In this document: positions 1 through 64,000 of the stretch, one piece after another
Layout of the letters: the number at the start of each line of letters is the position of its first letter
Position numbering within the stretch: the stretch's first letter is position 1
From: Minutocellus sp. GHC0000111
Taxonomy: Eukaryota
Assembly (NCBI GenBank): GCA_977018835.1
Contig: OZ361258.1
Span: 3,782,001 to 3,846,000, forward strand
Length of the DNA: 64,000 nt
Direction: 5' to 3'
Position numbers and translations under genes: made by a program
Notes under the pieces: model-generated
Told to the model about the DNA's origin: nothing
Seen by the model: only the letters and a program-made list of their open reading frames with translations
The model's database searches: none

Positions 1-299
1 GGCCCCTCTGCTGAGGATTGTTGCGTTAACCGGAAGATTTGGAAAATGAGCTTTGCACACCTTCGCCTTTCCCCTTGTTGACTCTCACCTTGTCTTGATT
101 ACAGAGCAACAGGGTTGTTCGCACTTGCTTGACGAGACACACACCTCTTGCAGCAGCAGCTTGCGGCAGTAGTTAAAAACTCGTTTTTGGACTTTTTGAA
201 TGCAAACAAGTGCATGGTTGTGCCAGTCTTTGTTATGGCATTGACTTCAGTGTTGCTGAAGTTTGCAAGATGGTAGTTCATTAGTTCACTTGCGTCGGC

Positions 300-832
300 T
301 GGAGTTGACTCTCCCCCACTCACACCTTCCAAGAAGGGCGGCAGTCAGCCGGACCAGTGAACCAAGGCCAACAGCCAAACACGCAGTTGACAGAGCATTT
401 GTTGACCCAGGAGACAAAAAGTTCGAGTCAGGAAACCCTGGCCTGCTCTACATGGCAGTGTCAAGGGCAACAACACTTGGCGAGAACACCAGCAGCAGCA
501 GCACCACCACACCGGCGCACCGAGTCCACCAAGTAAGTCTCAACTCAGCCATCTACTTCACAGGGCACAACATGACTTTGCACAGAGTGACAAACTTGAA
601 ACTGAAAAAGAACGGGGATGAATATGAAAAAGTTCAACTAAGGAACAAGTGGGTGGCACGAGTCGAAGCAAACACCGTGGGAATGCAGCTAGCTCCAGGA
701 GACACGCCAGAGGCGGCAGTGTTGGACTGGTGTAAAAATGAGCCAAGAAGAACTCGAACAAGCAACAGCCAATCCGGCATGGAGAGCAAACCTAATCAGA
801 GACCTAAATTATTAGCCAAAAATGCAAGCTAG
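300..832 (+). pseudogene. Degenerate PIF1-like helicase C-terminus, probable Helitron relic
   Basis: ORF 263-832 contains GLLYMAVSRATTL, resembling SF1B/PIF1 motif VI. A neighbouring frame from 318 reads THTFQEGRQSAGPV, resembling motif V (TxHxxQG), so the region is frameshifted. DNA is TA- and CG-poor with short microsatellites. Confidence 0.6.
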
Positions 833-1320
833 CCAGGCACAAAACAAACACAGAATCAAACAGGCAGGCTCTTCACAGAGAGTCACTTGTTACCAACACT
901 TAAACACTCCCATGTCCATGTGTGCACAGCAGCAGATGCAGCGGAGAGAAACAACAACATTCCAGCAAAGTGCCAAAGGGTGTTTGTTGGTAAAGAGAGG
1001 CCACATCAACCCTACCCATGCATCAACCCTCTCAATCAAAACCTGCTAACATATGAACATTCATCGCCCTATATTTTTACTTTCAATTTTGCCGCGGGTC
1101 GCCAGGAACACGGCTAAATCGGCCCTCGGCTCAGAACCCGGAAAACAATAGAGGCCGCCCGGGCCCATCCTTTCTTTCCTTCTTTCCGAGCTTCCTTCTT
1201 CCTTTCCTCCGGGTTCAAACTAAACTCAGGTAATGGTGGCTGTGCTTGTTGAGGAAATCCAAAATTGAGCTCACTTTTTGCCATTCGCGCGACAGAGGCG
1301 ACCTGTGTGAGAAAGAACCC

Positions 1321-2040
1321 ATGGACAAGTACCGACTCGTAGGGGAGCGTCGACCTGGGGAAGAGGCGGCCGCTGCAGCTGCTGCATCTGCATCCGCTGT
1401 AGCTGACGAGGGCGACAGCAAGCCTCCTGCTGTCGACAAATCGGCGCAACCGGCACAAGCAGCATCTGCTGGTGCCAATGCGGGAGAGCAGGCATCAGCA
1501 GAGGGAGCAGGTGCTGCCACCAGCGGTACTGGTAGTGGTAGTAGTGGTAGTTCTGATCCCAATGAAATACGCATAACGCAGCAGGGCAAGCCACGGAATT
1601 ACATCTCGTACGCCATCGGCTTGTTCGACCAGGAGGACAATGACAGCATCACTCTCAAGGCGATGGGGAGGGCGATCAACAAATGCGTTACGATTACAGA
1701 CATCCTCAAGAGGAAGATGCCTCTCCATCAGATCACCAAGCTATCGTCCGAGGAGATAATCGACGTCTTCGAACCGCTCGAGGAGGGCCTTGATGTGGTG
1801 GAAAGCAAGCGTTACGTCAGCTGTATGGTCGTGACGCTGAGCAAGACTGGAAAGAATATGGATACGAGCGATATCGGATATCAGGCACCGCTCCCCCTCG
1901 AGGACATACCTAGGTACAACCTGGAGATTTCAATAATAGGCCAACGTTTGATCGATCAGAAACTCCCACGGCAGCCGGCGGCGGTGGCGGTAGTGGAGGC
2001 GGAGATTCAACAACAGTTATGGCAAGGTAGCAGATTCTAA
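1321..2040 (+). CDS. Alba-family (Rpp25-like) nucleic-acid-binding protein; C-terminus shifted by an 8-bp insertion at 1909-1916
   Basis: MDKY start resembles plant Rpp25-like Alba. Core NEIRITQQGKPRNYISYA...ITLKAMGRAINKCVTITDILKRK...GYQAP. Removing CCTAGGTA gives a Gly-rich tail ending at TAG 2028-2030. Confidence 0.88.
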   Translation: MDKYRLVGERRPGEEAAAAAAASASAVADEGDSKPPAVDKSAQPAQAASAGANAGEQASAEGAGAATSGTGSGSSGSSDPNEIRITQQGKPRNYISYAIGLFDQEDNDSITLKAMGRAINKCVTITDILKRKMPLHQITKLSSEEIIDVFEPLEEGLDVVESKRYVSCMVVTLSKTGKNMDTSDIGYQAPLPLEDIPRYNLEISIIGQRLIDQKLPRQPAAVAVVEAEIQQQLWQGSRF

Positions 2041-2132
2041 ACGATCTATTTTCATTTGATCCCTACATTAGATGCATATTACTTCCGTGTAGTAGTCTTC
2101 TCTACATCTACATTACTTTTGTTTACTTTACT

Positions 2133-4010
2133 TTACACGTCGAATATTCCTTTGCGGTCGTCCCAGTTTTTCGGATCATGGAACCAGCTATGCGTCAGAT
2201 TTATGTATAGCATTGGCCTACGACCTTGATTTGCATCAGTAGCGTCTTCGTCGGGCGTCGAAGTGTTGGCAAGTCCTTGGTGTAGCACCCTTGTATCGAA
2301 AATAAGCGCATCTCCCATTTCCAATGAAGGGCGAATCATTCGCAAATGCATCGCTTTCTCATTGCTCTCTGAGCTGGCGGCCGAAAATATTGTACTACCT
2401 TTCTCGGCACCAGATGCATCCTCTGCGGTCATTTTTGCGGTCACACTTAGCCGATGACTGCCATAAACAAATGATGTACCTGCAGCATGTGTGCCGCCGG
2501 TGAAACACCCATCATTATCCATTACACCCTCCTGTGCCTTGCCAGGTGTGAAGAGATTGGCGTAATGGCACGGAAGACAGTCGATGTGTTCAAACAAGTG
2601 AGGTGTGTCGGCATGCATGGCTTGGTCTCCGCTGCCTGGGAGACTTAAAACTGTGCCTACTTGGCCAACTCTAAGCGGCTGTGGAGTGCCATCGGGACCT
2701 GCACCACCGAAATTCCATCTCCCAAAGTTGCCGCTGTAAAGCTTGGTTTTCCCTCCACCACCGTCGTTGATATCTTTCTCAGCATGAGGATTGAATAGAG
2801 CTCGAGCGATGCGAAGGATACTTGGGTGAAATCGAATGCTGCCATCGGCAGTACCTTCTTGAGAAGTAAGGATAGTAGGGCCCTTGTCTTCGTCAGCATC
2901 AATCTCCAGACCCAATTCTTGATACGCTTTCTTGTTTTGCTCCACTCTCAAAGAATACATGGCTGGACCATTTCTAAGATCGACTCTCAAATCCTCTCGC
3001 ATGGCCATCTCGCGATAATTGAGTGGATCGTTCATCCCATCGCGTCCTGGATTCAATATGTCGACATTATCACGAGCTCTGACGATTTCGGCAGCCTGCG
3101 TGAAATCTGTGAGGCATGCATCTCCCCAGGGTTGCGTCTGTGTTTCGGGATCAAATACACTATTGAGCACAACAAAGCCATATGTTTGCAAGGCCTTGAC
3201 AGCAGCTCGAATGGACTCGTCCGATAGGGCAGGATATTTCTGATCTCGGAAGGATTTCATCTCTTCAGCTGTTCGTGTTACTGTAGCTTTTGCAGCAATG
3301 GCTTGTTCATGTTTCAATGACGTTTCACCAGGGAGATGAGCCATATTTGCAGAAACTGTTGCATGCAAATCCTTCCATGGGCACGAAATACTGTTGATCG
3401 GACAGGCACGCTTGGTAATAGCGATCACAATGCATTCGGATTGGCCATCATACCGAGAGTGGATGAGCTTGGCGTTTTCCAAATCCCAAACCAAAGGGCT
3501 CATTGGTGATGATCCCGAGCATGCATCACATTCGCTCAAACATTTCTTTGTATCATATCCAATTTGTTCGCCGCTGTTCAGCAAGCAGACCAGGAGAAAC
3601 CCACCCTTGACTAGACCCCGTCTAATCTTCTTTTCGTTCTCTTTCGACGCAAAGTCAATATTATCTTTGTCTTTATTGTCATAAAGTAAAATACCCGCAT
3701 CGGCAATAGCATCACATGATGAGTCATCAACTGACGATACAATTTGTACTCCCCGGGAGGTGAGGCGCTGTGTGAAGACAGTGGAACCCACAGAGGAAGG
3801 GGATAATGATACATATCGGTTGGACAGGTGCGTCGACTTGCGCTGAGAGAGGAAGGTGGTGGTGATGTGCAGGATGGCGGCATCTGCGGCACGTTCCATT
3901 TGTAGGCCGTTCGTCGAGTCGCTTTTCCCTGCGTCGAAGTTGTCGCCGTCGTCATCGGACTGGTCAGAATCTGATCCAAAAGCGGCGAAGGCATCCTCCT
4001 CGTCTGACAT
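2133..4010 (-). CDS. PhyH/phytanoyl-CoA dioxygenase-like Fe(II)/2OG oxygenase
   Basis: 625-aa ORF with YGFVVL, the HxD motif (QAMHADTPHLF) and a distal His (GDALIFDTRVLHQGLAN...RPMLY). Confidence 0.8.
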   Translation of the reverse strand: MSDEEDAFAAFGSDSDQSDDDGDNFDAGKSDSTNGLQMERAADAAILHITTTFLSQRKSTHLSNRYVSLSPSSVGSTVFTQRLTSRGVQIVSSVDDSSCDAIADAGILLYDNKDKDNIDFASKENEKKIRRGLVKGGFLLVCLLNSGEQIGYDTKKCLSECDACSGSSPMSPLVWDLENAKLIHSRYDGQSECIVIAITKRACPINSISCPWKDLHATVSANMAHLPGETSLKHEQAIAAKATVTRTAEEMKSFRDQKYPALSDESIRAAVKALQTYGFVVLNSVFDPETQTQPWGDACLTDFTQAAEIVRARDNVDILNPGRDGMNDPLNYREMAMREDLRVDLRNGPAMYSLRVEQNKKAYQELGLEIDADEDKGPTILTSQEGTADGSIRFHPSILRIARALFNPHAEKDINDGGGGKTKLYSGNFGRWNFGGAGPDGTPQPLRVGQVGTVLSLPGSGDQAMHADTPHLFEHIDCLPCHYANLFTPGKAQEGVMDNDGCFTGGTHAAGTSFVYGSHRLSVTAKMTAEDASGAEKGSTIFSAASSESNEKAMHLRMIRPSLEMGDALIFDTRVLHQGLANTSTPDEDATDANQGRRPMLYINLTHSWFHDPKNWDDRKGIFDV

Positions 4011-4204
4011 GTTTGTTTGCTATTTTGGTCGTCGTATCTTTGTGAAATGTGCGGTTCGCGAGGAGCGAGAGTCGAGCGAGAAGCAGACGGGCGATGGACA
4101 GGACTGTGGCGGTTCCGCCAACACGCATGTTCGCTCTCCACTCTCGATCAACTCTGCAACTCTCGGACTTCGCTAGCTAGCTACTAGCAAGAGCCAACGC
4201 CACG

Positions 4205-6118
4205 ATGATATCGCGATGTAGCCTATCGGCGTTGCGTTCAAGTAGCCGTCGATGGTATGATATGAGCCATTTGAGTGCCAGCTCGTCAGCATTTATGGCG
4301 CAAGGCGAAAGCTGCTTACGAAGAGCGGCAGCTGATTCATCAATGCCGGTACACGTACTGCTTCGCAGCGTTTGGTCCTCAGCTGGAGCCTCACCTCGAG
4401 ACCTGGCTGATCTCGAGGATAAAGTCTTGGCAGCGCTAAATTCCAACGCCGTTGATCCTGTGCTGAACAAGGATGTGGTCTCCCTCGGTTGGGTCCGAGG
4501 CGTTGCATTTCCGCATTCGACCGAGCAAGAACAGCCCGTCAGAGTATCGGTTCGTTTGCCGACGATGCTCCATCCGTCGATTGGAGATGTTCAAGATCAA
4601 ATACAGAATATTGTTCAGCAGGAGATACATTCGTTTGCAACACAGAAGGGTTGGGATGTCGGTGCTGAAAGTGAGGATATTGGTGTAGATGTTTCAGTTG
4701 TGCCATCCAAGCCTGTGCCGTTAGCCCAGACTGCTGCTGAGCACGCCGAGATAATAAAAAAACTTGGTCCAGGTCTGGCCAACGTGGGCCAATTCCTAGC
4801 CGTCTACAGTTGCAAGGGTGGGGTTGGAAAATCGACCGTGGCAACAAATCTAGCATACGAATTGTCACGACTGGGAGCTCGAGTTGGTTTGCTTGATGTC
4901 GACATATATGGTCCTTCTTTACCCGTCCTCGTAAAGCCAGATGACCCAGCGGTGAGACGGTCAGCCAAGGGCTCTGGTATGGTCCATCCCATTGATCATC
5001 GTGGAGTCAAGCTAATGAGCCTTGGATATGTCTCTCCAAATTCCGGCGTTCCGGGATCTGGACCTGCCGGGGGACCGGCAGTAATGCGTGGGCCTATGGC
5101 AGGGAGGGTTGTAGCGCAATTGCTCGAAGGAACCGATTGGGGAGAACTCGACGTGCTCGTTTTGGATTTGCCTCCGGGAACTGGTGATGTGCAACTCGAA
5201 GTGTGTCAATCGCTGCAATTGAGTGGAGCTGTCTGCGTGACAACGCCCAGTAAGCTTGCTGTTGCGGATGCCGTCAAGGGCGTGGAAATGTTTGGAGCAC
5301 TTGGTGTCCCTACCCTTGCCACGGTTCAGAATATGAGTTACTTTGATTGTGAGGGAGGGTCTCGGCATTATCCTTTTGGAAAGGGTATTATTGATGCAAA
5401 TGGCGAGATCGGTGATAGCAACATATCACCGTTGGAAGCTGTCGGTATTGATTCGTCGTCCATCGTCCAGCTTCCCATCTCGCCTCTGACAAATGGTGCA
5501 AATGATTCAGGTGAGCCCTTGTGCCTCGAGCGTCCAAGTGATGGCGAGGCAGAATTGCAGGCATTCGAAGGACTGGCAAAAGTCGTATCTCAAGAGATGT
5601 TATTGTTGCAGCATGGCCTATCACGCATGAAAAGCTCTGAAAATAGTGGCGCAAATAGTGGCTCATCGGATGCAGTCGTTGCTTTCGACAGCGGAGCCGG
5701 ACAAAAGTTCGATGTTGCATCATTACATATGTCAATTGATAGCAGCGACGCAAAGTCATTTGCCGTCAGACTATTCTCAGATGCCGGTGCATGGCAGGGT
5801 AAGGTTGACGGCATGACTCTGCGTTCGATTGACCCAAAGACGGGAGAAAGAATGTCCGATACAATCGACGAGGAGCCCAAGCCAAAAGCAGGATGCAGTA
5901 GTTCAAGTCCTAATGGAGGTATCGATTGCATTGTGATTCATCGTCACACAAACGACGAGAAGAAGCCACGGCTATTTTCCGCCAAGATAGAGAAGAAGGG
6001 TGGATATTCAGTTGAGTGGGCCGACGGGGCGACCATTATTTACTCGATGCTGAGCATTGCCAAGGCTGCTGGTGGCAAACCCGTCAATGATGACAAATGG
6101 AGCGTTGAAGAGAAGTAG
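4205..6118 (+). CDS. HCF101: HCF101-like Mrp/NBP35 Fe-S cluster scaffold ATPase
   Basis: N-terminal DUF59-like DPVLNKDVVSLGWV, deviant Walker A SCKGGVGKST, DVDIYGPS, DLPPGTGD, and C-terminal DUF971-like YSVEWADG..IYS. Confidence 0.88.
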   Translation: MISRCSLSALRSSSRRWYDMSHLSASSSAFMAQGESCLRRAAADSSMPVHVLLRSVWSSAGASPRDLADLEDKVLAALNSNAVDPVLNKDVVSLGWVRGVAFPHSTEQEQPVRVSVRLPTMLHPSIGDVQDQIQNIVQQEIHSFATQKGWDVGAESEDIGVDVSVVPSKPVPLAQTAAEHAEIIKKLGPGLANVGQFLAVYSCKGGVGKSTVATNLAYELSRLGARVGLLDVDIYGPSLPVLVKPDDPAVRRSAKGSGMVHPIDHRGVKLMSLGYVSPNSGVPGSGPAGGPAVMRGPMAGRVVAQLLEGTDWGELDVLVLDLPPGTGDVQLEVCQSLQLSGAVCVTTPSKLAVADAVKGVEMFGALGVPTLATVQNMSYFDCEGGSRHYPFGKGIIDANGEIGDSNISPLEAVGIDSSSIVQLPISPLTNGANDSGEPLCLERPSDGEAELQAFEGLAKVVSQEMLLLQHGLSRMKSSENSGANSGSSDAVVAFDSGAGQKFDVASLHMSIDSSDAKSFAVRLFSDAGAWQGKVDGMTLRSIDPKTGERMSDTIDEEPKPKAGCSSSSPNGGIDCIVIHRHTNDEKKPRLFSAKIEKKGGYSVEWADGATIIYSMLSIAKAAGGKPVNDDKWSVEEK

Positions 6119-7391
6119 TACCGGTATGGAAAGCATAATATCATATTCTCCCTGTCTAACTGTGCTTCCCATTTGTCGTAATCTATTTCTCTTTCGCTGA
6201 GCCAAAATTTCCAAATCTCTGGGTTCCAGCACACCATTGCTTTGTGCATCCAACTGGACAAACAATTCTCGTAGCTCATCAATCAGTTCTTGATCGACCT
6301 TGCCCATCGTCACAAGCATGTGTGTTATAAATTCAACCTCAGACACTTGGCCGTCGCTGTTGTCATCCATCGTCTTCAAATCTTCAAAAGGTCATTTCTC
6401 TCGAAAGAAACTCATGTTCAGCTTTATGTGCGGCCTTCGTAACGAGAAAGCCCCCAATGACACTGAGGATCTCACCTAAAATTGCAACGGACAGTGGAAT
6501 GAATATCACCGCGAAGAGCCTAGCCGCTTGAGACGCTGGAGCAACGTCCCCGAGCCCAACCGTCGTGGTCGTGATGAATGCATAATAAACCGATGTCCAC
6601 CACCCCCATCCTTCGTGTCGCCCCATGATGCCAGCGAGAACAACTATGAGCAAAATGTTTGGCGCCTGTGTGAGGACAAGATGTCTCAGAACAGTCATCA
6701 GAGTTGGTTTTGGAGCGGGCCTTACGTGAGGTACCGTGCTGTTGTCACCGGGAACTGTGAAGCTACTTATGGTAGAAGTATTTGTTGAAACAGTGTCGTT
6801 GTGTCGATGAAAACGACCTCGCAATGCGTCAACAATTCTCTGTTCTGCCGCTTCAACCGCTCCGGCTTCTGCTTCGACCAAGTTTCTGCCAATGTAGCCA
6901 AGAGTAATTCCAAGAATGCTGATTCCATACTGTGCAAAGAATACCGTAAATAATCTGCCGCCCCTTGTTTGTGGGCAGAGATCACCGTAGCCCACGGAAG
7001 TGAAGACCGTTGTAGCAAAGTAGAGGGAATTGACAATGCTCCACTTCTCGAAAATGAAGCTATATGCCACAACTGATAGGAGCATATAAATCAAAATATA
7101 GGCCGTGCAGAATCGCGATGCCCAAGAAGAGTGTGCCGCATCAACAAAGCCCTTTGTAATGCCGCTATGATCGTCGTCCTCTTCTTGATGTTTCTTCCTT
7201 TTGGCTCTCAACCATCGAGCTGTTCTTGCCCGGCTGTAAACATACTTCAAAGTTCTGATCAATGGACTCGATCCAATAATCACCTCGCGCCAAGTCAATT
7301 TGTGATGATTGTGGTAGTGATGAGCACGAAGGCAAGTCTGCCACCTTAGGGTGGTGCTTCTTCCCGGCATGGGATGTGACACCACGAGCAA
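6008..7391 (-). CDS. Two-pore (TPK/KCO-like) potassium channel with C-terminal EF-hands; frameshift at about 6385, both ends uncertain
   Basis: Two pore loops (TSVGYGD, TTVGLGD) with four TM segments. EF-hands (MDDNSDGQVSEVEF, LDAQSNGVL) lie in the next frame; removing one T from ACCTTTTGAAG gives REMTFEDLKTMDD. Confidence 0.85.
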
Positions 7392-7908
7392 CTGGTACCA
7401 ATTGTTTCACGACGAGATGGTCCAAAGAAAATATGTCACGGAATGCGCACTGCGAGACTTTCCCGATCAACCAAAGTGCCGAGAATCCAAGTGGATTCCC
7501 TTCCTTCTCGATGACATTGGTGTGGACCGCAACACCGTCGTCGTGGGTCACTCGAGTGGAGCTGCTTGCGCGATGAGACTGTTGGAATTAGATAAAGTTG
7601 ATGGACCACTTCGAGGTGCCATCCTCGTCGCTGCGGCTCATACCGACTTGGGAGATGAATGGGAGGCCCAGAGCGAGCACTTCAATCGACCGTGGGATTG
7701 GTCCAAGATGAAGAGTGGGGCCGATATCATACACTTGTTTCATGGAACGGATGATCATTTAATTCCTGTCCGAGAAGCAAGACACATTGCAGAAATGATG
7801 GAGGGCGATAACTTTGAATACAGTGAGCTCCCTGGCAAAGGACATTTCTTTTTTCCATGGCAGGAATTGCTGGACGTAATGGATAAGAAGTTTGGTGATG
7901 CAGAATGA
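7351..7908 (+). CDS. RBBP9/YdeN-like serine hydrolase (start uncertain)
   Basis: VLLPGMG, nucleophile elbow VGHSSGA, HGTDDHLIP (catalytic Asp) and GKGHF (catalytic His). Confidence 0.88.
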   Translation: MVLLPGMGCDTTSNWYQLFHDEMVQRKYVTECALRDFPDQPKCRESKWIPFLLDDIGVDRNTVVVGHSSGAACAMRLLELDKVDGPLRGAILVAAAHTDLGDEWEAQSEHFNRPWDWSKMKSGADIIHLFHGTDDHLIPVREARHIAEMMEGDNFEYSELPGKGHFFFPWQELLDVMDKKFGDAE

Positions 7909-8591
7909 TTGATTGAAGATAGATGAAAAAGTACATGTGCAGAAATTGATTTATAGTGAGTGCATGCACTACGTGCATGTAGATCTAGTTACCGGCAGGT
8001 CTCTAAAAAACATGATAGAGACGTCTGCCACCAGTAGATCTAGAGATCTAGAAAGATGTTGTTTGGAAACTTAAAAAAATAAAAATCCAAAATGAAAGTC
8101 TCCATTGTGATTCACTGAATGAATGCCGATCAAATCATCTTCGAATGGCGAGTCGAATTTTGCGGCGGCTTCCCGGTTTTGAACCGCAAAGTTAAAAGCT
8201 ATTCCCAGAATTACCCCCTTTCCTTGGGAACTTCCTAATTTGTTCCTAATTAGGGTTGTGTTGAAAATTTGTGTGGTATTTTGCCGTGTTGCAGCGGGCC
8301 CTGGCCCGAAGCATCTCCGGAGCACCCAATGCCCCTTTTCGCTTGTACATATTTTAAGAATAAAGAGCTCGCATTTTCCAGCATGTATGCAACTAAGTAA
8401 TCAGCAGGTAGAAGTGTCGAGGTCCCAAAGGTACAAATTACGCCGAGGATCTTGAAACAAAACTGGCCCATCTCGTCATCGACAGCGCAGCAGCACACAC
8501 AGGCCGATCGACCTACCGGCGATACCGCGTGGCCTCCTGCCAAGTTATCGCGAAGAGTAACGGTGCAACAACCGTGAGCGCTGCACAGCTT

Positions 8592-9893
8592 ATGCATGCC
8601 ATGCGTAGCATCACATCAACCATTTTTTGTACCATTATTGTGGCCGTCGCCATGACATCGTCGACTAGACAGGCCTCGTTTGCTCATGCTCTGTCCATGA
8701 TGAGCGGCGGACTGCAGGACAAGTCGGTTGTGGTCGGTCTCAATGCGGCCTTCCAAAAACGTTTCATCCTCCCATCGTCGACACCCCTGACTCCAGGGTC
8801 GGTGCATCGCGCGGACGCTGTCGAGGAAGGCTTGGGCGGTAAAGGTCAAGATGTGGCCGTGACGCTTCGTCATCTCTGGCCCGATGCTCCCTCCCGACCA
8901 CTTGCTTTGGCGCAATTCATCGGAACTGGTGCCGGCGGCGATGCGGTCATGTCCCTTCTCGAGACGACCCTGGGTGAAGGAGGTTCGTGGGATGCTTTGA
9001 CCGTTCGGTGTAAGAGTTCCATGCGGACTTGTACCAGCATCATTGGGTCCGATTCCACCACTGAATTGGTTGAACCATCTGGAGTTGTGGAAGATGATGA
9101 GGTGGACAATTTCCAGGGTCGTATCGATGCTCTGACTGCAGTAGAAGAATCAGGAAAGAATCTTGGTGCGGCTTCGCTATGCATTATGGGGTCAATGCCT
9201 CCTGGATGCGCTGATGACACCTATGGCAACCTATGCTCGGCAGTATCTGGTGATCAAACCCTCACCGTTATCGACTCTGTGATCGGCTTAAAGCCTTTGC
9301 TCGCTTCCTTGGCGTCCAAGAGAGACAGCGATACGTACAAGGGTGGAGCAGTTTTAAAAATCAACGCGTCGGAATTGTGTAGACTCGCTGGAGTGGAACA
9401 GTCTGGAGCATCGGAAGAAGATGGGGTCTCATTGGATGAATTGAAGGCTGCCGTGGATAAATTCAAGTCAAATTTTGCTGCGAATGAGGCATTGGATTAC
9501 ATGGCCATAACCGATGGAAGGCATCCAGCTCACTTGGTCAAGGTTAAAGATTCAACCGTGTTCCGTTTGGGCGTGGTTGATCTATCGTCTGGCCAGACGC
9601 TTTACCCCATTGGTGCTGGGGATAGCGTCGCGGCTGGTACTCTTGCGGCTTGGCTGCATCTTCGGGATGCGCCCAAGAGTCCGCTGGACGACGACTGTCG
9701 CGAGGCACTTACAAAGTTCCGAGATGATATTGATATCAAAGACATCGATGATGATTCGAGCAATGTGCTCGCTGCATTTGCCTTTGGCGTATCCTGTGGA
9801 TCAGCGTCCTGTCTTCAAGCAGAGAACTCTGTTGTGGACACGAAGGATGTAACTGAATTGTTGGGCAAAGTGCCGAGCCCAACGACATGCTAG
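8592..9893 (+). CDS. PfkB/ribokinase-family sugar kinase (1-phosphofructokinase-like), probably with signal peptide
   Basis: GLNAA, GGKGQDVA, RTCTSI, GSMPPG, KINASE and PIGAGDSVAAG motifs; hydrophobic N-terminus. Confidence 0.85.
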   Translation: MHAMRSITSTIFCTIIVAVAMTSSTRQASFAHALSMMSGGLQDKSVVVGLNAAFQKRFILPSSTPLTPGSVHRADAVEEGLGGKGQDVAVTLRHLWPDAPSRPLALAQFIGTGAGGDAVMSLLETTLGEGGSWDALTVRCKSSMRTCTSIIGSDSTTELVEPSGVVEDDEVDNFQGRIDALTAVEESGKNLGAASLCIMGSMPPGCADDTYGNLCSAVSGDQTLTVIDSVIGLKPLLASLASKRDSDTYKGGAVLKINASELCRLAGVEQSGASEEDGVSLDELKAAVDKFKSNFAANEALDYMAITDGRHPAHLVKVKDSTVFRLGVVDLSSGQTLYPIGAGDSVAAGTLAAWLHLRDAPKSPLDDDCREALTKFRDDIDIKDIDDDSSNVLAAFAFGVSCGSASCLQAENSVVDTKDVTELLGKVPSPTTC

Positions 9894-9961
9894 CTAGTAT
9901 TATTCATTTACAAAAATGGAACTACGACGTGACAATAAACGATTACAAATTTAAATGAATA

Positions 9962-10969
9962 TTATTGCAAAAGCGACTCGGTCCACAATATTTCTTCTTC
10001 AGTAGGCTCTCGAAACTTGCCAACAGATAGGTCGCCCAGTCTCACTTCTCCGTGCCTTTCTCGCTTCAGTTCCAATACAGGATGTCCGCAATTGGCCAGC
10101 ATTCTTCTAACCATGCGATGCTTGCCTTCGGTGACGACTACGCGCACATCTGTTTGTTCCATTGATTCATCGCCATCCTCGCTGGCAGTACGTTCGCTTT
10201 CAGGGACAGGATATACGTCGAGAAGGTCAGCCTGGTGGACACCCTCCGAAGTTTCGACTCCACTGCTCAATTTGTGTCTCAATTCTTCTTCGTCAACTCT
10301 CCCTTCAACTCGAGCGACATACTCTTTCTCAACACCTCGTCTAGGATGTAGAAGTCTCTGGGTTAATTCGCCAGAAGACGAAAAGAGAATCAAACCAGTC
10401 GTCTCGTAATCGAGTCTTCCAACTGGATGTAATTTATTCGATGTGGAGAACTCGCATTCCTCCAGCTTTTCACCCAGGTGGCTTCGTTCCTTGTCGTCCA
10501 TGGCCGATAATACATACTTGGGCTTGTGATAAACGAGAATGGGCGGCGGTGGACCCGGCAACTCCTTTCCATCCAAATAAAGCGTCGCTTCAGGATGGAC
10601 CTTCTCGCTTGGCCCTTTGATGCCCACGATCTTGCCTGTACTCCTGTCCAAGTAACTAATCCTCTTTTGCCTGAGCAGCTTCGATGTATGAGACCGAGTT
10701 CCCACTCCGCGATTTGATAGCACACGATCTGCTCGAAGCAGCCCGGGCTGCTTTTTCTTGTACTTTTTTGCGCCGCCTACGCCGCTCGCCTGTTGCTTCT
10801 GCTTCTCGGCATATAACGAGGTGTGAAAGAATCGGGAAGCGATGGCTGATGCGACGGGTGCAGTATCTCGGACGGTGCAGGAACTTGGAACAAATGAGCA
10901 CATGCGTTGCCGACCAGCTACCCTACACATAGAAGCGGCCAACATAGTAGTCGCCATCATGGTCTTCAT
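9962..10969 (-). CDS. RsuA/RluB-family RNA pseudouridine synthase with S4 domain, organellar
   Basis: S4-like RADRVLSNRGVGTRS; YHKP; HPVGRLDYETTGL with catalytic Asp; EKEYVA; TEGKHRMVRRML. Confidence 0.92.
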   Translation of the reverse strand: MKTMMATTMLAASMCRVAGRQRMCSFVPSSCTVRDTAPVASAIASRFFHTSLYAEKQKQQASGVGGAKKYKKKQPGLLRADRVLSNRGVGTRSHTSKLLRQKRISYLDRSTGKIVGIKGPSEKVHPEATLYLDGKELPGPPPPILVYHKPKYVLSAMDDKERSHLGEKLEECEFSTSNKLHPVGRLDYETTGLILFSSSGELTQRLLHPRRGVEKEYVARVEGRVDEEELRHKLSSGVETSEGVHQADLLDVYPVPESERTASEDGDESMEQTDVRVVVTEGKHRMVRRMLANCGHPVLELKRERHGEVRLGDLSVGKFREPTEEEILWTESLLQ

Positions 10970-11809
10970 GCTCAATTCACGTACAATATTGTGCGCCTCC
11001 TTTCACTAAGAGTAGCTGGTGGCAGTGGACGTGGTGCGGTCGGTCGGCTCTCGGTCGGGCCGCCCGCGCCGCCGATTTGCAGATTCACAGCCCCATCTCG
11101 TCTTGTTTCGCCGGTCGGATGAAGCGTTTTTCGGCAGAAGACGAACACGTCACGAAGAAACCCACAAAAACCCAATCTCGTTCGTCACCCATTCTTTGAC
11201 CGTCCAACACCATGGTGGTCCGTCGGCGTTGCGCCGGCGTATAACTATATTTTCGTACCAAATACGCATTCATTATCATGTTTGGATATAGTTGAAGCTC
11301 ACTGTATCCTCAGATTGGCCTCCGCTGCGTATCAACGCCACGAACCATCGGCCTACTTTTCCTCCATCTGTCGGCCGTTCGTTTCTCTGGGGTGGTGCCA
11401 TTGCTCCGTCTTTGTGCTCGTCGTGCTCCCGTTGTGATGCCCCAGACCCTCTGGTACTTTCCCACGTTGTTGTTGATGATAAACTGCCGGGATTGCGCCG
11501 CACCCCCCGTATGACCGACTCTCGCTGATCCCGACCGATCGCATCCCCACTCGACCTCCCCCGGAATTCCGACACAACAATTTTGCGCCCGAGGAGAGAC
11601 AGATAGTATTGGGATAAGTTTATGCAACAATCAACCCGACAAAGGGACTTTTTGGTCTGGGAGATAAATGGGTGAGTTAAGAAGGACGTGATGTGTTTGT
11701 TTGGGTGTACTATTTACTTTTTTTGCTCAATCGCGACACTGTTTGTAAAAGTTGGATTATGCAATTCATTTGTTGTTGTGCAGTAGCAGTGTAATTTCAT
11801 TTTCTAATT

Positions 11810-13445
11810 TTATACATGCCCTGCTCCCATCTCTACATCCTCATCTCCATCGGTGCCCATCATGATCATTTGTTGGCGCTTGTCATCAGTTTCTGCTTTA
11901 ACAGCTTCGGTCCTTGTCCTTTTCCTTGTTCTTGCCACCCGAGAGTTTCGCTCCCGCCTCTCCTCGACCTTTGGATTGGATGCCCTCTCCTCAGCCTTGA
12001 ACTGCGCCGTCTGTTGGGCCTCATGTCCCTTGACGCCCTGAGTCCGACGATCTTCCTTAACGCCCTCTTGGTGGGCTCGCTCTACAAACGATTCGTCGAG
12101 CCAATAGATGCCGCCCCATCCATTCTTCACTAGCCAAATGTGTGTTGGTCCAAGATGTGATCTTCGAGTAAGTGCCACTTGGGCGTCATGCTATTGCCGA
12201 TTGCCCGTGCTTGCTTGAGGGCACTTGCAATCAATGCTTCAAGCTCTCTCACAGCCTTCTTTGCCTCATCATCCCATTTCATGTACCATTTCAGAAACCT
12301 GGAATGTGTTGCGTCAAGAGTGTGGAGCAAATTAGAGCAAGCTTTGCAGAGCTCTTTGATGTCGTCATCCGTCATGCCATCTTCCTCGCGATTGTGCTCT
12401 AGGAGAGTTCCTTTGGTGGAGGTGTTGTGGTGGATGAACTCTATTGTCCTTGGTTTCTTCTTGTTGTTGCCTGCCATCAGAAATGATAAAGCTCTCCAGC
12501 ATTCTGCCAGCACTGCCCTTGTTTTACCTGAGTCGGCCGCCTCAATGCCGGCCTTTTTCAGGAAATGGAAGTGAGGGGCATCGTCATCCTCGGCATCATC
12601 GACAGCTCCCATCTCTGGCTCGCCATCACCGTGCTTCTGACGATTCTTCTCAAAGTGCTGCTGCATGCATGATGCTTCATGTGTAGCGTCCTCTCTTGCA
12701 ATGTCAGCTTCGTCCTCATAAAAGGGCACACAGTCCTCGTCTTCGTCGTCATCGTCCTCACTGATCTCGCCGGCCTCCGTCGTGGTCAGGGTGCCCACCG
12801 TCCCAACATCGTCGTCATTGTCCCACCCATCGTCCTGGCCATTATGTGCCCACCAGGGAACTTCTGGGCCTCGAGCAACATCTGCCTGTTGATTTCGTAG
12901 TCCATCGCCGCATGTCCCACCGACGTGTGTGGTGCGGCCGACTTGAGGAATGCATTGCATGCCTTCGTCAAATTGAGCCGCGGCGGCGGTGTTTCGAGGC
13001 GAAATTGTTGCTCGACCGTGACCATGTCGAAAGCCATCCATCCATCATCATGGTGGAGAGCGTCGGCTGCACGAGGATTGATAGAACCGAGGCGAACAAA
13101 CATGCTCTTTTTGTGTGGGGTTCGCTGAACGTCGTCGGCAAGGCAGTGTCTTGATGCCATTTCATCCCATCCATTCTGGTTGTCTGTCCTCACAAAAAAC
13201 ACATCGTGGTCTTCGTGTTTCTTCTTCTTCAAACCCAAGATGCCCGCAGTGTGCATGACGGCGCCGTGCATGATGGGACTGCATCCCAACACATTCATCA
13301 AGGAGTCGTTGTTGTTGCCGATGAAATTGTAGTGATGAAGTTCCTTTCTGCGAAGACTGACGAGCAGTTCAGCCAGGGCGTCCTGCACCGCAATTCTGTC
13401 TGCGGTGTTGACCGCGGGATTGCGGCCGTTATTTTTTTTGCTCAT
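11810..13445 (-). mobile_element. Decayed, internally deleted DNA transposon ORF (Chapaev/Transib/RAG1-like C-terminal core)
   Basis: Three ORFs (13445, 13041, 12178) are each offset by +2. The joined C-terminus reads MTPKWHLLEDHILDQHIW...DESFVERAHQEG, matching the TPKxHxxxxH ... ExxExxH pattern. Strongly TA-depleted. No confident TIRs. Confidence 0.6.
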
Positions 13446-13900
13446 GGAGAACTATGGATCAAGACCAACGGGAACATCACCAGGATGTCGGGAGCACCTG
13501 GTTGGTCTCGTGCCGTAATTCTCCCACACCAGCGCGAGATGTCGCCTTCGTTCTGCACGTAGCGGCGGCAATTTGAATTTTTGCTGCCATGGTGGCTCGC
13601 GTTGGGCGCGCCGGTCGGTTGCTTCGCGCGCCGGCCGGCCACCGAAAGTGCGACCAAAAGCATGCGAGTCATCCGGCTGGCAGATGGTGCTGTGGATTGA
13701 TTGAGTGTGATCGTGTCCCTCTTTCGTGCGTCATCGGCGCGATTTCCGCCACTCTGCTGCTCTGCACTTCACTTTGCAACTTTGTGAACTGCTCGTCACC
13801 ACACCATGGCTCGGTCCAACCGCTTTCCCCTTGCAAACACCATTGCTTTAGGTCTGCCTGCACTTGCATAACGCACGAGAAAAAGTATTTGCCACGCACC

Positions 13901-14563
13901 ATGGCGAAAGAAATCGAAACCCTACTCGGCCCCACCATCCTCACGAAGGCCGGTGCTCCTGCGGCATCAACCTCGTCTGCCTCGGCCCTTGGATCGGCTG
14001 AGGCATGTCTCATCTATTTCTCGGCGTCGTGGTGCCCCCCTTGCCGCTCGTTTACCCCGATTCTCAAGGATTTCTACGAAAAGAATGGCAAGAAGAATGG
14101 CATCCAGGTGGTGTTTGTCTCCTCGGACAGTGATCTTCAATCCTTTGAGGAATGTTACAAAAAGATGCCGTGGCTGAGCCTGTCCACCGATGCGGATTCT
14201 GCGTCCATCAAGCAGAAGTTGGCCCAAATGTTTCAGATTCGGGGGATTCCTTCGTTGATTGCCATCGATGCCAAGAGTGGCAAATACATTACGAATGATG
14301 CGAGATCGGATGTGATGGGTGCTGGTGGTGATGATACAAAGCAGAAGGAAGTAATTCAAAAGTGGAAAAGCATCGAGGCCGTCCCCATCGAGGAAGCAGA
14401 TTTGAGCAGTGGCGCTGGGCAGGGTGGAATCGGTGCCATCGTCACCTTCCTTTTGAGAAATCCAATTTACATATTCGGGCTTCTTTATTTCGCCCGAAGA
14501 GCTCTGGCGTACTTGCAAGAAATGGGAAGAGACGATGATGAGCAAGGTGGTGGGGAACTCTAA
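13901..14563 (+). CDS. Nucleoredoxin/tryparedoxin-like thioredoxin-fold protein with C-terminal TM helix
   Basis: YFSASWCPPCRSFTP, VVFVSSD, MPW and IRGIPSL motifs; ACCATGG start context; hydrophobic C-terminal segment. Confidence 0.92.
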   Translation: MAKEIETLLGPTILTKAGAPAASTSSASALGSAEACLIYFSASWCPPCRSFTPILKDFYEKNGKKNGIQVVFVSSDSDLQSFEECYKKMPWLSLSTDADSASIKQKLAQMFQIRGIPSLIAIDAKSGKYITNDARSDVMGAGGDDTKQKEVIQKWKSIEAVPIEEADLSSGAGQGGIGAIVTFLLRNPIYIFGLLYFARRALAYLQEMGRDDDEQGGGEL

Positions 14564-15350
14564 AAGAAAGATGTCATTAATGTGTCGTCAATGGAAACTA
14601 AATGTCATGAACAATTCCAACTAGATCTAATTTAGCAAATCTACACACACTACAACATATTGTTCATGCAGAATGTACCGGTATGTAGAGTCTACCGCGG
14701 GGGTGATGATGTTGAGCATGCACCAGCTAGATCTAGCTCTGGCGCAGTTGCGTCGTCGTCGCATCGCATGCATGTGCCTAGGCAGGCAGGACACGAGCTC
14801 GCACCTTTCGATGGTGGCTGGTGCATTTCTCTACTCATTCGTAAAGAAGGCGCTGGCTGGTGGTAATAAGAGTAAGGAGCAGAAGGCATAACTTATCGCA
14901 TAAAGGGATAAAAAGGATACATGTAATGTAACTTCGTTTACCGGCACCAGTGGGAGCTAGCTACAGCATTGTTGGGTGGAAGCTACGGTACGTGATGAGT
15001 ATACGTACGTAATGTCGTCTGTCCATCGTCCTCGGTACCGTAGTACCGTAGTACCTTTCGGTTTCAGAGGATTTGTAGAGGGTATACCAATAACCCCTAA
15101 AAAAAGGTCATTCTTGCACCCATTTCTCATTTCCCACCACGTGTTTTGTTAGTCGACATTCTCTTCGGGAGGAACGCAAATGCTCCTCAACTCGTGGATA
15201 TCTACTGGACCTGCTCATTCAGTAGGTTGCCACCGACCAGTAGTATCCACTGAATTCGCAGGTCCAGTAGATTCTGGCAGGAACACACACGTGTTTTTTG
15301 GTCCCCCGCACACCCTCTCTCTCACACCGCAACCCGCAAATTTTGTGACG

Positions 15351-18237
15351 ATGACGACGACCAACCAGACCACGCCCAAAAAATACAAACGCAGCAGAAC
15401 TTCGTTCTCAGGGAGCAAGAGAGGCAACACCAAGGCATCCAGGAAGGCGGCAAAGGCGGCAGCTGAGCCGAAAACACCATCGCCGAGCGCAAACACGTCG
15501 AAGAAGCGGCCACGGTCAAATTCGCCCGCCAAACCGTCACCGTCGTCGGCGAAGAAGAGGACGGCCCCTCCTCCTATCCCCATGGCCTTTCTCCTTGCAG
15601 CAGATGTCATTCGAAGGGCTGGTAAGGATCTGTGGTGGAGAGTAACCCCCGATTCCTGCGGCAAAGATGACATTTGTGTTGGTTCTCGGCAGAAATGGGA
15701 AGGAAGAAGACGTCCTCCCTGCTTTCATCGAGGCCGACTTGTTGCGTTCCAAGTCCGTCGGTGGAGGAAAGTGTGAGCTACAGTACAACGAGGAAAAATG
15801 GAAGGACATGCAGCAACAACATCTCAAGGAGCATTGTAGTTTGAAGTTGCACTTGTCGACGTGTCGGCCGAGAGGGAAGACAAGAGACGCAGGGCGCTTT
15901 GTGTTTGTGCTCACAGGTTGCGTAAAAAGAAGGAGGACAACCACCCGAAATTCTCTGGACCGGAGGGACAGAAGGTGCACGAGAAAAGAAATCCCGATGA
16001 AGTTCTGTTCTCTGGGCGCTCGACTGTCTTAGCTACTAAGCTAGGTGAGAGGTTGTCAGCTCACAGAAAGGAGGCACAGTCAGCGCATTGCGAAGCAAGA
16101 GCAAAATCACTAGTCGACGAGGCCAAGAAACTGGGTTGGATGCCAGCAAGTCTCCTCAGCATACTGAAGGGAACTGGTGATACTTCCGCCACTGAAGCAG
16201 CTGCAGCCTCCCCCAATGATGAAGGTTTAGGAGGAGCCGATGCTTCCATTGTCTGTGCCACCTCCAGTGACATTGATGAACAGGTAAAGGTCGCTCTCGG
16301 CCTCGACTTTGTTGTTCGGATGGCCAACGATGACATGCTCCGTCCTCCTCGTCCCAATGCAACCGTCACCGAACCAACACCAATCAGAAAAGAAAAGCAG
16401 GCGAATGAAAGAATGCGGTTCAGCGCCGTGGCTCTCGCGGATTGGTGGGGATGCGGCGACCCAACTCGCACGTGTGAAGACCGGCAACAAATTGCAACTG
16501 CCGCGTGTCGGCAAGTTGCGCACGATCACGGTCATGCCAAGTCAACCGGTGGTTCTCAGCTTTACAAGTGGAGAGACCAGCTCTACAAAAGCCTTACTGA
16601 TGGCATCAGCAATCCCATCGGCGGAAAGGAGGTTCGTGGAAGGAAGAAGGCGGCATGCACTGACATGATCGAGGAGAAGGAGCCAGGACATCTCCGCGAG
16701 CTGCATCGGCATGCTACTCGGATGAAGGGTGCGATGGCAACCTTTAAGGAGCTAGCTGACTGCATGAGCGCAAAATCAGCTACTCCAGATGAAGATAGGC
16801 TGACAATTAGTCTCCATCGTCTTCAGCTTTTTCGCTGGTGGAAAAAGCAAGGCGGTAAGGAGAAGTCGTCGATCGAGAAGCCGAGGCTCACCCCCGAATG
16901 TTGTAGGAAGCGACTTGATTGGATCGAAAAGTGGGAGGACATTACGACCGATCCCAACATTCCTTTAGCGTATCTTGATGAAAAGTGGTTTTACGCTGCT
17001 ACTCGGCGACGAAAGATCAAGATGTTGCCACTTTCTGACGAAGAACTAAGCAGTCCGAACCTCGCGTCTGTCCATGCTTCCGAGGCAAGCCCGAAAATTC
17101 GATCCAGAAGACACCCTGTCAAAGTTATGCATCTTGGAGTTGTTGGCCGACCAATGAAGGATGAAACCAAAGACGTTGATTTCAATGGGCGCATCATGAT
17201 CAAGAGAGTCGCCAGGGAGCAGAAGGTGGAAAAGCTTACGCGTAATCAGAATTTCTCTCCAGATGCTAAGGTCAACGATGCGCTAAAAAATGACAAAGAT
17301 TGGCGCGACATTTACGACGAGAATGCTGACATGACCGCCGGCCATCTTTGCGACCACATTGCCGAAATCTACGGCCTTTCTGAGTTTGTTACAGAGCGAT
17401 TGGAACTTCAATACGAGGACTATAAATCCGACGGTCAGGCAAAAAGTCGCAAGCATGCCGCTGTTGGCTACAATCAAAAGATCTCGAGTCTCAAGCGACA
17501 CACTCCTGATAGCAATGGAGAGAAGGTGAAGGTTGAGATCGACGACCTTGAGCTCGGGGTGCGGCATCAACGGGGCGATAAGGTTACCAAGGACTGTAGC
17601 TGCGACTCCAAATGGATGTTGGAGACTATGAATGAGGTCGGGAAGGCGATTCGAGACGCACATCATTGGGTGAAGTGGGATCCACAAAATATTCAGGAGT
17701 CTGATGTTATGTGTCTTATGATGGACAATGCCGGCGGTCATGGGTCCAATGAAGCAGTTGAGAAGTACACCGAGGACCTCAAAAACAAATATAAGATTGA
17801 GATAATCCAGCAGGTTCCTCGGTCGCCCGAGACAAATGTTCTTGATCTCGGCATCTGGATGTCTTTGCAGTCGGCCGTCAAAAAGGAGCATCGCGGTCAG
17901 AAGAATGATGCGAATGCTCTTGACAAGAGACTGTGATGAAAGTATGGGCCAATGTCGCATCAAAAGAGGCCTTTCTCAATGTATTTGGGTTAGGGTTAGG
18001 CTAACCCTAACCCTAACCCTAACCAGTGATATATAACAACATCAAGAGAAGTCGTGGCGGTAACAATCTTGTGGAGACCAGACGGGGAAAGGCTGGTCTC
18101 TCGCAAAAATTGCCGAGGAAGAAGCTGAAGAGGATGGTGAACCACTCTGGCCAATTGATGCTCCCGGCGAAGATGATGACATTGAGGACGACATAGATGA
18201 AAATGATGAAGACGATGGAGTCATTGATTTGCTATAA
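15351..18237 (+). pseudogene. Frameshifted DD39D transposase of element 1 (about 950 aa if repaired)
   Basis: YLDEKWF (D1), MDNAGGHG (D2) and PRSPETNVLDLG (D3), with 39 residues between D2 and D3. Frameshifts near 15665, 15925, 17928 and 18100, plus a telomeric tract at about 18000. Confidence 0.88.
17987..18024. repeat. Head-to-head interstitial telomeric repeats GGGTTAGGGTTAGG|CTAACCCTAACCCTAACCCTAACC
   Basis: Read directly from the sequence: TTAGGG units immediately followed by CCCTAA units. Confidence 0.9.
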
Positions 18238-18564
18238 CTTATCATAGCATGTCCATTTCTATTCATTACATTTTGATTTGGTGCTTCCAAAAATGCATTT
18301 TTTTCCCGGGGTGAGGAATGCAAATGTCGAAAAAAAAATCATCACATAATGTACATTTATTGGTTCTGGTGCACAATATCTCTCGACTATATGTAGAAGT
18401 TGGTGACCATAACTTGGTTCTTGCCCCGACTTCCATATTGGCCGTCATTTATTCCTCGGAGTTAGAAAAAGTGAGCTTGGATTTTTGGTCTTGTGTGGTC
18501 GTGTTTCTAATACGTCATCATCACGTCACTTTCAAATCCTCTGAACTCGAAAGGTACCTACGCC

Positions 18565-18586
18565 TAGGCCTAGGTACCTAGGCCTA
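18565..18586. repeat. Perfect 22-bp palindrome TAGGCCTAGGTACCTAGGCCTA in the spacer between the two mariners
   Basis: Self-reverse-complementary; built from TA, CC and GG units. Confidence 0.9.
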
Positions 18587-20445
18587 CGAGGTCAGATTCG
18601 CGAGAAATCGACCGCCCGGATTTTGACTGCTTTCGAGGGGATTGAAAAGCGCCTCGAAGAATAGTCATGCTGAAATATTTAAGAAAATGGCTATTTTTAC
18701 TCTAATTTTGATTTATCTTCATGTGAAACAATAATTCGGATAAGACTTTAGATTTCAGCGGCTCTAATCAAATGGACGCGTTCGTCGCACTTGGACCGGT
18801 ATACTGCTTCCCAACGAGTGCCGATGATTCATCTGATTCGGCCGCCTTCCGTTCTGTCATCGACGATCTTGCAACGGCGACCCGGCGGTATACTGCACCA
18901 TGTCTCTTTGCAATTGCCAAGTGCAGGGAGCAGGCAAAGGTGGACTATTCGGTGCTGTCCAGCGCAGAGCATGGTGCACGATTTTCGGGATGGATGAAGG
19001 CGTATGGTGCTCTACCTGCATCTGAGAAGGCGATGTGGGAGATGAAGAGGAGATCTCATCTGGCTATGCAGCCATACATTCGAGATGTTATTGTTGATGC
19101 TCTGATACGAAATCCTCGGGAATCTTGGCGGGAGCTGGAGGTGGATGTCAACTTTTGGTGTTCCTACTCGGCAATACGGCGGTGGATAATGTCGCGGGAA
19201 GGGTTCCGGTACTATGCCGAAAGGATCATCCCTCTCCTTACTACACATCAGATGGAGAAACATTTGGCATTTGCGCGGAAATTCCGAAACAATTGGGGGC
19301 TCGGCGGTGGCAAGTTTCTCCTTGTTATGTTCGATGAGAAGTGGTTTTGGGGCTTGGTTCTTCGATCGCATGCCAAGCAAGTTGCAGAATTGGGTATTGA
19401 TCCTCGGTCCTTCTCGGCATATCACCGAAATCACATCAACAAGTGCATGGTGGTGGCTGTCACTGCCTTGGCTTTTATTGACAGCATTGAGAATGGCGGC
19501 ATTGCGTTCAAGCTTGGACTTTTTCGGGCTCAGGCGCATAAAATTGCGAGGCAGATGGTAAGGGAGGCGGTGCGGCAGGCAGATGGTAGAATCAAATATT
19601 GCGGCCCGGTGGTTCGGAAGAAAGACGATCTATACCTTGTGGATTGCGCGGTGACTGGATGCAGCCATGGCACCCTTGATAATCCCAAGTTCCCACTGAA
19701 AGCTTTGTTTGAGAACAAGATATTTCCGGATGTTGAGGCTTTGGTCGGACCTGGCGGAAAGTTTGAAGGCTATGTCCCTATTTTCCAGGGCGACAATGCT
19801 GGGCCCCATGCCGAGACTGAATTTGTGGAATATGTGGACGGAAGGATACTGTCGGGACAAGGGATGGCGTTGGGAACCTCAGGCCCCGCAAATGCCCCAT
19901 ATGAATGTTCTTGATCTGTCTGTTTTCCCTTGCATGCCAAAGCAGCATACAATGTTGTGCCGCGATCGGGAGGGGCTGAAGGTTTTGACAGAGGATCAGA
20001 CTTGGGATGCAGCGGAGGAAGTTTGGATGGGGCTGGAAAACTGGAAGATCGCATCGGCATACATCCAGGCTCATAGAATTGCAAAGAAGGTAATCGTTGC
20101 AAAAGGCAACAATGATTTTCTTGGAAACGGTGAAGGCATTCATGTTGGGGTGCGAAAGGATTTCAGGCCGACTGAAAATGGCATGGTTCGGATAGATGGG
20201 AAAATTATCGCTCCTCCTCCTGCTGATCCAACCATGGATAATTAGTCCTGCGGTGCTTTTAAGTTATATTGTGTTTAATAATACTAGATTGGATTGTAGA
20301 TCTGGATACTAGCTGCTGCAATACATGTACTTTGCATCGTACATGTATTCAATGCCGGTAGATCTAAGATTCAGGCGGTTGCGGGCCCAAAAAGTCGCTG
20401 TTTTGGTCCCGACCCTGCGCTCGATTTCTCGCGAAACGGACTTGG
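18587..20445 (+). mobile_element. Tc1/mariner (DD39D) element 2, 1.86 kb, with about 29-bp imperfect TIRs and TA flanks
   Basis: Left TA|CGAGGTCAGATTCGCGAGAAATCGACCGC versus reverse complement of the right end TA|CCAAGTCCGTTTCGCGAGAAATCGAGCGC; shared 15-bp exact core TTCGCGAGAAATCGA. Confidence 0.85.
18772..20245 (+). pseudogene. DD39D transposase of element 2 with a single +1 frameshift at about 19837
   Basis: FDEKWFW, QGDNAGPH and PQMPHMNVLDLSVF. Removing one G in GTGGACG joins ORFs 18772 and 19709 and restores exactly 39 residues between D2 and D3. Confidence 0.88.
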
Positions 20446-20712
20446 TAGGTAGGATAGGAAAGCTGCATGCGAACCCGGAGGCCGTTTGAAGATGGGTCTG
20501 TCCGTCCGCCCGAAAGCACTCCTGACTGGAAGCCATCGTTGATCAGAGTTGAGCGTAGTAGCGCGCGTTCCTTTCCTTCCGATTCTCATTGATCTTGGCT
20601 CTCTTCTAATAGTACCAGTAGTTGGCTCCCCCCTTGTCGTTCCTTTCCGTGTGGCAGAGAACGCACACATCTTGAACTCGTCGTCGTGCTATCGATCACC
20701 CAATCATCAGTC

Positions 20713-22439
20713 ATGTCCAACGCAACTCCACAGTACCCCCCGGGTCATGACCCTCGGACCGTCGAGTCGTCGGCCGACATCAAGTACAACCTCGGAGACA
20801 TCGACGGAGCCAAGATGGTCTACCAGCAGGCCCTATTGGACTGGGTCGACGATGCGCGCGAGTCGTCGTCCGCCGATACCGAGGGCATGAAGAGGGCGGT
20901 GGCCGATCTGTGGATAAACTTTGCAGCCCTCAACCGCAAGGCCAACCGCTTCAAGGGGGGCACCGAAGCGTTCGAGGGGGCTGTGTCGTGCGAGATTGCC
21001 GGGAGAGATGGCAAGGTGTGGCTCGAGTATGCCAAGTATCAGGAGGAGCGGGAGCGTCACAAGACCGCGCAGAAGATTTATCTGCGGGCCTTGATCGGTG
21101 ATGACAAGAGCGGTGGAAGGCCGGGAGCCGAGGAGGCATCTCATCCCATGCTGTGGGAGGAATTTCTACGAATGACCAGAGATTTGAACAAAAACCCGAA
21201 CCTGTCGATGCAGGATCTGCGTGATGCGGTGGAGAAGGAACACGTGTCGCAGATGAAGATGGATGATGGTGGTGCCGATGGTGGTGACGGGCCACCACTC
21301 AAGCGGGCCAAGATGGAAGATGACTTGGCTAATGTTTCTGCTGCTGCTGCTGCTGCTGTTGCGGTCATGCCGATCCCAGGCCAAGGGCAACAAGTCATGG
21401 CGATTGATACCCCCGTAATCAATGCAGAGAGTATTGAGAAGGAGACGGCCGAAGCTGTTGACCGGATGAAGGAGCTTTCGCCGGATATTTCGGCTGCGTG
21501 GTTCGCTCGAGATGGATCAGACTCACCATCCCGACCTGAACCTCCTCTCTTTACTCCGTCTCCGCCCAAATTTTCCGATGCCACTGGAAGGGAAGTTCTT
21601 GGCGATGAGCTCGCTCTCAAACTGATCCAAATGCTTCTAAAAAAGGATGAATCCGATCAGTCTGGAAACATCCTGTTGGATGTATGTCGCGCCTGCTGGA
21701 TGATGACTGCTCTGAAGGAGAAGGAGGCGTCCAAGGCCATTGAGACGTTGGATAATAAGATGGTAAGTGGTGGTAATCACGGCGGCTTTTCGTTAGATTT
21801 TTATTTTTGATTCTGTTCTATATTCACAACCATCAAATTCACGAACCTCTAATGAAATTAACACAGAGTCGCGATCTGGAGGCCCTCGAGGCAACGTTGG
21901 AATCGCGGGCGTCCGTTGCGGGAGAGGCGGCTCTCGCGGCAGTCCAAATGATCAACGATGCGGAAAAAAATAACTTCCTCGCTGGTTGCAATCAAATTCG
22001 GCAGCAGCTGATTGATGGCCATGCGTGGCAATTCCGTGAACTCTTGGCAGTGCAGCAGCAGATTATGACCAAGGCAGGTGTTCCGTATTTCGAAGGACCG
22101 ACGGTGGATGCGTCTATTATACACATTCAGGCCAATATTTGTGCCTTTATGCATTCGGCCTTTTTCCTCCGTGCAAGGATTGGAGAGAAACAACATTTGG
22201 CCATGCTAACGGCGCAGGAAAAGCGGCTTGCAGAGGCTGTCAAGTCGGCGCCGCCATCGTTTCCGCCAGGTGTTGGTGGTGGTTATGGTGGGGGCGGTAT
22301 TCCCGGGCAGTATCAGCAGCAACCGCCACCGCAATTTGGTGGATATCAGATGCAACCGCCGCCACCACAGCAGATGTACCACATGCTTCCACCTCAAGGT
22401 ATGCCACAACCTCCTCCTGGGCCGAATCCTTATGCTTAG
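20713..22439 (+). CDS. HAT/TPR-repeat protein with Pro/Gln-rich C-terminus; two exons (intron 21763-21866)
   Basis: HAT-like LWINFAAL, VWLEYAKYQEER..AQKIYLRAL and LWEEFL. A phase-0 intron GTAAGT...ACAG joins DNKM to SRDLE. Confidence 0.7.
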
Positions 22440-22533
22440 GCCTACTACATAGCTAGTAGCGAGAACGTCGTTGTAGGGATCCCTACAGCTATTAATTCAA
22501 GGTTAGTTCAATATTTATTGGCAATCCTATCAT

Positions 22534-23637
22534 TTATTTGCTCTTCTTTTTGCCCCCCTTTTTCTTTTTGCCCTTGCCCTTGGTAGATGAGGAGCATCGA
22601 TTGAGAGCATTGAATATTGCTTCATCTAACACACTCTTTGGTTCAATTTTTATTGTATGGACTCGCTTGTTGTCTTGAAGGCTCGGTAGCAGGGCCCGTC
22701 CTCCTTCGTCGCCAATACAATTGAGCGTCAAATCGATTGTTGTGAGAGTAGGGTGAGCGGCAACAGCTGGGCCGAACATGCCTAGTGCTGACACATCGTC
22801 CGATGTGGATCTGATGCCATTGTCGGCTACAACAAGTTCCACGAGCGAGGATTTCTGGGGTAGACCTTGCGCGACGCTCTCCAGTCCTTTCCCACCGATT
22901 TTATTTCCAGTCAGATTGATAGATGTGAGGGCTAATCTCTTGAACGACAACATCTCCGCAATGCTCGCAGCTCCGTCTGAATCAATGTTGCAGTACTGGA
23001 CACTAAGACTTTTTAGTGTTGAGTTTGTTCTGAGGCCCTTGCATAAGGCAGAAATGCCCTCGGACTTGAGATCGCTGTTGTGGTCGAGCCTCAGCGAGGT
23101 AAGGGTGGTGTTGGTGGCGCAGGAAAGCGACCTGCCCAGCGCAAAGGCTCCACGGTGACCTATTTTGCAATCCATTAGTTCCAGGAATGAAATGTTGAGC
23201 TCCTTGGCACCGAGTCTGAGTAATTCGGCCAGCGCCACAGCTCCGTCATCTCCGATCCGCGACCAACATATTCGGAGATCGGTCAAGAGCGTGAAAACGA
23301 TTGGCTCGCCGGCCTCTGTGACGGGTAACCCACACCCTCTGCCCAATAATGCCATCGTCAGTGCTCGACATCGACCGGGGCCGAGAAGATTATCGTCCGA
23401 TTCGCCGTCTTTAGCACAGATAGCAATCTGCTTGCCGTGGTTTTCGTTTTCGGTTGCATCTGCCTTTTGCTTCAGTGCCACGATGACGGGATCATTTGGT
23501 GATGGAGAAAGTCCGATTGTGACACAGACCTTTTTATATGATGCCAACAATACCGCCGGGTCTTTGCCTTGGCAATCATCATTGTCGCCTCTCGTCTGCT
23601 TTTTGGAGTCGCCGCCCTTTTTCTTTCCCGAGGACAT
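22534..23637 (-). CDS. Ribonuclease-inhibitor-type leucine-rich repeat protein with Lys-rich termini
   Basis: Repeated LxxLxLxxNxIG.xG...L units; KKK-rich N- and C-termini. Confidence 0.85.
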   Translation of the reverse strand: MSSGKKKGGDSKKQTRGDNDDCQGKDPAVLLASYKKVCVTIGLSPSPNDPVIVALKQKADATENENHGKQIAICAKDGESDDNLLGPGRCRALTMALLGRGCGLPVTEAGEPIVFTLLTDLRICWSRIGDDGAVALAELLRLGAKELNISFLELMDCKIGHRGAFALGRSLSCATNTTLTSLRLDHNSDLKSEGISALCKGLRTNSTLKSLSVQYCNIDSDGAASIAEMLSFKRLALTSINLTGNKIGGKGLESVAQGLPQKSSLVELVVADNGIRSTSDDVSALGMFGPAVAAHPTLTTIDLTLNCIGDEGGRALLPSLQDNKRVHTIKIEPKSVLDEAIFNALNRCSSSTKGKGKKKKGGKKKSK

Positions 23638-23829
23638 TGCTTCATGTGCTACAGCTCGGTGTGGTGTGTTGTGGAATGAGTACGAAACTAACATGACACA
23701 TCAGTTGTCATGTTAGTTTTCCAATTCCCACGAGATCTGGACTTGGCACTTTTTACTCCGGCGGGTTCAGAAATGACAATGTGGCCACCGAGGACTCGAC
23801 TCATCGCCCTTGCCCTGTGAGATAGCACC

Positions 23830-26800
23830 ATGGAATCTGTGGCTTCGACCCTTGACTTTATTCGCAAGCAGTCAGCCGCGAGAAGATCTGATTACAATGA
23901 AAGATGGAAAGTAGATGTGGATGTGAATACGGGTGCAGGTACAGATGCAGATGATGATAAGAAGGGGCGCTCTCACTTCGCAGTGGCGCCTCTAGTCCCT
24001 CCTCGTCCATTGGTGGAAGCAGATGATCCTTCATCATGCATTGGTGACCACATGTACGAATATGCCGCCTCCCCGACCACAAGTACTTCGGCCGCTATCC
24101 CTTCTTCTGCAGCTCATAGGACTGACGGGCAACGATACGTTGTCGAGTACTACCCTCCCGGCAATGCTGCTACTGCGACAGACTTTACTATTGGCAGCCA
24201 AGAACGAAGCGTCTCGTCGTATGTTCGTGCCACGGCGACCGATGCATCTGTCTATTCACGAGCGAGCTACAGCGATTACTCCCTGCCGTCGTCTGCTCCT
24301 ACCACTCGTTCCACAACCGATCGGCTACATCGCGCAGGATCATTGTTGCAGGGGTTGTCGTATGCTGAGCTGGATCTCCCCGTCAATGCGGACGCCGTCG
24401 ATCGTCTTCGGGCAAAGTAAAATAGATTGTCGAGTGAGAATAGTGGTGGAATCGGCAGCCAGAGCCGGATCGATGATATTGGCGCAAGGAATAGATCAGC
24501 TAGAGCATCAGCGTCGATAAGGAATTGTCCTGTGCCCAGTATTGTCGATTGCATTCCTGACGATTCTGCAAGTGCAGTCGAAACAATAACGGTCGCTTCT
24601 TTCCCTACGCGGTCACGTCATCTCCCTCTTCCTCCTTCTCGACCTTGCAGCGCCATGAGCGCAATATCATCAGCTAGCCGGTTTAGTGCTAGTACCAGCA
24701 CTACAGGTGCCAGCAAGAAGCGACCTCATCCGGCTACGAATTGTGTATTTGACCCTTCCATGATGCAGGGATCTCGGCGGGCAGCACTCAAGGCAGCGAA
24801 GCGAGCCAAGGACGAGGCAGCGGCCAAGGCAGAAGAGCGTCGCATGAGATTATTCAAAGCGAGACCACTGCCCTGCGGAGGGACCGTCACCAGCAATCTC
24901 TTTGCACCGACAATGGCTAGTACCAATGCTAGGGCAAGTGGAATGGCCAATATGCATAGCATTGTATCGGCATTACCGGCGTCTATGATCACAGGCAATG
25001 GTAGTCGTCCTGGTACTAGCCATTCTAGAGCCTCCAGGGCAAGCTTTTCGTCGCTGCCAGCATCCTTATCGCGACATTCTTCTGTTGATTCAAGAAATCG
25101 GACAAGGAGCGATACTCATAGTACGCGTTCTCTCAAGTCAGTTTCGCCACTGCGGTCTGCCCCATCACCAACAGTAGTAAATCGACGGAACGCTGCAAAG
25201 AGAAGAAAATTTTTGGCAGAAATCGATGAAGAAATTCGGACTGAGATGGACGTGGCCATTGTTCCGTATGACGAAGAGTTTGCGAATGACAGTGACGACG
25301 TGTCGGTCGCAAGTGATGGTAATGATATGTCGACCCTGCAGCATCAGATTGCCATATTGGAAGCCCAGCTACGGCAGACACGTTCCTATAATGAACGAAC
25401 GTTGGACGAAATCGAAGCTCTTGATCATTTGGAGGACATTGATTGCAAGAACATTACATTTGACCAAGACGACGAGAATACCAAATGCAGGGGGCAGAAT
25501 TTTTCATACAACGAAACTCCACGTGACAATCCTCGTTGTACTAGAACAACTGGTACCCCATCGCGTCCACCATCTGCCATCGACTCGCTCTACCATCGTC
25601 AGGAAAAGTGGGCATCTACTGTTGAGAAGAGATTAGAGGACGCTCGGCTGAAAAGAGCCGATGATATCATGAGTGGTTTCACCGGTAAGCCGCAGATTGG
25701 CAGCACAGGAGATTCCTGGCAGCGAGCCAAGGCGGCGCACGATGCCGTCGTTCGACGAGTCAGCAAGGAACCAGAGCACGAGGAGGTCCGTGGAGGTGTT
25801 CATGAAAAAAAGGAAGAGACGGCAGTCAGTCCAAGTTCGAAGCTAGAAGAAGAAGCTGATACGATCAAATCAAATACAAGGCCAGTCGATAGGAAGAGGC
25901 AGGCCGATTATGCAGAGCGACTCGCTCGTCCTCGATCAATTGCTGTACCTCCTGCGCCTGTCCCGAAAGAAAAAGGACGAGATAGCGATGAGATAGACAC
26001 CAAGAACAAGCTAATGGTGCCGAAATCACCTTTTCTTTCTTCCAATGACGGAAGGCAGACCGTCAAGACATCTAGTCAAACTCCAACAATCGATCTCTTG
26101 ACCAACGTTGATACATTGGCTTCCAATGGGGCAAGGAAAAATCATGTTTCGAATGTTCCCAACGAGAACAACAAATCTTTTGCTGACATGAACGATAAAG
26201 AATTTGCCAACATCATGAGGAGACTTGGTATCAAGAGCATTCCAAAGACCAAGGGAGAGAAGAGCAAGAAACCATGTGCGACAATTTTGTCGTTTGCTAC
26301 CCTTGACAACGAGACGGCGAACAAGCTGCCCCTGGAAGCTTATTTGGGCTCATCGCCCAAGTCCAATGGAAAACGGCCGCCAAGATCACCACCAACAGGT
26401 GGAGGTCGATTCGTCAGCTCGGAGGCTCAAGCGAATCTACTCAAGAAGATTACAGATCAAGAGAGAGACGCCGTTGCAAAGAAAATTAGAGGACCAGTAA
26501 GGTCTGCAGAAAGTGCTTTCTCTAATAATGGCAGAAGCTCGTCGATTGAAAGTAGCAAAGCTGATTCAAACGTCACCTCGAGCTCGTCTGGTAATACTGA
26601 AGTCGAATTACCGACAACGAGGGTACCCGCACCAGCAGAAGCCCGGCAGATGGAAAATTTTCTGTCGCTCAAGGAGCCATATCAGCGATACGAAGCAGGC
26701 CAAGCACCGTTTTTTGATAAAAGCTCCAGCGACGAACGTGGCCGGTTTCGTGTCAGGGATGCGTCTTCCTTTGACCCTACCAGCATGAGACAAATCGTTG

Positions 26801-26979
26801 GACCCGACAGCGACACCGACGATGGCGTCATGCTTCTTGTTGGCGAGAAATATGGTGAGAACGGCTATCGAAGGAAAGAGTATGCGATTACCATCCTCTT
26901 TGATCGTCGGAAATGGAAGGAGGAGGATGCAGAACAATGGTGGAAAACTCAACGCCATAGATTTGTTGATGATTCATAG
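23830..26979 (+). CDS. Large low-complexity/coiled-coil protein with FKARP motif and compact C-terminal domain; in-frame TAA at 24418-24420 (one gene with a nonsense change, or two genes)
   Basis: ORFs 23830-24420 and 24427-26979 are in the same frame; RLFKARPLP resembles TPX2/FAM161-type motifs. Confidence 0.6.
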
Positions 26980-27055
26980 CTACAACAAATTGCACTGTAT
27001 TTGTTACAGTGTTAGATAAGATTATTTTTACTAAGACAAGTTAGTTTTTACGAAA

Positions 27056-28397
27056 CTACACGACAGCCTCGTCATCGCTACTATCATCTCCAAAGAGGGC
27101 TTGGACGGCTGAAGACTCACGCCTTGCGATTGTGCTCATAGTCAGCATTGCCAGCGGCAAAACTAGTTCCTCGGCATTCTCAGTATCAAACGACTCGACC
27201 GCCGGCAGTGAGTAAGGCGGGCTCTGCGGGAGATAAGCCGATGGAGAGTAGGCTGGGCTCGACGGACCAGGTTGAGGAGAATGAACCTGTGGAAATGGCG
27301 TTGGCGAATAGGCCGGTGACGAAGGTGAATACGCAGGGCTGAGAGGAGAGTAGGCTGGGCTCTCTGGCGAATCATCAAACAAATTTGATGGGGTAGAGGG
27401 TGGTGAACGCGCTGGAGACGAAGGCTGAGGAGAAGGTGTCGTCACTGCTGCCGTCATTGGAGTTGGCATTTGATCTGGAGCAATATCGAGGGCGTTCTTG
27501 TCCCTTGCGGCAACCATATCGTTCAGGCGGTCGATCTGGGCTTTCAACTGCTGTACGATATCAGCCTTGCAGCGGCGTGCATGTTGCTCGTAGTGCCCCA
27601 TCTGGCCTGTCCACGAACACCCCTCATGGGTATAAGGACACCTCACAGAACACACGACGAACCAAACCTTTCAGCGGCATTATCTGCTCCTCGGTAATGG
27701 CGATGCGATCCATGGGGCAGCGGTTTGACCTCTTCATACTTTCCGCCAAGCAATCCCGACAAAAACAGTGCTGACACTCTGTGACCACAGGATCCAGAGG
27801 TAGCGATGCAAAACATATAGCACATCTAAAGCCGGACGGGATCGATCCATCTTCAGCGGCTAGTGGCGGGCGAATCTTTTCAGAAAGGCCAATTTTCTCT
27901 TGCAGCAGACCCAAGATCAAGACCAATGACTCTTGAAGAAGCTTGCCCTTGCCCTCAAGCTGCTGGGAGATATCATTCGTCTTGACCAGTAGAGCCGACA
28001 TGCTGTTGCGTAGGGCTTGACTCTCGGCCATCGCGGCTTTGCTCTGAGCCCTGGCCGACTGGACTTCTTCCCGTAGCTCGTTGATTTCCAGCTGGGCCTC
28101 ATACTTCAATACCTCCGTCTCGAGTAAACACTCTCTCTTGACCCTGGCTAGCTCATCCCTATGCTCGTCGCGCGATTTACCAAAACGAAAGGTCGTTTCA
28201 GTAACGGTGGATTCGTCAAAGACGGGTGGTGGAAGGTACTGGAAAGAAATAGGTGTTTCTACCATTGATCGTCTACGACTGTTTCCTTTGGCAGTGACGG
28301 CAGCTCGTCCTAGCGAGAATCGTAACCCATCGTCGACGAGAAACGCATCGGGATCAACGAGGAGGACGGCCTCTTTTTCTTCTGGTGCCTCTGCCAT
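27056..28397 (-). CDS. RING-HC plus TRAF/SIAH-type zinc-finger E3 ligase-like protein; frameshift at about 27645
   Basis: CAIC..LPLDPVVTECQHCFCRDCL...CPMDR, then VRCPYTHEGCSWTG..HYEQHARRC in the next frame; C-terminal YSPxSPA repeats. Confidence 0.8.
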
Positions 28398-28698
28398 GTT
28401 GGTGTACATAGAGGTAGAAAGTAGTGGCAACGACAGTCGGTGCCAAAAGTTTGAAATCTACAAATCTGCTGCAATCTGGTGAAAGATCTCCTACCCCGAA
28501 AACACGGGGTTTCTAACTCACGCACGAAACCAGCACGAAACCAAGCAACCTCGAAAATCATGCCACAAGATGGCGAACCGCGCGTTAACCGCCGGTATTC
28601 CACCACGCACGCTGATACCATACTCACCTACTCCCGCAAAGAGTAGTAATACATTCCTGCCTGCTGATATCTTGGTGCCCAGGTCGATACAAGTAACA

Positions 28699-30342
28699 AT
28701 GTGCACGCTCAGCACATCCGCCAGCTCCCTCGGAGGTCTCGTCTGCGTCACCGCCGCCCTTCTTCTCAGCTTCAACTTGGACCATGCCGATGCCTTTGCC
28801 GTCCCATCCAGGCATACTGCTGGTGGAATTGCACCCGCATTGCCTTCTAGAATAATAGGAAGAAGTGACAGCATTATAGCAGTGGCACACATGTCGTCTT
28901 CGTCCGATGACGAATCATCGTCGTCGTCGACCGCCACCAAATCAGCAGAAGGCAAGAAGCAATCACATTCCTCGGCGGTCCCGACCATCGAACGCGACCC
29001 CGACGACGAGATTACCTCCGAGAAGGTGTTCGGCGCCGAATTCTTCGGCGGCAACAAGGTCAAGGAGGAGCTGTTCGATCCCGTCGCCGAGGATCGGGCC
29101 GCCGAGCTGGCCCGGCAGGAGCGCGATGCCCTCCAGCTCGATGGAGGACGGACGGTCTACCGTCGCTTCGAGGATGCCACGTGCTTCGTCGATGGGGAGG
29201 CCGCCGACGTGGCACGGCGGCTGCAGGCGGCGATCAATGGGGCGCTGTATGACGAGGATGAGGCCGTGTCCATGTACGCCGCGAACGTGGACTGGACGAC
29301 GCCCTTTCCCCGTGCCAGGGGGTCGCAAACACCTCTGGATGAGTTGACGAATGCTCTGTCGTTCTACAAGAGATTGGACTTGGCAATCGTCGGTGGCAGA
29401 TCGTTGCCCGGCAGCAGCAATGGCGACAGTGGACGGAACGAGATGGAATTTCGCTGGGAGGTATCGATGGAGTGGCCCAACTTTTGGGAATCGCGAGTTC
29501 TGCTCACGGGCACGTCGCGGATTGTGCTCGATGGCACCTCCGGCAAGATCGTTTCGCAGACCGACAAGTTGGACGGTGGCGACAACGTCGTTGCTGCCAT
29601 CGGATCGCAGCTCAATCCACGCTTTTGGGATCTGTATCACATCGGCATGACACCGTCGGCTGAATTGGCACCGCGGCTGCAACCTCGGGGGGATGTCAAG
29701 AAGGGATTGTTCTCTGGTTCGTACGAGCTTTGCGAGGTTCCACCCCGTCTTGTCGTTCAGCCAACGTTGCTTGACCTTGGTGGCAGAGACGAACGGATTG
29801 CTCAGGTAGTTCCCAACCACGCCTTTTCCACCATTATCAAAACGACCGGTCCAAAAAAGCAGCGTTACGTCCCCGTAACGCCCGTGGAGGTGGCCATTTC
29901 CAGGGATATGGAGGCAGGGGCTAACCGAGTAACGTGGTCGATCCCCATCGCCCCCGAGTTCCTTGCCGCGGCTGGATCTGATGGTGAGCTCCCACTTCCT
30001 GCCCCGGATCAGGATATGTCTGCCGATGTAAAGGCCGAGTCGGGATACAAGCTGCAGCCCCGCCGGCTCGTGGCGACCGTCCCCTATGGCGGCAACCCGC
30101 AGGATGAGGATGTTTCCAAGGTACGGAAGGAGCTGTACGATTCCATCATAAAGGATGGTTTGAATCCCAAGCTCGACGAGAACGGTCGACCGATGTTCTT
30201 CTTTTGGCAGAACGATGCCAAGGCATGCTTCGTTTCCGACGGTGGCCTTGGAATGAGCGTCTACGAGTGGAGGCCAAAGTTTGCCAACGGCAATGCCGTG
30301 GGCATCGAGTTGGAACGAGGCTCGAATCTGGAGAGAAGATAA
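28699..30342 (+). CDS. Plastid-targeted protein with DUF2358/SnoaL-like and SOUL-like domains
   Basis: Signal peptide ending HADA-FAV; FRWEVSMEWPNFWE..LLTGTS...GKIVSQTD; C-terminal KELYDSIIKDGL.P...NAVGIEL. Confidence 0.6.
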   Translation: MCTLSTSASSLGGLVCVTAALLLSFNLDHADAFAVPSRHTAGGIAPALPSRIIGRSDSIIAVAHMSSSSDDESSSSSTATKSAEGKKQSHSSAVPTIERDPDDEITSEKVFGAEFFGGNKVKEELFDPVAEDRAAELARQERDALQLDGGRTVYRRFEDATCFVDGEAADVARRLQAAINGALYDEDEAVSMYAANVDWTTPFPRARGSQTPLDELTNALSFYKRLDLAIVGGRSLPGSSNGDSGRNEMEFRWEVSMEWPNFWESRVLLTGTSRIVLDGTSGKIVSQTDKLDGGDNVVAAIGSQLNPRFWDLYHIGMTPSAELAPRLQPRGDVKKGLFSGSYELCEVPPRLVVQPTLLDLGGRDERIAQVVPNHAFSTIIKTTGPKKQRYVPVTPVEVAISRDMEAGANRVTWSIPIAPEFLAAAGSDGELPLPAPDQDMSADVKAESGYKLQPRRLVATVPYGGNPQDEDVSKVRKELYDSIIKDGLNPKLDENGRPMFFFWQNDAKACFVSDGGLGMSVYEWRPKFANGNAVGIELERGSNLERR

Positions 30343-30419
30343 GCATTCAGATCTAAAACAAGCGTTTAATGTAGCACTTCTTCCTTATTATATATTAGTA
30401 CTATTTCGATGGCTCTCTA

Positions 30420-33400
30420 TTACGATTGCTGGCACTCAGGCTTCCCCTCAATCTCAGAGCCGGGCTGTGTTGCATCGATCAATGATCGTGGCTTCTTCTT
30501 CTCATGCCGAGCATCAGCGCTTGATTCGAATGCAAGATTTTGAACATTCTCTTTCGCTACCTCGTCGTCCAGCGGATCTTCCTCTTTTCTTCCGGCACCG
30601 TCGCCGATGTCCTTCATATCAGGCGATCGGGCGGTGTGGAATGATTGCACACTGTGAACACTCATGTTGGTGGCATCCATACTCATGCTCATGTTGGCGG
30701 AAGAAGCACCGCCGATTGCATGATTTCTCTCCATTCGCTGAAGAGCAAGCTTGGTGGTTGTCAGAGCCTGCTTCACCTTGTTCAGCTCTTCTTCCAATTC
30801 CCACGATCTTTGGTCTGATTTCTGCACGTCAGACAAGTACGAGGAATTCTTCATGACCAGTTCACGCTTTTCGTCCTGCAGTGTCTGGATGGTATCCTCA
30901 TACTCGGCACGAAGAGCGGAGATGGTAGATGTGTCCTTGGTGGCACCATACTGTCTTGACGATGACGTTACATCAGTGGAATGGGAAAAGTCAAGATCAA
31001 AGGGAGCCGCGCCTCCTTGTGCGAGCTTCTTCTTGAGGCCCTTATTCTCTTCAAGCATTGCATTAAACTCCTGCTGAAGTGTCTCGAACTGCATCTGCGT
31101 GCCACTGTCCGATCCATACCGTGATCCAAGCATCCGGCGGTAACGATCATTGTCGCCCGTTAATGTCATTTTCTCCCTTTCGAGCTTCTTGATGCGATCT
31201 TGGAGCTCCTCGGCTTCCTGAATCAGCTCCGCCTGACGCCCACTGGCAACCTGAAGCTTTTGCTTGTACTGCGTAATCTTGGCACGCGCCTTCTCCTCGT
31301 ACTCCTTTTGCTCCTCCGTGAATTGAGCGCACATTTGCCGAATCTCATCCTTCTCGGCAGTGTGAGCCTCCTCCTTGGCCGCCATCTCTTCGGCAGCCTT
31401 GGCCTTGACATCTCGGATCATATTCTTGCCCTTGGCTACCAGCTTCTCCCTCTCCTCCTTGGCTTGGGCGGCAGCTTCCTCCATAGCCGATGCATGCTGC
31501 TTCTCCAAATCAGCAATGCGCTGCTCAGATTCTTCTTGCGCAGATGTGAGAGCCGCCGATGTTGACGCTTCCAATTTCGATAGAGCATTGGACGACTGCT
31601 CCTCGATGGATCGCTTCTCCTCTTCAGCCTTCTCGAGAGCCTCCTTGCACCGAATTTGCTCATCTTCCAGGAGGGAGTTCATCCTTGTCTCCAAATCCTC
31701 CATATCTTCCCTAGCCTTGTCAATCAGACCCTGCTTGGTCTCCTGGAGGGTCCGTTCGGCATCAATCAAAGCCTTTTGGTGAGCGAGCTTCTCATCCTTT
31801 AGCTCATTTCCCAAGTTGGACACGTCATTGTTGAGAGTAGCAATTTCGAGCTTGAGCTGCTCTTCCCTGAGCATGCTATCTCTCAACGCCTGCTGAGCCT
31901 CTGACAGTTCATTCTTAGTGGCCAAAAATTGCTCCTTGTAGCGCTGAGCAAGGCGTTGGTTATCATCGAGCGACTCTTCAAGTTTCTGCACAGAATCATC
32001 CTCTCTCTGCGAAGCAAATGCCTTGAGACGAGCATTGTCGTTCCTCAAGCTCTCCATCTCGGCCATGAGCGCAGGATTCAATTCGCTGTAGATTGTAAAA
32101 GAGCAAAGCATTCAACATAAGTTCGTTTCATTCGGCATGATGATATGTCATTGACTGCGCAGATCCAAGCGTCATAATACTCACCTCAATCCCTCTCCAA
32201 CAGCGGGGCCCTTGGCACCACCAGAGGATTCGGTATCTTCCATCAGCCGCTTTCTCAGACCCTCGGTCTCCGACTGGTGGATCATGACTCCCTGTTTGAG
32301 TTCCTTGTTCATACCGGTCAGCTCCGAACTGATCTTTTGCAGATTCTGCAGCTCCTCCTGACACTCGGCCAGTTTCACCTCGGCATCGACGGCCCGAGTT
32401 TTGTAGTCCTCCAACTGCCGGCGAAGGGGCTGGAGCGACTTGAGCTCGTTTTCCAGTTCCAACCCACGAGCGATGGCAGCACCGTGTGCCTCCTCCGCCC
32501 TGGTCAGCGCCTCCTTGGCGTCGCCCATCCGCTCCAGCTTCTCCCGGCACTTGCGGAACTCCTCCTCGGTCGAGGCCAGCCGCTCCTTGGTATGGTTTAG
32601 GACGTCCACCTCGTCGCGGAGGGCATCGAGCTCCTCCCGCGCGTCGGCGGCATCCTTTCGGCAGTGACGGAGCTCCTCCACCTCCCTCCGCAGGGCGGTT
32701 AGCTCCTCGGAGTACTGATCGCTAATGTCCTTCTCGCGGGCGATGGAATCGGCCTCAATCTTCATCTTCTCGGCCCGGTGCTTGGATTCGATATCATCCA
32801 GCTGCGATCCCAGATCGGCCTCCCTCTGCCGGGCCACCTCCAACTCCTTCCCGACGAATTCGAGCTTGCCCTTGAGGTCTTGAATCTCCTCCATGGCGGC
32901 TGTGGAAGTTGTGGTGGAATGATCATAGCTAGTGCGGCTGTGCTTGGCGCTGCTGTTTCCACCATTTGCAGCTGAATCATCCTCGTCATCGTCATCGGCG
33001 CCATCATTGGCAGTGGCAGCCGGTGAAAAGACACTCCCGACGGGACTGAAGATCTCATCATTGGCACCGCGATGCATCTTGACGGCCGACATGGGACACT
33101 GTCCCATCTTCTTTGTGGACGTTACTGGAGTGGTAGCATTGTCACGATCGTTCTCCTTTTCATCACATCCATCCTCCTCCACGATGGCCTTGGACCTCTT
33201 CTTGGCGGGAGTGTAGCCACTCTTGAGCGGGGACATCATCCGTGCCCCGTTCCGGCCGGACAGGATGGACTCCATGACGCTCGCCACGCTGGCGGCACCG
33301 ACCGATGCATCGTCGTCGTCTTCCCCGCCGTCGTTATTGTTTGAGGCTGCTGCATTGGCATTGTTGACGTCGCTGATAATCTTCATCAGGGACATTTGCT

Positions 33401-34124
33401 CGGCGCTATCCATTCCCATGATCCGGCCGATGTAGGTCTTTTGGAGGGGACATTCTGCCGAAACGGCCTGGCAGAGGAGGGCGGTGAGAAAGGATTCGAC
33501 GGTCGACATGGCATTGTCGTCGCTGTTCTGGACAATGGCTACAATATCCTCCTCGTCAATGGCACCGTCAGTGATGGCCATGATATGCTTCCACACGGAA
33601 TCGACGTCGCTGCCGGCGGACGATTCTCCATCGTTGCCATTATCATCCTCGTGACCGTACAATTCCTTGACGGCCTCGAGGAGAGCTCTGTTTTGGATTA
33701 GAATATGATGCCATTGTATGTAGATGAAAGGTGAGAATGGCACAGAATTCTCGATAAAATCTCAAAGAAGCCAAAAGAACGGCAAAAGCAACAACACTCA
33801 CGCTACCACCTCCCGATCGCCAAAGTTGCACCCCATAGTGTCATCGTTAGCATCAAGATGATCCTCCAGGACAGGAAACGTCCGTAGCCAGCAAAGCAGG
33901 GCCGAGCAGTTGGGCGTCATGTTTCTCGAATTTTGGTCGTTGGTCTCGCCGTCGTCCTCGTCTCCTTCACCGGACGAGGTGGAGCTATCGGCGTCGGAAG
34001 AATCGCAATCGCTGGGACTCTCGTCGTCGGTACCGGTAGTCGGCATATGCTCCTCGCTGGTGCTTTCGTCTACTGTGCCAGCGGGAGGCGGTGCCTCGGC
34101 GCCGCCGTCGCCTTGGGAGTCCAT
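30420..34124 (-). CDS. Hook-family coiled-coil dynein adaptor-like protein; three exons (introns 33801-33688 and 32184-32086)
   Basis: Hook-domain-like segments (LLCWLRTFP; AECPLQKTYIGRIMGMD..EQMSLMKII), ELDALRDEVDVL, and SELNP..MAEMESLRNDN across the splice junction. Both GT-AG introns keep the frame. Confidence 0.75.
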
Positions 34125-34285
34125 GGTTCGCTTGACTTGTGGGGTTTTGTCGTGTCGTTGATCTGAAATCCGCGGTATGGTTTTTGCGGGAATAGCGAAA
34201 GACGTTCTATCTGGTTTTCCACGCGCGAAGCACCAGAGCCCATGCGAAAACAGTTGAGCTCTATGGTTCACCAGGACATTACAAT

Positions 34286-35620
34286 GTGTTCGAATCGCTC
34301 ATGTCCGGTCGAGACATTTACAGCGTCGAGGATGACTGTCCTCCGCCTGATGACGCAAGGAGAAAGATATTCCAAGCCCAGCTCATCAAGGACTGGGCCA
34401 TGGCGTACCGCTTGAAGAAAATTGTAGACTCTTGTCCTCCTCAGGATATTTTTCTCGTATTGGCCGGCAAGGCTCACCTGACGCATTATCATGGTGTGCC
34501 CGAAGTTTACTCTTGGCTGCAACGGGCAGACGGGAAGGACATTGATCCGGGTGATCAATTACTGGTCTGTGCACAAATGATGTACGAGTGTGATTTGGAT
34601 GAACGAAGCGATAAGGAAGATGACGATGTGGCCGAACGAACCATTTTGGCTAGCGAGGTTGTTCGAGGATCGTTGTTTGGCGAAGGATCTGGCGGTAGCT
34701 TCGAGAAACCCGTGGCTGATGTCTTGTACGTTTACGATGAAGAAGATTGGAGCGATGACGAAGACGAAGACGATGATAATAGCGATAGCGATGCCTCTGA
34801 TGCAGTAAAGAAGGAAACAATCGAGGCATACGAGAAAGTAGGATCGACTGCCGCAACTCCAGGAAATGTTCGCAAGGCTCGGGCGATTTTGACGTACTTG
34901 GGCTACACAGAAGAAGAGCAAGCAGTCATCGGAGATCAAGATATTTACAACTATCAAGGCGTGGGCAATCCGTTTCCACTTGCAGCCATCAAGAAGGGTG
35001 AGCACGTAATTGATTTGGGGAGTGGTCTTGGCATTGATTCATTTGTCGCATCACATTATTGCGGATCCGATGGAAAAGTTCTAGGCATCGATATTGCCAA
35101 GAAGGAAGTAAAGCATGCCAATTCGAGGGCTGAAGACAGAGGGGCTTCTTCCTTTGTTTCATTCCAGCATGGAGACATCGAAAAGCTCACTGATGTCGAA
35201 TCCGATTCCTTCGATGTTGCCATTTCCAACGGAGCGTTCTGTCTAGCTCCTAGCAAAGAAAAGGCTTTTGCGAGCGTCTATCGAGTCCTCAAGCCTGGCG
35301 GAAGAATGGCCATCTGCACAACGACTGTGCGGAAGGATCTTGATGTGGAAACGCAGTGGCCTCTGTGCATGAAAATGTTTATCCACCTCGACAAGATCAA
35401 ACCCATTTGCGAGGCCCTTGGTTTCAAGAATGTCAAGGTCGATCTTGGCGATGCAGATCTGGAGTTTGAGCTAGAAGGCGTAACCGAGGAAGATTTTGAC
35501 GATGCTAACGACACGAGTGGGAGAGAAAGGATCCATGTAGGGAGCTCAGAATTCAAACACTTGGAAGGTTATGACATGAATGATTTGTGCGCACGCGTCG
35601 TTGTGTATGGAGAAAAGTAG
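34286..35620 (+). CDS. Partial ChaN-like domain fused to an ArsM/UbiE-like SAM methyltransferase; 5' end apparently missing
   Basis: IFQAQLIKDWAMA...LVLAGKAH...GVPE resembles the ChaN C-terminal half; YQGVGNPF, VIDLGSGLGID, SFDVAISN and VYRVLKPGG mark the methyltransferase. Confidence 0.75.
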   Translation: MFESLMSGRDIYSVEDDCPPPDDARRKIFQAQLIKDWAMAYRLKKIVDSCPPQDIFLVLAGKAHLTHYHGVPEVYSWLQRADGKDIDPGDQLLVCAQMMYECDLDERSDKEDDDVAERTILASEVVRGSLFGEGSGGSFEKPVADVLYVYDEEDWSDDEDEDDDNSDSDASDAVKKETIEAYEKVGSTAATPGNVRKARAILTYLGYTEEEQAVIGDQDIYNYQGVGNPFPLAAIKKGEHVIDLGSGLGIDSFVASHYCGSDGKVLGIDIAKKEVKHANSRAEDRGASSFVSFQHGDIEKLTDVESDSFDVAISNGAFCLAPSKEKAFASVYRVLKPGGRMAICTTTVRKDLDVETQWPLCMKMFIHLDKIKPICEALGFKNVKVDLGDADLEFELEGVTEEDFDDANDTSGRERIHVGSSEFKHLEGYDMNDLCARVVVYGEK

Positions 35621-35725
35621 ATAGAAATAGAATGGTAGAGAAGAAGAACAAGAGCCAAGATTGATATACAACTGACTATCTAACAAAAAATGAACTATAT
35701 ACAAAACTACTTGGCACAGGCGCTA

Positions 35726-36973
35726 CTACAAAACTCGGAGCTCAACACCCTCCTCCCCATACGTTGCCTTGTACTCATCGTAGAGCTTTCTCAGGCTATC
35801 CAAATACAGTTTGTGATTCTTATCCACTGCTGCCCTATCCGATCCGTTGGTGTCCTCGAAACGAATAGGCTTGCCGACAACAATGGTGACTCCTTGTCGG
35901 CGCGGGACAAAATTGGTAAGAATGGGCAAAGAGAAAGTCATTTTCTTCTGAAGGCTCTTTTGTGCTGCATGAATCGACTTGCGCAATGGGTCCACAACGG
36001 AATGGGTTGACTCGGAATCTAACGGGTCCTTGCTCTGTGCCATCATGGCCGTACCAAAGATTGAGTTCTCACCGAATCCCAGACACGGAACGACGCAACA
36101 GCCGGTTTCCATTGCCATCTTGACAAAGCCCTTGCGATTGCTCAGATACAAATCAAAGCATCCTGGGTGTGCATGGAGGGCTTCGCTGGCGCCGCCTGGT
36201 ACCAGCATGATGGATTTTCCACTCTTCAATCGTTCAATAATGTTGCGTTTGCTTGCCACGATGAAGCCAATCATTTGCAGCCACTCTCGATAGAATGGAA
36301 CCATGAACGTGGCCTTGAGTGTCGTACCGGATCGATCAATACCGGGAAACACGTCCTCAAACGCACATCCATTGGTACAGAGACCAGTCGCGTATCCCAT
36401 GCTGATCACACCGTGCGGATGATACGCAAACAGATAGCTCTGACTGGGATCCAACTCGGCCGTCTTGATCAAAAGCATCCGAAAGTACTTGGCCGTCCAT
36501 CGGATGGTGAACTCACTCCTCATGAATTTCTTCCAATTCTTGGGAATAAAAGAAGCGATTGTGGAGTCGTATCCAGCAAGAGGCGAATAGGCAAACTGGT
36601 ACGCCAATAGGAGCGTTCTTAGCCACATCGGTGCAAAGTAGAGGATGACAAAGTATGCGGTGATGCACACGGCCATCATGTGAAGGATGGCATTGAGACA
36701 ACGCAGGACTCGGATGAGTGGATTGGATGATTCTGTTTCGGCACGCTGACGAGTGCCTCCGTTGGCGGTTGCGGCGCTGCCACCAGCGGCTTCTGACTTT
36801 TCGTTGTTGGTAGAACGACACATGGTAATTATGCTTGTTGATGGATTGTTGCCGTCGTCTATAGGATGGCTTTGGCTCGACGAGGTCTTCTTTTGTGTCT
36901 CAGTAGTAATCATCGTGGGCATGAGTGACTGAGCGAGGATGGCGAGGAGGCGAGGCCGATGAAAGATTTTCAT
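35726..36973 (-). CDS. DGAT2: Diacylglycerol acyltransferase type 2
   Basis: YF, YHPHG, VPGGASEAL, RKGFVKMA, VVPCLGFGEN, VVGKPI and H..Y...L..LY motifs. Confidence 0.9.
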   Translation of the reverse strand: MKIFHRPRLLAILAQSLMPTMITTETQKKTSSSQSHPIDDGNNPSTSIITMCRSTNNEKSEAAGGSAATANGGTRQRAETESSNPLIRVLRCLNAILHMMAVCITAYFVILYFAPMWLRTLLLAYQFAYSPLAGYDSTIASFIPKNWKKFMRSEFTIRWTAKYFRMLLIKTAELDPSQSYLFAYHPHGVISMGYATGLCTNGCAFEDVFPGIDRSGTTLKATFMVPFYREWLQMIGFIVASKRNIIERLKSGKSIMLVPGGASEALHAHPGCFDLYLSNRKGFVKMAMETGCCVVPCLGFGENSIFGTAMMAQSKDPLDSESTHSVVDPLRKSIHAAQKSLQKKMTFSLPILTNFVPRRQGVTIVVGKPIRFEDTNGSDRAAVDKNHKLYLDSLRKLYDEYKATYGEEGVELRVL

Positions 36974-37059
36974 GGTTCGGGTCTGGCTTGCGGCTTGCTC
37001 GGCTCGCGGCTGGAAATGGTATCTGGAACCACTAAATAATTTTTCTAAGACCACTAAGC

Positions 37060-37245
37060 TGGTCCGGAGAATAGCCAAATTTTGGCAAAAAAAGAGACAA
37101 CTGCGAAATTCCAACTTTTCACTGGGTGTCGCCCGCGAAGATTTTTTTTAGAAGTCTGTTTCCTGCCAATATTTGGCAAGAAAGATCGAAATAAACGCTC
37201 TTTTCGCCGGTGTTTCTTGCCAGTTTTTGGCTATTCTCCGCACCA
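37060..37245. repeat. About 30-bp imperfect inverted repeats bounding a 185-bp segment (MITE-like)
   Basis: GGTCCGGAGAATAGCCAAATTTTGGCAA (37061) versus TTGCCAGTTTTTGGCTATTCTCCGCACC (ends 37244); internal hairpin TGCCAATATTTGGCA. Confidence 0.55.
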
Positions 37246-37524
37246 AAGCACTCAAAACCTCCAAAGAAACACATTTCTCCGTTTGTACGATTACGTGGCA
37301 CCGGAAAGGGCTTATGATCATGGAGCCGCATGACGTGGCACAATAGAGAGGGCTGGTGTATTCCTCCGCTCGGACATAATTCGGTCTCGAATTGATCTCG
37401 GCGGAAATGTTTTGCCGTTTCGCCGCTCTGAGCAAAACCGGAAGCGTCTGACTCTGTCAATTGTTGCCCCAGCTCAGCTCATAAATTCGCCGCAATCAAA
37501 TGAACCAACCCAATCATCCCAAGC

Positions 37525-38388
37525 ATGTTCCGTCCGCGATCTACCATGAGTACCTCCTCTTCCCCAACACTCATCAACACCGCTCCCAGGCAAACCACCG
37601 CTGCCACTGCTGCCATCGTCGCTGCTTCGGGCGGCGGCATCGGCGGGAGGCTCATTTGTCCAGATAGAACATCCAATGCCCAAATTTCTCCGAGCGAAGC
37701 CTCAAGAGACCGAATCCTCAAGATGTGCCGTCTCCTTGAAAACAGGAAGCGTAGGGCTCTGTCCAACGAAGAGGCTCAGGCGCTGACAGAACGAATCGAG
37801 ACCATCCTCTACAAATCCTCCGCCAACGGCACAGACGCCCTCGACAGGGTCAAGTCGATCCTCGCCGAGCGACAACAGCACCGACAGCAGCAAAAGAAGC
37901 TCTCCACAGCTTCTGCCACCAGCACCAACACCGACACCAACACCGACGAGAATCAGATGAGCCCGCTCGAAGACATTCTCGGCACCAAGAGAATGACCGA
38001 GATTGAACAGCTGGTATCAGAGATTAACACTATTCGTTCTGGTACATCATGGGCCGGAATCATCCGTGCATCCCTCACCCTCGGCACCTCAAGTGCCGGA
38101 ACTTCCACCTCCCTGGCGCGCAAGATGCCCAAAGAAGTGCATGCCATCTACTTTCGCACTCGGCTCATGTCTGCCTACACAAATATCAAGAATCAAGCAG
38201 CAAACCCATCGTTTGATGCCAGACGAGTTGACATTTACAACTGGTCCGAGCTCATCGACGAGGCCAAGACAAATATTGCCGCCTATCATGCCCTCGAGGA
38301 CACCCACAAGAGCATCATCGCCGAAACTCCCGTCGTTTGCATGGGTGGCCTTTGCTCTCGCGTAGCACCGTCCCCTCGTGCGGCATGA
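37525..38388 (+). CDS. Hypothetical protein
   Basis: 287-aa ATG-initiated ORF with coding-like composition; LTERIETILYKSS is weakly KIX-like. Confidence 0.6.
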   Translation: MFRPRSTMSTSSSPTLINTAPRQTTAATAAIVAASGGGIGGRLICPDRTSNAQISPSEASRDRILKMCRLLENRKRRALSNEEAQALTERIETILYKSSANGTDALDRVKSILAERQQHRQQQKKLSTASATSTNTDTNTDENQMSPLEDILGTKRMTEIEQLVSEINTIRSGTSWAGIIRASLTLGTSSAGTSTSLARKMPKEVHAIYFRTRLMSAYTNIKNQAANPSFDARRVDIYNWSELIDEAKTNIAAYHALEDTHKSIIAETPVVCMGGLCSRVAPSPRAA

Positions 38389-39000
38389 GTAAGGCCGGGC
38401 CAAAGATGGAATTTTTAATTTTTCCAAGACACAAACAAACAAATTGCACATACCATGAACACAAAAAACATTTACAAACACATAACATAAGCGAGCTACC
38501 TGTGAAGACGGAAATGAGATAACAACTTTAATTGCCGGTAACAGTAAATTTTGGAAGCAATCAAAACTCTGTACTGTAAACAAGCATCTTATTATTGGTA
38601 GAACTGCTTCTTGCATATTCATCTGATGATCGAAGAAGATACTGACACTGTACTAGGTCTAGCTACGTGGCTACAACGTTGTAGTCTATCAAGTGCCACC
38701 CAGCAAGCCAAGGGGTAATACAACTGACTTTTTCATCATGATCGTGAATAAAGCCCCTTGTCATAGCGACAAGTAGAATAGCCCTTTGCCGCTGCAAGTA
38801 GAAACGATGCTCATCCAGGTCGGCTAGCCTAGAGTAGCCGATACTCTAGCTCGGTACAGATAGCATCTACCGCCCATGGAATGGTCCCACAATTGCTGCA
38901 GTATTCATGATCGAGTTACATACATTTTGCATTTTCGGACGGTATTGACCCTCGCTGTAAACTGAAGAGTGTGATATCAAAACTCTGGCCACCCCAACTC

Positions 39001-39612
39001 TCAATATTGCTTTGACAGACCGGGGGCAACATTGGATACCACGTCATCCTTTCTCTGTAGTATTGTATCCAGTATTCTCTTCAATATACCCGTCTTCTTC
39101 TCCCCAGTCATGCTTCCGGACCTTCCCATCGGCAGGCACTCATCGCTAGTGATCATCGACACAAAGAAACCCAGGGGTACCATCCATACAAATATCAGGA
39201 AGAACCCGAGCATCCCGGTGGCCGATGTTGCCCCTCCTGCCGTCCCCGCGGCCGCAAGGAAGTGGCGAAACCACGAGATGTGATTGGCGATGGTTGCCAC
39301 CAACGCAATTATGGGCACCGGCGATACAGGGTTCTCGAGAATTGGAAACGTTCGCATCAGCGGTAAATAGGCAACATGACACGCCAACCCTATTGCACAC
39401 TTTTGCATTGGAATATCTGAATCGACCACACCCATTACGATGTACATTGCGCAAATTATTTGAATGGAATGCTTGAGGAATTTCCTCGTTATTGCCACGT
39501 TCTCCTCGGCAAGGTCGCAAAGCAGATACAGCAGTGATGCAATGGCAAGCGCGAGGACCAGGATGGCGACCCATCCCGCTACCCATTGTATCAAGGAGAG
39601 AAGAAAGCCCAT
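39001..39612 (-). CDS. SVP26/Erv26/TEX261-family ER-Golgi membrane adaptor
   Basis: LAIASLLYLLCDLAEEN, Y..L..FP, NHISWF and VWMVPLGFFVS...D..LP motifs. Confidence 0.88.
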   Translation of the reverse strand: MGFLLSLIQWVAGWVAILVLALAIASLLYLLCDLAEENVAITRKFLKHSIQIICAMYIVMGVVDSDIPMQKCAIGLACHVAYLPLMRTFPILENPVSPVPIIALVATIANHISWFRHFLAAAGTAGGATSATGMLGFFLIFVWMVPLGFFVSMITSDECLPMGRSGSMTGEKKTGILKRILDTILQRKDDVVSNVAPGLSKQY

Positions 39613-39846
39613 ATTATTTGGAAATTATGCAAACAAAGCTAAAGTGCGAGCGGGAGGGAGAGGGTGGCTGGATGGAGAGGGCGCACCGCACCAGGGCAGT
39701 CAATCAGATGCCTCTCATTTTACTGTCTCCGGGTTCTTCGCCACACTCTGCTGCCTGCCTGCGCCTGCTGCTGCTGGCTGCATGCAGCAGCGGGCATGGG
39801 ACGACTGACTGAACTCACCATAGGAGCACCAAAAAAATCTTACTTA

Positions 39847-40926
39847 TCATCTATTGCTAGCAGATCCTTCCACAGCCGTCAACACGGCCAGTCTCAATCC
39901 GCTTGCCTCGTTCCTAGATCTAGCCTCTCCACCGAACGCAAAAGATGCCTCCACGACATGCTCTTTGCCTCCAGAGCCCGCCGCCATGATTGCTTTGAAA
40001 CAGAATCCCGCCGGACCAATATCTGCAACTAGTGCCTTACTAATCAAGTAGCTCTGTTGGATATCAATACCAAGAGCCTTGCAAACGAGATTTCGCAGAT
40101 CGTTGGCGAATTCCTCTTCATTTAGGAGCCGTTGGATTGTACGAGCTTCCTGTACAAGCTCTGGATCTCCCATGGATTGCGACGATATCCACCACTCTGG
40201 ATATTGAATTACGGGGTATTGCAATTCTTCCAATAATTCAAGAGAATTTTTGGCTTGATCGTCCAGCTCTTCCAAGTTTTCTATTACGCATGCCTCCATG
40301 CTCTCGGTATTCTCAACATTACCACCGGTGTCCTCATTACACTCATGAGGAAATACTACGGGCACCAACACTGACGTACAGTCGGATTGATCGCACATGA
40401 TCGCCTCAATCTCCATATGTTGCCCATCGACGGCATGGACACCGACATGATCTAAACTTTGAATATCAAGGGGCTGATCAGATGGTGCAAAGGCCGCAGC
40501 CAGCCTTGCCAGCGATCCTACCCTTTGTCGATCGTGAGAAATGTGATCTGCAATGATGCCGTGGACGTCTTCGATCGATTGAGGTGATGGCGGGGGTATT
40601 GCATAGGAGGCAAAGGTGGTGGCGCCTCCATGGGTAGTATAAGATTCACTGCCACCACCGCTGGTGCCGATACTGTAGCTGGAGTACGAGGATTCGTAAA
40701 CGGTGGCTTTTGGTTTCTTGGCATTGTGGTTGGGTGCACCATCTTTCTCGTTGCTTTCGTCGTCATCGTCCGCCCAATCAAAAACGATTGCCGTCAAAGG
40801 CGGCCTGTTGCGTATACTCTTACGTAAATACTTGGGAGTAATAAAGGCTGATGCAGTGCATGATAATGGACCGGTCAGCACAAATGCCGCCGATGGAAGT
40901 AGAAGATCAATCAGAGTTCGCATCAT
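39847..40926 (-). CDS. Plastid-targeted protein of unknown function
   Basis: Signal peptide followed by ASA-FITP, the diatom ASAF motif; 359-aa ORF. Confidence 0.7.
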   Translation of the reverse strand: MMRTLIDLLLPSAAFVLTGPLSCTASAFITPKYLRKSIRNRPPLTAIVFDWADDDDESNEKDGAPNHNAKKPKATVYESSYSSYSIGTSGGGSESYTTHGGATTFASYAIPPPSPQSIEDVHGIIADHISHDRQRVGSLARLAAAFAPSDQPLDIQSLDHVGVHAVDGQHMEIEAIMCDQSDCTSVLVPVVFPHECNEDTGGNVENTESMEACVIENLEELDDQAKNSLELLEELQYPVIQYPEWWISSQSMGDPELVQEARTIQRLLNEEEFANDLRNLVCKALGIDIQQSYLISKALVADIGPAGFCFKAIMAAGSGGKEHVVEASFAFGGEARSRNEASGLRLAVLTAVEGSASNR

Positions 40927-41302
40927 GTGATGGGTTGAGTTGTCAACACGAACTTAACTTCTGTTTCTTGGGGCTGACCAGAACGCGGTTCAACAACAAT
41001 CAGATCTCAACAGATTAGGGGGTTTTGATACTGTAGTCTTTGATCGCAGATAAAGGCAGCAATTGGTTCGTTGGCTGGCGCCGATGGACCATCGTTCGGT
41101 TTCTTGACTTCGCATGAATGTGTCTGGCAGGCAGCTGCTCAAATTGCACTCACTGACGACGTGGTCTTTCCGGTGTTCCCTCGCCTTGCCTCATTTTTTC
41201 TTCTCTCGGTATCGATATCGGCCGCTGCTCCCCCACTGCCAGCGCCTGCATAACCACCGAACCGGGCCGGGCCGGATTGTAGAAGATACCACTGCAGCCA
41301 CC

Positions 41303-44300
41303 ATGTCCACCGTAAACGACGAGATTGCGTCTCAGGCGCCCGAGGCCGATGACGCGGAGTCGTACGACGATGACGAGGAGGAAGACTCGGGCTCCGAGGA
41401 GGGATCGGAAGAAGAAAGCAGTGGCGATGAAGATGAGGACGATAGCAGCGACGAGGACGATAGCGACGAGGACGATGACGATGGTGGCGATCGTCAGTCC
41501 GATGCCTCTTCCCAGCTGTCCGACGACGAGGGGTACGACTACCTCGACCCGTACGACGAGGCCAGCCTCCCCCCGTACTCGTGCAGGTATTGCGGCATTC
41601 ACGACCCGGCCTCCGTGGCCAAATGCGTCGAGAGTGGCAAGTGGCTGTGCAACGCCCCGTGCTCCTTCGGCGGCGGGTCGCACTTGGTCAACCACCTCGT
41701 CCGATCCCGCTCCAACCAGGTCCAGCTCCACCCCGAGAGTCCCCTCGGCAACACCGTCCTGGAGTGCTACAACTGCGCCAGCAAGAATGCCTTCGTTCTG
41801 GGCTTCGTCCCCGCCAGCAGTTCCAGTGTGGTCGTCCTGCTGTGTCGGGTGTGCGTCGAGACGGTGCCGGCCCTCAAGGACATGGACTGGGAGCTGTCCC
41901 AGTGGCACCCCCTCGTTCAGGATCGCAAGTTCCTCCCGTGGTTGGTCAAGGTGAGTTGCTTACGAGTATAGTACGGTACCATGCCATGCAGATTAAAAGA
42001 ATGACGACAGATGTGGATACAGCTAGCTAGCACTACTTTCATTTTGCATTTTCAACTGATTGATTGTTATTAACGCCCACATCTCTCTCTCTCTCTTTCA
42101 ACTATATAGGTCCCCGAGGATCGCCACCTGATTCGTGCCTGTGAGATATCGCAGGCCCAAATCAACAAGCTCGAAGAGCTGTGGAAGACGGAGCCCGAGG
42201 CCCGGTACGCCGATCTAGACCGGCCAGAAATTTCCGACGAAACGGAGCTCAATCCCACCCTCCTTCACTATGAAGACGGTTATCACTATCAGAACATCCT
42301 GGCACCGCTGGTCAAGCTGGAGGCCGACTACGACAAGCAGATGAAGGAAAGTTTGACGGAGGAGGGCATCTCGGTGCGATGGGACAAGTCCCTTTCGGGC
42401 AAGAACGTGGCGACCTTCTCCTTCCACGGACGGCACGCCGCCGAGTCCTCGCGCATCATGGTCGGCGACGAGCTCCGTCTCCGACTTGGCCAGGGTGCCG
42501 AATATCTGCATGGCAAACCCTGGGAGGGCGTTGGGTACGTCAAGGACCTTGTCGACGGGGAGATTGAGCTGGAGATGCGCAGCGACGGTCCCGGTCACAA
42601 CATCCCCGCAGAGATCGAGTCGGACTATGCCGTCGAGTACATCTGGAAGTCAACATCGTTCGATCGGATGCAGAATGCCCTCAAGACGTTTGCCATTGAC
42701 GATACCAGTGTCACGGGATACATCTATCACCGCCTTTTGGGCCATCCCGTCGAGGAGCAGAGGATTGCCAATGCCAAGATCCCCACGGCCAATGACAATG
42801 GAGAATTTGCAGCCCCCGGTCTTCCTCCACTGAACGAGAGTCAGCAGGAGGCTGTGAAGCAAGTCCTGCAGCGGCCGCTCAGTCTCATCCAGGGTCCACC
42901 TGGTACGGGCAAGACCGTGACATCTGCAACGCTTGTCTATCATCTGACCAAGCAGGGTATGGGCCAGGTTTTGGTGACTGCACCCAGTAACGTCGCTGTG
43001 GATCAATTGACGGAGAAGATTGCCGCGACCGGATTGCGCGTGGTCCGTCTCGCCTCCAAGACGAGAGAGCAAAGCTCGAGCTCCGTGGATCATCTTTGTT
43101 TGCATATTATGACGCCCCTGGCGGCCGGAGATGAATTCAACAAGCTGCAGCGCCTCAAGGAAGAGGTCGGAGAGCTGAGTGATCGCGATCAGAGGAAGTG
43201 GCGGTCCCTTCGCAGTCGAACGGAGCGGGAGATCTTGCAGGCGGCCGATGTCATTTGTTGCACGTGCGTTGGAGCCGGTGATCCTCGCCTCAAGAACTTC
43301 CGCTTCCGCCAGGTGCTGATCGATGAGGCGACGCAGGCCATCGAGGCGGAGGCTTTGATTCCAGTTTCGCTGGGTGCCAAGCAGGTGGTTTTTGTCGGTG
43401 ATCATTGTCAGTTGGGGCCCGTTGTTATGTGCAAGTCCGCAGCCAAGGCGGGATTGACTCAGAGTATGTTCGAAAGGCTTGTGCTCATCGGCAACCGTCC
43501 CATCCGTCTTCAGGTGCAGTACCGCATGCATCCATCTCTGTCGGAGTTCCCCAGCAACATGTTTTACGAGGGAAGTTTGCAGAACGGTGTGACTGAGTCC
43601 GATCGGCTGCTCCTGAACGAGCCGAATTACAAGGGCAAGGAAGACTTTCCCTGGCCTGTCCCCTCCAAACCCATGTTCTTTTATTCGATCCAGGGCATGG
43701 AAGAGATTTCGGCGTCGGGCACTTCGTATCTGAATCGTACCGAGGCATCGTACGTCGAGAAGGTGGTGACGCATCTTCTTCGCATGGGTGTCACCCCACA
43801 GCAGATTGGTGTCGTCACTCCTTACGACGGTCAGAAAAAGTATATCACGGAGTCTATGCGCCGTTCCGGGGCCTTGGCATCTAGTTTGTACGAGGCCATC
43901 GAAGTGGCATCGGTGGATGCCTTCCAGGGTCGTGAGAAGGACTTCATTCTTGTGTCCTGTGTCCGTTCCAGCGAATCTCAGGGCATTGGCTTCTTGTCTG
44001 ATCCCCGTCGATTGAATGTTGCTCTGACACGTGCTCGTCTCGGTCTGATTTTGTTCGGGAACCCCCGTGTGCTCAGCAAGAATGCACTGTGGGCTGCTCT
44101 GCTCCTTCACTTCAAAGAGAGCGATACGCTCGTCGAAGGACCCCTGAACAACCTTCAGTCCAGCTACATGACCTTTGCACGTCCCCGTCGCAATCCTGTT
44201 GGAGATTCGCGTTATGCATTTACGGCTCTTGCCCGCGGCGCTTGGGACGGTAGGTGGGAAGAAAGACCCGGGCGTCACAACAACTCGACCGCCTTCCGCA

Positions 44301-44566
44301 ACGGAGGCCGTCGTGGAGGCCGCCGGGAGAAGCAGACCGATAGTCGTTACGATTCTCGGTATGCCGTCCCCATGTATGACGATGGCGGAGGGAGTTTGCC
44401 CATCCCTAACTTTGCTCCACTCCCAAGCTACGCCGGTGGTGACGATGCGAGCAGTGTTGGCGGCGATAGCAGCATGTATGGAGGTGCGTACGATTATGGT
44501 AATGACATGCGCAGTCAGGCCGATACTCTTTCGGTTGCGGGTACCATTGATTCGAGGAGGTACTAG
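41303..44566 (+). CDS. UPF1: Regulator of nonsense transcripts 1 (UPF1 RNA helicase); intron 41951-42109
   Basis: CH domain CRYCGIH...KWLCN...HLVRS...[43 protein letters not shown] and RLNVALTRA. The intron joins WLVK to VP. Confidence 0.97.
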
Positions 44567-45109
44567 TAGCTAGCTTCGTAGGCGTAGACGTTGAAGAATG
44601 GTTGAAATACAAGCCCACTTGTACAATTGTACATCGCAGCAGCACCAGCGGCTGTGGACCTTGCTGCTGGACTAGTCGATGAGCCTTGAGCGTAAGACGG
44701 GGCGAAATGATTTTCTTGGCTTTAGCGGACGTCTCCGTCGTACAGGTACAAGAGAAGCAAAATCAGATCGTCTACACCACGATCGATAAGAGACCATACT
44801 GAGCATCAGATCAACACCTAGCTACCTAGCTAGTAGGACACCAGGCGTGTTGGTGATGCTTTCACCCGCTGGAATTCAACAAATACCGACCTTCGCTGGC
44901 GACGTTCCGTGACAGACATGCCTCAGTTGCTGACATCTGCATTGGTAGCAGGGCGTACTGGCTAGCTAGTACTGGCTAATCACACTTACGCATGTAGATC
45001 TACACTCGCCAGTTCTCAGTACCTAGCTAGGCCTACACGTATCTGCATACCGGTAGACAGCATGTTAAAGAAAAATAAAAAACAAAATCTAACTCTAGTC
45101 GATATTTAT

Positions 45110-47166
45110 TTATTCCATCACACTTGCAGAAAGGTCTCTCCAAACGGAGGTAGGAATGGATGCCTGAGCGATACCAGCCTCGATGGCTTGCTTGAAATCT
45201 TTATCACTCAAATATCGAGCTCCACCTCCCGATTTCATTACTTCCAATTGGATTTTGCAACATTCCTCAAAACGCTGTGCCAAGAGCCAGGCCTCATCTA
45301 TTGTTTTCGTGAAGACGACGAATCCATTATTTCGCAACATCAATACATTGCAGCCAGCAATAGCGCCAATTGCTGATGCAAAGTTCTTTTCCATTGCTTT
45401 GGCTGTACCACAACACTCGCAAGTGGCCAATTTCTTGTGGAAAGGAGCGCTATCAAAGGACAAAAATTGAAAGCCGTTCTGGAGACAGGAAACAGCAGTT
45501 GCAGCTGGCGATTTTAGATGAACGACAGCCCCAACATCCTCGCGTCGATTGTAAATGGCATGGTGGATTGTATCGAATTCTCTCGGCAGGACAGACATGT
45601 CGCTGGGTGCAACACTCGACCACAACTTGAAATTGTCACAGGCCAAACAATCTGATTCATATCTCACAGAAATGTGGGTCTGGTGCAGGCTTCCACCGAG
45701 ATTAGCGCATAGTCGATGAGCAGCGGCAAGGTCGTACTTCAAAGCCTCCTCCTCTGATTGATGCTTGAAAGATTTTGTGGAATGGTGCAAATGCGATCTT
45801 TTATGCCGCTTGTGTCCACCACCATTCTCTGCGTCTTTCTTATTCTGTTTGCGTTTGTTATTTGAGGCTCGACGTGAAGATTCATCATCTTTGGAATCAG
45901 TGCTGCCATTCGAAGCTCCAGCCGATCGCTGCTTCCGCGGAGATACACGCGTTCGAGATTCTGTCTCGCCATCACCATTGGTAATGTTATCATCATCGAA
46001 CTCAATCGTTCCGCATCCATGCCAAAGCGGCATTCTCGAGGCAAACTGAGACGGAAAGTCCCAGTCATCAGGAAAAATCAAGTCTGCCTCAGTTACATAC
46101 TGTCCCTTTCTTTCCACAACTTTTGAGTCTCGCGCCTTGACTGCATCACTTAAGAGCCCAAATGCTTTGTCACCAGTATAAGAAGTTTTGTACCACCCAA
46201 CAGTTTCAGCGTACTCATCACCAACACCAGAAATCTTAGTTATATCGCTCTTGCTATTGTTGGCGACGAAACCTTTCTCCACGAGGTAGTAGTCCTTTTC
46301 ACTCATTACGTAGATGTCCTTTAGATTGGTATCGACATCACCGTCATCAAATTCGACATGATAGACTCGACCCTCGCCGTAGTGACCGCGTTTCTCGGTC
46401 GCTGAGTATCCCTTGATCGTGCCGGCAAACCACGAAAGCTCGCCGTCCTCCAGAAGATTGTCGATCCAGGCAGCAAAGACCCGGTCGCCCTTCTTGTGCT
46501 TCGGCATGATGTCGATAGGATTTTCTGGAAGAACCCCAGTCTCATCAAACTCATCGTCATCGTTCTCTTGGGAGAAGGAAACAGAGAGTCCTCGTGGAGT
46601 GCCGGGAGCTCCAACAGAGGATGCCGCATCTCTCTCTTCAAAGGGATCCTTCATCCTATCCCTCACGTATCCGCTTCTCAATTTCTGTCGGACAGCCTCG
46701 CGAAAGCGATGGAACTCCTCCAGTCGGCTCTTCTTCACAAAGATATTGACTTTTCCCGCCTTCTTCCACTGCACCTCCGACATGAAATCCTGCCTATCTT
46801 TGATCTCCTCACCGAATTCGTCGCTTGCGTGTAGCTCAACAAACCAGAACGCCAACTTCTTCTTGGCTGTTGGGTGCAGGAAGAAGTATTCTTCCATGAG
46901 CCATGCAAACTCCTGCTCGGTTGCGGTGAGGTCCTTTGACGAGGGCATGCCCTCGTCATCCTTGGACGATTTGCCTCGCCCCTTGCTTACACTTGTACTT
47001 GTACCGCGTGGAGATGACCGTTTCTTTTGCGGAGAATTATTCAAGTGCCGAGCTCTAAGTTCCACCTCCTCCGGAGGAACACCGAGCTTTTCGGCGATGG
47101 ACGCAGCCCGCCGACGGAATGCAGCGCCGCTGAGAGTGTTGTAGGCCTCGAGGATCTCCTCGTCGA
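45110..47166 (-). CDS. Tudor-like domain fused to a degenerate class II aldolase/adducin domain; upstream exon not located
   Basis: KKGDRVFAAW...WFAGTIK...YHVEFDDGD; DLAAAHRL..HISVR..IHHAIY..REDVGAVVHL..LMLRNNG. The frame is open to a pyrimidine tract plus CAG acceptor at 47167. Confidence 0.7.
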
Positions 47167-48036
47167 CTGTATGGAAGGCTGGAGAGAACGAAATCGAAAG
47201 ATGCGGACAAACGAATAAAAATGAGCGCGTGATGATACTATGTAGCTACGTAGCGGCAAAACTAAAAATACCATGGTACCAAGGCAACCGCGTCAACTAC
47301 ATTTGTTCCTCACCCTTCTTTCCATATGTGTCGGCCATTTTGGTGGCAAGTAGGACTGAAGATTCGATTCACCCGATAAGTGTGATGCAACGGACCGCAA
47401 AAAAATCTGGTCTTTGTGATGCGGTCTGAAACGGTACTACTGGTGCGGTGAAACACAGATGACAGACAAGTTGGACAGTTGAAGATGCCACCGAGAAGGT
47501 GTAGTGTTTCGCTCTCAATTGGTATCTTCCCTGGCGAGTGCAGGGGGAGGTCAGCCCAATACAAATAAGAACGGCGGTACGAGGCAGTAGTCTGGGGGTC
47601 GGGTGTGGTGCTTCTCGATCTCGTCGGCGCGCGGCGGCCGGCCCTTGAGCCGCGACGATGCGATGCCGATGTTGCGGTGCTGAGATTATTCTTTTATGAC
47701 ATCAATTTTATGCAACAGAAACTGCAAAACATATTAGAGATGTCACGCGGCCTCCGAATGAATGATCGCGAAGATGTCATGGCGTCAACGACGAATCGAA
47801 TCCTTCTTCGGCACAATGGAGAGCCTTTCTCACTAAAGAATTCTGCGTAGTTATGTTGAAATACAATACTCTAGAACACAGGTGATCCTCGGACGGATCG
47901 ATCATCGAATAAGTGTCCCCGACCGTCGTGTCGTCCTGTCGAACCACCGGTTGTGCTCGAAACTTCCGCAGAATTCAGTTGGGCCAGGCTCAGTATTCTC
48001 GCTCGCTACATTTCAATTCTTCATTCTCATAATAAG

Positions 48037-48562
48037 ATGATTGTGCAGGCGGCAGCAAGAAGCAGCCTGTGTGGTCATATCCCAAGATCGACCAGTAATG
48101 TTGCTGCTGCTCTTGCCACTTCTGCAAGCGGCCGCTCATTCTTCTCTCTCTCTGAGGCAGAGTGCGGCTGGAAGCCATCTCTTCTCACTCCCAGCGATGT
48201 ATTTGAAAGAGCATCGTCGCTTCCATGGGGCTTCATCGATCAGAGGCATATCTTCGACCACGTCATGCCATCCCTCGCAAGTCAGCTTTCATCAACTAAT
48301 GGTGATGCCGCGGCTGCCATCGCAGATGCGTCGAGTGCAGCAACTGTGGGTGCAGAGCCGGCTTCGTCCATTACGAGTAGTACAGGAAGCATCAGCGATC
48401 GAATCCATTCTCTCAAGTCATGGATGCAACACAAAACATGTCACGCCCGCGCGGTTGGGCAGTACTTCCAACAGGCCGGGACATGCCACGCCGAATTTAA
48501 GGAAGGGGCATAACTGGCATATCAGCACATTGCTGATCTTTGGAGCAGTGGGCAAGCGCTAG
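48037..48562 (+). CDS. Possible small mitochondrion-targeted protein, probable frameshift near 48433
   Basis: Arg/Ser/Ala-rich transit-peptide-like N-terminus; overlapping +1 frame continues to 48562; no family recognised. Confidence 0.3.
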
Positions 48563-50001
48563 ATCGAGAAGAGATGGAGGAGGTAGCTGCTCCTGGCCTG
48601 GCCAAACTCCTGTGCCAGGTGCATACCACTTGCCGCGAGAAGCACGGCGTGCAACCCCGTCTAATTCTATCTTCTCAGCAACCCATACTGGCCTCCGTCA
48701 TCAAGGTCGAGGAGGAGGAGGGAAGGGCCCACAAACCGGGTTAACTATTTGATAGGTGGGATAAGGATGATTTCTGGGCACAGCTGCTTCTCGGTGCGGC
48801 AGGGCCGGAAGCACAGCTCATGCAATCCATTGAGAGCAGGAACCAGAGTCTTTTTACTGGTTCGGACCCCCACGCCCACCTTCCTCACCGACTTGTGGCA
48901 CACACTTTATTTCTTGTCGAAGAGAAGTACGAATGCACGGCGGTGAGCGATCATCTCCGTGATCCCTCTGCACAATCGTCATCATCACTTGAGCCTCTCG
49001 GGAATATGACCAGTGCTACTACTAGCGGAAGCCCCGACGAGCATACCGCGGCCAACCGTGACTTCCGACTGCAGGCTCATGTTTGGGAGTTTGAGACCGA
49101 CGTTGGCGTTTCCTTCAATTCGGGAGAGAACATCAAGCTGCAGTGGCGAGTGCGAAACATCAACAATGTACTCAAACCACGGAGGGGGCACGTGCTTAAG
49201 AGTGATGGCCTTGTGGTGAAGAAGTGTGGACGATGGATCTATTGAATGATGAATGTCTTTATATTTAATGTATCATATCAGCCGAACCATATACGCGATG
49301 AAACGGACACGGAGCTATTAGAGTCTATTATCTTAATTTTTGCTAAAAAGACTAGCTAGTAGCTAGCTAGCTAGCTAGGTAGGTATTTTCGCAGCACTCC
49401 TACTCTGCTAAACACAGTGCGAGTTCTACTGATTGCGCCTGAAATTCCAATATCTGCTGCCTAAATTCGTGGCTAGCTCAGAATCTCTTGTACCTGCTAT
49501 CAAATCTCCCGAAAAGAACAGGATCGACGAAACACTTCGTCTTCGCTTGCACGTAAACTTTCACCATGTGAAAATCAAGGGAGTCAAGTCGAATCTAAGT
49601 TGTCTCTAAGATGGGATTCTACGTCAGATTCTATAACAATATGCGATTTTACAGATTTATAAGTGCAGTTCGTAGCTGGAACCAAAACAAAATGAGAGAT
49701 TAAGTTCTCTCATTTATGATGGCCTCTTCGTCTTGATTTTTTTGCGTTATAAAATAAATTGTGTTTTGCTTGTGATTTTGTTTCGAGCCTTGAATCCTTT
49801 TTGCAATTGTAGTTATCTTTTGCGTTGAATTCCTTCATCTCAATGGGGCCTTGTCGTTATGGTGCTTCGCTTGGGTAGCATAGCTTGTGCATTGTTGGCT
49901 GGACTCGACCTCGTCTTGAAGCGTAGCGGCTTGATACGATGGTAGCTTGAGGGCTAAGCCTGCCCGCAGCTCTCTATCTCTAGCTAGCTACGTAGCTAGA
50001 G

Positions 50002-50237
50002 CTAAGAGTCTTGAACCTCTTGGCGCCCATTGGATCCCTCCCTAATTGGCGGCGTGGAAGCTTTACCGGTGGCCGCAGACGTTGTGCGATTGGAGATGCG
50101 GTTGAGGAAGGAATCTGTAGCGGCCGCGGCGGCACGTGCGGCGCCGGAGGTGGCGTTAATGATGGGGTGGTCCTGGGCGATGGTAGAGGAAGCGGACCTT
50201 GGTCTTGTAGTATGGCGCAGTTGATGATCGCCCCGGT

Positions 50238-50271
<34 letters not shown>

Positions 50272-51003
50272 GTGCTCTTGGTCCTCGTCTTCGGATTCCT
50301 CCTCGGACTCTTCCGACAGGACCAGCGCTTCTTCCAGGATCTGGAGCTGATCGACAGAATCCTCTTCCTCGCCACTATCCTCCTGAGGGCGCTCCTGCTC
50401 CTGGTCTCGCTCCATCTGCGCCTCTTCCTCGTGCTCTGGTCGGACGTGGAGCTGCACGTACGCCTCGTCTTGGGCCACCCGCTGGACGGCAAGCTCGCGA
50501 GACCAGCGTGAAGCCGACGCCGCCACCTCAGCCAGGGCATCCTCATCGAATACGTCCGCGTCGAAGTGCTCGTCCTGCAGGTCGAGGACACCGTGAGTGA
50601 CGGCCTCCTTGTTCATCCTGCGCTGGTCCATGTGCGCCTGACTGCGCATGTGCTCGAGACCACGGCCACAGTGCTCCTCGTCGTGGTGGTCCTCGGGACC
50701 GCCCTGCCGGAGCCGCATGATGTTTTTGACCACGTCTGCCTGCGAGGCCTTCTCGTCGGCTTGGGTCACCCACATCGCCTCATACTCCTCCTGCCTAAGC
50801 TCCTCGATGGTGGGAATGAGGTATATCCTCGTCCTGTTGGCAAAACGAAGCCTATTGCCGGAAAGCCGCATGCGACGGGAGGAGGATCCCGATTGTGTCA
50901 AGGCCGGTGGTGCCCTCAGCACGCTCTGCTGGAGCGCCGCGCTGCCGGTATCTCCACCACCAAGCGACCCTCCTGAGTCGGTTCTATTGGTTTGCGGTGC
51001 CAT
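50002..51003 (-). CDS. Diatom-type hypothetical protein (LRF...MW...CGRGLE family) with acidic and poly-Ser tail
   Basis: 333-aa ORF; RLRFANRTRIYLIP, MWVT, HCGRGLEH and AVTHGVLDLQ; (AGC)n at about 50239-50270. Confidence 0.7.
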
Positions 51004-51518
51004 GTGCTGCTATTGACGATTGGTTGGATGTCTTTGATTGGGTTGTGTGAGCTTGCGCTCAATGTGCGATGCCGTGATTGTTGCAGTTGTTTTTGTGATA
51101 TCGTGAAGGGGAAGCACGAGCTGCAGCGCAAAAAATGGGTGGTAAAGCAAAATTGAGACAAACAGAAAAGAAAAATGTCTTTCGGGCAGCTGGATTTCTG
51201 TTCCTGACGCAGATGGAGAAACCAATCTGCTTTGTGCTTTATTCTCAGGGCCTAATGACATCAAAAGTGAAGTAATGACGCGGTTTTGAGACGACGGCAT
51301 CTCATGTTGCAATGTCTCTTCTTTGGCGTCTCGAGCTTGCTTCTTGAGGTTGTTGTCGTATCGCTGCCATCAATCGCGTCTCTCCAGGTTGATGACATGA
51401 CTGCCGACCGGCGACGCTCATGTGGAACTTCATGTACGAGCCTCGCACGTACATACAGATGGCTGGCCGGCCAAGGATGAATCTTTGGGGGGGTCTAAAA
51501 ATAAGTTGACTATACAAG

Positions 51519-51574
51519 TAGCAGATCTAGAGCTAGAGATCTAGATCTACGTAGATCTGCGTACATGTAGTCTA
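51519..51574. repeat. Mosaic of short TA-flanked palindromes (TAGATCTA, TACGTA, TACATGTA)
   Basis: Read directly; similar tracts at about 4173, 7976-8051, 14621, 44817, 49353-49385 and 49981-50004. Confidence 0.7.
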
Positions 51575-51692
51575 ATCAGAATCTTCACATTGCGTCGTTG
51601 ACTTTATTACATGTAGTTAGATCTACAAGTGTGTAAAATACATAGCTAGAATAAATATTACAAATCAGCAACTATATCTACCAGTGCAGACT

Positions 51693-53735
51693 CTACATGC
51701 TATCGCGATTGCGCTCCAAGAGACGGCAGACAGCCTCTAATTGTTTGGCATTGGTCTTTTGAGAAAATTGTAAAAAGTATTCCACTGTTTCTGGTGTGAT
51801 GGCAGGCTTGAGCATCCTTTCACAAAGCTGTTTCAAATGCTCCAAGAAGTACAAATCTGCAAGTTCGAGGAGATTTACAACTCGCTCGATGGCTTGGCCA
51901 TCGGCGGCGCCCGTCGATGCCACGACAACGTCCACCTTGGGTGTCTGCCCTGTGTATATGTATTCGATCATGGTGAGGAAGGCGTCGTATGTGCAATTGG
52001 GAATTTCGATTTCTGTGCAATCGCTTGAAGATTCTCGGAATCCACCGGTGCCACCGCCATGCTTGGTTGTGAACATGGCCTGGAAGCAGTCAGAAACCAG
52101 CGAAAGTATCAGTTTGTGACCGTAAATCTCACGTCCTTCAACAATAAAGGTGACGTCCGAAAATTCCTCGTCGTTGTAAAAGTGTCGGAGACGACGCTCA
52201 CACAGCTGGATACTTGTAGGCTCAGCTATTTCTATGTAAGGGATGGGATCCGTGTCCAGAACGAAGAAGTCGTTCAAATAGTCCGAGCCACAAGAACCTC
52301 CAAAGACAAATATCTGCCGATCAACGGCTGTCGCTGTGTGCCCTGCTCGCCGGCCAGGACCATTGCCCTGAACAAATATAGTTGCAACGCCATCTTCGTC
52401 ATTTGGATTTCCGCTCTGGGATGCAGCAGAGGCCAGCGTGGCGGCTCTCTGTGCGCCAATATCTTGCGCTCTCCAATCGGAAGGGGCATGTTCGTTCGAA
52501 TCGCCGTCGGTCTGTCCTGACTGGGAAGAGTCTCCGTGCTGGGAATGCTGCGATGCTGCACCCCCCGACGTGACCGAAGAATTCTTAATCTGAGTCACGT
52601 TGAGCCAGGCCATTTCCTTTCTGTCCAAGATTTGCAAATCATTGAAGCATTTGGAGCTTGTGCCCGATCCGCCAAAAAGGAAGAGCCGGCCACGAAGTGC
52701 TGTTAGGGTCATGCCGGCTCGTGGGTAGGGTAACTCGCCACCAATACGAGGACGGGTCCATACTCCCGTCTCCGTGTCAAGGATGTGTATATCATTCAGC
52801 CGTTCTCTGCCGTTCCAACCACCAAAGATGAAGAGTTCGTTGGTCTCCTCGAGGACGGCAGATGAGTGGTTGGCGCGTTGTTGTGGAGCCTCTCCTCTGG
52901 TCTGGACCTGCCTCCAGGTGTATGTGTCACAATCGAGCGCATGAAGATCGTTCAAGTATTCCCTTCCGTTCCCACCTCGAAACAGGTAGATCTCATTCTT
53001 TTTTGGAATATAGTCGGCAGAGTGCATATTGCAGGGACCGGGAGGCGTGCCTCTTACAGTTGGCTGGTACCAACGGAGAGCTTCAACCCCACCACTTATA
53101 TCGAGAACATGCATGTCGCTCGCAGCCAAGGGACCAGTGCCCAGCCAACCCCCGATGATGACAATTCGAGCATTCTCCCCGGACGGAGACGTTGCCAATG
53201 TGGCCGTGTGACCATTCCGACCCGGAGGAGGAGTTCCCGACACAAACAGTCGGCCGAGTGGGAGGTTGCCGCCGCCTGTTCCGCGGGAACCAACGCTGCC
53301 ACCGTTTCCCGCATTCCTCCTGCTGGGGTCGAGGGCAACCTCTAGCCCAATGATCCTCTCGGCCTCCACATCGGGCATGCTCCCTCCCCGAATTCCACCG
53401 GCGCCGACATTGCCACCGCCGCCACCGACACCAGCAGCTGCACCTCCTCCCGTGGGCCTTCCTCCCATGGCCGCCGCAGCTGCGGCCGCCGCAGCGGCAG
53501 ACGGAGAGGCGGCCGACGACGGAGCCTGATGCTCGACGCGGCGCCACCGCTTCTCGTTGAGACTGTAGATCAGAAGGGTTTGGTGATTCCTCCTCCCGTC
53601 GTACCCGCCGAAGCAGTACAGCAACCCGTCGTGGAAGGTGACGGAGTGATTCTTGATCGTCGGTGCCGCTTTGGCGTTGGAGTCGTCGGGGGGAGAGGGC
53701 TCGGCCCAGCGCATGATCATGTTGTCGTTCGACAT
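51693..53735 (-). CDS. Kelch-repeat plus BTB/POZ protein (LZTR1-like)
   Basis: Multiple R.xH...FGG...LND kelch repeats; BTB FSDVTFIVEGREIYGHKLIL...IEYIYTG. Confidence 0.92.
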   Translation of the reverse strand: MSNDNMIMRWAEPSPPDDSNAKAAPTIKNHSVTFHDGLLYCFGGYDGRRNHQTLLIYSLNEKRWRRVEHQAPSSAASPSAAAAAAAAAAMGGRPTGGGAAAGVGGGGGNVGAGGIRGGSMPDVEAERIIGLEVALDPSRRNAGNGGSVGSRGTGGGNLPLGRLFVSGTPPPGRNGHTATLATSPSGENARIVIIGGWLGTGPLAASDMHVLDISGGVEALRWYQPTVRGTPPGPCNMHSADYIPKKNEIYLFRGGNGREYLNDLHALDCDTYTWRQVQTRGEAPQQRANHSSAVLEETNELFIFGGWNGRERLNDIHILDTETGVWTRPRIGGELPYPRAGMTLTALRGRLFLFGGSGTSSKCFNDLQILDRKEMAWLNVTQIKNSSVTSGGAASQHSQHGDSSQSGQTDGDSNEHAPSDWRAQDIGAQRAATLASAASQSGNPNDEDGVATIFVQGNGPGRRAGHTATAVDRQIFVFGGSCGSDYLNDFFVLDTDPIPYIEIAEPTSIQLCERRLRHFYNDEEFSDVTFIVEGREIYGHKLILSLVSDCFQAMFTTKHGGGTGGFRESSSDCTEIEIPNCTYDAFLTMIEYIYTGQTPKVDVVVASTGAADGQAIERVVNLLELADLYFLEHLKQLCERMLKPAITPETVEYFLQFSQKTNAKQLEAVCRLLERNRDSM

Positions 53736-54001
53736 GTTGGGCAGCCACGTTCGAAAGTCGTTCGTGTATTACGTGGTTAGCTGCGTATCACGGAATTATT
53801 ACAATTACGACGAAGTACTATTCCTGTCGGCAAGACGAATGCCCCAGCAGTTGGTGCTCGAAGTTCGAAGTCGCGTTGGGCGTTGGGCATACACCGCCGA
53901 CGTCACGTCGGCGATGTTTGATTAGCTTTCTGAAAATCTTCCACTCATCCGGATAGGATGGCTGCCGTGCCGCAACTGTGTTCGCTTCGGCAATCCGGCA
54001 A

Positions 54002-55322
54002 ATGAGGCGAATAGTGGGCCATATGCTTCTTAGCCTTCATGCTTGGAGTGATTTGCTCGTCATTCGGGCAGTTCTCTTCGCTGGGCAAGGTGCTGCTGGA
54101 GATGCAATCGCAAACAGATGCGGCGGGCGTGACAATCGCCACCGGCAGTTGGCAACAAAAGCACGCCCAACAGCTGCGAGGCAACAAGACTCGTCTTGAG
54201 CCTGATCATAGCGACGACTACATTTTTGACGAGGTGGATCTAATGGAAGAGGAGATCGAATCTTCCATGGCGTCGATGATGGGAAACTTTTCAAGTGTTG
54301 AGGTGGAAAGAGCTGTTGTTCGCCATGATCGGTACCTTGTGGACTGTTGGTCTCATCTTGACAACTTTAGTCGAAAGCAGGCGGCAAGATATATGAAGCA
54401 TGCGAGACAACGAAAGATGGAATCGAGTGAGAGACGGCGGCTAACTGTCGTTATTCTTACCATCAATCGCACGTTGCCGTATCTACTGGTCCTAATTTCA
54501 GTTTTGATACGCGGCCACACGCCGAAAGATTTCATTTACGAGTTGGATGTGCATGTAGCAAACATTGAGCGACGAGAGGGGAGAGAATCGTATCATTGGT
54601 TTGACGTCCTGAGACACAAGCTTCCGTTTGTCACATTTCACAGCTGGACAGAGAGGCATGAGGAATACGATAGCATCACAGATCGAACCGAGTGGTACCT
54701 GGCTCATCAACGGTTGGACTACATACGGGCGTTGAGAGTGTGTCAGGAGAAGGAAAGTCCATGGTGTGTCGTGATGGAAGATGATGCCGTGCCGTGCGTG
54801 GGGCTTGTTCGCAAATTTCGCAAATTTGTCGATCGAGAAGAATATCAGGTACACGGACTGCGCCCTGTTGCTCCGAGGAAGAAGCTCGGTGGTGGCCAAG
54901 TAATCGATTTTTCTGCGGCAAGCAACAACCGGAGAGGTGGGCCCATTCCTGTCCCCCTGGCAAAGGTATCAAACGTAAAGTTGTATGAAGGGGGTGGAGA
55001 AGTAATTGCACAACCTGGCGGTGGGAACGAAGTACAGTACGAACCTCACTTCTCGAATCAAGCTTATGGATTGGTCGCTGAAGCATTCCCACAACATTCA
55101 GTGGATCAAATCATCGCCCACCTTGAGGCGAACGATAAGAGGGGGAAGCATCCAGTCGATCTGGAAATCAATGGCGATTTCAAAAAGGCCAATGGTCTGG
55201 ACCGCATCGTCATGGTCCCTTCATTAGTCGATCATATAGGCTTCATATCAGAGCATAAGAAGGAACAACAAATCAACGAGAAAAGAATATCATCGTCGGC
55301 AAACTTTCGGCTGACTGGATGA
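54002..55322 (+). CDS. GT-A fold glycosyltransferase (PGAP4/GT25-like); probable +1 indel at about 54017
   Basis: QRLDYIRALRVC, VVMEDDA and PSLVDHIG. Removing one G gives the type II anchor MRRIVAICFLAFMLGVIC. Confidence 0.7.
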
Positions 55323-55763
55323 TGGAATGGAAATCAACTGGGCGTCGCATGGGGGCAAATACATTTAAGTATAGGTTTGGGGGGTAGCATCATATTTAGT
55401 CTATCCATAGATTTACCGTGCACTCCCAAAAAGTCAATTTTAGTAAAAATTAGTCTGAGAAAGCTGTATTCAAGAGTGGCGCGATTCAAATTGTCGGCAT
55501 CAACCGTCGGATTTGCTTTTCTGGCCAAAGAGGAAACGGAAGTATCGCCGATCCTCACTAAACTCAAAGAAGTTTCTTGGCGACAAGGTGGGCGATATCT
55601 CCTCTGTTTAGGATTTCGTTGCAATTGTTGAGTTTGACTGCACCACTTTCCGCTATCGCTTTCAGCTGCGCGAACAGAGGGGCGTATCTTTGAACATCCA
55701 ACCCAATTAATACAACCGAAACAGTCCCAATTGTAGCATCACAAACAAATAAATAATATAATC

Positions 55764-56681
55764 ATGACGGATGTTCCGGTTCCAGATCTGCCGGGGTTAA
55801 CTCGGATTAATTCCTGGCCCAAATTTTCTCCGAGGACATCCGATAATGGGACAAACCTGAGCCTCAGCATTCCAGCCACGTCTTCGTCCTTTCAAGGCAA
55901 CGACTTCTTTGATCGTGAAAGTTCCAAAGGAGCAGATTCCACCGCTCTTACCACAGCCAATACTACTGAGCAGTCTGATTCCGCAGGCAGCGAACCAATC
56001 GCCGCTGCAAATATTGACTCTTCGCTCGTATCCACAAGCCCTTTCGATGCGTCAATTTCAATCATTGTGGAGGCAAAAGATGATGTGCCTGATATTGCAG
56101 ATGAAAAGTTGGGGAAAGATTTGTCTCTGGATAATGATGGCAATGCTGGTGAGGAAGAGCAACCAAGTATTCCTCGAATGCAAGAGTCAGACGATCTATC
56201 ATCACTGGGTGCATCGAATGATGGGATTGAAATGGCAATGTCCGACGATTCAGATGATTCGTTCACTTATATGATGAGATACTGTCGCTGCATCGAATCG
56301 AACAGTTATGCGGCCAACGGAGAGGGCGATCAGGTTGCAAAGGGAATGGAAGGGGGTATTCAAAGCACGAATACTGACGGCAATGATTCTTTGGCTGCCG
56401 ATGGTGAATCTTTTACTCCAGATCTATCCATTTATGGTGGCAGGGCAAACGAGAAATGTGGAGGAGGAGGAAGAGCATCATCGAAAGAAAAGCGTCTACA
56501 TGTTCAACCGGCCTTTACGAGCCTGGATGTTCTTGACATCATGACAACCCCTCGAGAAGAAGAAGAGACGAGGCCAAAGAAGAAGAACGATAGTGAAAAG
56601 ATTGGGAAATTTTCTAGCTTTGACGTCTTGGGTGTCCTCTTCGGTAGCTGCATTGGCTGTGGATGTGGTGGAAGTGTTTGA
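55764..56681 (+). CDS. Hypothetical acidic, probably disordered protein
   Basis: 305-aa ATG ORF flanked by AT-rich UTR-like DNA; Cys/Gly-rich C-terminus. Confidence 0.6.
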   Translation: MTDVPVPDLPGLTRINSWPKFSPRTSDNGTNLSLSIPATSSSFQGNDFFDRESSKGADSTALTTANTTEQSDSAGSEPIAAANIDSSLVSTSPFDASISIIVEAKDDVPDIADEKLGKDLSLDNDGNAGEEEQPSIPRMQESDDLSSLGASNDGIEMAMSDDSDDSFTYMMRYCRCIESNSYAANGEGDQVAKGMEGGIQSTNTDGNDSLAADGESFTPDLSIYGGRANEKCGGGGRASSKEKRLHVQPAFTSLDVLDIMTTPREEEETRPKKKNDSEKIGKFSSFDVLGVLFGSCIGCGCGGSV

Positions 56682-57208
56682 GAGTTTTTGATTTTGTTTC
56701 AACTGACGACTGAATGAAGCTGATGGATGGAAAACCTGGCTTCGCAAACCTGACCCAAAATTTTCCTGAAAAAGATTCTTTATGTGTATAATTATTAGAA
56801 ATGGAATGTATAGATCAACCGATATCGAACGTAGCGGGCGTGGTGGTGGTACTACCGGTACCAATATCCGAAAAGGAAAAGAGAAAAGACAGAAGAGGTG
56901 GTCAGAAAGTGAGCCATGCCGGCTCGCAGCCTTTAGAAATATTGAAAAATAAAAGATATCCCGATTGCATGATGGACGATCATGAGAAAACACAGAAACT
57001 GTTCAAGAAACCAATTGACAGTTGTTTTGAAGTGTTTCGCGATATAAATCTATTTCAATATCACTAAAGCAGAGCAGAGCAGTGCGCATTGGCCTTCGGT
57101 ACTTTTGAACACATCTCATGCACATCGGTCGTACTAGTATTTACTGGAAAGGACTGAGAACTTATTGCTTTTGTTGCAGTTGAAGCACAAAATATACCAT
57201 ACGCCAAG

Positions 57209-59154
57209 ATGAACAACGAAGAGGATATGGCAACTGCCGATGCGTCGGACATGAACGACATTGATTTGGAGGGTGACGGACCCGACGCTTCGCAGCTTCC
57301 CTCCGTTGAGGAGGTTCGGACGAACCAATCCCTTGCCCCCGACGCGAACGAGACCAAGCGCCGTCGGAAGAAGTGCTACCTGTACAGCGCCATCCTCCTG
57401 ACTCTGGCCTTGATCGGCCTCATCATTGGTGTGGCGGTATCCAAATCCAAGTCGAGCTCGGGGGGCAGCGCTCAGTCGGTCGCACCTCCGGCGCCCGTGC
57501 CCAGCCCAACCGCTTCGGCGCCATCCCCAACCCGGCCGGCCCCGACCGCCGCCCCGGAGATGACGGATGCCGAGCGCGAGAAGGCCGCCCGGGCCTTCCT
57601 CATGACGACCGGCGTCTCCGACGAGGACGACATGACCAACTCCGGTACTCCCCAGCACAAGGCCCTTAAGTGGATCAGCAAGGAGGACACCCTCCGAGTT
57701 CCGATCCCGTCGAACCCCGAGGACCTTGGCACCACCAAGGCCCGCAAGTTCGTCCAGCGTTACCTAGGTACGCCCTGGCCACCTTCTACTACGCCACCGA
57801 GGGAGACTCGTGGTTCTACCCCTTCTCCTTCCTCTCCGGCAAGGACGAGTGCGAGTGGTACGAGATTCACACCGAGGGCGAGGAGGTGTACTTCTGTGGC
57901 GCCCACTGCGAGGGCGGATCCGACGAGGGCGCCGTCAGTCAGATCTGGCTCCCCAACAACGACATGGCCGGTACCATCCCCCAGGAGCTCGAGCAGTTCA
58001 CCAACCTCCGCGTCTTTGCCCTGGAGTACAACCTCAATATCACCGGAACGCTCCCCGATGCCTTCCATTCCATGCCCGACCTCAGCGTCATTGTCCTTTC
58101 CAACAACATGATCGAGGGCAAGATCCCGTCCAGCTTCAAGAAGCTGTCCAACCTCGAGTTCCTCGCCGTCGATGACAACCAGATGGAGGGCAACCTCAAC
58201 CACATCAAGGACCTCGACACCCTCAAGTACGTGTATCTGGAGGACAACTTCTTCGCCGAGTCTCTTTCGGACTCGACCTTCTCCGGATGGTCCAAGCTCA
58301 AGCAGTTGGACTTGTCCGACAATGAGCTCAGTGGTACCATCCCCGCCTCCCTTCTCAACCACGAGCACCTAACCGTCCTGGACTTGCACGACAACGATCT
58401 GACTGGTCCGATCCCCGAGGTTCCCAGCAAGCAGGACAAGCTCACCTACCTCGCCCTTCACAAGAACTCGCTCAGCGGACCCATCCCCAGCACCATCAAG
58501 CATCTTCAGGCCCTGACCGACCTCGATCTGTCGCACAACCAGCTCACCGGAGACATCCACGAGTCACTCAAGCACCTCAACCTGGTCTACCTCTTCCTCG
58601 GTGAGAATCAATTCGATGCCAACCCCGTCCCCGCCTTCCTCAGCGGTATGACCAACCTCACCGAGCTCTCCCTCAAGCATACCAACCTGCACGGTCCCAT
58701 CCCCGACAGCTTCGGTGATTTGACCGACCTTTACCTCCTCGATCTGGACAAGAACAAGCTGACTGGTACCATCCCCGAGTCCCTTGGAAACTTGGACAGC
58801 CTCATTGTTCTCATGCTCAACCGCAACCGCCTTACCGGCACCGTCCCCCAGGCGCTCGGCAACCTCCCCGCTCTTGGCGTTCTCCTCGTTGATGGCAACG
58901 ACGGCCTTTCGGGATCACTCGACTTTATGTGCACCTCGACCGGCGGCAACGGCACCTTCTTCGCTCTTTCGGCCGACTGTGGCGGTGATTCCCCCACCAT
59001 CGACTGCAGCAATGCTTGCTGCAACATCTGCTGCGGCGACCCCGACGAGAAGTGCGACGACATGGGTTGGACTGCCAACTACGATCCCATCTGGGAGCTC
59101 AGCTACGAGCGGTACCGCTTCGAGTTTGACATGGAGAGGAGGATGAGGGAGTAA
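57209..59154 (+). CDS. Diatom-type LRR receptor-like protein with N-terminal TM; frameshifted by an 8-bp insertion at 57763-57770
   Basis: TM helix, Pro-rich stalk, PQHKALKW, QRY|ALATFYY, ECEW, many LxLxxNxLxGxIP repeats and ADC....C..CC. Strong codon bias continues across the break. Confidence 0.92.
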
Positions 59155-59529
59155 ACCGAACTGGAGCAATGGAAAATTGCAGCGATGAAAAAGGATTGGA
59201 ATAGGAAGGAATAGTGGATATCGCAATCCATTGAATCATTGGAATGGACTTTGGAGGGGAGGACTTAACTTTGTGCACAAAGAAGCCTGCTATATGCTCG
59301 GAATGATAACGTGGTCCGTGCAATAATTGCATGTGATAACCGAGGCGGGTATGCACACAATGAAACAATTTACGCTTCGGGTCAAAAATTGAGGTTTGAA
59401 TCTGCAATTTTTTTCGTCTTGACCCATCAATATGATAACAGTCCCGAAAGCAAGACGACTTGAAGATACTATTAGATAAATATATACTTAACATGTTTTG
59501 ATTGATTTATTGCAGCAGTGTCTACTTGA

Positions 59530-60900
59530 CTACGATGTGTGGCAAGAGTCGGCAACTCTTTGCAATGCTTCGAAAGGGATGAGACCGATATCCTTCGGAA
59601 CTGCCAATCCGTCTTCACTCGTCAAAAAGTAGACCATTTCCCGGGCATTGTCAGATAAATTGGTCGAGGCCTCGGCCACAGCATCGGCGTCGAAACCATC
59701 AAGAGTTGACAGTGTGTCGCACAGTTCACGCAGTGCGGCGTCTGCATCTTCGATCGATGGACATGCAGCCTTAGCAGTGTCTACCCATGTGACGCGGTTG
59801 CGAATGATTCTAGCGGCAACCTCCATCGTTGGTGTTTCCGCTAAATATGCTCGATCCTTGCCATATATGGACCAGACTTTGTTCGCATCAAAACTCTTCT
59901 TTGTAGGAAGGTTGGGAATAGATTCCTCTCTCAATTCCAGCTCGGGATGAAACTTTCGTAGCAGATTCTGCCATGTCTCTGCGCGCCCCTTGACTGCACA
60001 GGAATAGCATGGTATCTTTTGATCGAGCGCATCGTAAAAATCCTTTACGGCTTCAAATTCTCGAGATCTCGGTGCCAAACCTTTATATAACATGGGCAGC
60101 TGCGCCGCGAAACGTTCCAAATATGGTGCCCAGTATATATCGGCCGCGGTAATGTCTTCTCCCGCAATGAATTCCCCGTCCTCATATTCCTCCAGCACTT
60201 CATCAATCTCCTCCAAGGACACCTTCAGTTTGAATTTTTGGACCACATCATCGTCTCGACAAACCTCTGCCGTCCCAAGCTTGGATAGAGGGTCCTTCTC
60301 CAATGCGCACTCTTCCAGGAAAATAAATGGAGTCAGAGATGATGGCAGGGTGTACCTCGGCATGATTCCCTCAAATCTGCGCTCGATACTCGATCTAACG
60401 ATGTCCACCGAGATGGAAATGCTGGGATACAAATCAGGCTTGATGTTGGAGTATTCTTCCTGAATTTTTTCAAGGATCTGATACATGTCCTTCCCCTCTT
60501 GGGCCGTCCCATCGGGCCATTGGAGCTTTGGCAATCGGTCCGGTTGCGAGTAATCATCGTCGACCAAAACTTTTACATATTCGGCATTCTTCACCTCCAG
60601 AGCAAAGAGCGCCCTCTCACAGTTGGGACACCAGTGATTCCGGTCGACATAAATGACAAGCTTGCCAGATAATTCAGCACCGTCCATTGCTGCCTCCTCC
60701 AGCACCAATGGACCATCGTGTTTGGTGCTGGGAAGCTTCTCTTGCAGTTCGATCCATCCGGGCAGAGCCGTAGCCGGTAGCAGGTTTGCATTTCTTCCTA
60801 CATGTGACCTGCTGCCACCACTGCATGGAATGAACGCATGTGATGCTGGTATGTGAAAAGCGAGAAGAGCGCAGGTCAGCAAGGTGAAGAGGAGACCCAT
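59530..60900 (-). CDS. Plastid-targeted glutathione S-transferase-like protein
   Basis: Signal peptide ending SHA-FIP; WCPNCER...LEVK; GEFIAGEDITAADIYWAPYLERF. Confidence 0.8.
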   Translation of the reverse strand: MGLLFTLLTCALLAFHIPASHAFIPCSGGSRSHVGRNANLLPATALPGWIELQEKLPSTKHDGPLVLEEAAMDGAELSGKLVIYVDRNHWCPNCERALFALEVKNAEYVKVLVDDDYSQPDRLPKLQWPDGTAQEGKDMYQILEKIQEEYSNIKPDLYPSISISVDIVRSSIERRFEGIMPRYTLPSSLTPFIFLEECALEKDPLSKLGTAEVCRDDDVVQKFKLKVSLEEIDEVLEEYEDGEFIAGEDITAADIYWAPYLERFAAQLPMLYKGLAPRSREFEAVKDFYDALDQKIPCYSCAVKGRAETWQNLLRKFHPELELREESIPNLPTKKSFDANKVWSIYGKDRAYLAETPTMEVAARIIRNRVTWVDTAKAACPSIEDADAALRELCDTLSTLDGFDADAVAEASTNLSDNAREMVYFLTSEDGLAVPKDIGLIPFEALQRVADSCHTS

Positions 60901-61115
60901 CTTAGTGGAGAACGAGAGCAAGGGATATTCCAATAGGATAATTCATCAACTCTTTTTTAGAGGCGCCTCTTCGATCTCAGCTCTCCGTGTGCTTGCGATC
61001 GTCATCGTCAGCACTCTCGGTCGACGCACTCCTAAGATTGATATTTACCGAATGGCTGAGAAAATGCTTTGATATGTGGAGTGTGACCGAGTAGCCGCAT
61101 CATTGTTTCTTCACG

Positions 61116-63537
61116 ATGGCGTCTACACGAAGCGCCGCCGCTGGCGAGGCTCAACCGCCACCCAAGCCGCTACCACCGGTGGTTGCAAAGCCTCCACCAC
61201 TGGTCGTCGCCGATGTACCTCTCAGTACAACCAAGGCATTGCTAATGAGTGTGATTTTTCCTAAGATTCATCATGTCTACGTGCCGCCGCCCACGCCCGT
61301 CGTTGAGGAACCATCGCTTTCACAGGATACCGCCGAATCCGATGGTACTGGAAGCCGTGGCGATGGTGCCAATGAAAAAAAGAGAAAGCCAGATGAAGTC
61401 GTTACAGAAAGCGGTGTTGGTGAAACAAAAGGTGGTGGAAAGAAAAAGGTTGGGCATGTGAGAACCGGTAGCGTCGGTGTCGGTGACAAGTCAGTGCTGA
61501 TCGTGAATGTAGACAACACTGGTGATGCGACGAAACCGAAAAGCATTGTTGATACGTTGGTCGACACTCTTGTCGATGCTGGGAAAGGCAAGAAGGATCA
61601 AAAGAGCCAAAAGAAAAAGGATGTTGTGACAATTGTCGGAACGGAGACTGTACCTTCGGTCGACATCGATGCCGAGCCAGCCAAACCGAAAGAGGACACA
61701 AAGACTGCTGCAGCAGCCGCCGAAATTGTGAAATCCGACGAAGATATTGACAAAGCAGAGACTACTGATGGACCGGCCAGTAAAGCTACAGACGCTTCGT
61801 CTGTCGCCTCGAATCCAGAAACTGCTCGCAGAATCAGTGAACAAACTGATGACAACGAGAGAGATGAAGATGCCAATTCCATGGTCGAATCCCAGACTAA
61901 CGATGCCAATGACAACCAAACCAGTGACGAAAAGGTTGCAGATGAGGGTGGTAATATCGACAATAATGATGACAATGAGGGAGAAAACTCAAAACATGAA
62001 ATGGTGGGATATGTTGAGGGGGACGATGAAAGGGGAGAAGAGAAGGTCCAGCATGTAGTGACTGCTGAAGAGATGGCCACCGTTGTGCGACTACCTACTG
62101 CAGCCGAGGCTGCTGCAGCTGCAGCGGCTCAGCAAGGACCCGATGCGCGTCAAATGGCAGCAGAAGCCACCAAAAAGATACGAACGTTCTTTGGCATTGT
62201 CAACGCCGAAGAGGACGAAAAGCCGACCATTCATCTGACAAAGGCCGAGGCGGTTGATGCTCTCAAACATGAGAATGAGATGGATGATGATCTGGCTCCC
62301 AATACTGCCATTCGCGTCGAGGCACTACTTCGACTGACATTCAAGGATCTATTGGCCGAGGGTCATCTCTTCAATGCTCCAATCTACACCGACATCAAAA
62401 CTACTCACGATGACGATGATGAAATGTGGTGCGAACTCTCTGTCATGATCAAAGGCGCATCAATTGGTTTGGTATTGGATCGGTTAGAGCGGATAGGAGT
62501 TGGAAGTAGTGTGGGCACATTATCGATATATAAGGCAGAGCTCTGTCGGACTGCGTACGACAATGGAAAGCCTACCGATGCCCTATCGCAACGAGATGCC
62601 CCCAAGGCTCCTGCCCCTGGAGGAGGTGCCAAAGATGGTGCCGATTCCAAAGTGAACAAATCGGAGCAGGGCACCAACAAAGCCGCTGTCCCAGGAGGAG
62701 AAGCTGGAGAAGCACAAGCCAAAAATATCGAAGCTGCCCGGGCCGAGTGGAAGAATGCAGCGAGTCGTCTCCGAGTGGAGCAGGTAAAAGAGCAGATCGT
62801 TGAGCAGTCTGTGCTGTCACTCGACTTTCTCGCTCTGCTTTTTTTCGCTTCCATATTGGCAGGAATCGGTCTAATTACTGACTCTACTGTTGTAATTGTT
62901 GCCAGCATGTTGGTGTCCCCAATCATGGGTCCTGTTATGGGCATGGTGCGTAACCAATTTGATCTTTTTTGTTCAATAATAATATTGATGGTTGTTCGCT
63001 TCGTACCTCACTTCTCGCAACCGTCTCTTTCACTTCATAATATCACACACACAACAATTCTGTAGACATTCGGTGCCAGAGTAAATGATTGGGCGCTAGC
63101 CAAGTCCTCGTCGATTAATGAAGTTGTGGCATTACTCATTTCTGTGGCAATCGGTGGTGCAATTGGATTTACATCATCTTTCAGCAGTGGCGCTGAGGAT
63201 TGGCCAACAAATGAGATGCTGTCGCGAGGCGAACCAATGGGCCTTGTTACGGGTATATGCATTGCTATTCCGAGCGGCATGGGCGTTGCCTTGTCCATAC
63301 TGGGCAACAATACGGCATCTCTTGTCGGCGTCGCTATTTCGGCGTCGCTGTTGCCTCCAGCCGTAAACTCGGGCATCTGTTGGGCGCATGCGATCTTGGT
63401 CCGAGCTGGAGCGGTGTCCTATGCGAATACTGCGGATTTTAATTTCGCCCAGATTGGCGGAATCTCCTTCTTGCTTACGGTGGTGAATATTGTATGCATT
63501 TGGATCGCTGGAATGGCCATGTTTGCCATCAAGGAAG
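61116..63537 (+). CDS. DUF389 membrane protein; intron 62946-63065; 3' end missing after the donor at 63538
   Basis: LAGIGL..DS.VVIVASMLVSPIMGP and LVGVAISASLLPPAVN; the intron joins VMGM to TFGA. Confidence 0.85.
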
Positions 63538-63559
63538 GTAAGTTTATTCCTAAACAGCA

Positions 63560-64000
63560 CATCTGAAGTCGTTCAAATACATGGGTCAATATTCGACAAG
63601 GCGCTGCTACGGCGAATTTTCGTGTCGGGGGAAGAGGCGAGAAAGCGACTTATTAGACGCGTCATGATAAAAATCTTGGCTGCACAGCTACAGCCAGACG
63701 AATTCACCAGATTTACTTGGGCCACAGCGGGAGATAGTGCCGCTGCCGGTCACGGCAATCGATCCGGACAGAGTTACACAACCGTAATGGAAATGACAGT
63801 GCGCGATGCTTTTTCATCTGTGGGAGTCAATTTCGTTTCTCGAAATCACGGCATGAGGGGCGTGGTTTCCACACCCGAGCTTGCTTTCTGTAATGAGGCA
63901 GTCTATGGCAAGGACGTGGACGTTTTGAATTGGGATTTCACTGTGACGGAGGCAAGAGATGCTCACCGAATCATGCTTTGGACTGCAAGGACAGCTGCGC
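63560..64000 (+). CDS. Partial SGNH-hydrolase-like protein running off the window; no N-terminus visible
   Basis: Hand translation of an open frame absent from the ORF track: FTWATAGDSAAAGHGN..QSYT...RNHGM...PELAFC...DVDVLNWDF. Confidence 0.65.

Follow-up and report, generated by a model that had tools for sequence, protein, structure and literature searches.

Identical 8-base insertions in an Alba gene and an LRR gene, likely excision footprints of a Tc1/mariner transposon

In the window (the whole 64-kb stretch of DNA analysed here), two genes carry the same 8-base insertion. Footprint 1 (TA + CCTAGG + TA, 1907-1916, no strand assigned) lies in the coding sequence of an Alba gene. Footprint 2, which is identical to footprint 1, lies in an LRR gene (57761-57770, no strand assigned). 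We regard it as very likely that both insertions are excision footprints of a Tc1/mariner DNA transposon with the ends CCT…AGG. Mariner excision footprints are textbook knowledge; the present case combines frameshifts in exons with an empty allele for comparison and with nearby elements that are candidate donors.

The same word is inserted at two sites

When the whole 64-kb window was searched, TACCTAGGTA was found at 1907-1916 and 57761-57770 and nowhere else. The word common to both sites is 11 bases long, TACCTAGGTAC. At both sites, the simplest reading is a change from TA to TA-CCTAGG-TA with a net gain of 8 bases, and deletion of 8 bases from any start between 1907 and 1910 (or between 57761 and 57764) gives an identical empty site. 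A previous reading of the sequence only (hereafter, the sequence-only reading) had proposed that an identical 8-bp insertion occurs twice, each time at a frame break, and this was confirmed at 1907 and 57761. Its view that two exact copies are unlikely by chance was also borne out: none of 100 dinucleotide shuffles contained even one copy of TACCTAGGTA. The insertion is the derived state.

The insertion replaces the C-terminal tail of Alba

The Alba (Rpp25-like) gene is located at 1321-2040 on the plus strand, encodes 239 amino acids as it stands, and was assigned by Pfam PF01918 and homologues. Residues 81-143 matched PF01918 with an E-value of 4.5e-17 and 62 bits against a gathering score of 25, and several homologues are named RPP25 in their sources. 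In this respect the protein resembles other members of the family. It differs from them in its C-terminal tail, which is replaced in this allele, while the Alba domain is intact and untouched by the insertion. Residues 1-196 are native, and residues 197-239 are a 43-aa new frame, which takes the place of a 37-aa native tail. The predicted effect of the +8 frameshift is the replacement of the low-complexity tail of Alba. The frames are as the sequence-only reading had given them, PRYNLEIS… with the insertion and IQPGDFNNRPTFDRS… without it, and the open reading frame indeed reads through 1321-2040 despite the insertion.

The search for Alba homologues was performed with residues 78-239 as the query; 267 proteins were found and 120 of them were listed. 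The closest homologues were 93-99% identical, yet they covered only 73% of the query and ended at the insertion. The [IM][QM]PGD frame was kept in all 17 closest homologues that were aligned, and was present in 47 of the 120 listed (267 found). Among the 120 listed, PRYNLEIS occurred only in P0001, which is the window's own protein, and no footprint peptide signature (YLGT or PRY at a break) was seen in any of the 267 proteins apart from P0001. The alignment to orthologues, which had been set as a test beforehand, shows that the PRYNLEIS frame is not that of the orthologues and that the native frame is IQPGDF… (17/17 closest). A Gly-rich native tail had been expected of an Rpp25-like protein. 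Such a tail is present in close relatives, but is absent from P0016-P0018; because these three proteins do not possess it, the Gly-rich tail is not a conserved feature of the Alba family. In the database, P0001 is entered with the wrong-frame tail as though this were the native one; lesions of this type are missed by gene callers. At position 1701, the window haplotype encodes Asp where all 17 aligned Alba homologues have Glu; Asp is also found in X5 (see below).

The insertion is absent from an otherwise matching contig

Contigs from X1 and X2, two samples under one organism label, spanned 1729-2054 with the insertion present and 0 differences. In contrast, a contig from X5, which belongs to another study, showed 0 substitutions relative to the window over 1729-2198 and did not possess the 8 bases at 1907. 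This contig, whose depth was 8.4, was also without 1 base at 1893 and 2 bases at 2099. Because X1 and X2 carry the insertion and X5 does not, we conclude that the insertion is real and that it arose on the window haplotype after the split from the X5 copy. The assembly may itself have been made from X1 and X2, in which case they are not independent support for the organism, and this point speaks for an artefact of assembly, polishing or a library junction. However, the insertion was found without difference in separately assembled contigs from two samples, with depths of 152 (X1) and 198 (X2), and a duplicated TA in place between colinear flanks is not what a ligation junction would give. An artefact is therefore extremely improbable.

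The above depths of the spanning contig compare with two-haplotype sums of 193 and 251. The contig is 21% below diploid depth in both X1 and X2, which corresponds to about 46% of words being single-haplotype. Contigs such as this one drop variants, and hidden heterozygous differences at the Alba site are likely. Because the depth of the spanning contig falls short of the two-haplotype sum, we lean towards a heterozygous Alba insertion, as the depth hints. No element-filled allele at 1907 was seen among the X1, X2, X5 and X7 contigs, which show presence and not absence. The cover of the RNA run X7 excludes 1660-2199, and X7 gives no evidence about expression there.

Two haplotypes were seen at 1300-2300 in X1 and X2, with 34 listed substitutions in 1 kb, and both haplotype types were also present in X5, a different study. 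These two haplotypes possibly reflect a hybrid or an old polymorphism. P0003, which possesses the native tail, showed 2 mismatches and 2 gap columns to the second X1/X2 haplotype versus 8 and 7, respectively, to the haplotype of the window; it is identical to neither, so that zygosity is not settled by P0003.

The insertion also disrupts an LRR gene

The second gene (57209-59154, plus strand) encodes a membrane LRR protein with an N-terminal hydrophobic segment, and its homologues are 641-707 aa in length. Twenty-six homologues were found, which were 71-98% identical over the searched part. In 6/6 aligned homologues, VQRY-ALA is continuous across the break at 57761. The frameshift follows residue 185 and leads to a predicted 300-aa product, which ends before any LRR. 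Thus, this LRR allele is predicted to be knocked out by the +8 frameshift. The label of one homologue starts with 'Minut', which we take to be Minutocellus, a centric diatom. At about 57897, Cys is encoded on the window haplotype where 6/6 LRR homologues have Trp.

With both genes in hand, a change at the level of mRNA or protein can be weighed: the insertion might supply a splice donor, so that part of the new frame is spliced out of the mRNA, or the changed C-terminus of Alba might be a fixed and functional innovation. GT follows AG at both sites (AG/GTAC at 1914 and AG/GTACG at 57768), and there was no separate insertion-free contig at 1907 among the X1 and X2 contigs. However, the homologues are colinear across both sites and have no intron there. 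Further points against this explanation are the reduced depth of the site contig with its likely hidden heterozygous differences, and the fact that the new tail occurs in no other protein among the 120 listed. We consider this explanation, in either form, highly improbable. The two lesions probably arose recently, and probably only one haplotype carries them.

Two Tc1/mariner-like elements lie between the insertions

An inverted-repeat search of the window gave two adjacent elements, A and B. Element A (15054-18554, plus strand) is a Tc1/mariner-like element of 3.5 kb with 25-nt inverted repeats, the ends CCTT…AAGG, TA on both flanks and a DD39D motif. The transposase of A is broken by frameshifts in the window copy. 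The catalytic spacing is 39 in A and 38 in B. The DDD motif was found in 82 of the 105 homologues of A examined, and the spacing was 39 in 67 of these and 38 in 15. Of the 275 sequences in the A transposase cluster, we read 40 and listed 15; many are truncated and one, with 831 residues, is nearly whole. None of 20 closely related A transposase copies had YLGT or PRY at a break. At 17986-18024, the A transposase is interrupted by a telomere-like insert, in which TTAGGG units precede CCCTAA units. Homologues read FGKLPV or FEKLPV at this place, and the overlying X7 contig has 34 gap letters in all. The insert may derive from a captured piece of telomere or be a tiny element.

Element B (18583-20449, plus strand) is also Tc1/mariner-like, and has 33-nt inverted repeats, the ends CCTA…TAGG and TA on the right. 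Its transposase possesses DEKW, DNAG and NVLD motifs, which give DD38D once a 4-bp insertion is discounted. A match to HTH_Tnp_Tc3_2 (PF01498; E-value 1.5e-6, 28.8 bits) was below the Pfam cut-off of 31.5. When metagenomes were scanned with the end pattern of B, one locus, L001, was obtained: positions 1-1970 of this metagenome contig contain a relative of B, which is 81% identical and has about 1.7 kb more at the 5' side. Thus, B of the window, which is 5' truncated as compared with L001, is probably an internal deletion derivative. On its left flank, B reads TA-CCTAGG-end in the window and TA-G-end in L001, whereas TA directly follows on the right. Because TA is separated from the end by CCTAGG or by G, the true left terminus of B is uncertain. 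The end pattern of A had no match in viral or prokaryote contigs, and transposase searches in these contigs found no relative.

Because both transposases in the window are broken, the donor would be another copy. Contig depth over A and B was about 10,000-24,000 as compared with about 190-250 on single-copy DNA; this ratio of roughly 50-100x is a crude measure and does not give a copy number. A PIF/Harbinger element with a 3-bp TAC or TAG duplication was considered and rejected: the neighbouring transposases possess Tc1/mariner motifs, and A is flanked by TA.

The 28-bp spacer between A and B (18555-18582, no strand assigned) reads TA CCTACG CCTAGG CCTAGG TA CCTAGG. The window contains six CCTAGG words, and three of them are in this spacer, which also holds a copy of the first six bases of B. 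The spacer is likely a stack of footprints. A joint connects 18582 to 15048 through eight letters in X1, X2 and X3 (the length of the left arm is not given), so that a further TACCTAGGTAC would lie about 12 bases ahead of an A start. Just left of A, at 15036-15053, GTAGTACC is found in tandem; these are possibly more stacked scars. Another joint, at about half depth, skips A, B and about 285 bases of the left flank (14768-20446), and continues from the terminal TAGG of B.

Excision of a mariner element as the likely cause of the insertions

Three features of the two sites agree with excision footprints. There is a single TA in the empty state and there are two TAs bounding the scar, as seen in the X5 contig at 1907 and in the homologue frames at both sites. 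The inner CCT + AGG are the terminal bases of the A and B ends, and CCTA/TAGG with a 2-base overlap fits the ends of B. Furthermore, a candidate donor family with matching ends is present and is repeated in the genome. The element would have inserted at TA with duplication of the TA. On excision, staggered cuts would leave bases of the element ends on both flanks, and end-joining would seal the gap. In the case of a B-type element, two 4-nt CCTA overhangs could pair via their terminal TA and be filled in to exactly CCTAGG. In the case of an A-type element, 3 + 3 bases joined without microhomology would give the same CCTAGG word. We somewhat favour a CCTA-ended donor like B over a donor like A. 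Such self-annealing of CCTA overhangs would explain how independent events yield the identical word. We also rejected a hairpin footprint of the hAT type: at neither 1907 nor 57761 do the inserted bases repeat the adjoining flank in inverted orientation.

The two empty sites share TACnnCCTGG, so that 6 of 8 flank bases agree. In a post hoc comparison, 2.1% of 200,000 random pairs of coding TA sites (from 977 such sites) shared as much, which gives a P of about 0.02. The shared flank may reflect a target preference, may be due to chance or may point to templated repair. In templated repair without a transposon, a break at TA would be patched from the CCT of the nearby flank in both orientations, and the shared flank would make the two results identical. 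However, the flank is CCTGG and not CCTAGG, the duplication of TA requires a separate explanation, and three CCTAGG copies lie stacked next to transposon ends that do not have this flank. Templated repair is accordingly an improbable origin, and we prefer excision of a mariner element.

TA-palindrome-TA 8-mers are in excess in the window. Thirty were observed, as compared with 4.3 expected from a third-order Markov model of the window, and 24 of the 30 were in the quarter of the window outside the long-ORF mask. TACCGGTA was observed 5 times (at 6119, 14676, 34031, 45048 and 56853) with 0.47 expected. All these words may be scars left by the same transposon family or by others. Dense runs of TAGC, TAGATCTA and TACATGTA occur in the intergenic regions 49352-49381 and 51520-51625, and are candidate footprints of other families.

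Comparison with known footprints

The footprints of Tc1 and Sleeping Beauty are TACATGTA and TAC(A/T)GTA. They resemble the present insertions in that a TA-bounded scar arises from element-derived overhangs. In contrast, the words and the overhang lengths differ.

Mariner-like transposases are described as duplicating TA on insertion and cutting inside the ends on excision, which results in overhangs and footprints (PMC4561436). The footprints given for Osmar5 and Ppmar2 contain 1-4 bases (PMC9632168). For Stowaway, footprints of the form TA-end bases-TA and re-insertion at an old footprint are reported (PMC1925063). The insertions share the duplicated TA around 1-4 bases per end with the footprints described for Osmar5, Ppmar2, 14T32 and Stowaway in the beta-amylase intron of Triticeae (PMC9632168, PMC1925063, PMC4561436). 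The likely stack of new insertions on old footprints at the present locus also has counterparts in DD39D mariner-like and Stowaway elements, as these sources describe them. However, the footprints of those elements are described as diverse, whereas an identical palindromic 6-mer is found here at two independent exon sites. In rice, only 8 of 94 excisions are reported to have left just two copies of the target site duplication, and most were messier (PMC4423477). Because most rice excisions are reported as messier, the identical scars need an explanation.

The ends also differ. Plant mariner ends have the consensus CTCCCTC (PMC4423477, Table 1), whereas the ends here are CCT…AGG, with CCTTTCG in A, and the host is a diatom. 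Element A resembles the PlantMar family (PMC7325037) in its DD39D spacing, short inverted repeats, TA flanks and length of 3.5 kb. In contrast, PlantMar is described as limited to flowering plants and a few oomycetes (PMC7325037), and B is DD38D. The word 'diatom' does not occur in the main text of PMC7325037. We describe A as DD39D-like by its sequence motifs and do not file it in PlantMar because its ends differ from the plant consensus and the host range given in PMC7325037 is narrower. Among the papers listed by a literature search of mainly open-access journals, none was on diatom mariner footprints.

Possible consequences for the genome

We tentatively propose, although we consider it rather doubtful as a whole, that a diatom mariner family with CCTA ends and self-annealing overhangs leaves one stereotyped, frameshifting scar, prefers TACnnCCT targets and has recently peppered exons. 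If this is true, an extrapolation from two hits per 64 kb would give hundreds of frameshifted alleles in the genome, and some of these, like that of Alba, would have new expressed protein tails. Counting the scars would then show the extent of a recent burst, and the element would be a candidate for a mutagen native to diatoms. Should this density apply to the whole genome, recent transposon traffic would genuinely contribute loss-of-function alleles and new C-termini in this diatom. An active copy could serve as a native tagging tool.

Other repeats in the window

A third high-depth repeat is located at 11014-13694 and has no obvious inverted ends. This repeat has an empty allele, which X1, X2 and X3 show as a joint between 11013 and 13695 with about half depth. 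The RNA run X7 gave two GT..AG joints on the plus strand within the repeat, and long ORFs are present on the minus strand; one of these minus-strand ORFs was scanned and had no match to a transposase family. In addition, a MITE-like sequence of 186 bp is located at 37060-37245, with 33-nt inverted arms that are 85% complementary.

Follow-up and report, generated by a model that had tools for sequence, protein, structure and literature searches.

Within the transposons of the window, the 64,000 nt of diatom-like DNA analysed here, there are stretches in which the dinucleotide TA is almost missing. Their presence raises the question of whether TA was removed by a mutational process aimed at repeats, as the earlier note on this DNA had proposed for what it called old transposons. 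Three high-copy DNA transposons are present in the window, referred to below as the left element, element 1 and element 2. The features of the locus are listed in Table 1.

Table 1. Features of the analysed window
Feature	Position	Strand	Remarks
Second RTAY-poor block (1/47)	1..1000	+	CpG-poor too (0.43); LLYMAVSRATT frame
Left element, decayed high-copy DNA transposon, frameshifted	11086..13694	-	CMC/Transib-like by termini and motifs
Most heavily TpA-mutated part of the left element	11901-13694		RTAY 1/84
Near TA-free stretch in the left element	12900..13329	.	
Nucleoredoxin-like host gene, single-depth	13901..14563	+	Between the 5' ends of the left element and element 1
TA target-site duplication left of element 1	15052..15053	.	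Intact; GTAC context
Element 1, TA-duplicating transposon of IS630-Tc1-mariner type	15054..18554	+	
5'/central transposase region of element 1	15840..17299	+	Polymorphic RTAY Tyr sites 70-100% His/Cys among copies
Spacer of elements 1 and 2, TA-rich, palindromic, footprint-like	18555..18586	.	Intact TA duplication at each end
Element 2, Tc1/mariner-like transposon	18587..20445	+	Young family, lightly TpA-mutated

The left element ends in CACAG...CTGTG, with 12 of 13 nt matching, and a 4-bp GATT duplication lies on both flanks. Its end at 13694 is loose, depth is high from 11500, and its copies are 73-95% identical. Members of the CMC/Transib clade have 5'-CA..TG-3' termini and 2-5 bp duplications (PMC12730594), and the left element fits both the termini and the duplication size. 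In this clade, the catalytic Glu is also preceded by C(2)C and H(3-4)H motifs; the left element has TPKWHLLEDH and ES.VE..H motifs, read as H-LLED-H and then ESFVERAH, and gave no Pfam or PDB match. Elements 1 and 2 possess the TA duplication and terminal inverted repeats of the IS630-Tc1-mariner type. In element 1, the repeats are about 22 nt long, the transposase motifs are DEKWF, DNAGGH and NVLDLG, and small indels break the frame. This transposase has hundreds of related protein records; the frame itself has no Pfam and no PDB match, and its relative P0004 matches PF01498/DDE_3 weakly. Element 2 matches PF01498 (HTH_Tnp_Tc3_2) with an E-value of 1.5e-6, below the curated cut-off. The frame in block 1..1000 recalls a helicase motif and may belong to a Helitron-like element; a Pfam search of this frame gave no match.

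The TA counts of the earlier note were reproduced: one in the 430 nt of the near TA-free stretch, none in the 276 nt of 16287-16562, and, in line with the note's 2-3 per 60 nt, 2.31 per 60 nt in 6120-8400 and 2.26 in element 2. On their own, raw counts are only moderately telling. Host windows of 430 and 276 nt are equally TA-poor in 0.07-0.08% of cases (medians 14 and 9 TA), and a longer TA-free run lies in host DNA at 43108-43426. A sharper test is the tetramer fraction RTAY/(RTAY+RTGY+RCAY), compared between a block and the 53.5 kb of host DNA in the window with Fisher's test. RTAY makes up 611/2227 (0.274) in host DNA. The fraction is strongly reduced in the left element at 11901-13694 (p 2e-10) and reduced in element 1 at 15054-17299 (9/78, p 0.001); it is close to the host value in element 1 at 17300-18554 (13/60, p 0.38) and in element 2 (27/94, p 0.81). 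YTAR showed no significant depletion in any of these four blocks. A metagenome scan returned no copies of this window's family and seven distant loci only (29-62% identity), which served as composition controls; their RTAY fractions of 0.22-0.45 show no RTAY loss.

RTAY is depleted in the elements and not in the host DNA as a whole. A process acting on the whole genome, with host genes looking spared through selection only, is quite improbable, as RTAY is the commonest TA context of the host DNA even though nothing would hold back changes at synonymous and intergenic sites, the host fraction is near that of the metagenome loci, and TA-rich footprints persist beside the elements. Such a process would fit the TA observed/expected ratio of the whole window (0.56), the few low-count RTAY-poor blocks in apparent host DNA (32801-33600, 35001-35600 and 37401-38000) and the nucleoredoxin allele discussed below. 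The suggestion that mariner TA target sites are also erased is rejected at this locus: each of the four TA duplications has been preserved, and the host DNA shows no deficit of RTAY when set against the metagenome loci.

The substitution spectrum was obtained from copies of element 1, using 54 of 56 near-identical sequences. P0106, a presumed duplicate of P0003 (mapping not identical), was left out, as was P0076, which matches the window frame at 99.7% identity. Cluster look-ups covered 15 of 275 members for P0002 and 15 of 146 for P0140. The copies come from protein records, in which long open frames are over-represented, and may stem from more than one assembly; their counts are not independent events. 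A>G change at TpA, on either strand, was found at 641 of 2631 copy-sites (24%, 0.244), compared to 62 of 14,703 (0.4%) for other A>G, which is an excess of at least about 58-fold, or about 60x, with near saturation at RTAY. By site, 69 of the 103 possible TpA A>G replacements are seen versus 33 of 594 others (Fisher p 7e-44). After A, C and G, the A>G rate is 0.003, 0.010 and 0.001, respectively, and transversions at TpA amount to 5/4902 (0.1%). Automatic polarisation gave 0.22 and 0.24 for the two strands versus 0.004, and manual correction of seven sites left the result unchanged. The change is TA to TG or CA on both strands alike and is concentrated in repeats, as the earlier note had it. 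Neither of the two outcomes that the note named as refuting it was found: intact homologues do not carry His/Cys at the positions in question, and the copies do show an excess of TA>TG/CA.

We give next to no credence to ordinary CpG decay, RIP-like C>T change, codon bias or sequencing artefact as the source of the TG/CA variation, and the polarised counts already refute this reading for element 1. CpG decay does yield TG/CA pairs, and CpG transitions are mildly raised (18/3800, 0.5%; 0.0047 versus 0.0017), block 1-1000 is CpG-poor, and site 12924-25 is CG in the window and TG or CA elsewhere. Nevertheless, outgroups have Tyr (TAY), not Arg (CGY), at the changed sites, and CpA>TpA change, expected of a RIP-like process, occurs at only 4/3760. 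The direction is therefore opposite to both, as proposed. As for artefact, the alternative states are found in runs of several studies and years.

The preferred target is T[A]Y, which is narrower than TpA. RT[A]Y is hit best (40%), and YT[A]R is almost spared (0.6%). The rates at T[A]C (0.315) and T[A]T (0.319) are the same, so the process does not depend on an ApT mark, and T[A]G is hit at 7/359. Hits in element 1 do not form strand-coordinated, processive runs: adjacent same-strand hits number 97, versus 100 ± 6.5 after shuffling. These figures bear on an error-prone polymerase of the Pol eta or iota type, which would put G opposite T, mostly at TpA, during repair of repeats. Pol eta favours WA motifs and Pol iota inserts G opposite T, and no new base chemistry would be required. 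We consider it improbable, since ApA (16/4936) and TpA transversions are at background and neighbouring hits lack the strand coordination expected of a repair patch.

Outside TpA, divergence among the element 1 copies is well below 1% in each class, so the element is young and the designation "old" does not hold. Across 43 copies, the number of TpA hits is not correlated with the remaining divergence (rho 0.12, p 0.46), which lends no support to the use of TpA hits as a steady clock. Hit patterns differ copy by copy, with 28 distinct patterns among 29 copies, and most hits therefore postdate insertion. Double hits, TA>CG, are at about background level (4 Arg among 444 changed Tyr).

At the protein level, the element 1 frame (15840-17933) contains 24 His, 11 Tyr and 15 Cys, in agreement with the His and Tyr counts made by eye, and all five motifs quoted for His/Cys in place of Tyr carry Tyr in intact relatives. 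In ten Tyr columns of 53 homologues, Y was found 343 times, F 35, H 9 and C never; the window has H or C in six of the ten. Across the copies, 29 reference-Tyr sites carry Y 261, H 257, C 183, R 4 and other residues 2, with no F, S, N or D. Conversely, 20 His/Cys sites common to a sister family are Tyr in 0/467. Four Tyr>His replacements are fixed in all copies, which means that the family multiplied after being hit. The polymorphic RTAY Tyr sites of the 5'/central region (11 sites) are more often changed than those of the 3' part (five sites, 0-60%; p 0.002); with the four fixed His sites included, p is 0.21, and the 5' bias is a lead only. Contig depth is higher over the 5' half in two RNA-labelled runs, which cannot show expression.

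The other elements point the same way to different degrees. In the left element (12860-13400), nine dinucleotides are TG in the window and TA and/or CA in other copies, and they account for 15 of the 22 listed differences. The list is incomplete, as 13082, one of the 40 differences covered out of 149 in a further comparison, differs as well. Where both changes of a pair occur (six sites), G>A is never shallower than T>C, as expected from a TA and not from a CG ancestor; runs from three studies show these states. In the element 2 family, from which the short-contig records P0252 and P0259 were left out, TpA A>G reaches 72/1922 (3.7%) versus 20/12,639 (0.16%), with the context order of element 1. 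The load thus differs between families and is lighter in element 2. The proposed role of element 2 as a spared internal control is not supported, since its family is hit, although the window's copy has only one visible hit (Tyr>His at 19369).

The nucleoredoxin-like allele carries Y85C, V22A and I35A, each of which needs a TpA transition at an RTAY site. This gene may have caught stray TpA hits from the elements on either side.

It is somewhat probable that the transposon copies gained their TG and CA through a DNA adenine deaminase of the host, which would be guided to DNA that is repeated or silenced; this is the likeliest enzyme, as a candidate class only. The adenine of TpA would be deaminated to inosine, with guanine fixed at replication. 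Hits would accrue one at a time after insertion, as suggested by the lack of strand runs, and targeting may proceed via repeat chromatin or small RNA. The damage to transposases would come from amino-acid replacements (Tyr>His/Cys, Ile>Met/Thr/Val, Thr>Ala and Val>Ala) and not from stops, because a TA transition cannot turn a sense codon into a stop. The strict 5' T and the pyrimidine at +1 resemble the TACG of bacterial TadA, not the UAG of ADAR. TACT and TATN sites are hit well, and the +2 G of TadA is not evidently required. The substrates of TadA/ADAT enzymes are RNA loops or single strands, which counts against an enzyme of this kind, as neither strand is favoured here.

The terms "adenine-directed" and "defence" in the earlier note are interpretations, and a lesion on the thymine of the opposite strand would leave an identical record. 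The multiplication of the element 1 family after four hits had become fixed speaks against a defence. A modified T in R[T]A, e.g., 5-hydroxymethyluracil made by a TET/JBP-type enzyme on repeats, would pair with G and be fixed as C; the spectrum and strand symmetry would be the same, and R[T]AY describes the context just as well. 5-Hydroxymethyluracil occurs in dinoflagellate repeats. However, a literature search on this base in diatom transposons turned up, by title, papers on dinoflagellates only, and we regard such a lesion as unlikely.

A process of this strength, if targeted, would amount to genome defence by mutation in an organism that is not a fungus, with chemistry opposite to that of RIP. 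To our knowledge, few cases of A-to-G editing of genomic DNA that is natural and heritable have been described. Diatom transposons would be annotated and dated with a bias, and their GC content would be affected too, with young elements looking old and ORFs staying open yet losing Tyr. A wider reading, offered tentatively, would be a diatom "reverse RIP", in which a DNA adenine deaminase is guided by repeats and leaves an RT[A]Y signature. It would edit young transposons on both strands, with a preference for their promoter-side half, and spill into neighbouring host genes, thereby defending the genome and also giving rise to new alleles locally. Should Rhizaria have it as well, the system would extend across SAR and represent a natural adenine editor of double-stranded DNA.

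In ascomycete fungi, homologous copies set off RIP during the sexual cycle. As here, it makes dinucleotide-specific transitions on both strands of repeats, varies between copies and possibly leaks into neighbours. RIP is described as C>T, mostly CpA>TpA, creating TpA and stops (PMC2621366), whereas TpA is destroyed here, CpA>TpA is at background and no His/Cys>Tyr is seen. Diatoms are reported to have a RID-related DNMT4 of unknown function (PMC9998398); it is a cytosine enzyme. 5mC decay also gives TG/CA in repeats and may co-occur, as in block 1-1000, but it starts from CG, and in element 1 the TpA process exceeds it about 50-fold. In TadA, ADAT and ADAR editing, A is likewise read as G after a 5' U/T. 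Bacterial TadA is reported to use a TACG motif with Y>C and T>A recoding (PMC12255301), and ADAR a UAG context (PMC10661471). Unlike RNA editing, the process here heritably changes both DNA strands of cut-and-paste elements, and T[A]G, the counterpart of the one-strand ADAR context, is the least hit.

The closest known system, and the sole published precedent of the phenomenon, comes from Bigelowiella natans, where integrated NCLDV and virophage DNA undergoes TpA-specific hypermutation (Mettrop et al., bioRxiv 10.64898/2026.01.13.699255, 2026 preprint); a literature search found no paper on TpA hypermutation in diatoms. According to the preprint, A>G/T>C change at TpA affects both strands, is confined to foreign DNA and runs against the usual AT bias, and the same almost pure TpA change on both strands of repeats is found here. 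Its authors report DDE and reverse-transcriptase domains enriched among TpA-depleted CDS, a de novo rate about 1000-fold over background in a subset of lines, and a proposed ADAT-like (ADAT2-like) deaminase (10.64898/2026.01.13.699255). In its main text, the words "diatom", "stramenopile", "trinucleotide" and "flanking" are absent. There, in a chlorarachniophyte, de novo change is described in two viral regions, the larger confirmed as single-copy, and transposons by composition only; here, the host is diatom-like, the targets are multi-copy DNA transposons and the evidence is copy versus copy. The context rule is also wider here, although the mutation list in the preprint's supplement may show the same. 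The window adds copy-level quantification, this rule, a family-graded load and two leads (5' bias and leakage), and the T[A]Y/RT[A]Y rule can serve as a signature when candidate enzymes are assayed in vitro or when the 231 Bigelowiella mutations are compared.

The interval from 12900 to 17730, for which the earlier note had proposed hypermutation of old transposons by TpA to TpG/CpA transitions, covers two high-copy elements and one host gene. The elements are a decayed CMC/Transib-like DNA transposon (the left element) and element 1, of the IS630-Tc1-mariner type; a third, Tc1/mariner-like element (element 2) adjoins. The elements are repeats, since the summed contig depth in sequencing run X1 (not a copy number) is 10,000–20,000 over them versus about 10 over the gene between. 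The stretch is present in runs with sponge and marine metagenome labels. Its host is diatom-like: for the gene, the best match with a name has the taxon id of Extubocellulus spinifer (265572; 60% identity), and for element 2, a relative at 51% identity bears the name Cylindrotheca closterium.

Elements and host gene of the locus, in window coordinates
Feature	Position	Strand	Remarks
Left element	11086–13694	minus	CACAG ends, GATT duplication
Nucleoredoxin-like host gene	13901–14563	+	Between left element and element 1
Element 1	15054–18554	+	TA duplications
Element 2	18587–20445	+	TA duplications

A protein search with the element-1 transposase yielded 66 relatives, including an intact sister family (protein records P0001, P0067 and P0071; length 852 aa, 88% identity) and, on long contigs, many broken copies; the set was enlarged by cluster look-up. 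Fifty-five records and the window were mapped onto the window frame, and two were dropped (n = 54). A single step converts TAY to CAY (His) or TGY (Cys), the two being mutually exclusive, and a CG ancestor would give Arg. Across the copies, the 29 reference-Tyr sites carried Y 261, H 257, C 183, R 4, G 1 and L 1, which bears out the proposed conversion of Tyr to His or Cys by TA to TG/CA. Among 53 homologues, the alternatives in the Tyr columns were mainly Phe (35), not His (9) or Cys (0). Tabulated by dinucleotide context over all scorable replacements, the substitutions show the anticipated excess of TpA transitions: A>G at TpA on either strand affected 641/2631 copy-sites versus 62/14703 for other A>G, with 18/3800 for CpG transitions, 4/3760 for CpA>TpA and 5/4902 for transversions at TpA; these counts comprise replacements only, in copies of partly common ancestry, and the underlying records favour long frames and may derive from more than one assembly. 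By site, 69 of the 103 possible TpA A>G changes were seen versus 33/594 other A>G changes (p = 7e-44). The mutational signature in the transposons of the window is real and targeted.

On the strand where the bracketed A becomes G, the rates were 450/1116 for RT[A]Y, 131/719 for YT[A]Y, 58/471 for RT[A]R (mostly from three sites) and 2/325 for YT[A]R. Both strands were equally affected (0.22 and 0.24), and no strand coordination of neighbouring hits was found (97 versus 100 ± 6.5). Twenty-nine copies displayed 28 distinct Y/H/C patterns over core sites, and the TpA load, from 8% to 41% over 43 copies, did not track other divergence; therefore, most hits came after amplification and on young elements, not on old ones as had been supposed. 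Every copy shares four fixed Tyr>His changes; therefore, the parent element was already mutated yet still multiplied. Polymorphic RTAY Tyr sites are 70–100% converted 5′ of 17300 versus 0–60% 3′ of it, a difference that disappears once fixed His sites are included.

Element 1 has other structural features. A head-to-head telomere-like insert at 17986–18022, (GGGTTA)n then (CTAACC)n, breaks its C-terminal frame; 34 bases there are absent from contigs of runs X6 and X7, and the insert has the appearance of a telomerase-type repair scar restricted to the window's copy. A spacer of 25 nt separates the arms of a 24-nt inverted repeat in the 5′ untranslated region (15200–15272). Stacked palindromic TA-rich words (GGTACCGTAGTAC repeats and CCTAGG runs) border the element at 15030–15053 and 18555–18586, as if excision footprints had piled up at a hot spot of insertion. 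In X1, one contig connects 15285 directly to 18585, and other contigs lack 17 bases near 14911–15078.

The TA counts of the earlier note proved exact on recount; alone they are weak, because the TA observed/expected ratio of the window is 0.56 and TA is just as scarce in about 0.08% of host windows. Unlike raw counts, TA split by flanking bases gives a clear signal. The fraction RTAY/(RTAY+RTGY+RCAY) was 611/2227 in host DNA, 1/84 in the left element (11901–13694), 9/78 and 13/60 in element 1 (15054–17299 and 17300–18554), 27/94 in element 2 and 1/47 in block 1–1000; YTAR was not significantly reduced in any of these elements, in either part of element 1, or in the block. In block 1–1000, both TpA (0.35) and CpG (0.43) are low; its frame LLYMAVSRATT resembles a helicase motif, a Pfam search of the block gave no match, and the block may be the terminal part of a Helitron-like element struck by both TpA and CpG processes. 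RTAY-poor blocks with low counts at 32801–33600, 35001–35600 and 37401–38000, apparently host DNA, may stem from chance, codon bias or small repeats. At a metagenome locus (L003), the DNA around a distant element-1 relative is extremely depleted in CpG (flank observed/expected 0.09) but normal in RTAY, which is classical methylation decay in another host.

Comparison of four runs over 12860–13400 in the left element listed 22 differences. Fifteen sit in nine dinucleotides reading TG in the window and TA and/or CA in other copies, two are ambiguous (12924–25, CG in the window) and five are unrelated. Six of these dinucleotides have both changes listed, and in X1 and X2 the depth of G>A there was no less than that of T>C, as is consistent with a TA ancestor. 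The alternative states are also present in run X17, from a separate study and year, which counts against an assembly artefact. Protein fragments show Y/H/C and I/M/T splits as in element 1, and distant relatives have Tyr at KWY. In the window's copy, all nine listed TA-derived sites read TG, never CA, on the + strand, a one-strand run without counterpart in element 1.

Of the 63 records in the element-2 set, 53 could be aligned with the first frame and 28 with the second. Transitions at TpA reached 72/1922 versus 20/12639 for other A>G (RTAY 61/1034, YTAY 10/520, RTAR 1/368). The family is mutated about six times more lightly, its overall divergence is also lower, and in the window's copy a single hit is visible. 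Element 2, earlier regarded as a spared internal control, is thus targeted as well, but younger or less exposed.

At position 85 the nucleoredoxin-like protein of the window carries Cys, whereas Tyr is present in 19 of 21 related sequences; the other two, also with Cys, are one Logan record and one record with the same sequence as the window protein. Set against its two nearest alleles, the window shows four derived replacements. Three require a TpA transition at RTAY, although TpA transitions make up 25/424 of the possible replacement transitions in the gene (p about 0.002, post hoc), and the fourth runs in the opposite direction, TG>TA. The gene's RTAY fraction (4/23) is not significantly low. 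Possible stray TpA hits in the gene are a lead; a second, frameshifted copy on a long contig (P0282) means that duplication instead of spreading could be the trigger.

A deaminase working distributively on repeat DNA may well be responsible, fitting best because of the pure transitions, strict 5′ T, pyrimidine at +1 and strand symmetry. A modified thymine seems an unlikely source of the TpA transitions, and an error-prone polymerase a similarly unlikely one: Pol eta prefers WA, and ApA and transversion rates only at background speak against a Pol eta-like source. The suggested erasure of mariner TA target sites is unsupported, since neither the four TA duplications nor the TA-rich spacer has been disrupted. 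For a deaminase, published motifs are TACG for bacterial TadA (PMC12255301) and UAG for ADAR (PMC10661471); on these, the element-1 context is closer to that of TadA.

Among the literature matches listed, with subscription journals mostly outside coverage, there was no report of this process in diatoms or algae besides a preprint on Bigelowiella natans. In it, Mettrop et al. describe hypermutation from TpA to TpG/CpA that arises de novo in integrated viruses, and propose transposons as further targets; a term search of the main text found no mention of diatoms (bioRxiv 10.64898/2026.01.13.699255, 2026). In the literature covered, this kind of process has been reported once before, for integrated viruses; the diatom host, the multi-copy DNA transposons as targets and the RT[A]Y rule appear to be new.

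What the first reader, a model, noticed from the sequence alone, without database searches (positions are those of the whole stretch)
17987..18024. Head-to-head telomeric repeats inside a transposase reading frame
Seen: NVF codons, then GGGTTAGGGTTAGG CTAACCCTAACCCTAACCCTAACC, then A GTG ATA TAT AAC (VIYNNIKRSRGGNNLVE). The flanks read on as transposase, implying an ancestral sequence close to TTT GGT AGG CTA CCA GTG (FGRLPV), which has a telomere-like seed on each strand. Inference: a double-strand break in the element was extended by telomerase at both ends and then re-ligated with almost no loss. That would be telomerase-associated TE inactivation rather than a chromosome fusion, since both TIRs belong to one element.
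Basis: partly seen in the sequence, partly recalled or inferred. Interest (0 to 1): 0.75.

Follow-up and report, generated by a model that had tools for sequence, protein, structure and literature searches.

The report
Telomere scar in dead diatom transposon
In a diatom genome, 7 bases inside a broken jumping gene have been replaced by 34 bases of chromosome-end repeats facing each other, likely a DNA break that telomerase extended on both sides before the ends rejoined, a rare kind of repair scar already described in vertebrates.

Summary
Three Illumina studies and 9 of 9 sister copies that reach the site read TTT GGA AAA CTT CCA GTG (FGKLPV), not FGRLPV. So 7 bp (AAAACTT) were lost and 34 bp gained (12-nt G-rich arm, 22-nt C-rich arm), net +27. 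There is no telomere-like seed, only a host GG in register at each outer junction (about 1 in 317 by chance). The flanks are colinear parts of one Tc1/mariner (DD39D) element with both TIRs, so this is a break-repair insertion, not a chromosome fusion. Best reading: telomerase extended both broken ends, which were then joined. Copying from telomeric DNA cannot be excluded, and no read set holding this copy was found. The insert is not needed to kill the copy, which has frameshifts and stops upstream. The same structure and model are published for vertebrates; my searches found no diatom case. Side result: this family and its neighbour show TpA-to-CpA/TpG hypermutation (half of conserved Tyr become His/Cys) like that reported for Bigelowiella, plus many small duplications; a link to the break is untested.

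The parts
17989..18000 (+). G-rich arm of the insert, 12 nt (G TTAGGG TTAGG), added to the left break end
   Evidence: window vs empty site printed
18001..18022 (-). C-rich arm of the insert, 22 nt; reads TTAGGG x3 TTAG on the minus strand, added to the right break end
17987..17988 (+). host GG in register with the telomeric repeat (left junction); the 7 bp AAAACTT that follow it in sister copies are lost
   Evidence: loose-end consensus in runs X2, X3, X17
18023..18024 (-). host CC (GG on the minus strand) in register with the telomeric repeat (right junction)
15054..18554 (+). Tc1/mariner-like DNA transposon copy (element 1), flanked by TA on both sides, degenerate
   Evidence: TIR pair I2; ends printed; contigs of other copies stop at 15051 and 18557
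15051..15075 (+). left terminal inverted repeat with target TA
18533..18557 (-). right terminal inverted repeat with target TA
15346..18237 (+). broken transposase gene; intact relatives are 852-961 aa with catalytic D444, D693, D733 (DD39D in P0001); the insert lies about 48 codons after the third D
17926..17927 (+). 2-bp tandem duplication that shifts the frame and ends the ORF at 17936, 62 bp upstream of the insert
   Evidence: absent in all 8 runs laid that cover it in part or whole
18583..20449 (+). neighbouring Tc1-like element (element 2), also frameshifted; its family shows the same TpA signature
   Evidence: TIR pair I1; PF01498 E 1.5e-6

Best explanation
A 34-bp head-to-head telomeric insert replaces 7 bp inside one decayed Tc1/mariner copy of a diatom, and is likely the scar of a double-strand break whose two ends were each extended by telomerase and then joined. 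Shown: the empty site, the 7-bp loss, the two arms, the 2-nt in-register GG at both outer junctions, the colinear flanks, the other lesions in the copy. Inferred: the break was trimmed to TTTGG-3' on one side and CACTGG-3' on the other; each GG primed on the telomerase template; 12 and 22 nt were added; the C-rich strands were filled in; the two new ends were joined blunt (two G-rich ends share no pairing bases) by end joining. The scar has no function; it is a neutral lesion in a copy that is dead with or without it.
For: Empty site identical in 3 of 4 runs laid (X2, X3, X17; three Illumina studies; the fourth contig stops 6 bases short). A contig of X20 has 810 letters on 844 bases with 34 gaps, 7 listed elsewhere plus 27. 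Of 22 sister-copy proteins examined, 9 reach the site and all 9 read FGKLPV. Both arms point G-rich 5'-3' away from their host end, the polarity of telomerase addition. Two or more in-register bases at both junctions: about 1 in 317 under a random-phase null; in-register bases occur at 31 of 40 horse ITS and short deletions are the commonest change (PMC7215372, section 2.5 read). The same head-to-head form at break sites, with a second telomerase proposed, is reported for 3 of 41 vertebrate TERC-ITS loci (PMC8537989, section 3.2 read). Host is a diatom (best named UPF1 hits Odontella 81%, Ditylum 77%); T. pseudonana and P. tricornutum use TTAGGG (PMC8329260, PMC3622300, passages).
Against: No telomerase-RNA-derived bases outside the template are present, so nothing separates telomerase from a DNA polymerase copying telomeric DNA. 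This species' telomere unit is untested (no genome held) and N. inconspicua has a variant 12-mer. TRAP found no telomerase activity in P. tricornutum. The filled allele rests on one assembly: no run holding this copy was found. One event gives no enrichment test. The empty site comes from sister copies, not from this copy's own earlier state.
Confidence: 0.6

Rival explanations
1. Telomerase-independent repair: each broken end annealed by its GG to telomeric C-strand DNA (or telomeric RNA) and was extended by a repair polymerase before joining, or a ready-made head-to-head telomeric fragment was captured by microhomology-mediated end joining.
For: Predicts the same anatomy: 2-nt microhomology at both outer junctions and a short deletion. 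Cancer-genome telomere insertions show microhomology in 79% of cases and were ascribed to NHEJ/MMEJ with telomeric DNA (10.1101/157560, passages). No telomerase activity was detected in one diatom. The family is rich in other small repair- or slippage-type insertions.
Against: Needs two separate template invasions or a rare pre-formed fragment; only 2% of cancer insertions were two-sided. All 34 bases are perfect repeats. The right arm ends in GGTTAG and the left in GGTTAG plus one G, the end phase of vertebrate-type telomerase products (recalled, not from a call; post hoc and weak; no diatom template found in the main text of PMC8287931).
Confidence: 0.27
2. Sequencing or assembly artefact in a high-copy repeat.
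For: Single assembly; no independent reads of this copy; repeats are poorly polished, and the copy has many small insertions relative to sisters.
Against: Reported nanopore errors turn telomeric repeats into other repeats or one repeat into another (PMC9414165, passages), not 7 unique bases into 34. Flanks are colinear and not inverted. The other odd features of the copy also occur in Illumina contigs (TpA variants in X3, a 3-nt duplication in X17). UPF1 of the window is 100% identical to a protein from a separate short contig (P0116).
Confidence: 0.08
3. End-to-end fusion of two chromosomes, or a translocation between two different copies each healed with a telomere stub.
For: Head-to-head arrays are the mark of fusion ITS. 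The family has hundreds of near-identical copies (275 proteins in one cluster), so the two halves cannot be assigned to one copy by sequence alone.
Against: No subtelomeric sequence on either side; the halves join within 7 bp of exact colinearity, which two independent breaks in two copies would rarely give; one TIR pair with TA on both sides.
Confidence: 0.05

Closest known systems
Short interstitial telomeric sequences inserted at double-strand breaks, head-to-head subtype (mouse lemur and Xenopus loci; PMC8537989, PMC7215372)
   Same: Short perfect TTAGGG array at an internal site, empty ancestral site, short deletion, in-register host bases, two arms head-to-head, two-telomerase model.
   Different: Diatom rather than vertebrate; no telomerase-RNA fragment beside the repeats; only 34 bp; empty site known from paralogous transposon copies instead of orthologous loci.
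Fusion ITS (human 2q13)
   Same: Head-to-head (TTAGGG)n(CCCTAA)n orientation.
   Different: Flanks are two halves of one gene, not two chromosome ends; arms are 2 and 4 units long.
Two-sided telomere insertions and short germline telomeric insertions in human genomes (10.1101/157560; 10.1101/2023.11.30.569101)
   Same: Telomeric repeats at break sites with microhomology and small deletions.
   Different: The germline examples seen in the passages are one-directional arrays; two-sided cases are defined within 10 kb, not shown to be rejoined at base level.
TpA-specific hypermutation of integrated viral DNA in Bigelowiella natans (10.64898/2026.01.13.699255)
   Same: Applies to the host element, not the insert: TpA to CpA or TpG, sparing a host gene.
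   Different: Here in multi-copy DNA transposons of a diatom; the preprint's main text has no mention of diatoms or indels; strong site-to-site variation here.

Membership tests
short ITS inserted at a DNA break | few exact telomeric repeats at an internal site | tested here: met
   34 of 34 bases fit TTAGGG/CCCTAA; genes on both sides
short ITS inserted at a DNA break | empty ancestral site with colinear flanks | tested here: met
   3 of 4 runs; 9 of 9 sister proteins reaching the site; paralogous, not orthologous
short ITS inserted at a DNA break | end-joining-type change at the site | tested here: met
   7-bp deletion
short ITS inserted at a DNA break | host bases in register with the repeat at the 3' break end | tested here: met
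   GG at both ends, about 1 in 317
short ITS inserted at a DNA break | repeat equals the host's telomere unit | tested here: inconclusive
   no genome held; two model diatoms use TTAGGG, one a variant
TERC-ITS | fragment of telomerase RNA outside the template next to the repeats | tested here: not met
   no non-repeat base in the insert
fusion ITS | head-to-head orientation | tested here: met
fusion ITS | flanks are two former chromosome ends | tested here: not met
   flanks are consecutive codons of one transposase
Tc1/mariner (DD39D-type) transposon | TIRs flanked by TA | tested here: met
Tc1/mariner (DD39D-type) transposon | DDD catalytic triad with 39 residues between the last two D, Tc3-type HTH | tested here: met
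   D444/D693/D733 in P0001; PF01498 in 10 of 31 relatives, DDE_3 in 1; P0001 itself has no Pfam hit and the PDB match to SETMAR is weak, E 0.35; the DD39D label is recalled
Bigelowiella-type TpA hypermutation | changes are TpA to CpA or TpG | tested here: met
   151 of 310 conserved Tyr to His/Cys in 22 copies, 0 of 105 His and 0 of 105 Cys changed; 32 of 40 listed DNA differences fit; 47 of 562 in family 2
Bigelowiella-type TpA hypermutation | host genes are spared | tested here: met
   UPF1 0 of 27 conserved Tyr to His/Cys (1 to Ser) vs 12 of 22 in the element, Fisher P 7e-5; one gene only, and under selection
Bigelowiella-type TpA hypermutation | raised per-generation rate in mutation-accumulation lines; responsible enzyme | not testable with these tools
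   needs cultures

The most novel reading that the evidence does not exclude
Diatom transposons are attacked by a targeted TpA-editing defence whose repair intermediates break the DNA; most breaks heal as small tandem duplications and a few are extended by telomerase at both ends and rejoined, so head-to-head micro-telomeres would be enriched in edited transposons genome-wide and would record both the defence and the diatom telomerase template.
Probability: 0.12. Interest if true: 0.72.

Novelty: new member of a known kind. Interest (0 to 1): 0.36.

Why it matters
As a single scar it matters little: it changes nothing in a dead copy, and the class is known. It is a clean example because hundreds of sister copies fix the ancestral site to the base, and it would extend two-ended telomeric break repair from vertebrates to a stramenopile, a group in which telomerase activity has been hard to detect. 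High-copy transposons make a natural assay: every such insert has a known empty site, so a genome scan could give the rate, the end phase and any enrichment. The TpA hypermutation of the host family is the larger biology here, though it has a published parallel and earlier notes in this scan.

Tried and rejected
Whole-genome scan for other head-to-head junctions: no genome held, so enrichment in transposons is untested. DNA of sister copies: 0 hits in viral contigs, 0 in metagenome contigs, no answer from the search for related loci. Read check of the filled allele: none of 8 runs laid (of 24 listed) showed it, but this is no evidence: best word share was 0.74, two letters private to this copy (15773, 18437) are absent from all four runs, rows at repeats are skipped and human-like records are filtered. 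Telomere-like peptides in the 351 proteins fetched: only one unrelated low-complexity hit; weak, since such inserts carry stops, and only 15 of the 275 members of the main cluster were listed. Dating the insert by its 6 of 6 unedited TpA: rejected, because editing per site runs from 0 to 100% and sites preceded by a pyrimidine, as in the insert, are cold. A TpA lesion or a nested mariner excision as the cause of the break: the lost 7 bp hold no TA, and nearby TAs are intact. Fold-back synthesis from one arm: the centre lacks the self-pairing junction it needs. The empty site is a small hairpin (TGGAA-AAC-TTCCA); noted, not distinguishable from chance. Literature: searches listed no diatom or algal head-to-head short insert; searches listed no diatom TpA paper (one search found the Bigelowiella preprint); one search found no diatom DD39D paper. 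Subscription journals and all supplements were not seen.

Full report
Observation. The window holds GGGTTAGGGTTAGG followed directly by (CTAACC)x4 at 17987-18024, the only such array in 64 kb (3 matches of TTAGGGTTAGG, all here; 0.01 expected). It lies in a 3.5-kb element bounded by a TIR pair and TA (15054-18554), between a thioredoxin-like gene and a second Tc1-like element. The host is a diatom by the best named UPF1 hits. No whole genome was held.

The element. Intact relatives are 852-961 aa (P0001, P0002; 88-89% identical over the part searched) with a DD39D triad; 10 of 31 aligned relatives hit the Tc3-type HTH family. The family is large: one cluster has 275 proteins, the 15 listed being mostly from megabase contigs, among them P0103, which equals the window's ORF.

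The empty site. Laying contigs of four runs on the left flank gave the same continuation after 17988 in 3 of 4 runs from three Illumina studies, AAAACTT CCAGTGATATATAAC; the fourth contig ends at 17982. This is TTT GGA AAA CTT CCA GTG, FGKLPV, as in all 9 of the 22 sister-copy proteins that reach the site. A contig of run X20 has the expected 27-letter shortfall. So the event removed 7 bp and added 34 bp: 12 nt G-rich on the left end, 22 nt G-rich on the minus strand of the right end.

Junction anatomy. Left, host TTTGG is followed by G TTAGGG TTAGG; right, on the minus strand, host CACTGG is followed by TTAGGG x3 TTAG. Both host ends offer GG in register with the repeat; under a random-phase null this happens at both ends about 1 time in 317. 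The two added ends meet with no pairing bases, so the final join was probably blunt (inference). The right arm ends in GGTTAG and the left in GGTTAG plus G; this fits a vertebrate-type template (recalled), but no diatom template was found in the main text of PMC8287931, so I give it little weight.

Mechanism. The simplest account is a double-strand break, slight trimming, telomerase extension of both 3' ends primed on GG, fill-in and end joining (0.6). A repair polymerase copying telomeric DNA, or capture of a head-to-head fragment, predicts the same sequence (0.27). Artefact (0.08) cannot be closed without reads: no run among the 8 laid of 24 listed holds this copy, so the missing filled allele says nothing. 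Fusion or translocation between copies (0.05) would need two breaks within 7 bp of the same place.

Not the killing blow. The insert brings stops in frame, but the copy has a frameshift 62 bp upstream (17926) and others at 15699, 15883 and 18097, and 12 of 22 conserved tyrosines are changed. The order is unknown; my attempt to date the insert by its unedited TpA sites failed because those contexts are cold.

What is known. Short ITS are established scars of break repair: short deletions are the commonest change and 31 of 40 horse loci have in-register bases (PMC7215372, section 2.5 and passages). Head-to-head stretches at break sites with a second telomerase proposed are described for 3 of 41 TERC-ITS loci, and no enrichment in transposons was seen there (PMC8537989, section 3.2 and passages). 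Two-sided insertions are 2% of cancer telomere insertions (10.1101/157560, passages). My searches listed no diatom or algal case (listings only; supplements and subscription papers unseen). So this is a new member of a known kind, in a new lineage.

Side result. In 22 sister copies, 151 of 310 conserved tyrosines are His or Cys while 0 of 105 His and 0 of 105 Cys change; many sites show both His and Cys, which needs a TA ancestor. 32 of the 40 DNA differences listed fit TpA to CpA/TpG (53 further rows were not shown). The neighbouring family shows it at a lower level (47 of 562; 67 sequences), UPF1 does not (0 of 27), and Illumina contigs carry such variants. This matches the Bigelowiella preprint (abstract and passages) and two earlier notes of this scan on other diatom genomes. 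The copies also gain small duplications: 8 of the 10 extra stretches listed for this copy are exact tandem duplications, 3 of them in homopolymer runs, and proteins show 12 in-frame insertions (8 exact duplications) against 3 deletions (only 12 of 136 indel rows were shown). Against a link with the telomeric scar: the lost bases hold no TA and the nearby TAs are intact. The link stays a hypothesis.

Verdict. Real in the assembly, correctly read as break repair in one element, wrongly reconstructed in detail, not the cause of inactivation, and already described in kind. Interest 0.36.

Noticed in passing
window 15054-18554 and 18583-20449; proteins P0003-P0115, P0236-P0351: TpA to CpA/TpG hypermutation in two Tc1/mariner families (about 50% and 8% of tyrosines). 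Editing per site runs from 0 to 100%; hot Tyr codons mostly follow a purine and cold ones a pyrimidine, hinting at an RTAY preference that I did not test statistically.
   Followed up: partly
window 15099-18331: Insertion-biased small tandem duplications (1-7 bp) in this copy and single-codon duplications in sister copies; one also in an Illumina contig.
   Followed up: partly
window 12130-13451 and 1-1000: Strong TpA depletion with CpA/TpG excess (TpA ratio 0.20-0.36); the 12-13.4 kb ORFs have under 1% Tyr, 7-8% His+Cys and no good Pfam hit; probably an older, heavily edited mobile element.
   Followed up: no
window 14808-15053 and 18555-18586: Insertion hotspot: short TA-rich repeats (GTACCGTA, CCTAGG) that look like mariner footprints; in run X7 the left flank is deeper than its neighbour and continues into a different TIR, and X1 and X7 have 17 more letters there. 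Two flank differences (14967, 14971) also fit TpA editing.
   Followed up: no
window 15200-15272: 24-bp inverted repeat with a 25-bp spacer in the 5' untranslated part of element 1.
   Followed up: no
runs X2-X6, X8-X10, X17: The family appears in 9 RNA libraries; contigs alone do not show that it is transcribed.
   Followed up: no

Follow-up and report, generated by a model that had tools for sequence, protein, structure and literature searches.

How the same eight extra base pairs came to shift the reading frames of two different genes in one stretch of diatom DNA is the question raised by a 64,000-nucleotide region of a Minutocellus genome (the window, meaning the whole stretch that was analysed). 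The 10-mer TACCTAGGTA occurs exactly twice in these 64 kb, at 57761-57770 in an LRR gene and at 1907-1916 in an Alba/Rpp25-like gene, and each copy represents a net gain of 8 bp that shifts the frame, confirming the identical frameshifting insertion that an initial annotation of the window had reported in both genes. When the window was simulated 150 times with an order-4 Markov model, the string never appeared. The features concerned are as follows.

57209..59154, + strand: diatom-type LRR gene, approximately 645 aa when intact, split here
57761..57770: probable footprint TA-CCT-AGG-TA, net +8 bp, in the LRR gene (basis: sequence, frame switch, relatives and contig arithmetic)
1321..2040, + strand: Alba/Rpp25-like gene, domain intact, C-terminal tail of approximately 40 aa replaced
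1907..1916: second, identical probable footprint, in the Alba/Rpp25-like gene (basis: sequence and relatives)

At the LRR site, the upstream frame (start ATG at 57209) continues for 116 off-frame residues to a premature TGA at 58109-58111, and the LRR-coding frame begins immediately past the site. A codon-usage score trained on 8,594 codons from the other genes of the window placed the frame switch within the 60-nt block containing 57761-57770 (upstream frame, +20.4 before the site and −18.7 after it; new frame, +15.3 after it). Judged from its sequence, the scarred allele would encode a 300-aa protein without any repeats (Pfam detected none in the upstream product) and is predicted to be null. 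Near its N-terminus, the LRR protein has a hydrophobic stretch that is likely a membrane anchor. For the Alba/Rpp25-like gene, both the Alba domain (residues 81-143) and the GYQAPLP motif precede the insert and the tail alone is changed, with stops at 2030 in the orthologous frame and at 2040 in the shifted frame; the tails of the relatives agree with the shifted frame of the window. Because this tail is too short for the codon-usage test (0.2 versus −2.8, an uninformative score at this length), the case for an insertion in this gene rests on orthologues. The description of the insertion as a knockout thus fits the LRR allele, whose repeats would be lost, and not the Alba allele, which keeps its domain, is not clearly a knockout and is probably tolerated.

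Relatives of both genes indicate which state came first. With the downstream half of the LRR gene as the protein query, 32 proteins were recovered, and the six closest LRR relatives are single chains of 641-707 aa in which both halves from the window are joined without a gap. The junction reads QRYALA in all 35 of the LRR relatives that span it (36 were examined, the remaining one being a 30-aa fragment) and D-IQPGD is unbroken in all 23 close Alba relatives, counts that establish the existence of the intact state rather than the rarity of the scar, because protein searches favour intact alleles by construction. None of these relatives carries the insert, and the proposal that removing the 8 bp restores QRYALATFYY is borne out by the gap-free alignment of the two halves to intact orthologues. 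The closest intact LRR relative (P0261, 638 aa; found on 10 contigs, the longest of 5.3 Mb) is identical to the halves in the window at 630 of 638 aligned residues, and the source labels on close relatives are Minutocellus and Arcocellulus, which places the host among the diatoms of that group. Only the 8-nt registers of TA + CCTAGG give back the orthologous peptide in both genes. On the strength of these sequence comparisons, the unbroken state is ancestral and the 8-bp insert derived at both sites. The downstream LRR half differs from P0261 at six positions, including a change from W to C where 35 of 35 relatives have W, a weak hint of decay since the break.

The insert is also present in public short-read contigs. 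Four of the 24 listed runs (X1, X4, X6 and X9) were compared over 46000-64000, with X19-X24 left out as sharing little or none of the stretch, and read support at 57761 takes the form of length, gap and depth arithmetic on contigs, with indels taken from the matches listed. The X1 contig at the LRR site covers a span of 1364 with a length of 1357, and all 41 of its gap letters are explained by five indels elsewhere; the X6 contig covers a span of 1134 with 1102 letters, of which the shortfall comprises 24 listed deleted letters and 8 further ones. Mean depth in the bin 57419-58019 was 114.4 in X1 (112.9 were the insert missing) and 12.4 in X4 (12.2-12.3 were it missing), values that fit 21 uncovered bases, and 19.2 in X6 and 26.1 in X9, which fit 29. 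The LRR insert is therefore present in two DNA-type runs from two studies (X1 and X4) and absent in two RNA runs from two other studies (X6 and X9), and it is a real allele. Of the checks set out in the initial annotation, the comparison with short-read contigs thus speaks against a polishing artefact, and the search for an allele without the 8 bp found one in the RNA contigs of X6 and X9, which are 8 nt shorter. Either X1 or X4 is possibly the source of the window itself, in which case polishing error is still ruled out and the two runs say little about allele frequency. In both runs, position 51750 and the transposon block described below each show two alleles, which fits a diploid of which the window would represent one haplotype, and the scarred LRR allele is probably accompanied by an intact one. 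Among the matches listed for the four runs, neither a joint nor a loose end marked an element-bearing allele at 57761, and no allele occupied by the candidate donor (element A, below) was seen for either gene. Elsewhere on this haplotype, the gene at 48038-49245 is interrupted by in-frame TAA stops at 48511 and 48742, positions at which CAA stands in other contigs (X4 and X6 share the first stop, and 0 of the 4 runs the second); it is a second broken allele, unrelated to the footprints.

A candidate donor lies in the same window, within a block of two transposons.

15054..18554, + strand: element A, 3,501 bp between flanking TAs, with inverted repeats of 22 bp at its termini (20 of 22 matching) and ends CCTTTC...GAAAGG
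15351..18250 (end approximate), + strand: transposase of element A, D...D39D, a broken copy
18555..18586: A-B spacer, containing exact CCTAGG three times, CCTACG once and TA three times
18587..20445, + strand: element B, a further mariner-like element of 1,859 bp between flanking TAs, with ends CGA...TGG (contig loose ends at 18585 and 20447)
14769..20445: 5,677-bp block (A, spacer, B and 285 bp), absent from another allele

The borders of element A come from an inverted-repeat search combined with reading of the sequence, and X1 contigs end near both. Its transposase (approximately 950 aa) has the motifs LDEKWF, DNAGGH and SPETNVLD, with 248 residues separating the first aspartate from the second and 39 separating the second from the third; D66, D315 and D355 are invariant in 25 of 25 aligned sequences, and the spacing of the second and third aspartates is 39 in 65 of 102 relatives and 38 in 15 (22 had no pattern match). 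A structural scan with a model of the catalytic region (pLDDT 76.9) returned Mos1, Metnase, Sleeping Beauty and the Mos1 paired-end complex as its top four (Z 10.1-10.7), tied with a retroviral integrase (Z 9.7); the best fold match was the Mos1 catalytic domain (Z 10.7, rmsd 3.2, 155 residues aligned), and Foldseek placed Mos1 weakly in its top four places (E 0.036-0.10). Pfam found no domain in the A transposase, a PDB sequence search with the A alignment gave a single spurious low-complexity match, and HTH_Tnp_Tc3_2 appeared under the cut-off in 2 of 6 relatives scanned and in none of the four closest. Taken with this modelled fold, the terminal inverted repeats, the TA duplication and the DDE/D triad in a mariner-type RNase H fold identify element A as Tc1/mariner-type (IS630-Tc1-mariner). 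Between the first two catalytic aspartates lies a long insertion (16782-17903; model residues approximately 164-266), approximately 100 residues of which match ubiquitin-like folds (FERM, Ras-association and Ubl) at middling scores (Z 5.5-6.4).

The A family is abundant and young. In X1, long contigs on A have depths of approximately 11,000-12,500 versus 90-120 on the flanks (approximately 100 times, depth being only a rough guide to copy number); 461 of 867 aligned contigs are at least 99% alike, and 275 members make up a protein cluster with 96% identity to A, the best 15 of them being mostly fragments on contigs of 13 different lengths. Element B is equally abundant. Depth in the X9 RNA library is approximately 100-1,600 over 15054-18554 versus 27 over the neighbouring gene, which is compatible with either transcription of the A family or DNA in the RNA library. 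Among 80 loci related to A, both ends were present in 6, with CCTTTC following TA in 4 of the 6; TACCTTTC or GAAAGGTA was found in 33 of the 80 (versus approximately 5 matches expected under uniform base composition) and TACCTAGGTA in none (163 kb, mostly element interior). A metagenome scan with element A alone gave no match.

In the copy of A in the window, short tandem duplications and a telomere-like tract disrupt the transposase, and the frame-breaking indels are, place by place, absent from many or all contigs. Without five indels that many contigs lack, a 956-codon frame results, with stops only in the telomere-like tract, and relatives of 945-961 aa exist. Indels private to the transposons of the window (15699, 15814, 15883, 17926, 18097 and 19836) resemble tandem duplications of 2-7 bp and may reflect either a fill-in repair bias or a trait of the assembly. 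The tract itself (17976-18031) is inverted, with TTAGGG units facing CCCTAA units, and approximately 27 bp of it are apparently missing from an X9 contig (by gap arithmetic); in X1, another copy of A carries an 18-letter patch of TTAGGG type where the window has 87 bp (15675-15763). These patches suggest that telomere repeats have been written into repaired breaks within the A family.

Element B has HTH_Tnp_Tc3_2 at E 1.5e-6, below the curated cut-off. It was considered as a possible donor with CCT...AGG ends (18583-20449) and rejected, as contig loose ends place its borders at 18587-20445, with ends CGA...TGG. That B sits inside a footprint was likewise rejected, as the allele without the block already has the right-hand TAGGTAGG; this allele is seen as a joint of 14768 to 20446 in X1 (depth 55) and X4 (depth 10.3), with 29 letters on the short side. 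Units of CCTAGG or CCTACG with TA occur at 18555-18586 and 20446-20458, and simple cycles of insertion and excision do not account for the CCTAGG units that stand head to tail at 18557-18582; some X1 and X9 contigs track the end of A to approximately 18567 and then diverge. The left part of the block (14769-15051) is 285 bp of low-copy repeated non-element DNA that starts near a CCTAGG at 14777, and immediately left of element A (15036-15053) is a tandem TA-CCGTAG-TA-CCGTAG-TA, possibly older scars or a slippage repeat.

What links the scars to element A is the correspondence of their bases. The inner 6 bp of the scar are the first three plus the last three bases of A, and the target TA is duplicated at both sites; with CCT at the start of A and AGG at its end, a single excision is enough to account for all six. 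We consider it very probable that the 8-bp insert is the footprint of a single cut-and-paste excision of a mariner-like transposon from the family copied at 15054-18554. A copy of this family would have inserted at a TA, duplicating it, and on its departure the transposase would have cut the non-transferred strand 3 nt inside each end, leaving a 3′ CCT overhang on each flank; end joining would then have kept both unpaired overhangs and filled them in, yielding TA-CCT-AGG-TA. We infer the 3-nt offset of the cut from the scar itself, and the repair path likewise. Both overhangs would be retained because two CCT overhangs cannot base-pair in any register (0 pairs at overlaps of 1, 2 and 3, versus 2 of 3 for CAG), and the Alba scar would be identical to the LRR scar because the same chemistry should produce the same palindrome wherever an element is excised. 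Tc1/mariner transposases are described as inserting at TA and leaving element overhangs at the excision site that end joining converts into a footprint (PMC3878927, PMC4561436), and their excision as producing 2-3 nt 3′ overhangs together with a TA duplication (PMC3878927); counting against a fixed scar, excision outcomes reported for rice are varied rather than stereotyped (PMC4423477). No empty A site with a TA-CCT-AGG-TA scar was found, the sole empty allele recovered being the one that lacks the larger 5,677-bp block. The initial annotation's attribution of the insert to Tc1/mariner excision by the element in the window is thus supported by ends of CCT...AGG around a duplicated TA, with the identification of the A family as the source drawn from six bases that another CCT-ended element would fit equally.

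That last point leads to the other routes by which a transposon could have left the same string. A different element with CCT ends, or templated repair that copied CCTAGG units into a TA break, would place the origin outside an excision of the A family, and the head-to-tail CCTAGG units of the A-B spacer, which simple excision does not explain, together with the templated inserts that occur at Tc1 breaks (PMC4490562), lend such routes some plausibility. Templated inserts copy nearby sequence, however, and there is no other CCTAGG near the site in either gene; moreover, both scars are exact and bounded by duplicated TA, so that we regard these routes as very unlikely. The initial annotation had offered two readings of its own, two successive footprints (CC, then GG) or one stereotyped palindromic repair product, and it is the second that survives, in a form close to a single excision. 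Two footprints at one site (TA-CC-TA, then TA-GG-TA) are a possible parse of the string, fresh TA targets do arise from a footprint, and Stowaway is known to re-insert next to an old one (PMC1925063). However, this route would take four events in a fixed order to produce the same 10-mer in two genes, whereas one excision suffices and the middle TA is already given by base 3 of the left end of A and the third-last base of its right end. Nor is there an excess of its one-step product: of the 13 TACCTA/TAGGTA sites in the window, the scars account for 4 and the A-B locus for another 4, which leaves 5 (TAGC tracts hold 4 of these) versus 5.4 expected for the whole window. Two successive footprints are accordingly very unlikely.

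Two further explanations would deny that the genes are broken at all. Were the 8 bases removed in RNA, by splicing or recoding, the genes would be functional, and it is in keeping with this that the insert is in both DNA-type runs and missing from both RNA runs, and that the scar contains AG-GT. Yet none of the 8-nt registers that give the orthologous peptide (7 in the LRR gene and 4 in the Alba gene) reads GT...AG, and each of the longer GT-AG introns that would restore the LRR frame (20, 59, 98 and 293 nt) deletes the conserved FVQR. The intact proteins P0261 and P0041 are on record from a 5.3-Mb contig, which makes unbroken DNA alleles very likely, and the RNA runs are other samples from other years, for which other genotypes or loss of the stop-bearing transcript suffice. 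We give removal in RNA scarcely any credence. An artefact of assembly or polishing is just as hard to credit: the copies of A and B in the window do have many short tandem duplications missing from most contigs, which makes this an indel-rich assembly or haplotype, but the LRR insert is present in short-read contigs from two runs of two studies and is not a tandem duplication.

Beyond the two scars, the window contains several other TA-bounded motifs.

6119, 14676, 34031, 45048 and 56853: TACCGGTA, non-coding
14918, 20322, 20340, 51562 and 51608: TACATGTA, non-coding, two of the five inside element B
47269: TACCATGGTA, TA-bounded, non-coding
49935: TACGATGGTA, non-coding, equal to TA, the first and last 3 bases of element B and TA (0.11 expected)

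Footprint forms of A with 2+2 bases (5 sites) and 2+1 bases (5 sites) exceed the whole-window model as TA-bounded matches, or candidate scars, and other combinations (3+0, 3+2, 4+4 and so on) are absent from the window or at chance level. Both TACCGGTA (5 copies, 0.25 expected) and TACATGTA (5 copies, 0.22 expected) occur in non-coding DNA only and may be older in-frame scars or promoter motifs, a role that has been argued for TACATGTA in Phytophthora (PMC3520976). One-mismatch matches to TACCTAGGTA at 44823, 45020 and 49372 were considered as element ends and rejected, as they lie in TAGC-repeat tracts around ordinary genes. That both exact scars are coding is unremarkable, with 1,381 of the 2,117 TA sites in the window coding (p 0.43).

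Excision footprints are textbook knowledge, but their variability usually hides them in natural genomes. A long, fixed scar tied to a resident family would make past transposon visits countable in the absence of the element. Two scars in 64 kb correspond to 31 per Mb (95% range 3.8-113), or approximately 16 per Mb (0.4-87) when the scar that prompted the analysis is discounted; if this density holds genome-wide, a wild diatom would carry a large load of excision-made frameshifts and, if so, the comparison of scarred with unscarred genes would measure gene dispensability. More speculatively, and in our view with the chances against it, large D39D mariner-like elements of a diatom clade that has been little described may be undergoing, or may recently have undergone, a burst in this marine species that leaves one invariant frame-shifting 8-bp scar, with hundreds of genes scarred per haplotype. 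If this is true, hit-and-run transposition would be a main source of loss-of-function alleles in wild populations, and TACCTAGGTA would be a countable barcode of excision rate and per-gene selection. An open-frame majority copy would, in addition, be a candidate native gene-tagging tool for diatoms.

A literature search found no paper on diatom excision footprints or on the transposons of this genus (subscription journals lay outside its coverage), and the closest comparisons are with better-studied systems. The both-end footprint of Tc1 in Caenorhabditis elegans is given as taCATGta (PMC3520976, citing Eide and Anderson 1988) and its overhangs as non-complementary 2-nt 3′ extensions (PMC4490562). 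As in that scar, a duplicated TA here surrounds the terminal bases of both ends in a palindrome with unpairable overhangs, whereas the present scar has 3+3 bases and shifts the frame by +8, compared with 2+2 bases and an in-frame +6 for Tc1; the both-end form is called rare for Tc1 in the source consulted and is here the only form shown to be an insertion (2 sites). Plant mariner-like and Stowaway scars (Osmar5, Ppmar2 and Triticeae Stowaway) share with A a D39D transposase, a TA target and 1-4 nt of end bases between TAs, and are likewise able to disrupt coding sequence (PMC9632168, PMC1925063, PMC4561436), with 1-4 nt left by Osmar5 and Ppmar2 (PMC9632168). Their ends start with CTCCC and their scars vary, in contrast to the CCTTTC ends, transposase of approximately 950 aa and two identical scars described here. 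DD39D/Guest ends, too, are reported to begin with CTCCC (PMC8472432, PMC4423477), so that the 39-residue spacing of A fits this group and its ends do not (CCTTTC in A and in 4 of the 6 complete relatives). Sleeping Beauty and Frog Prince, whose canonical footprint is given as C(A/T)GTA (PMC3878927), resemble A in their 3-nt overhangs and stereotyped scar at TA; the CAG overhangs of Sleeping Beauty pair at 2 of 3 bases and collapse to +5, whereas the unpairable CCT of A would give +8. Natural footprints of the same kind have been described in grasses (PMC1925063, PMC4423477). Footprints of this kind have thus long been known, and what the present locus adds to them is identical scars in two exons, insertions proven by orthologues and a matching young element in the same window.
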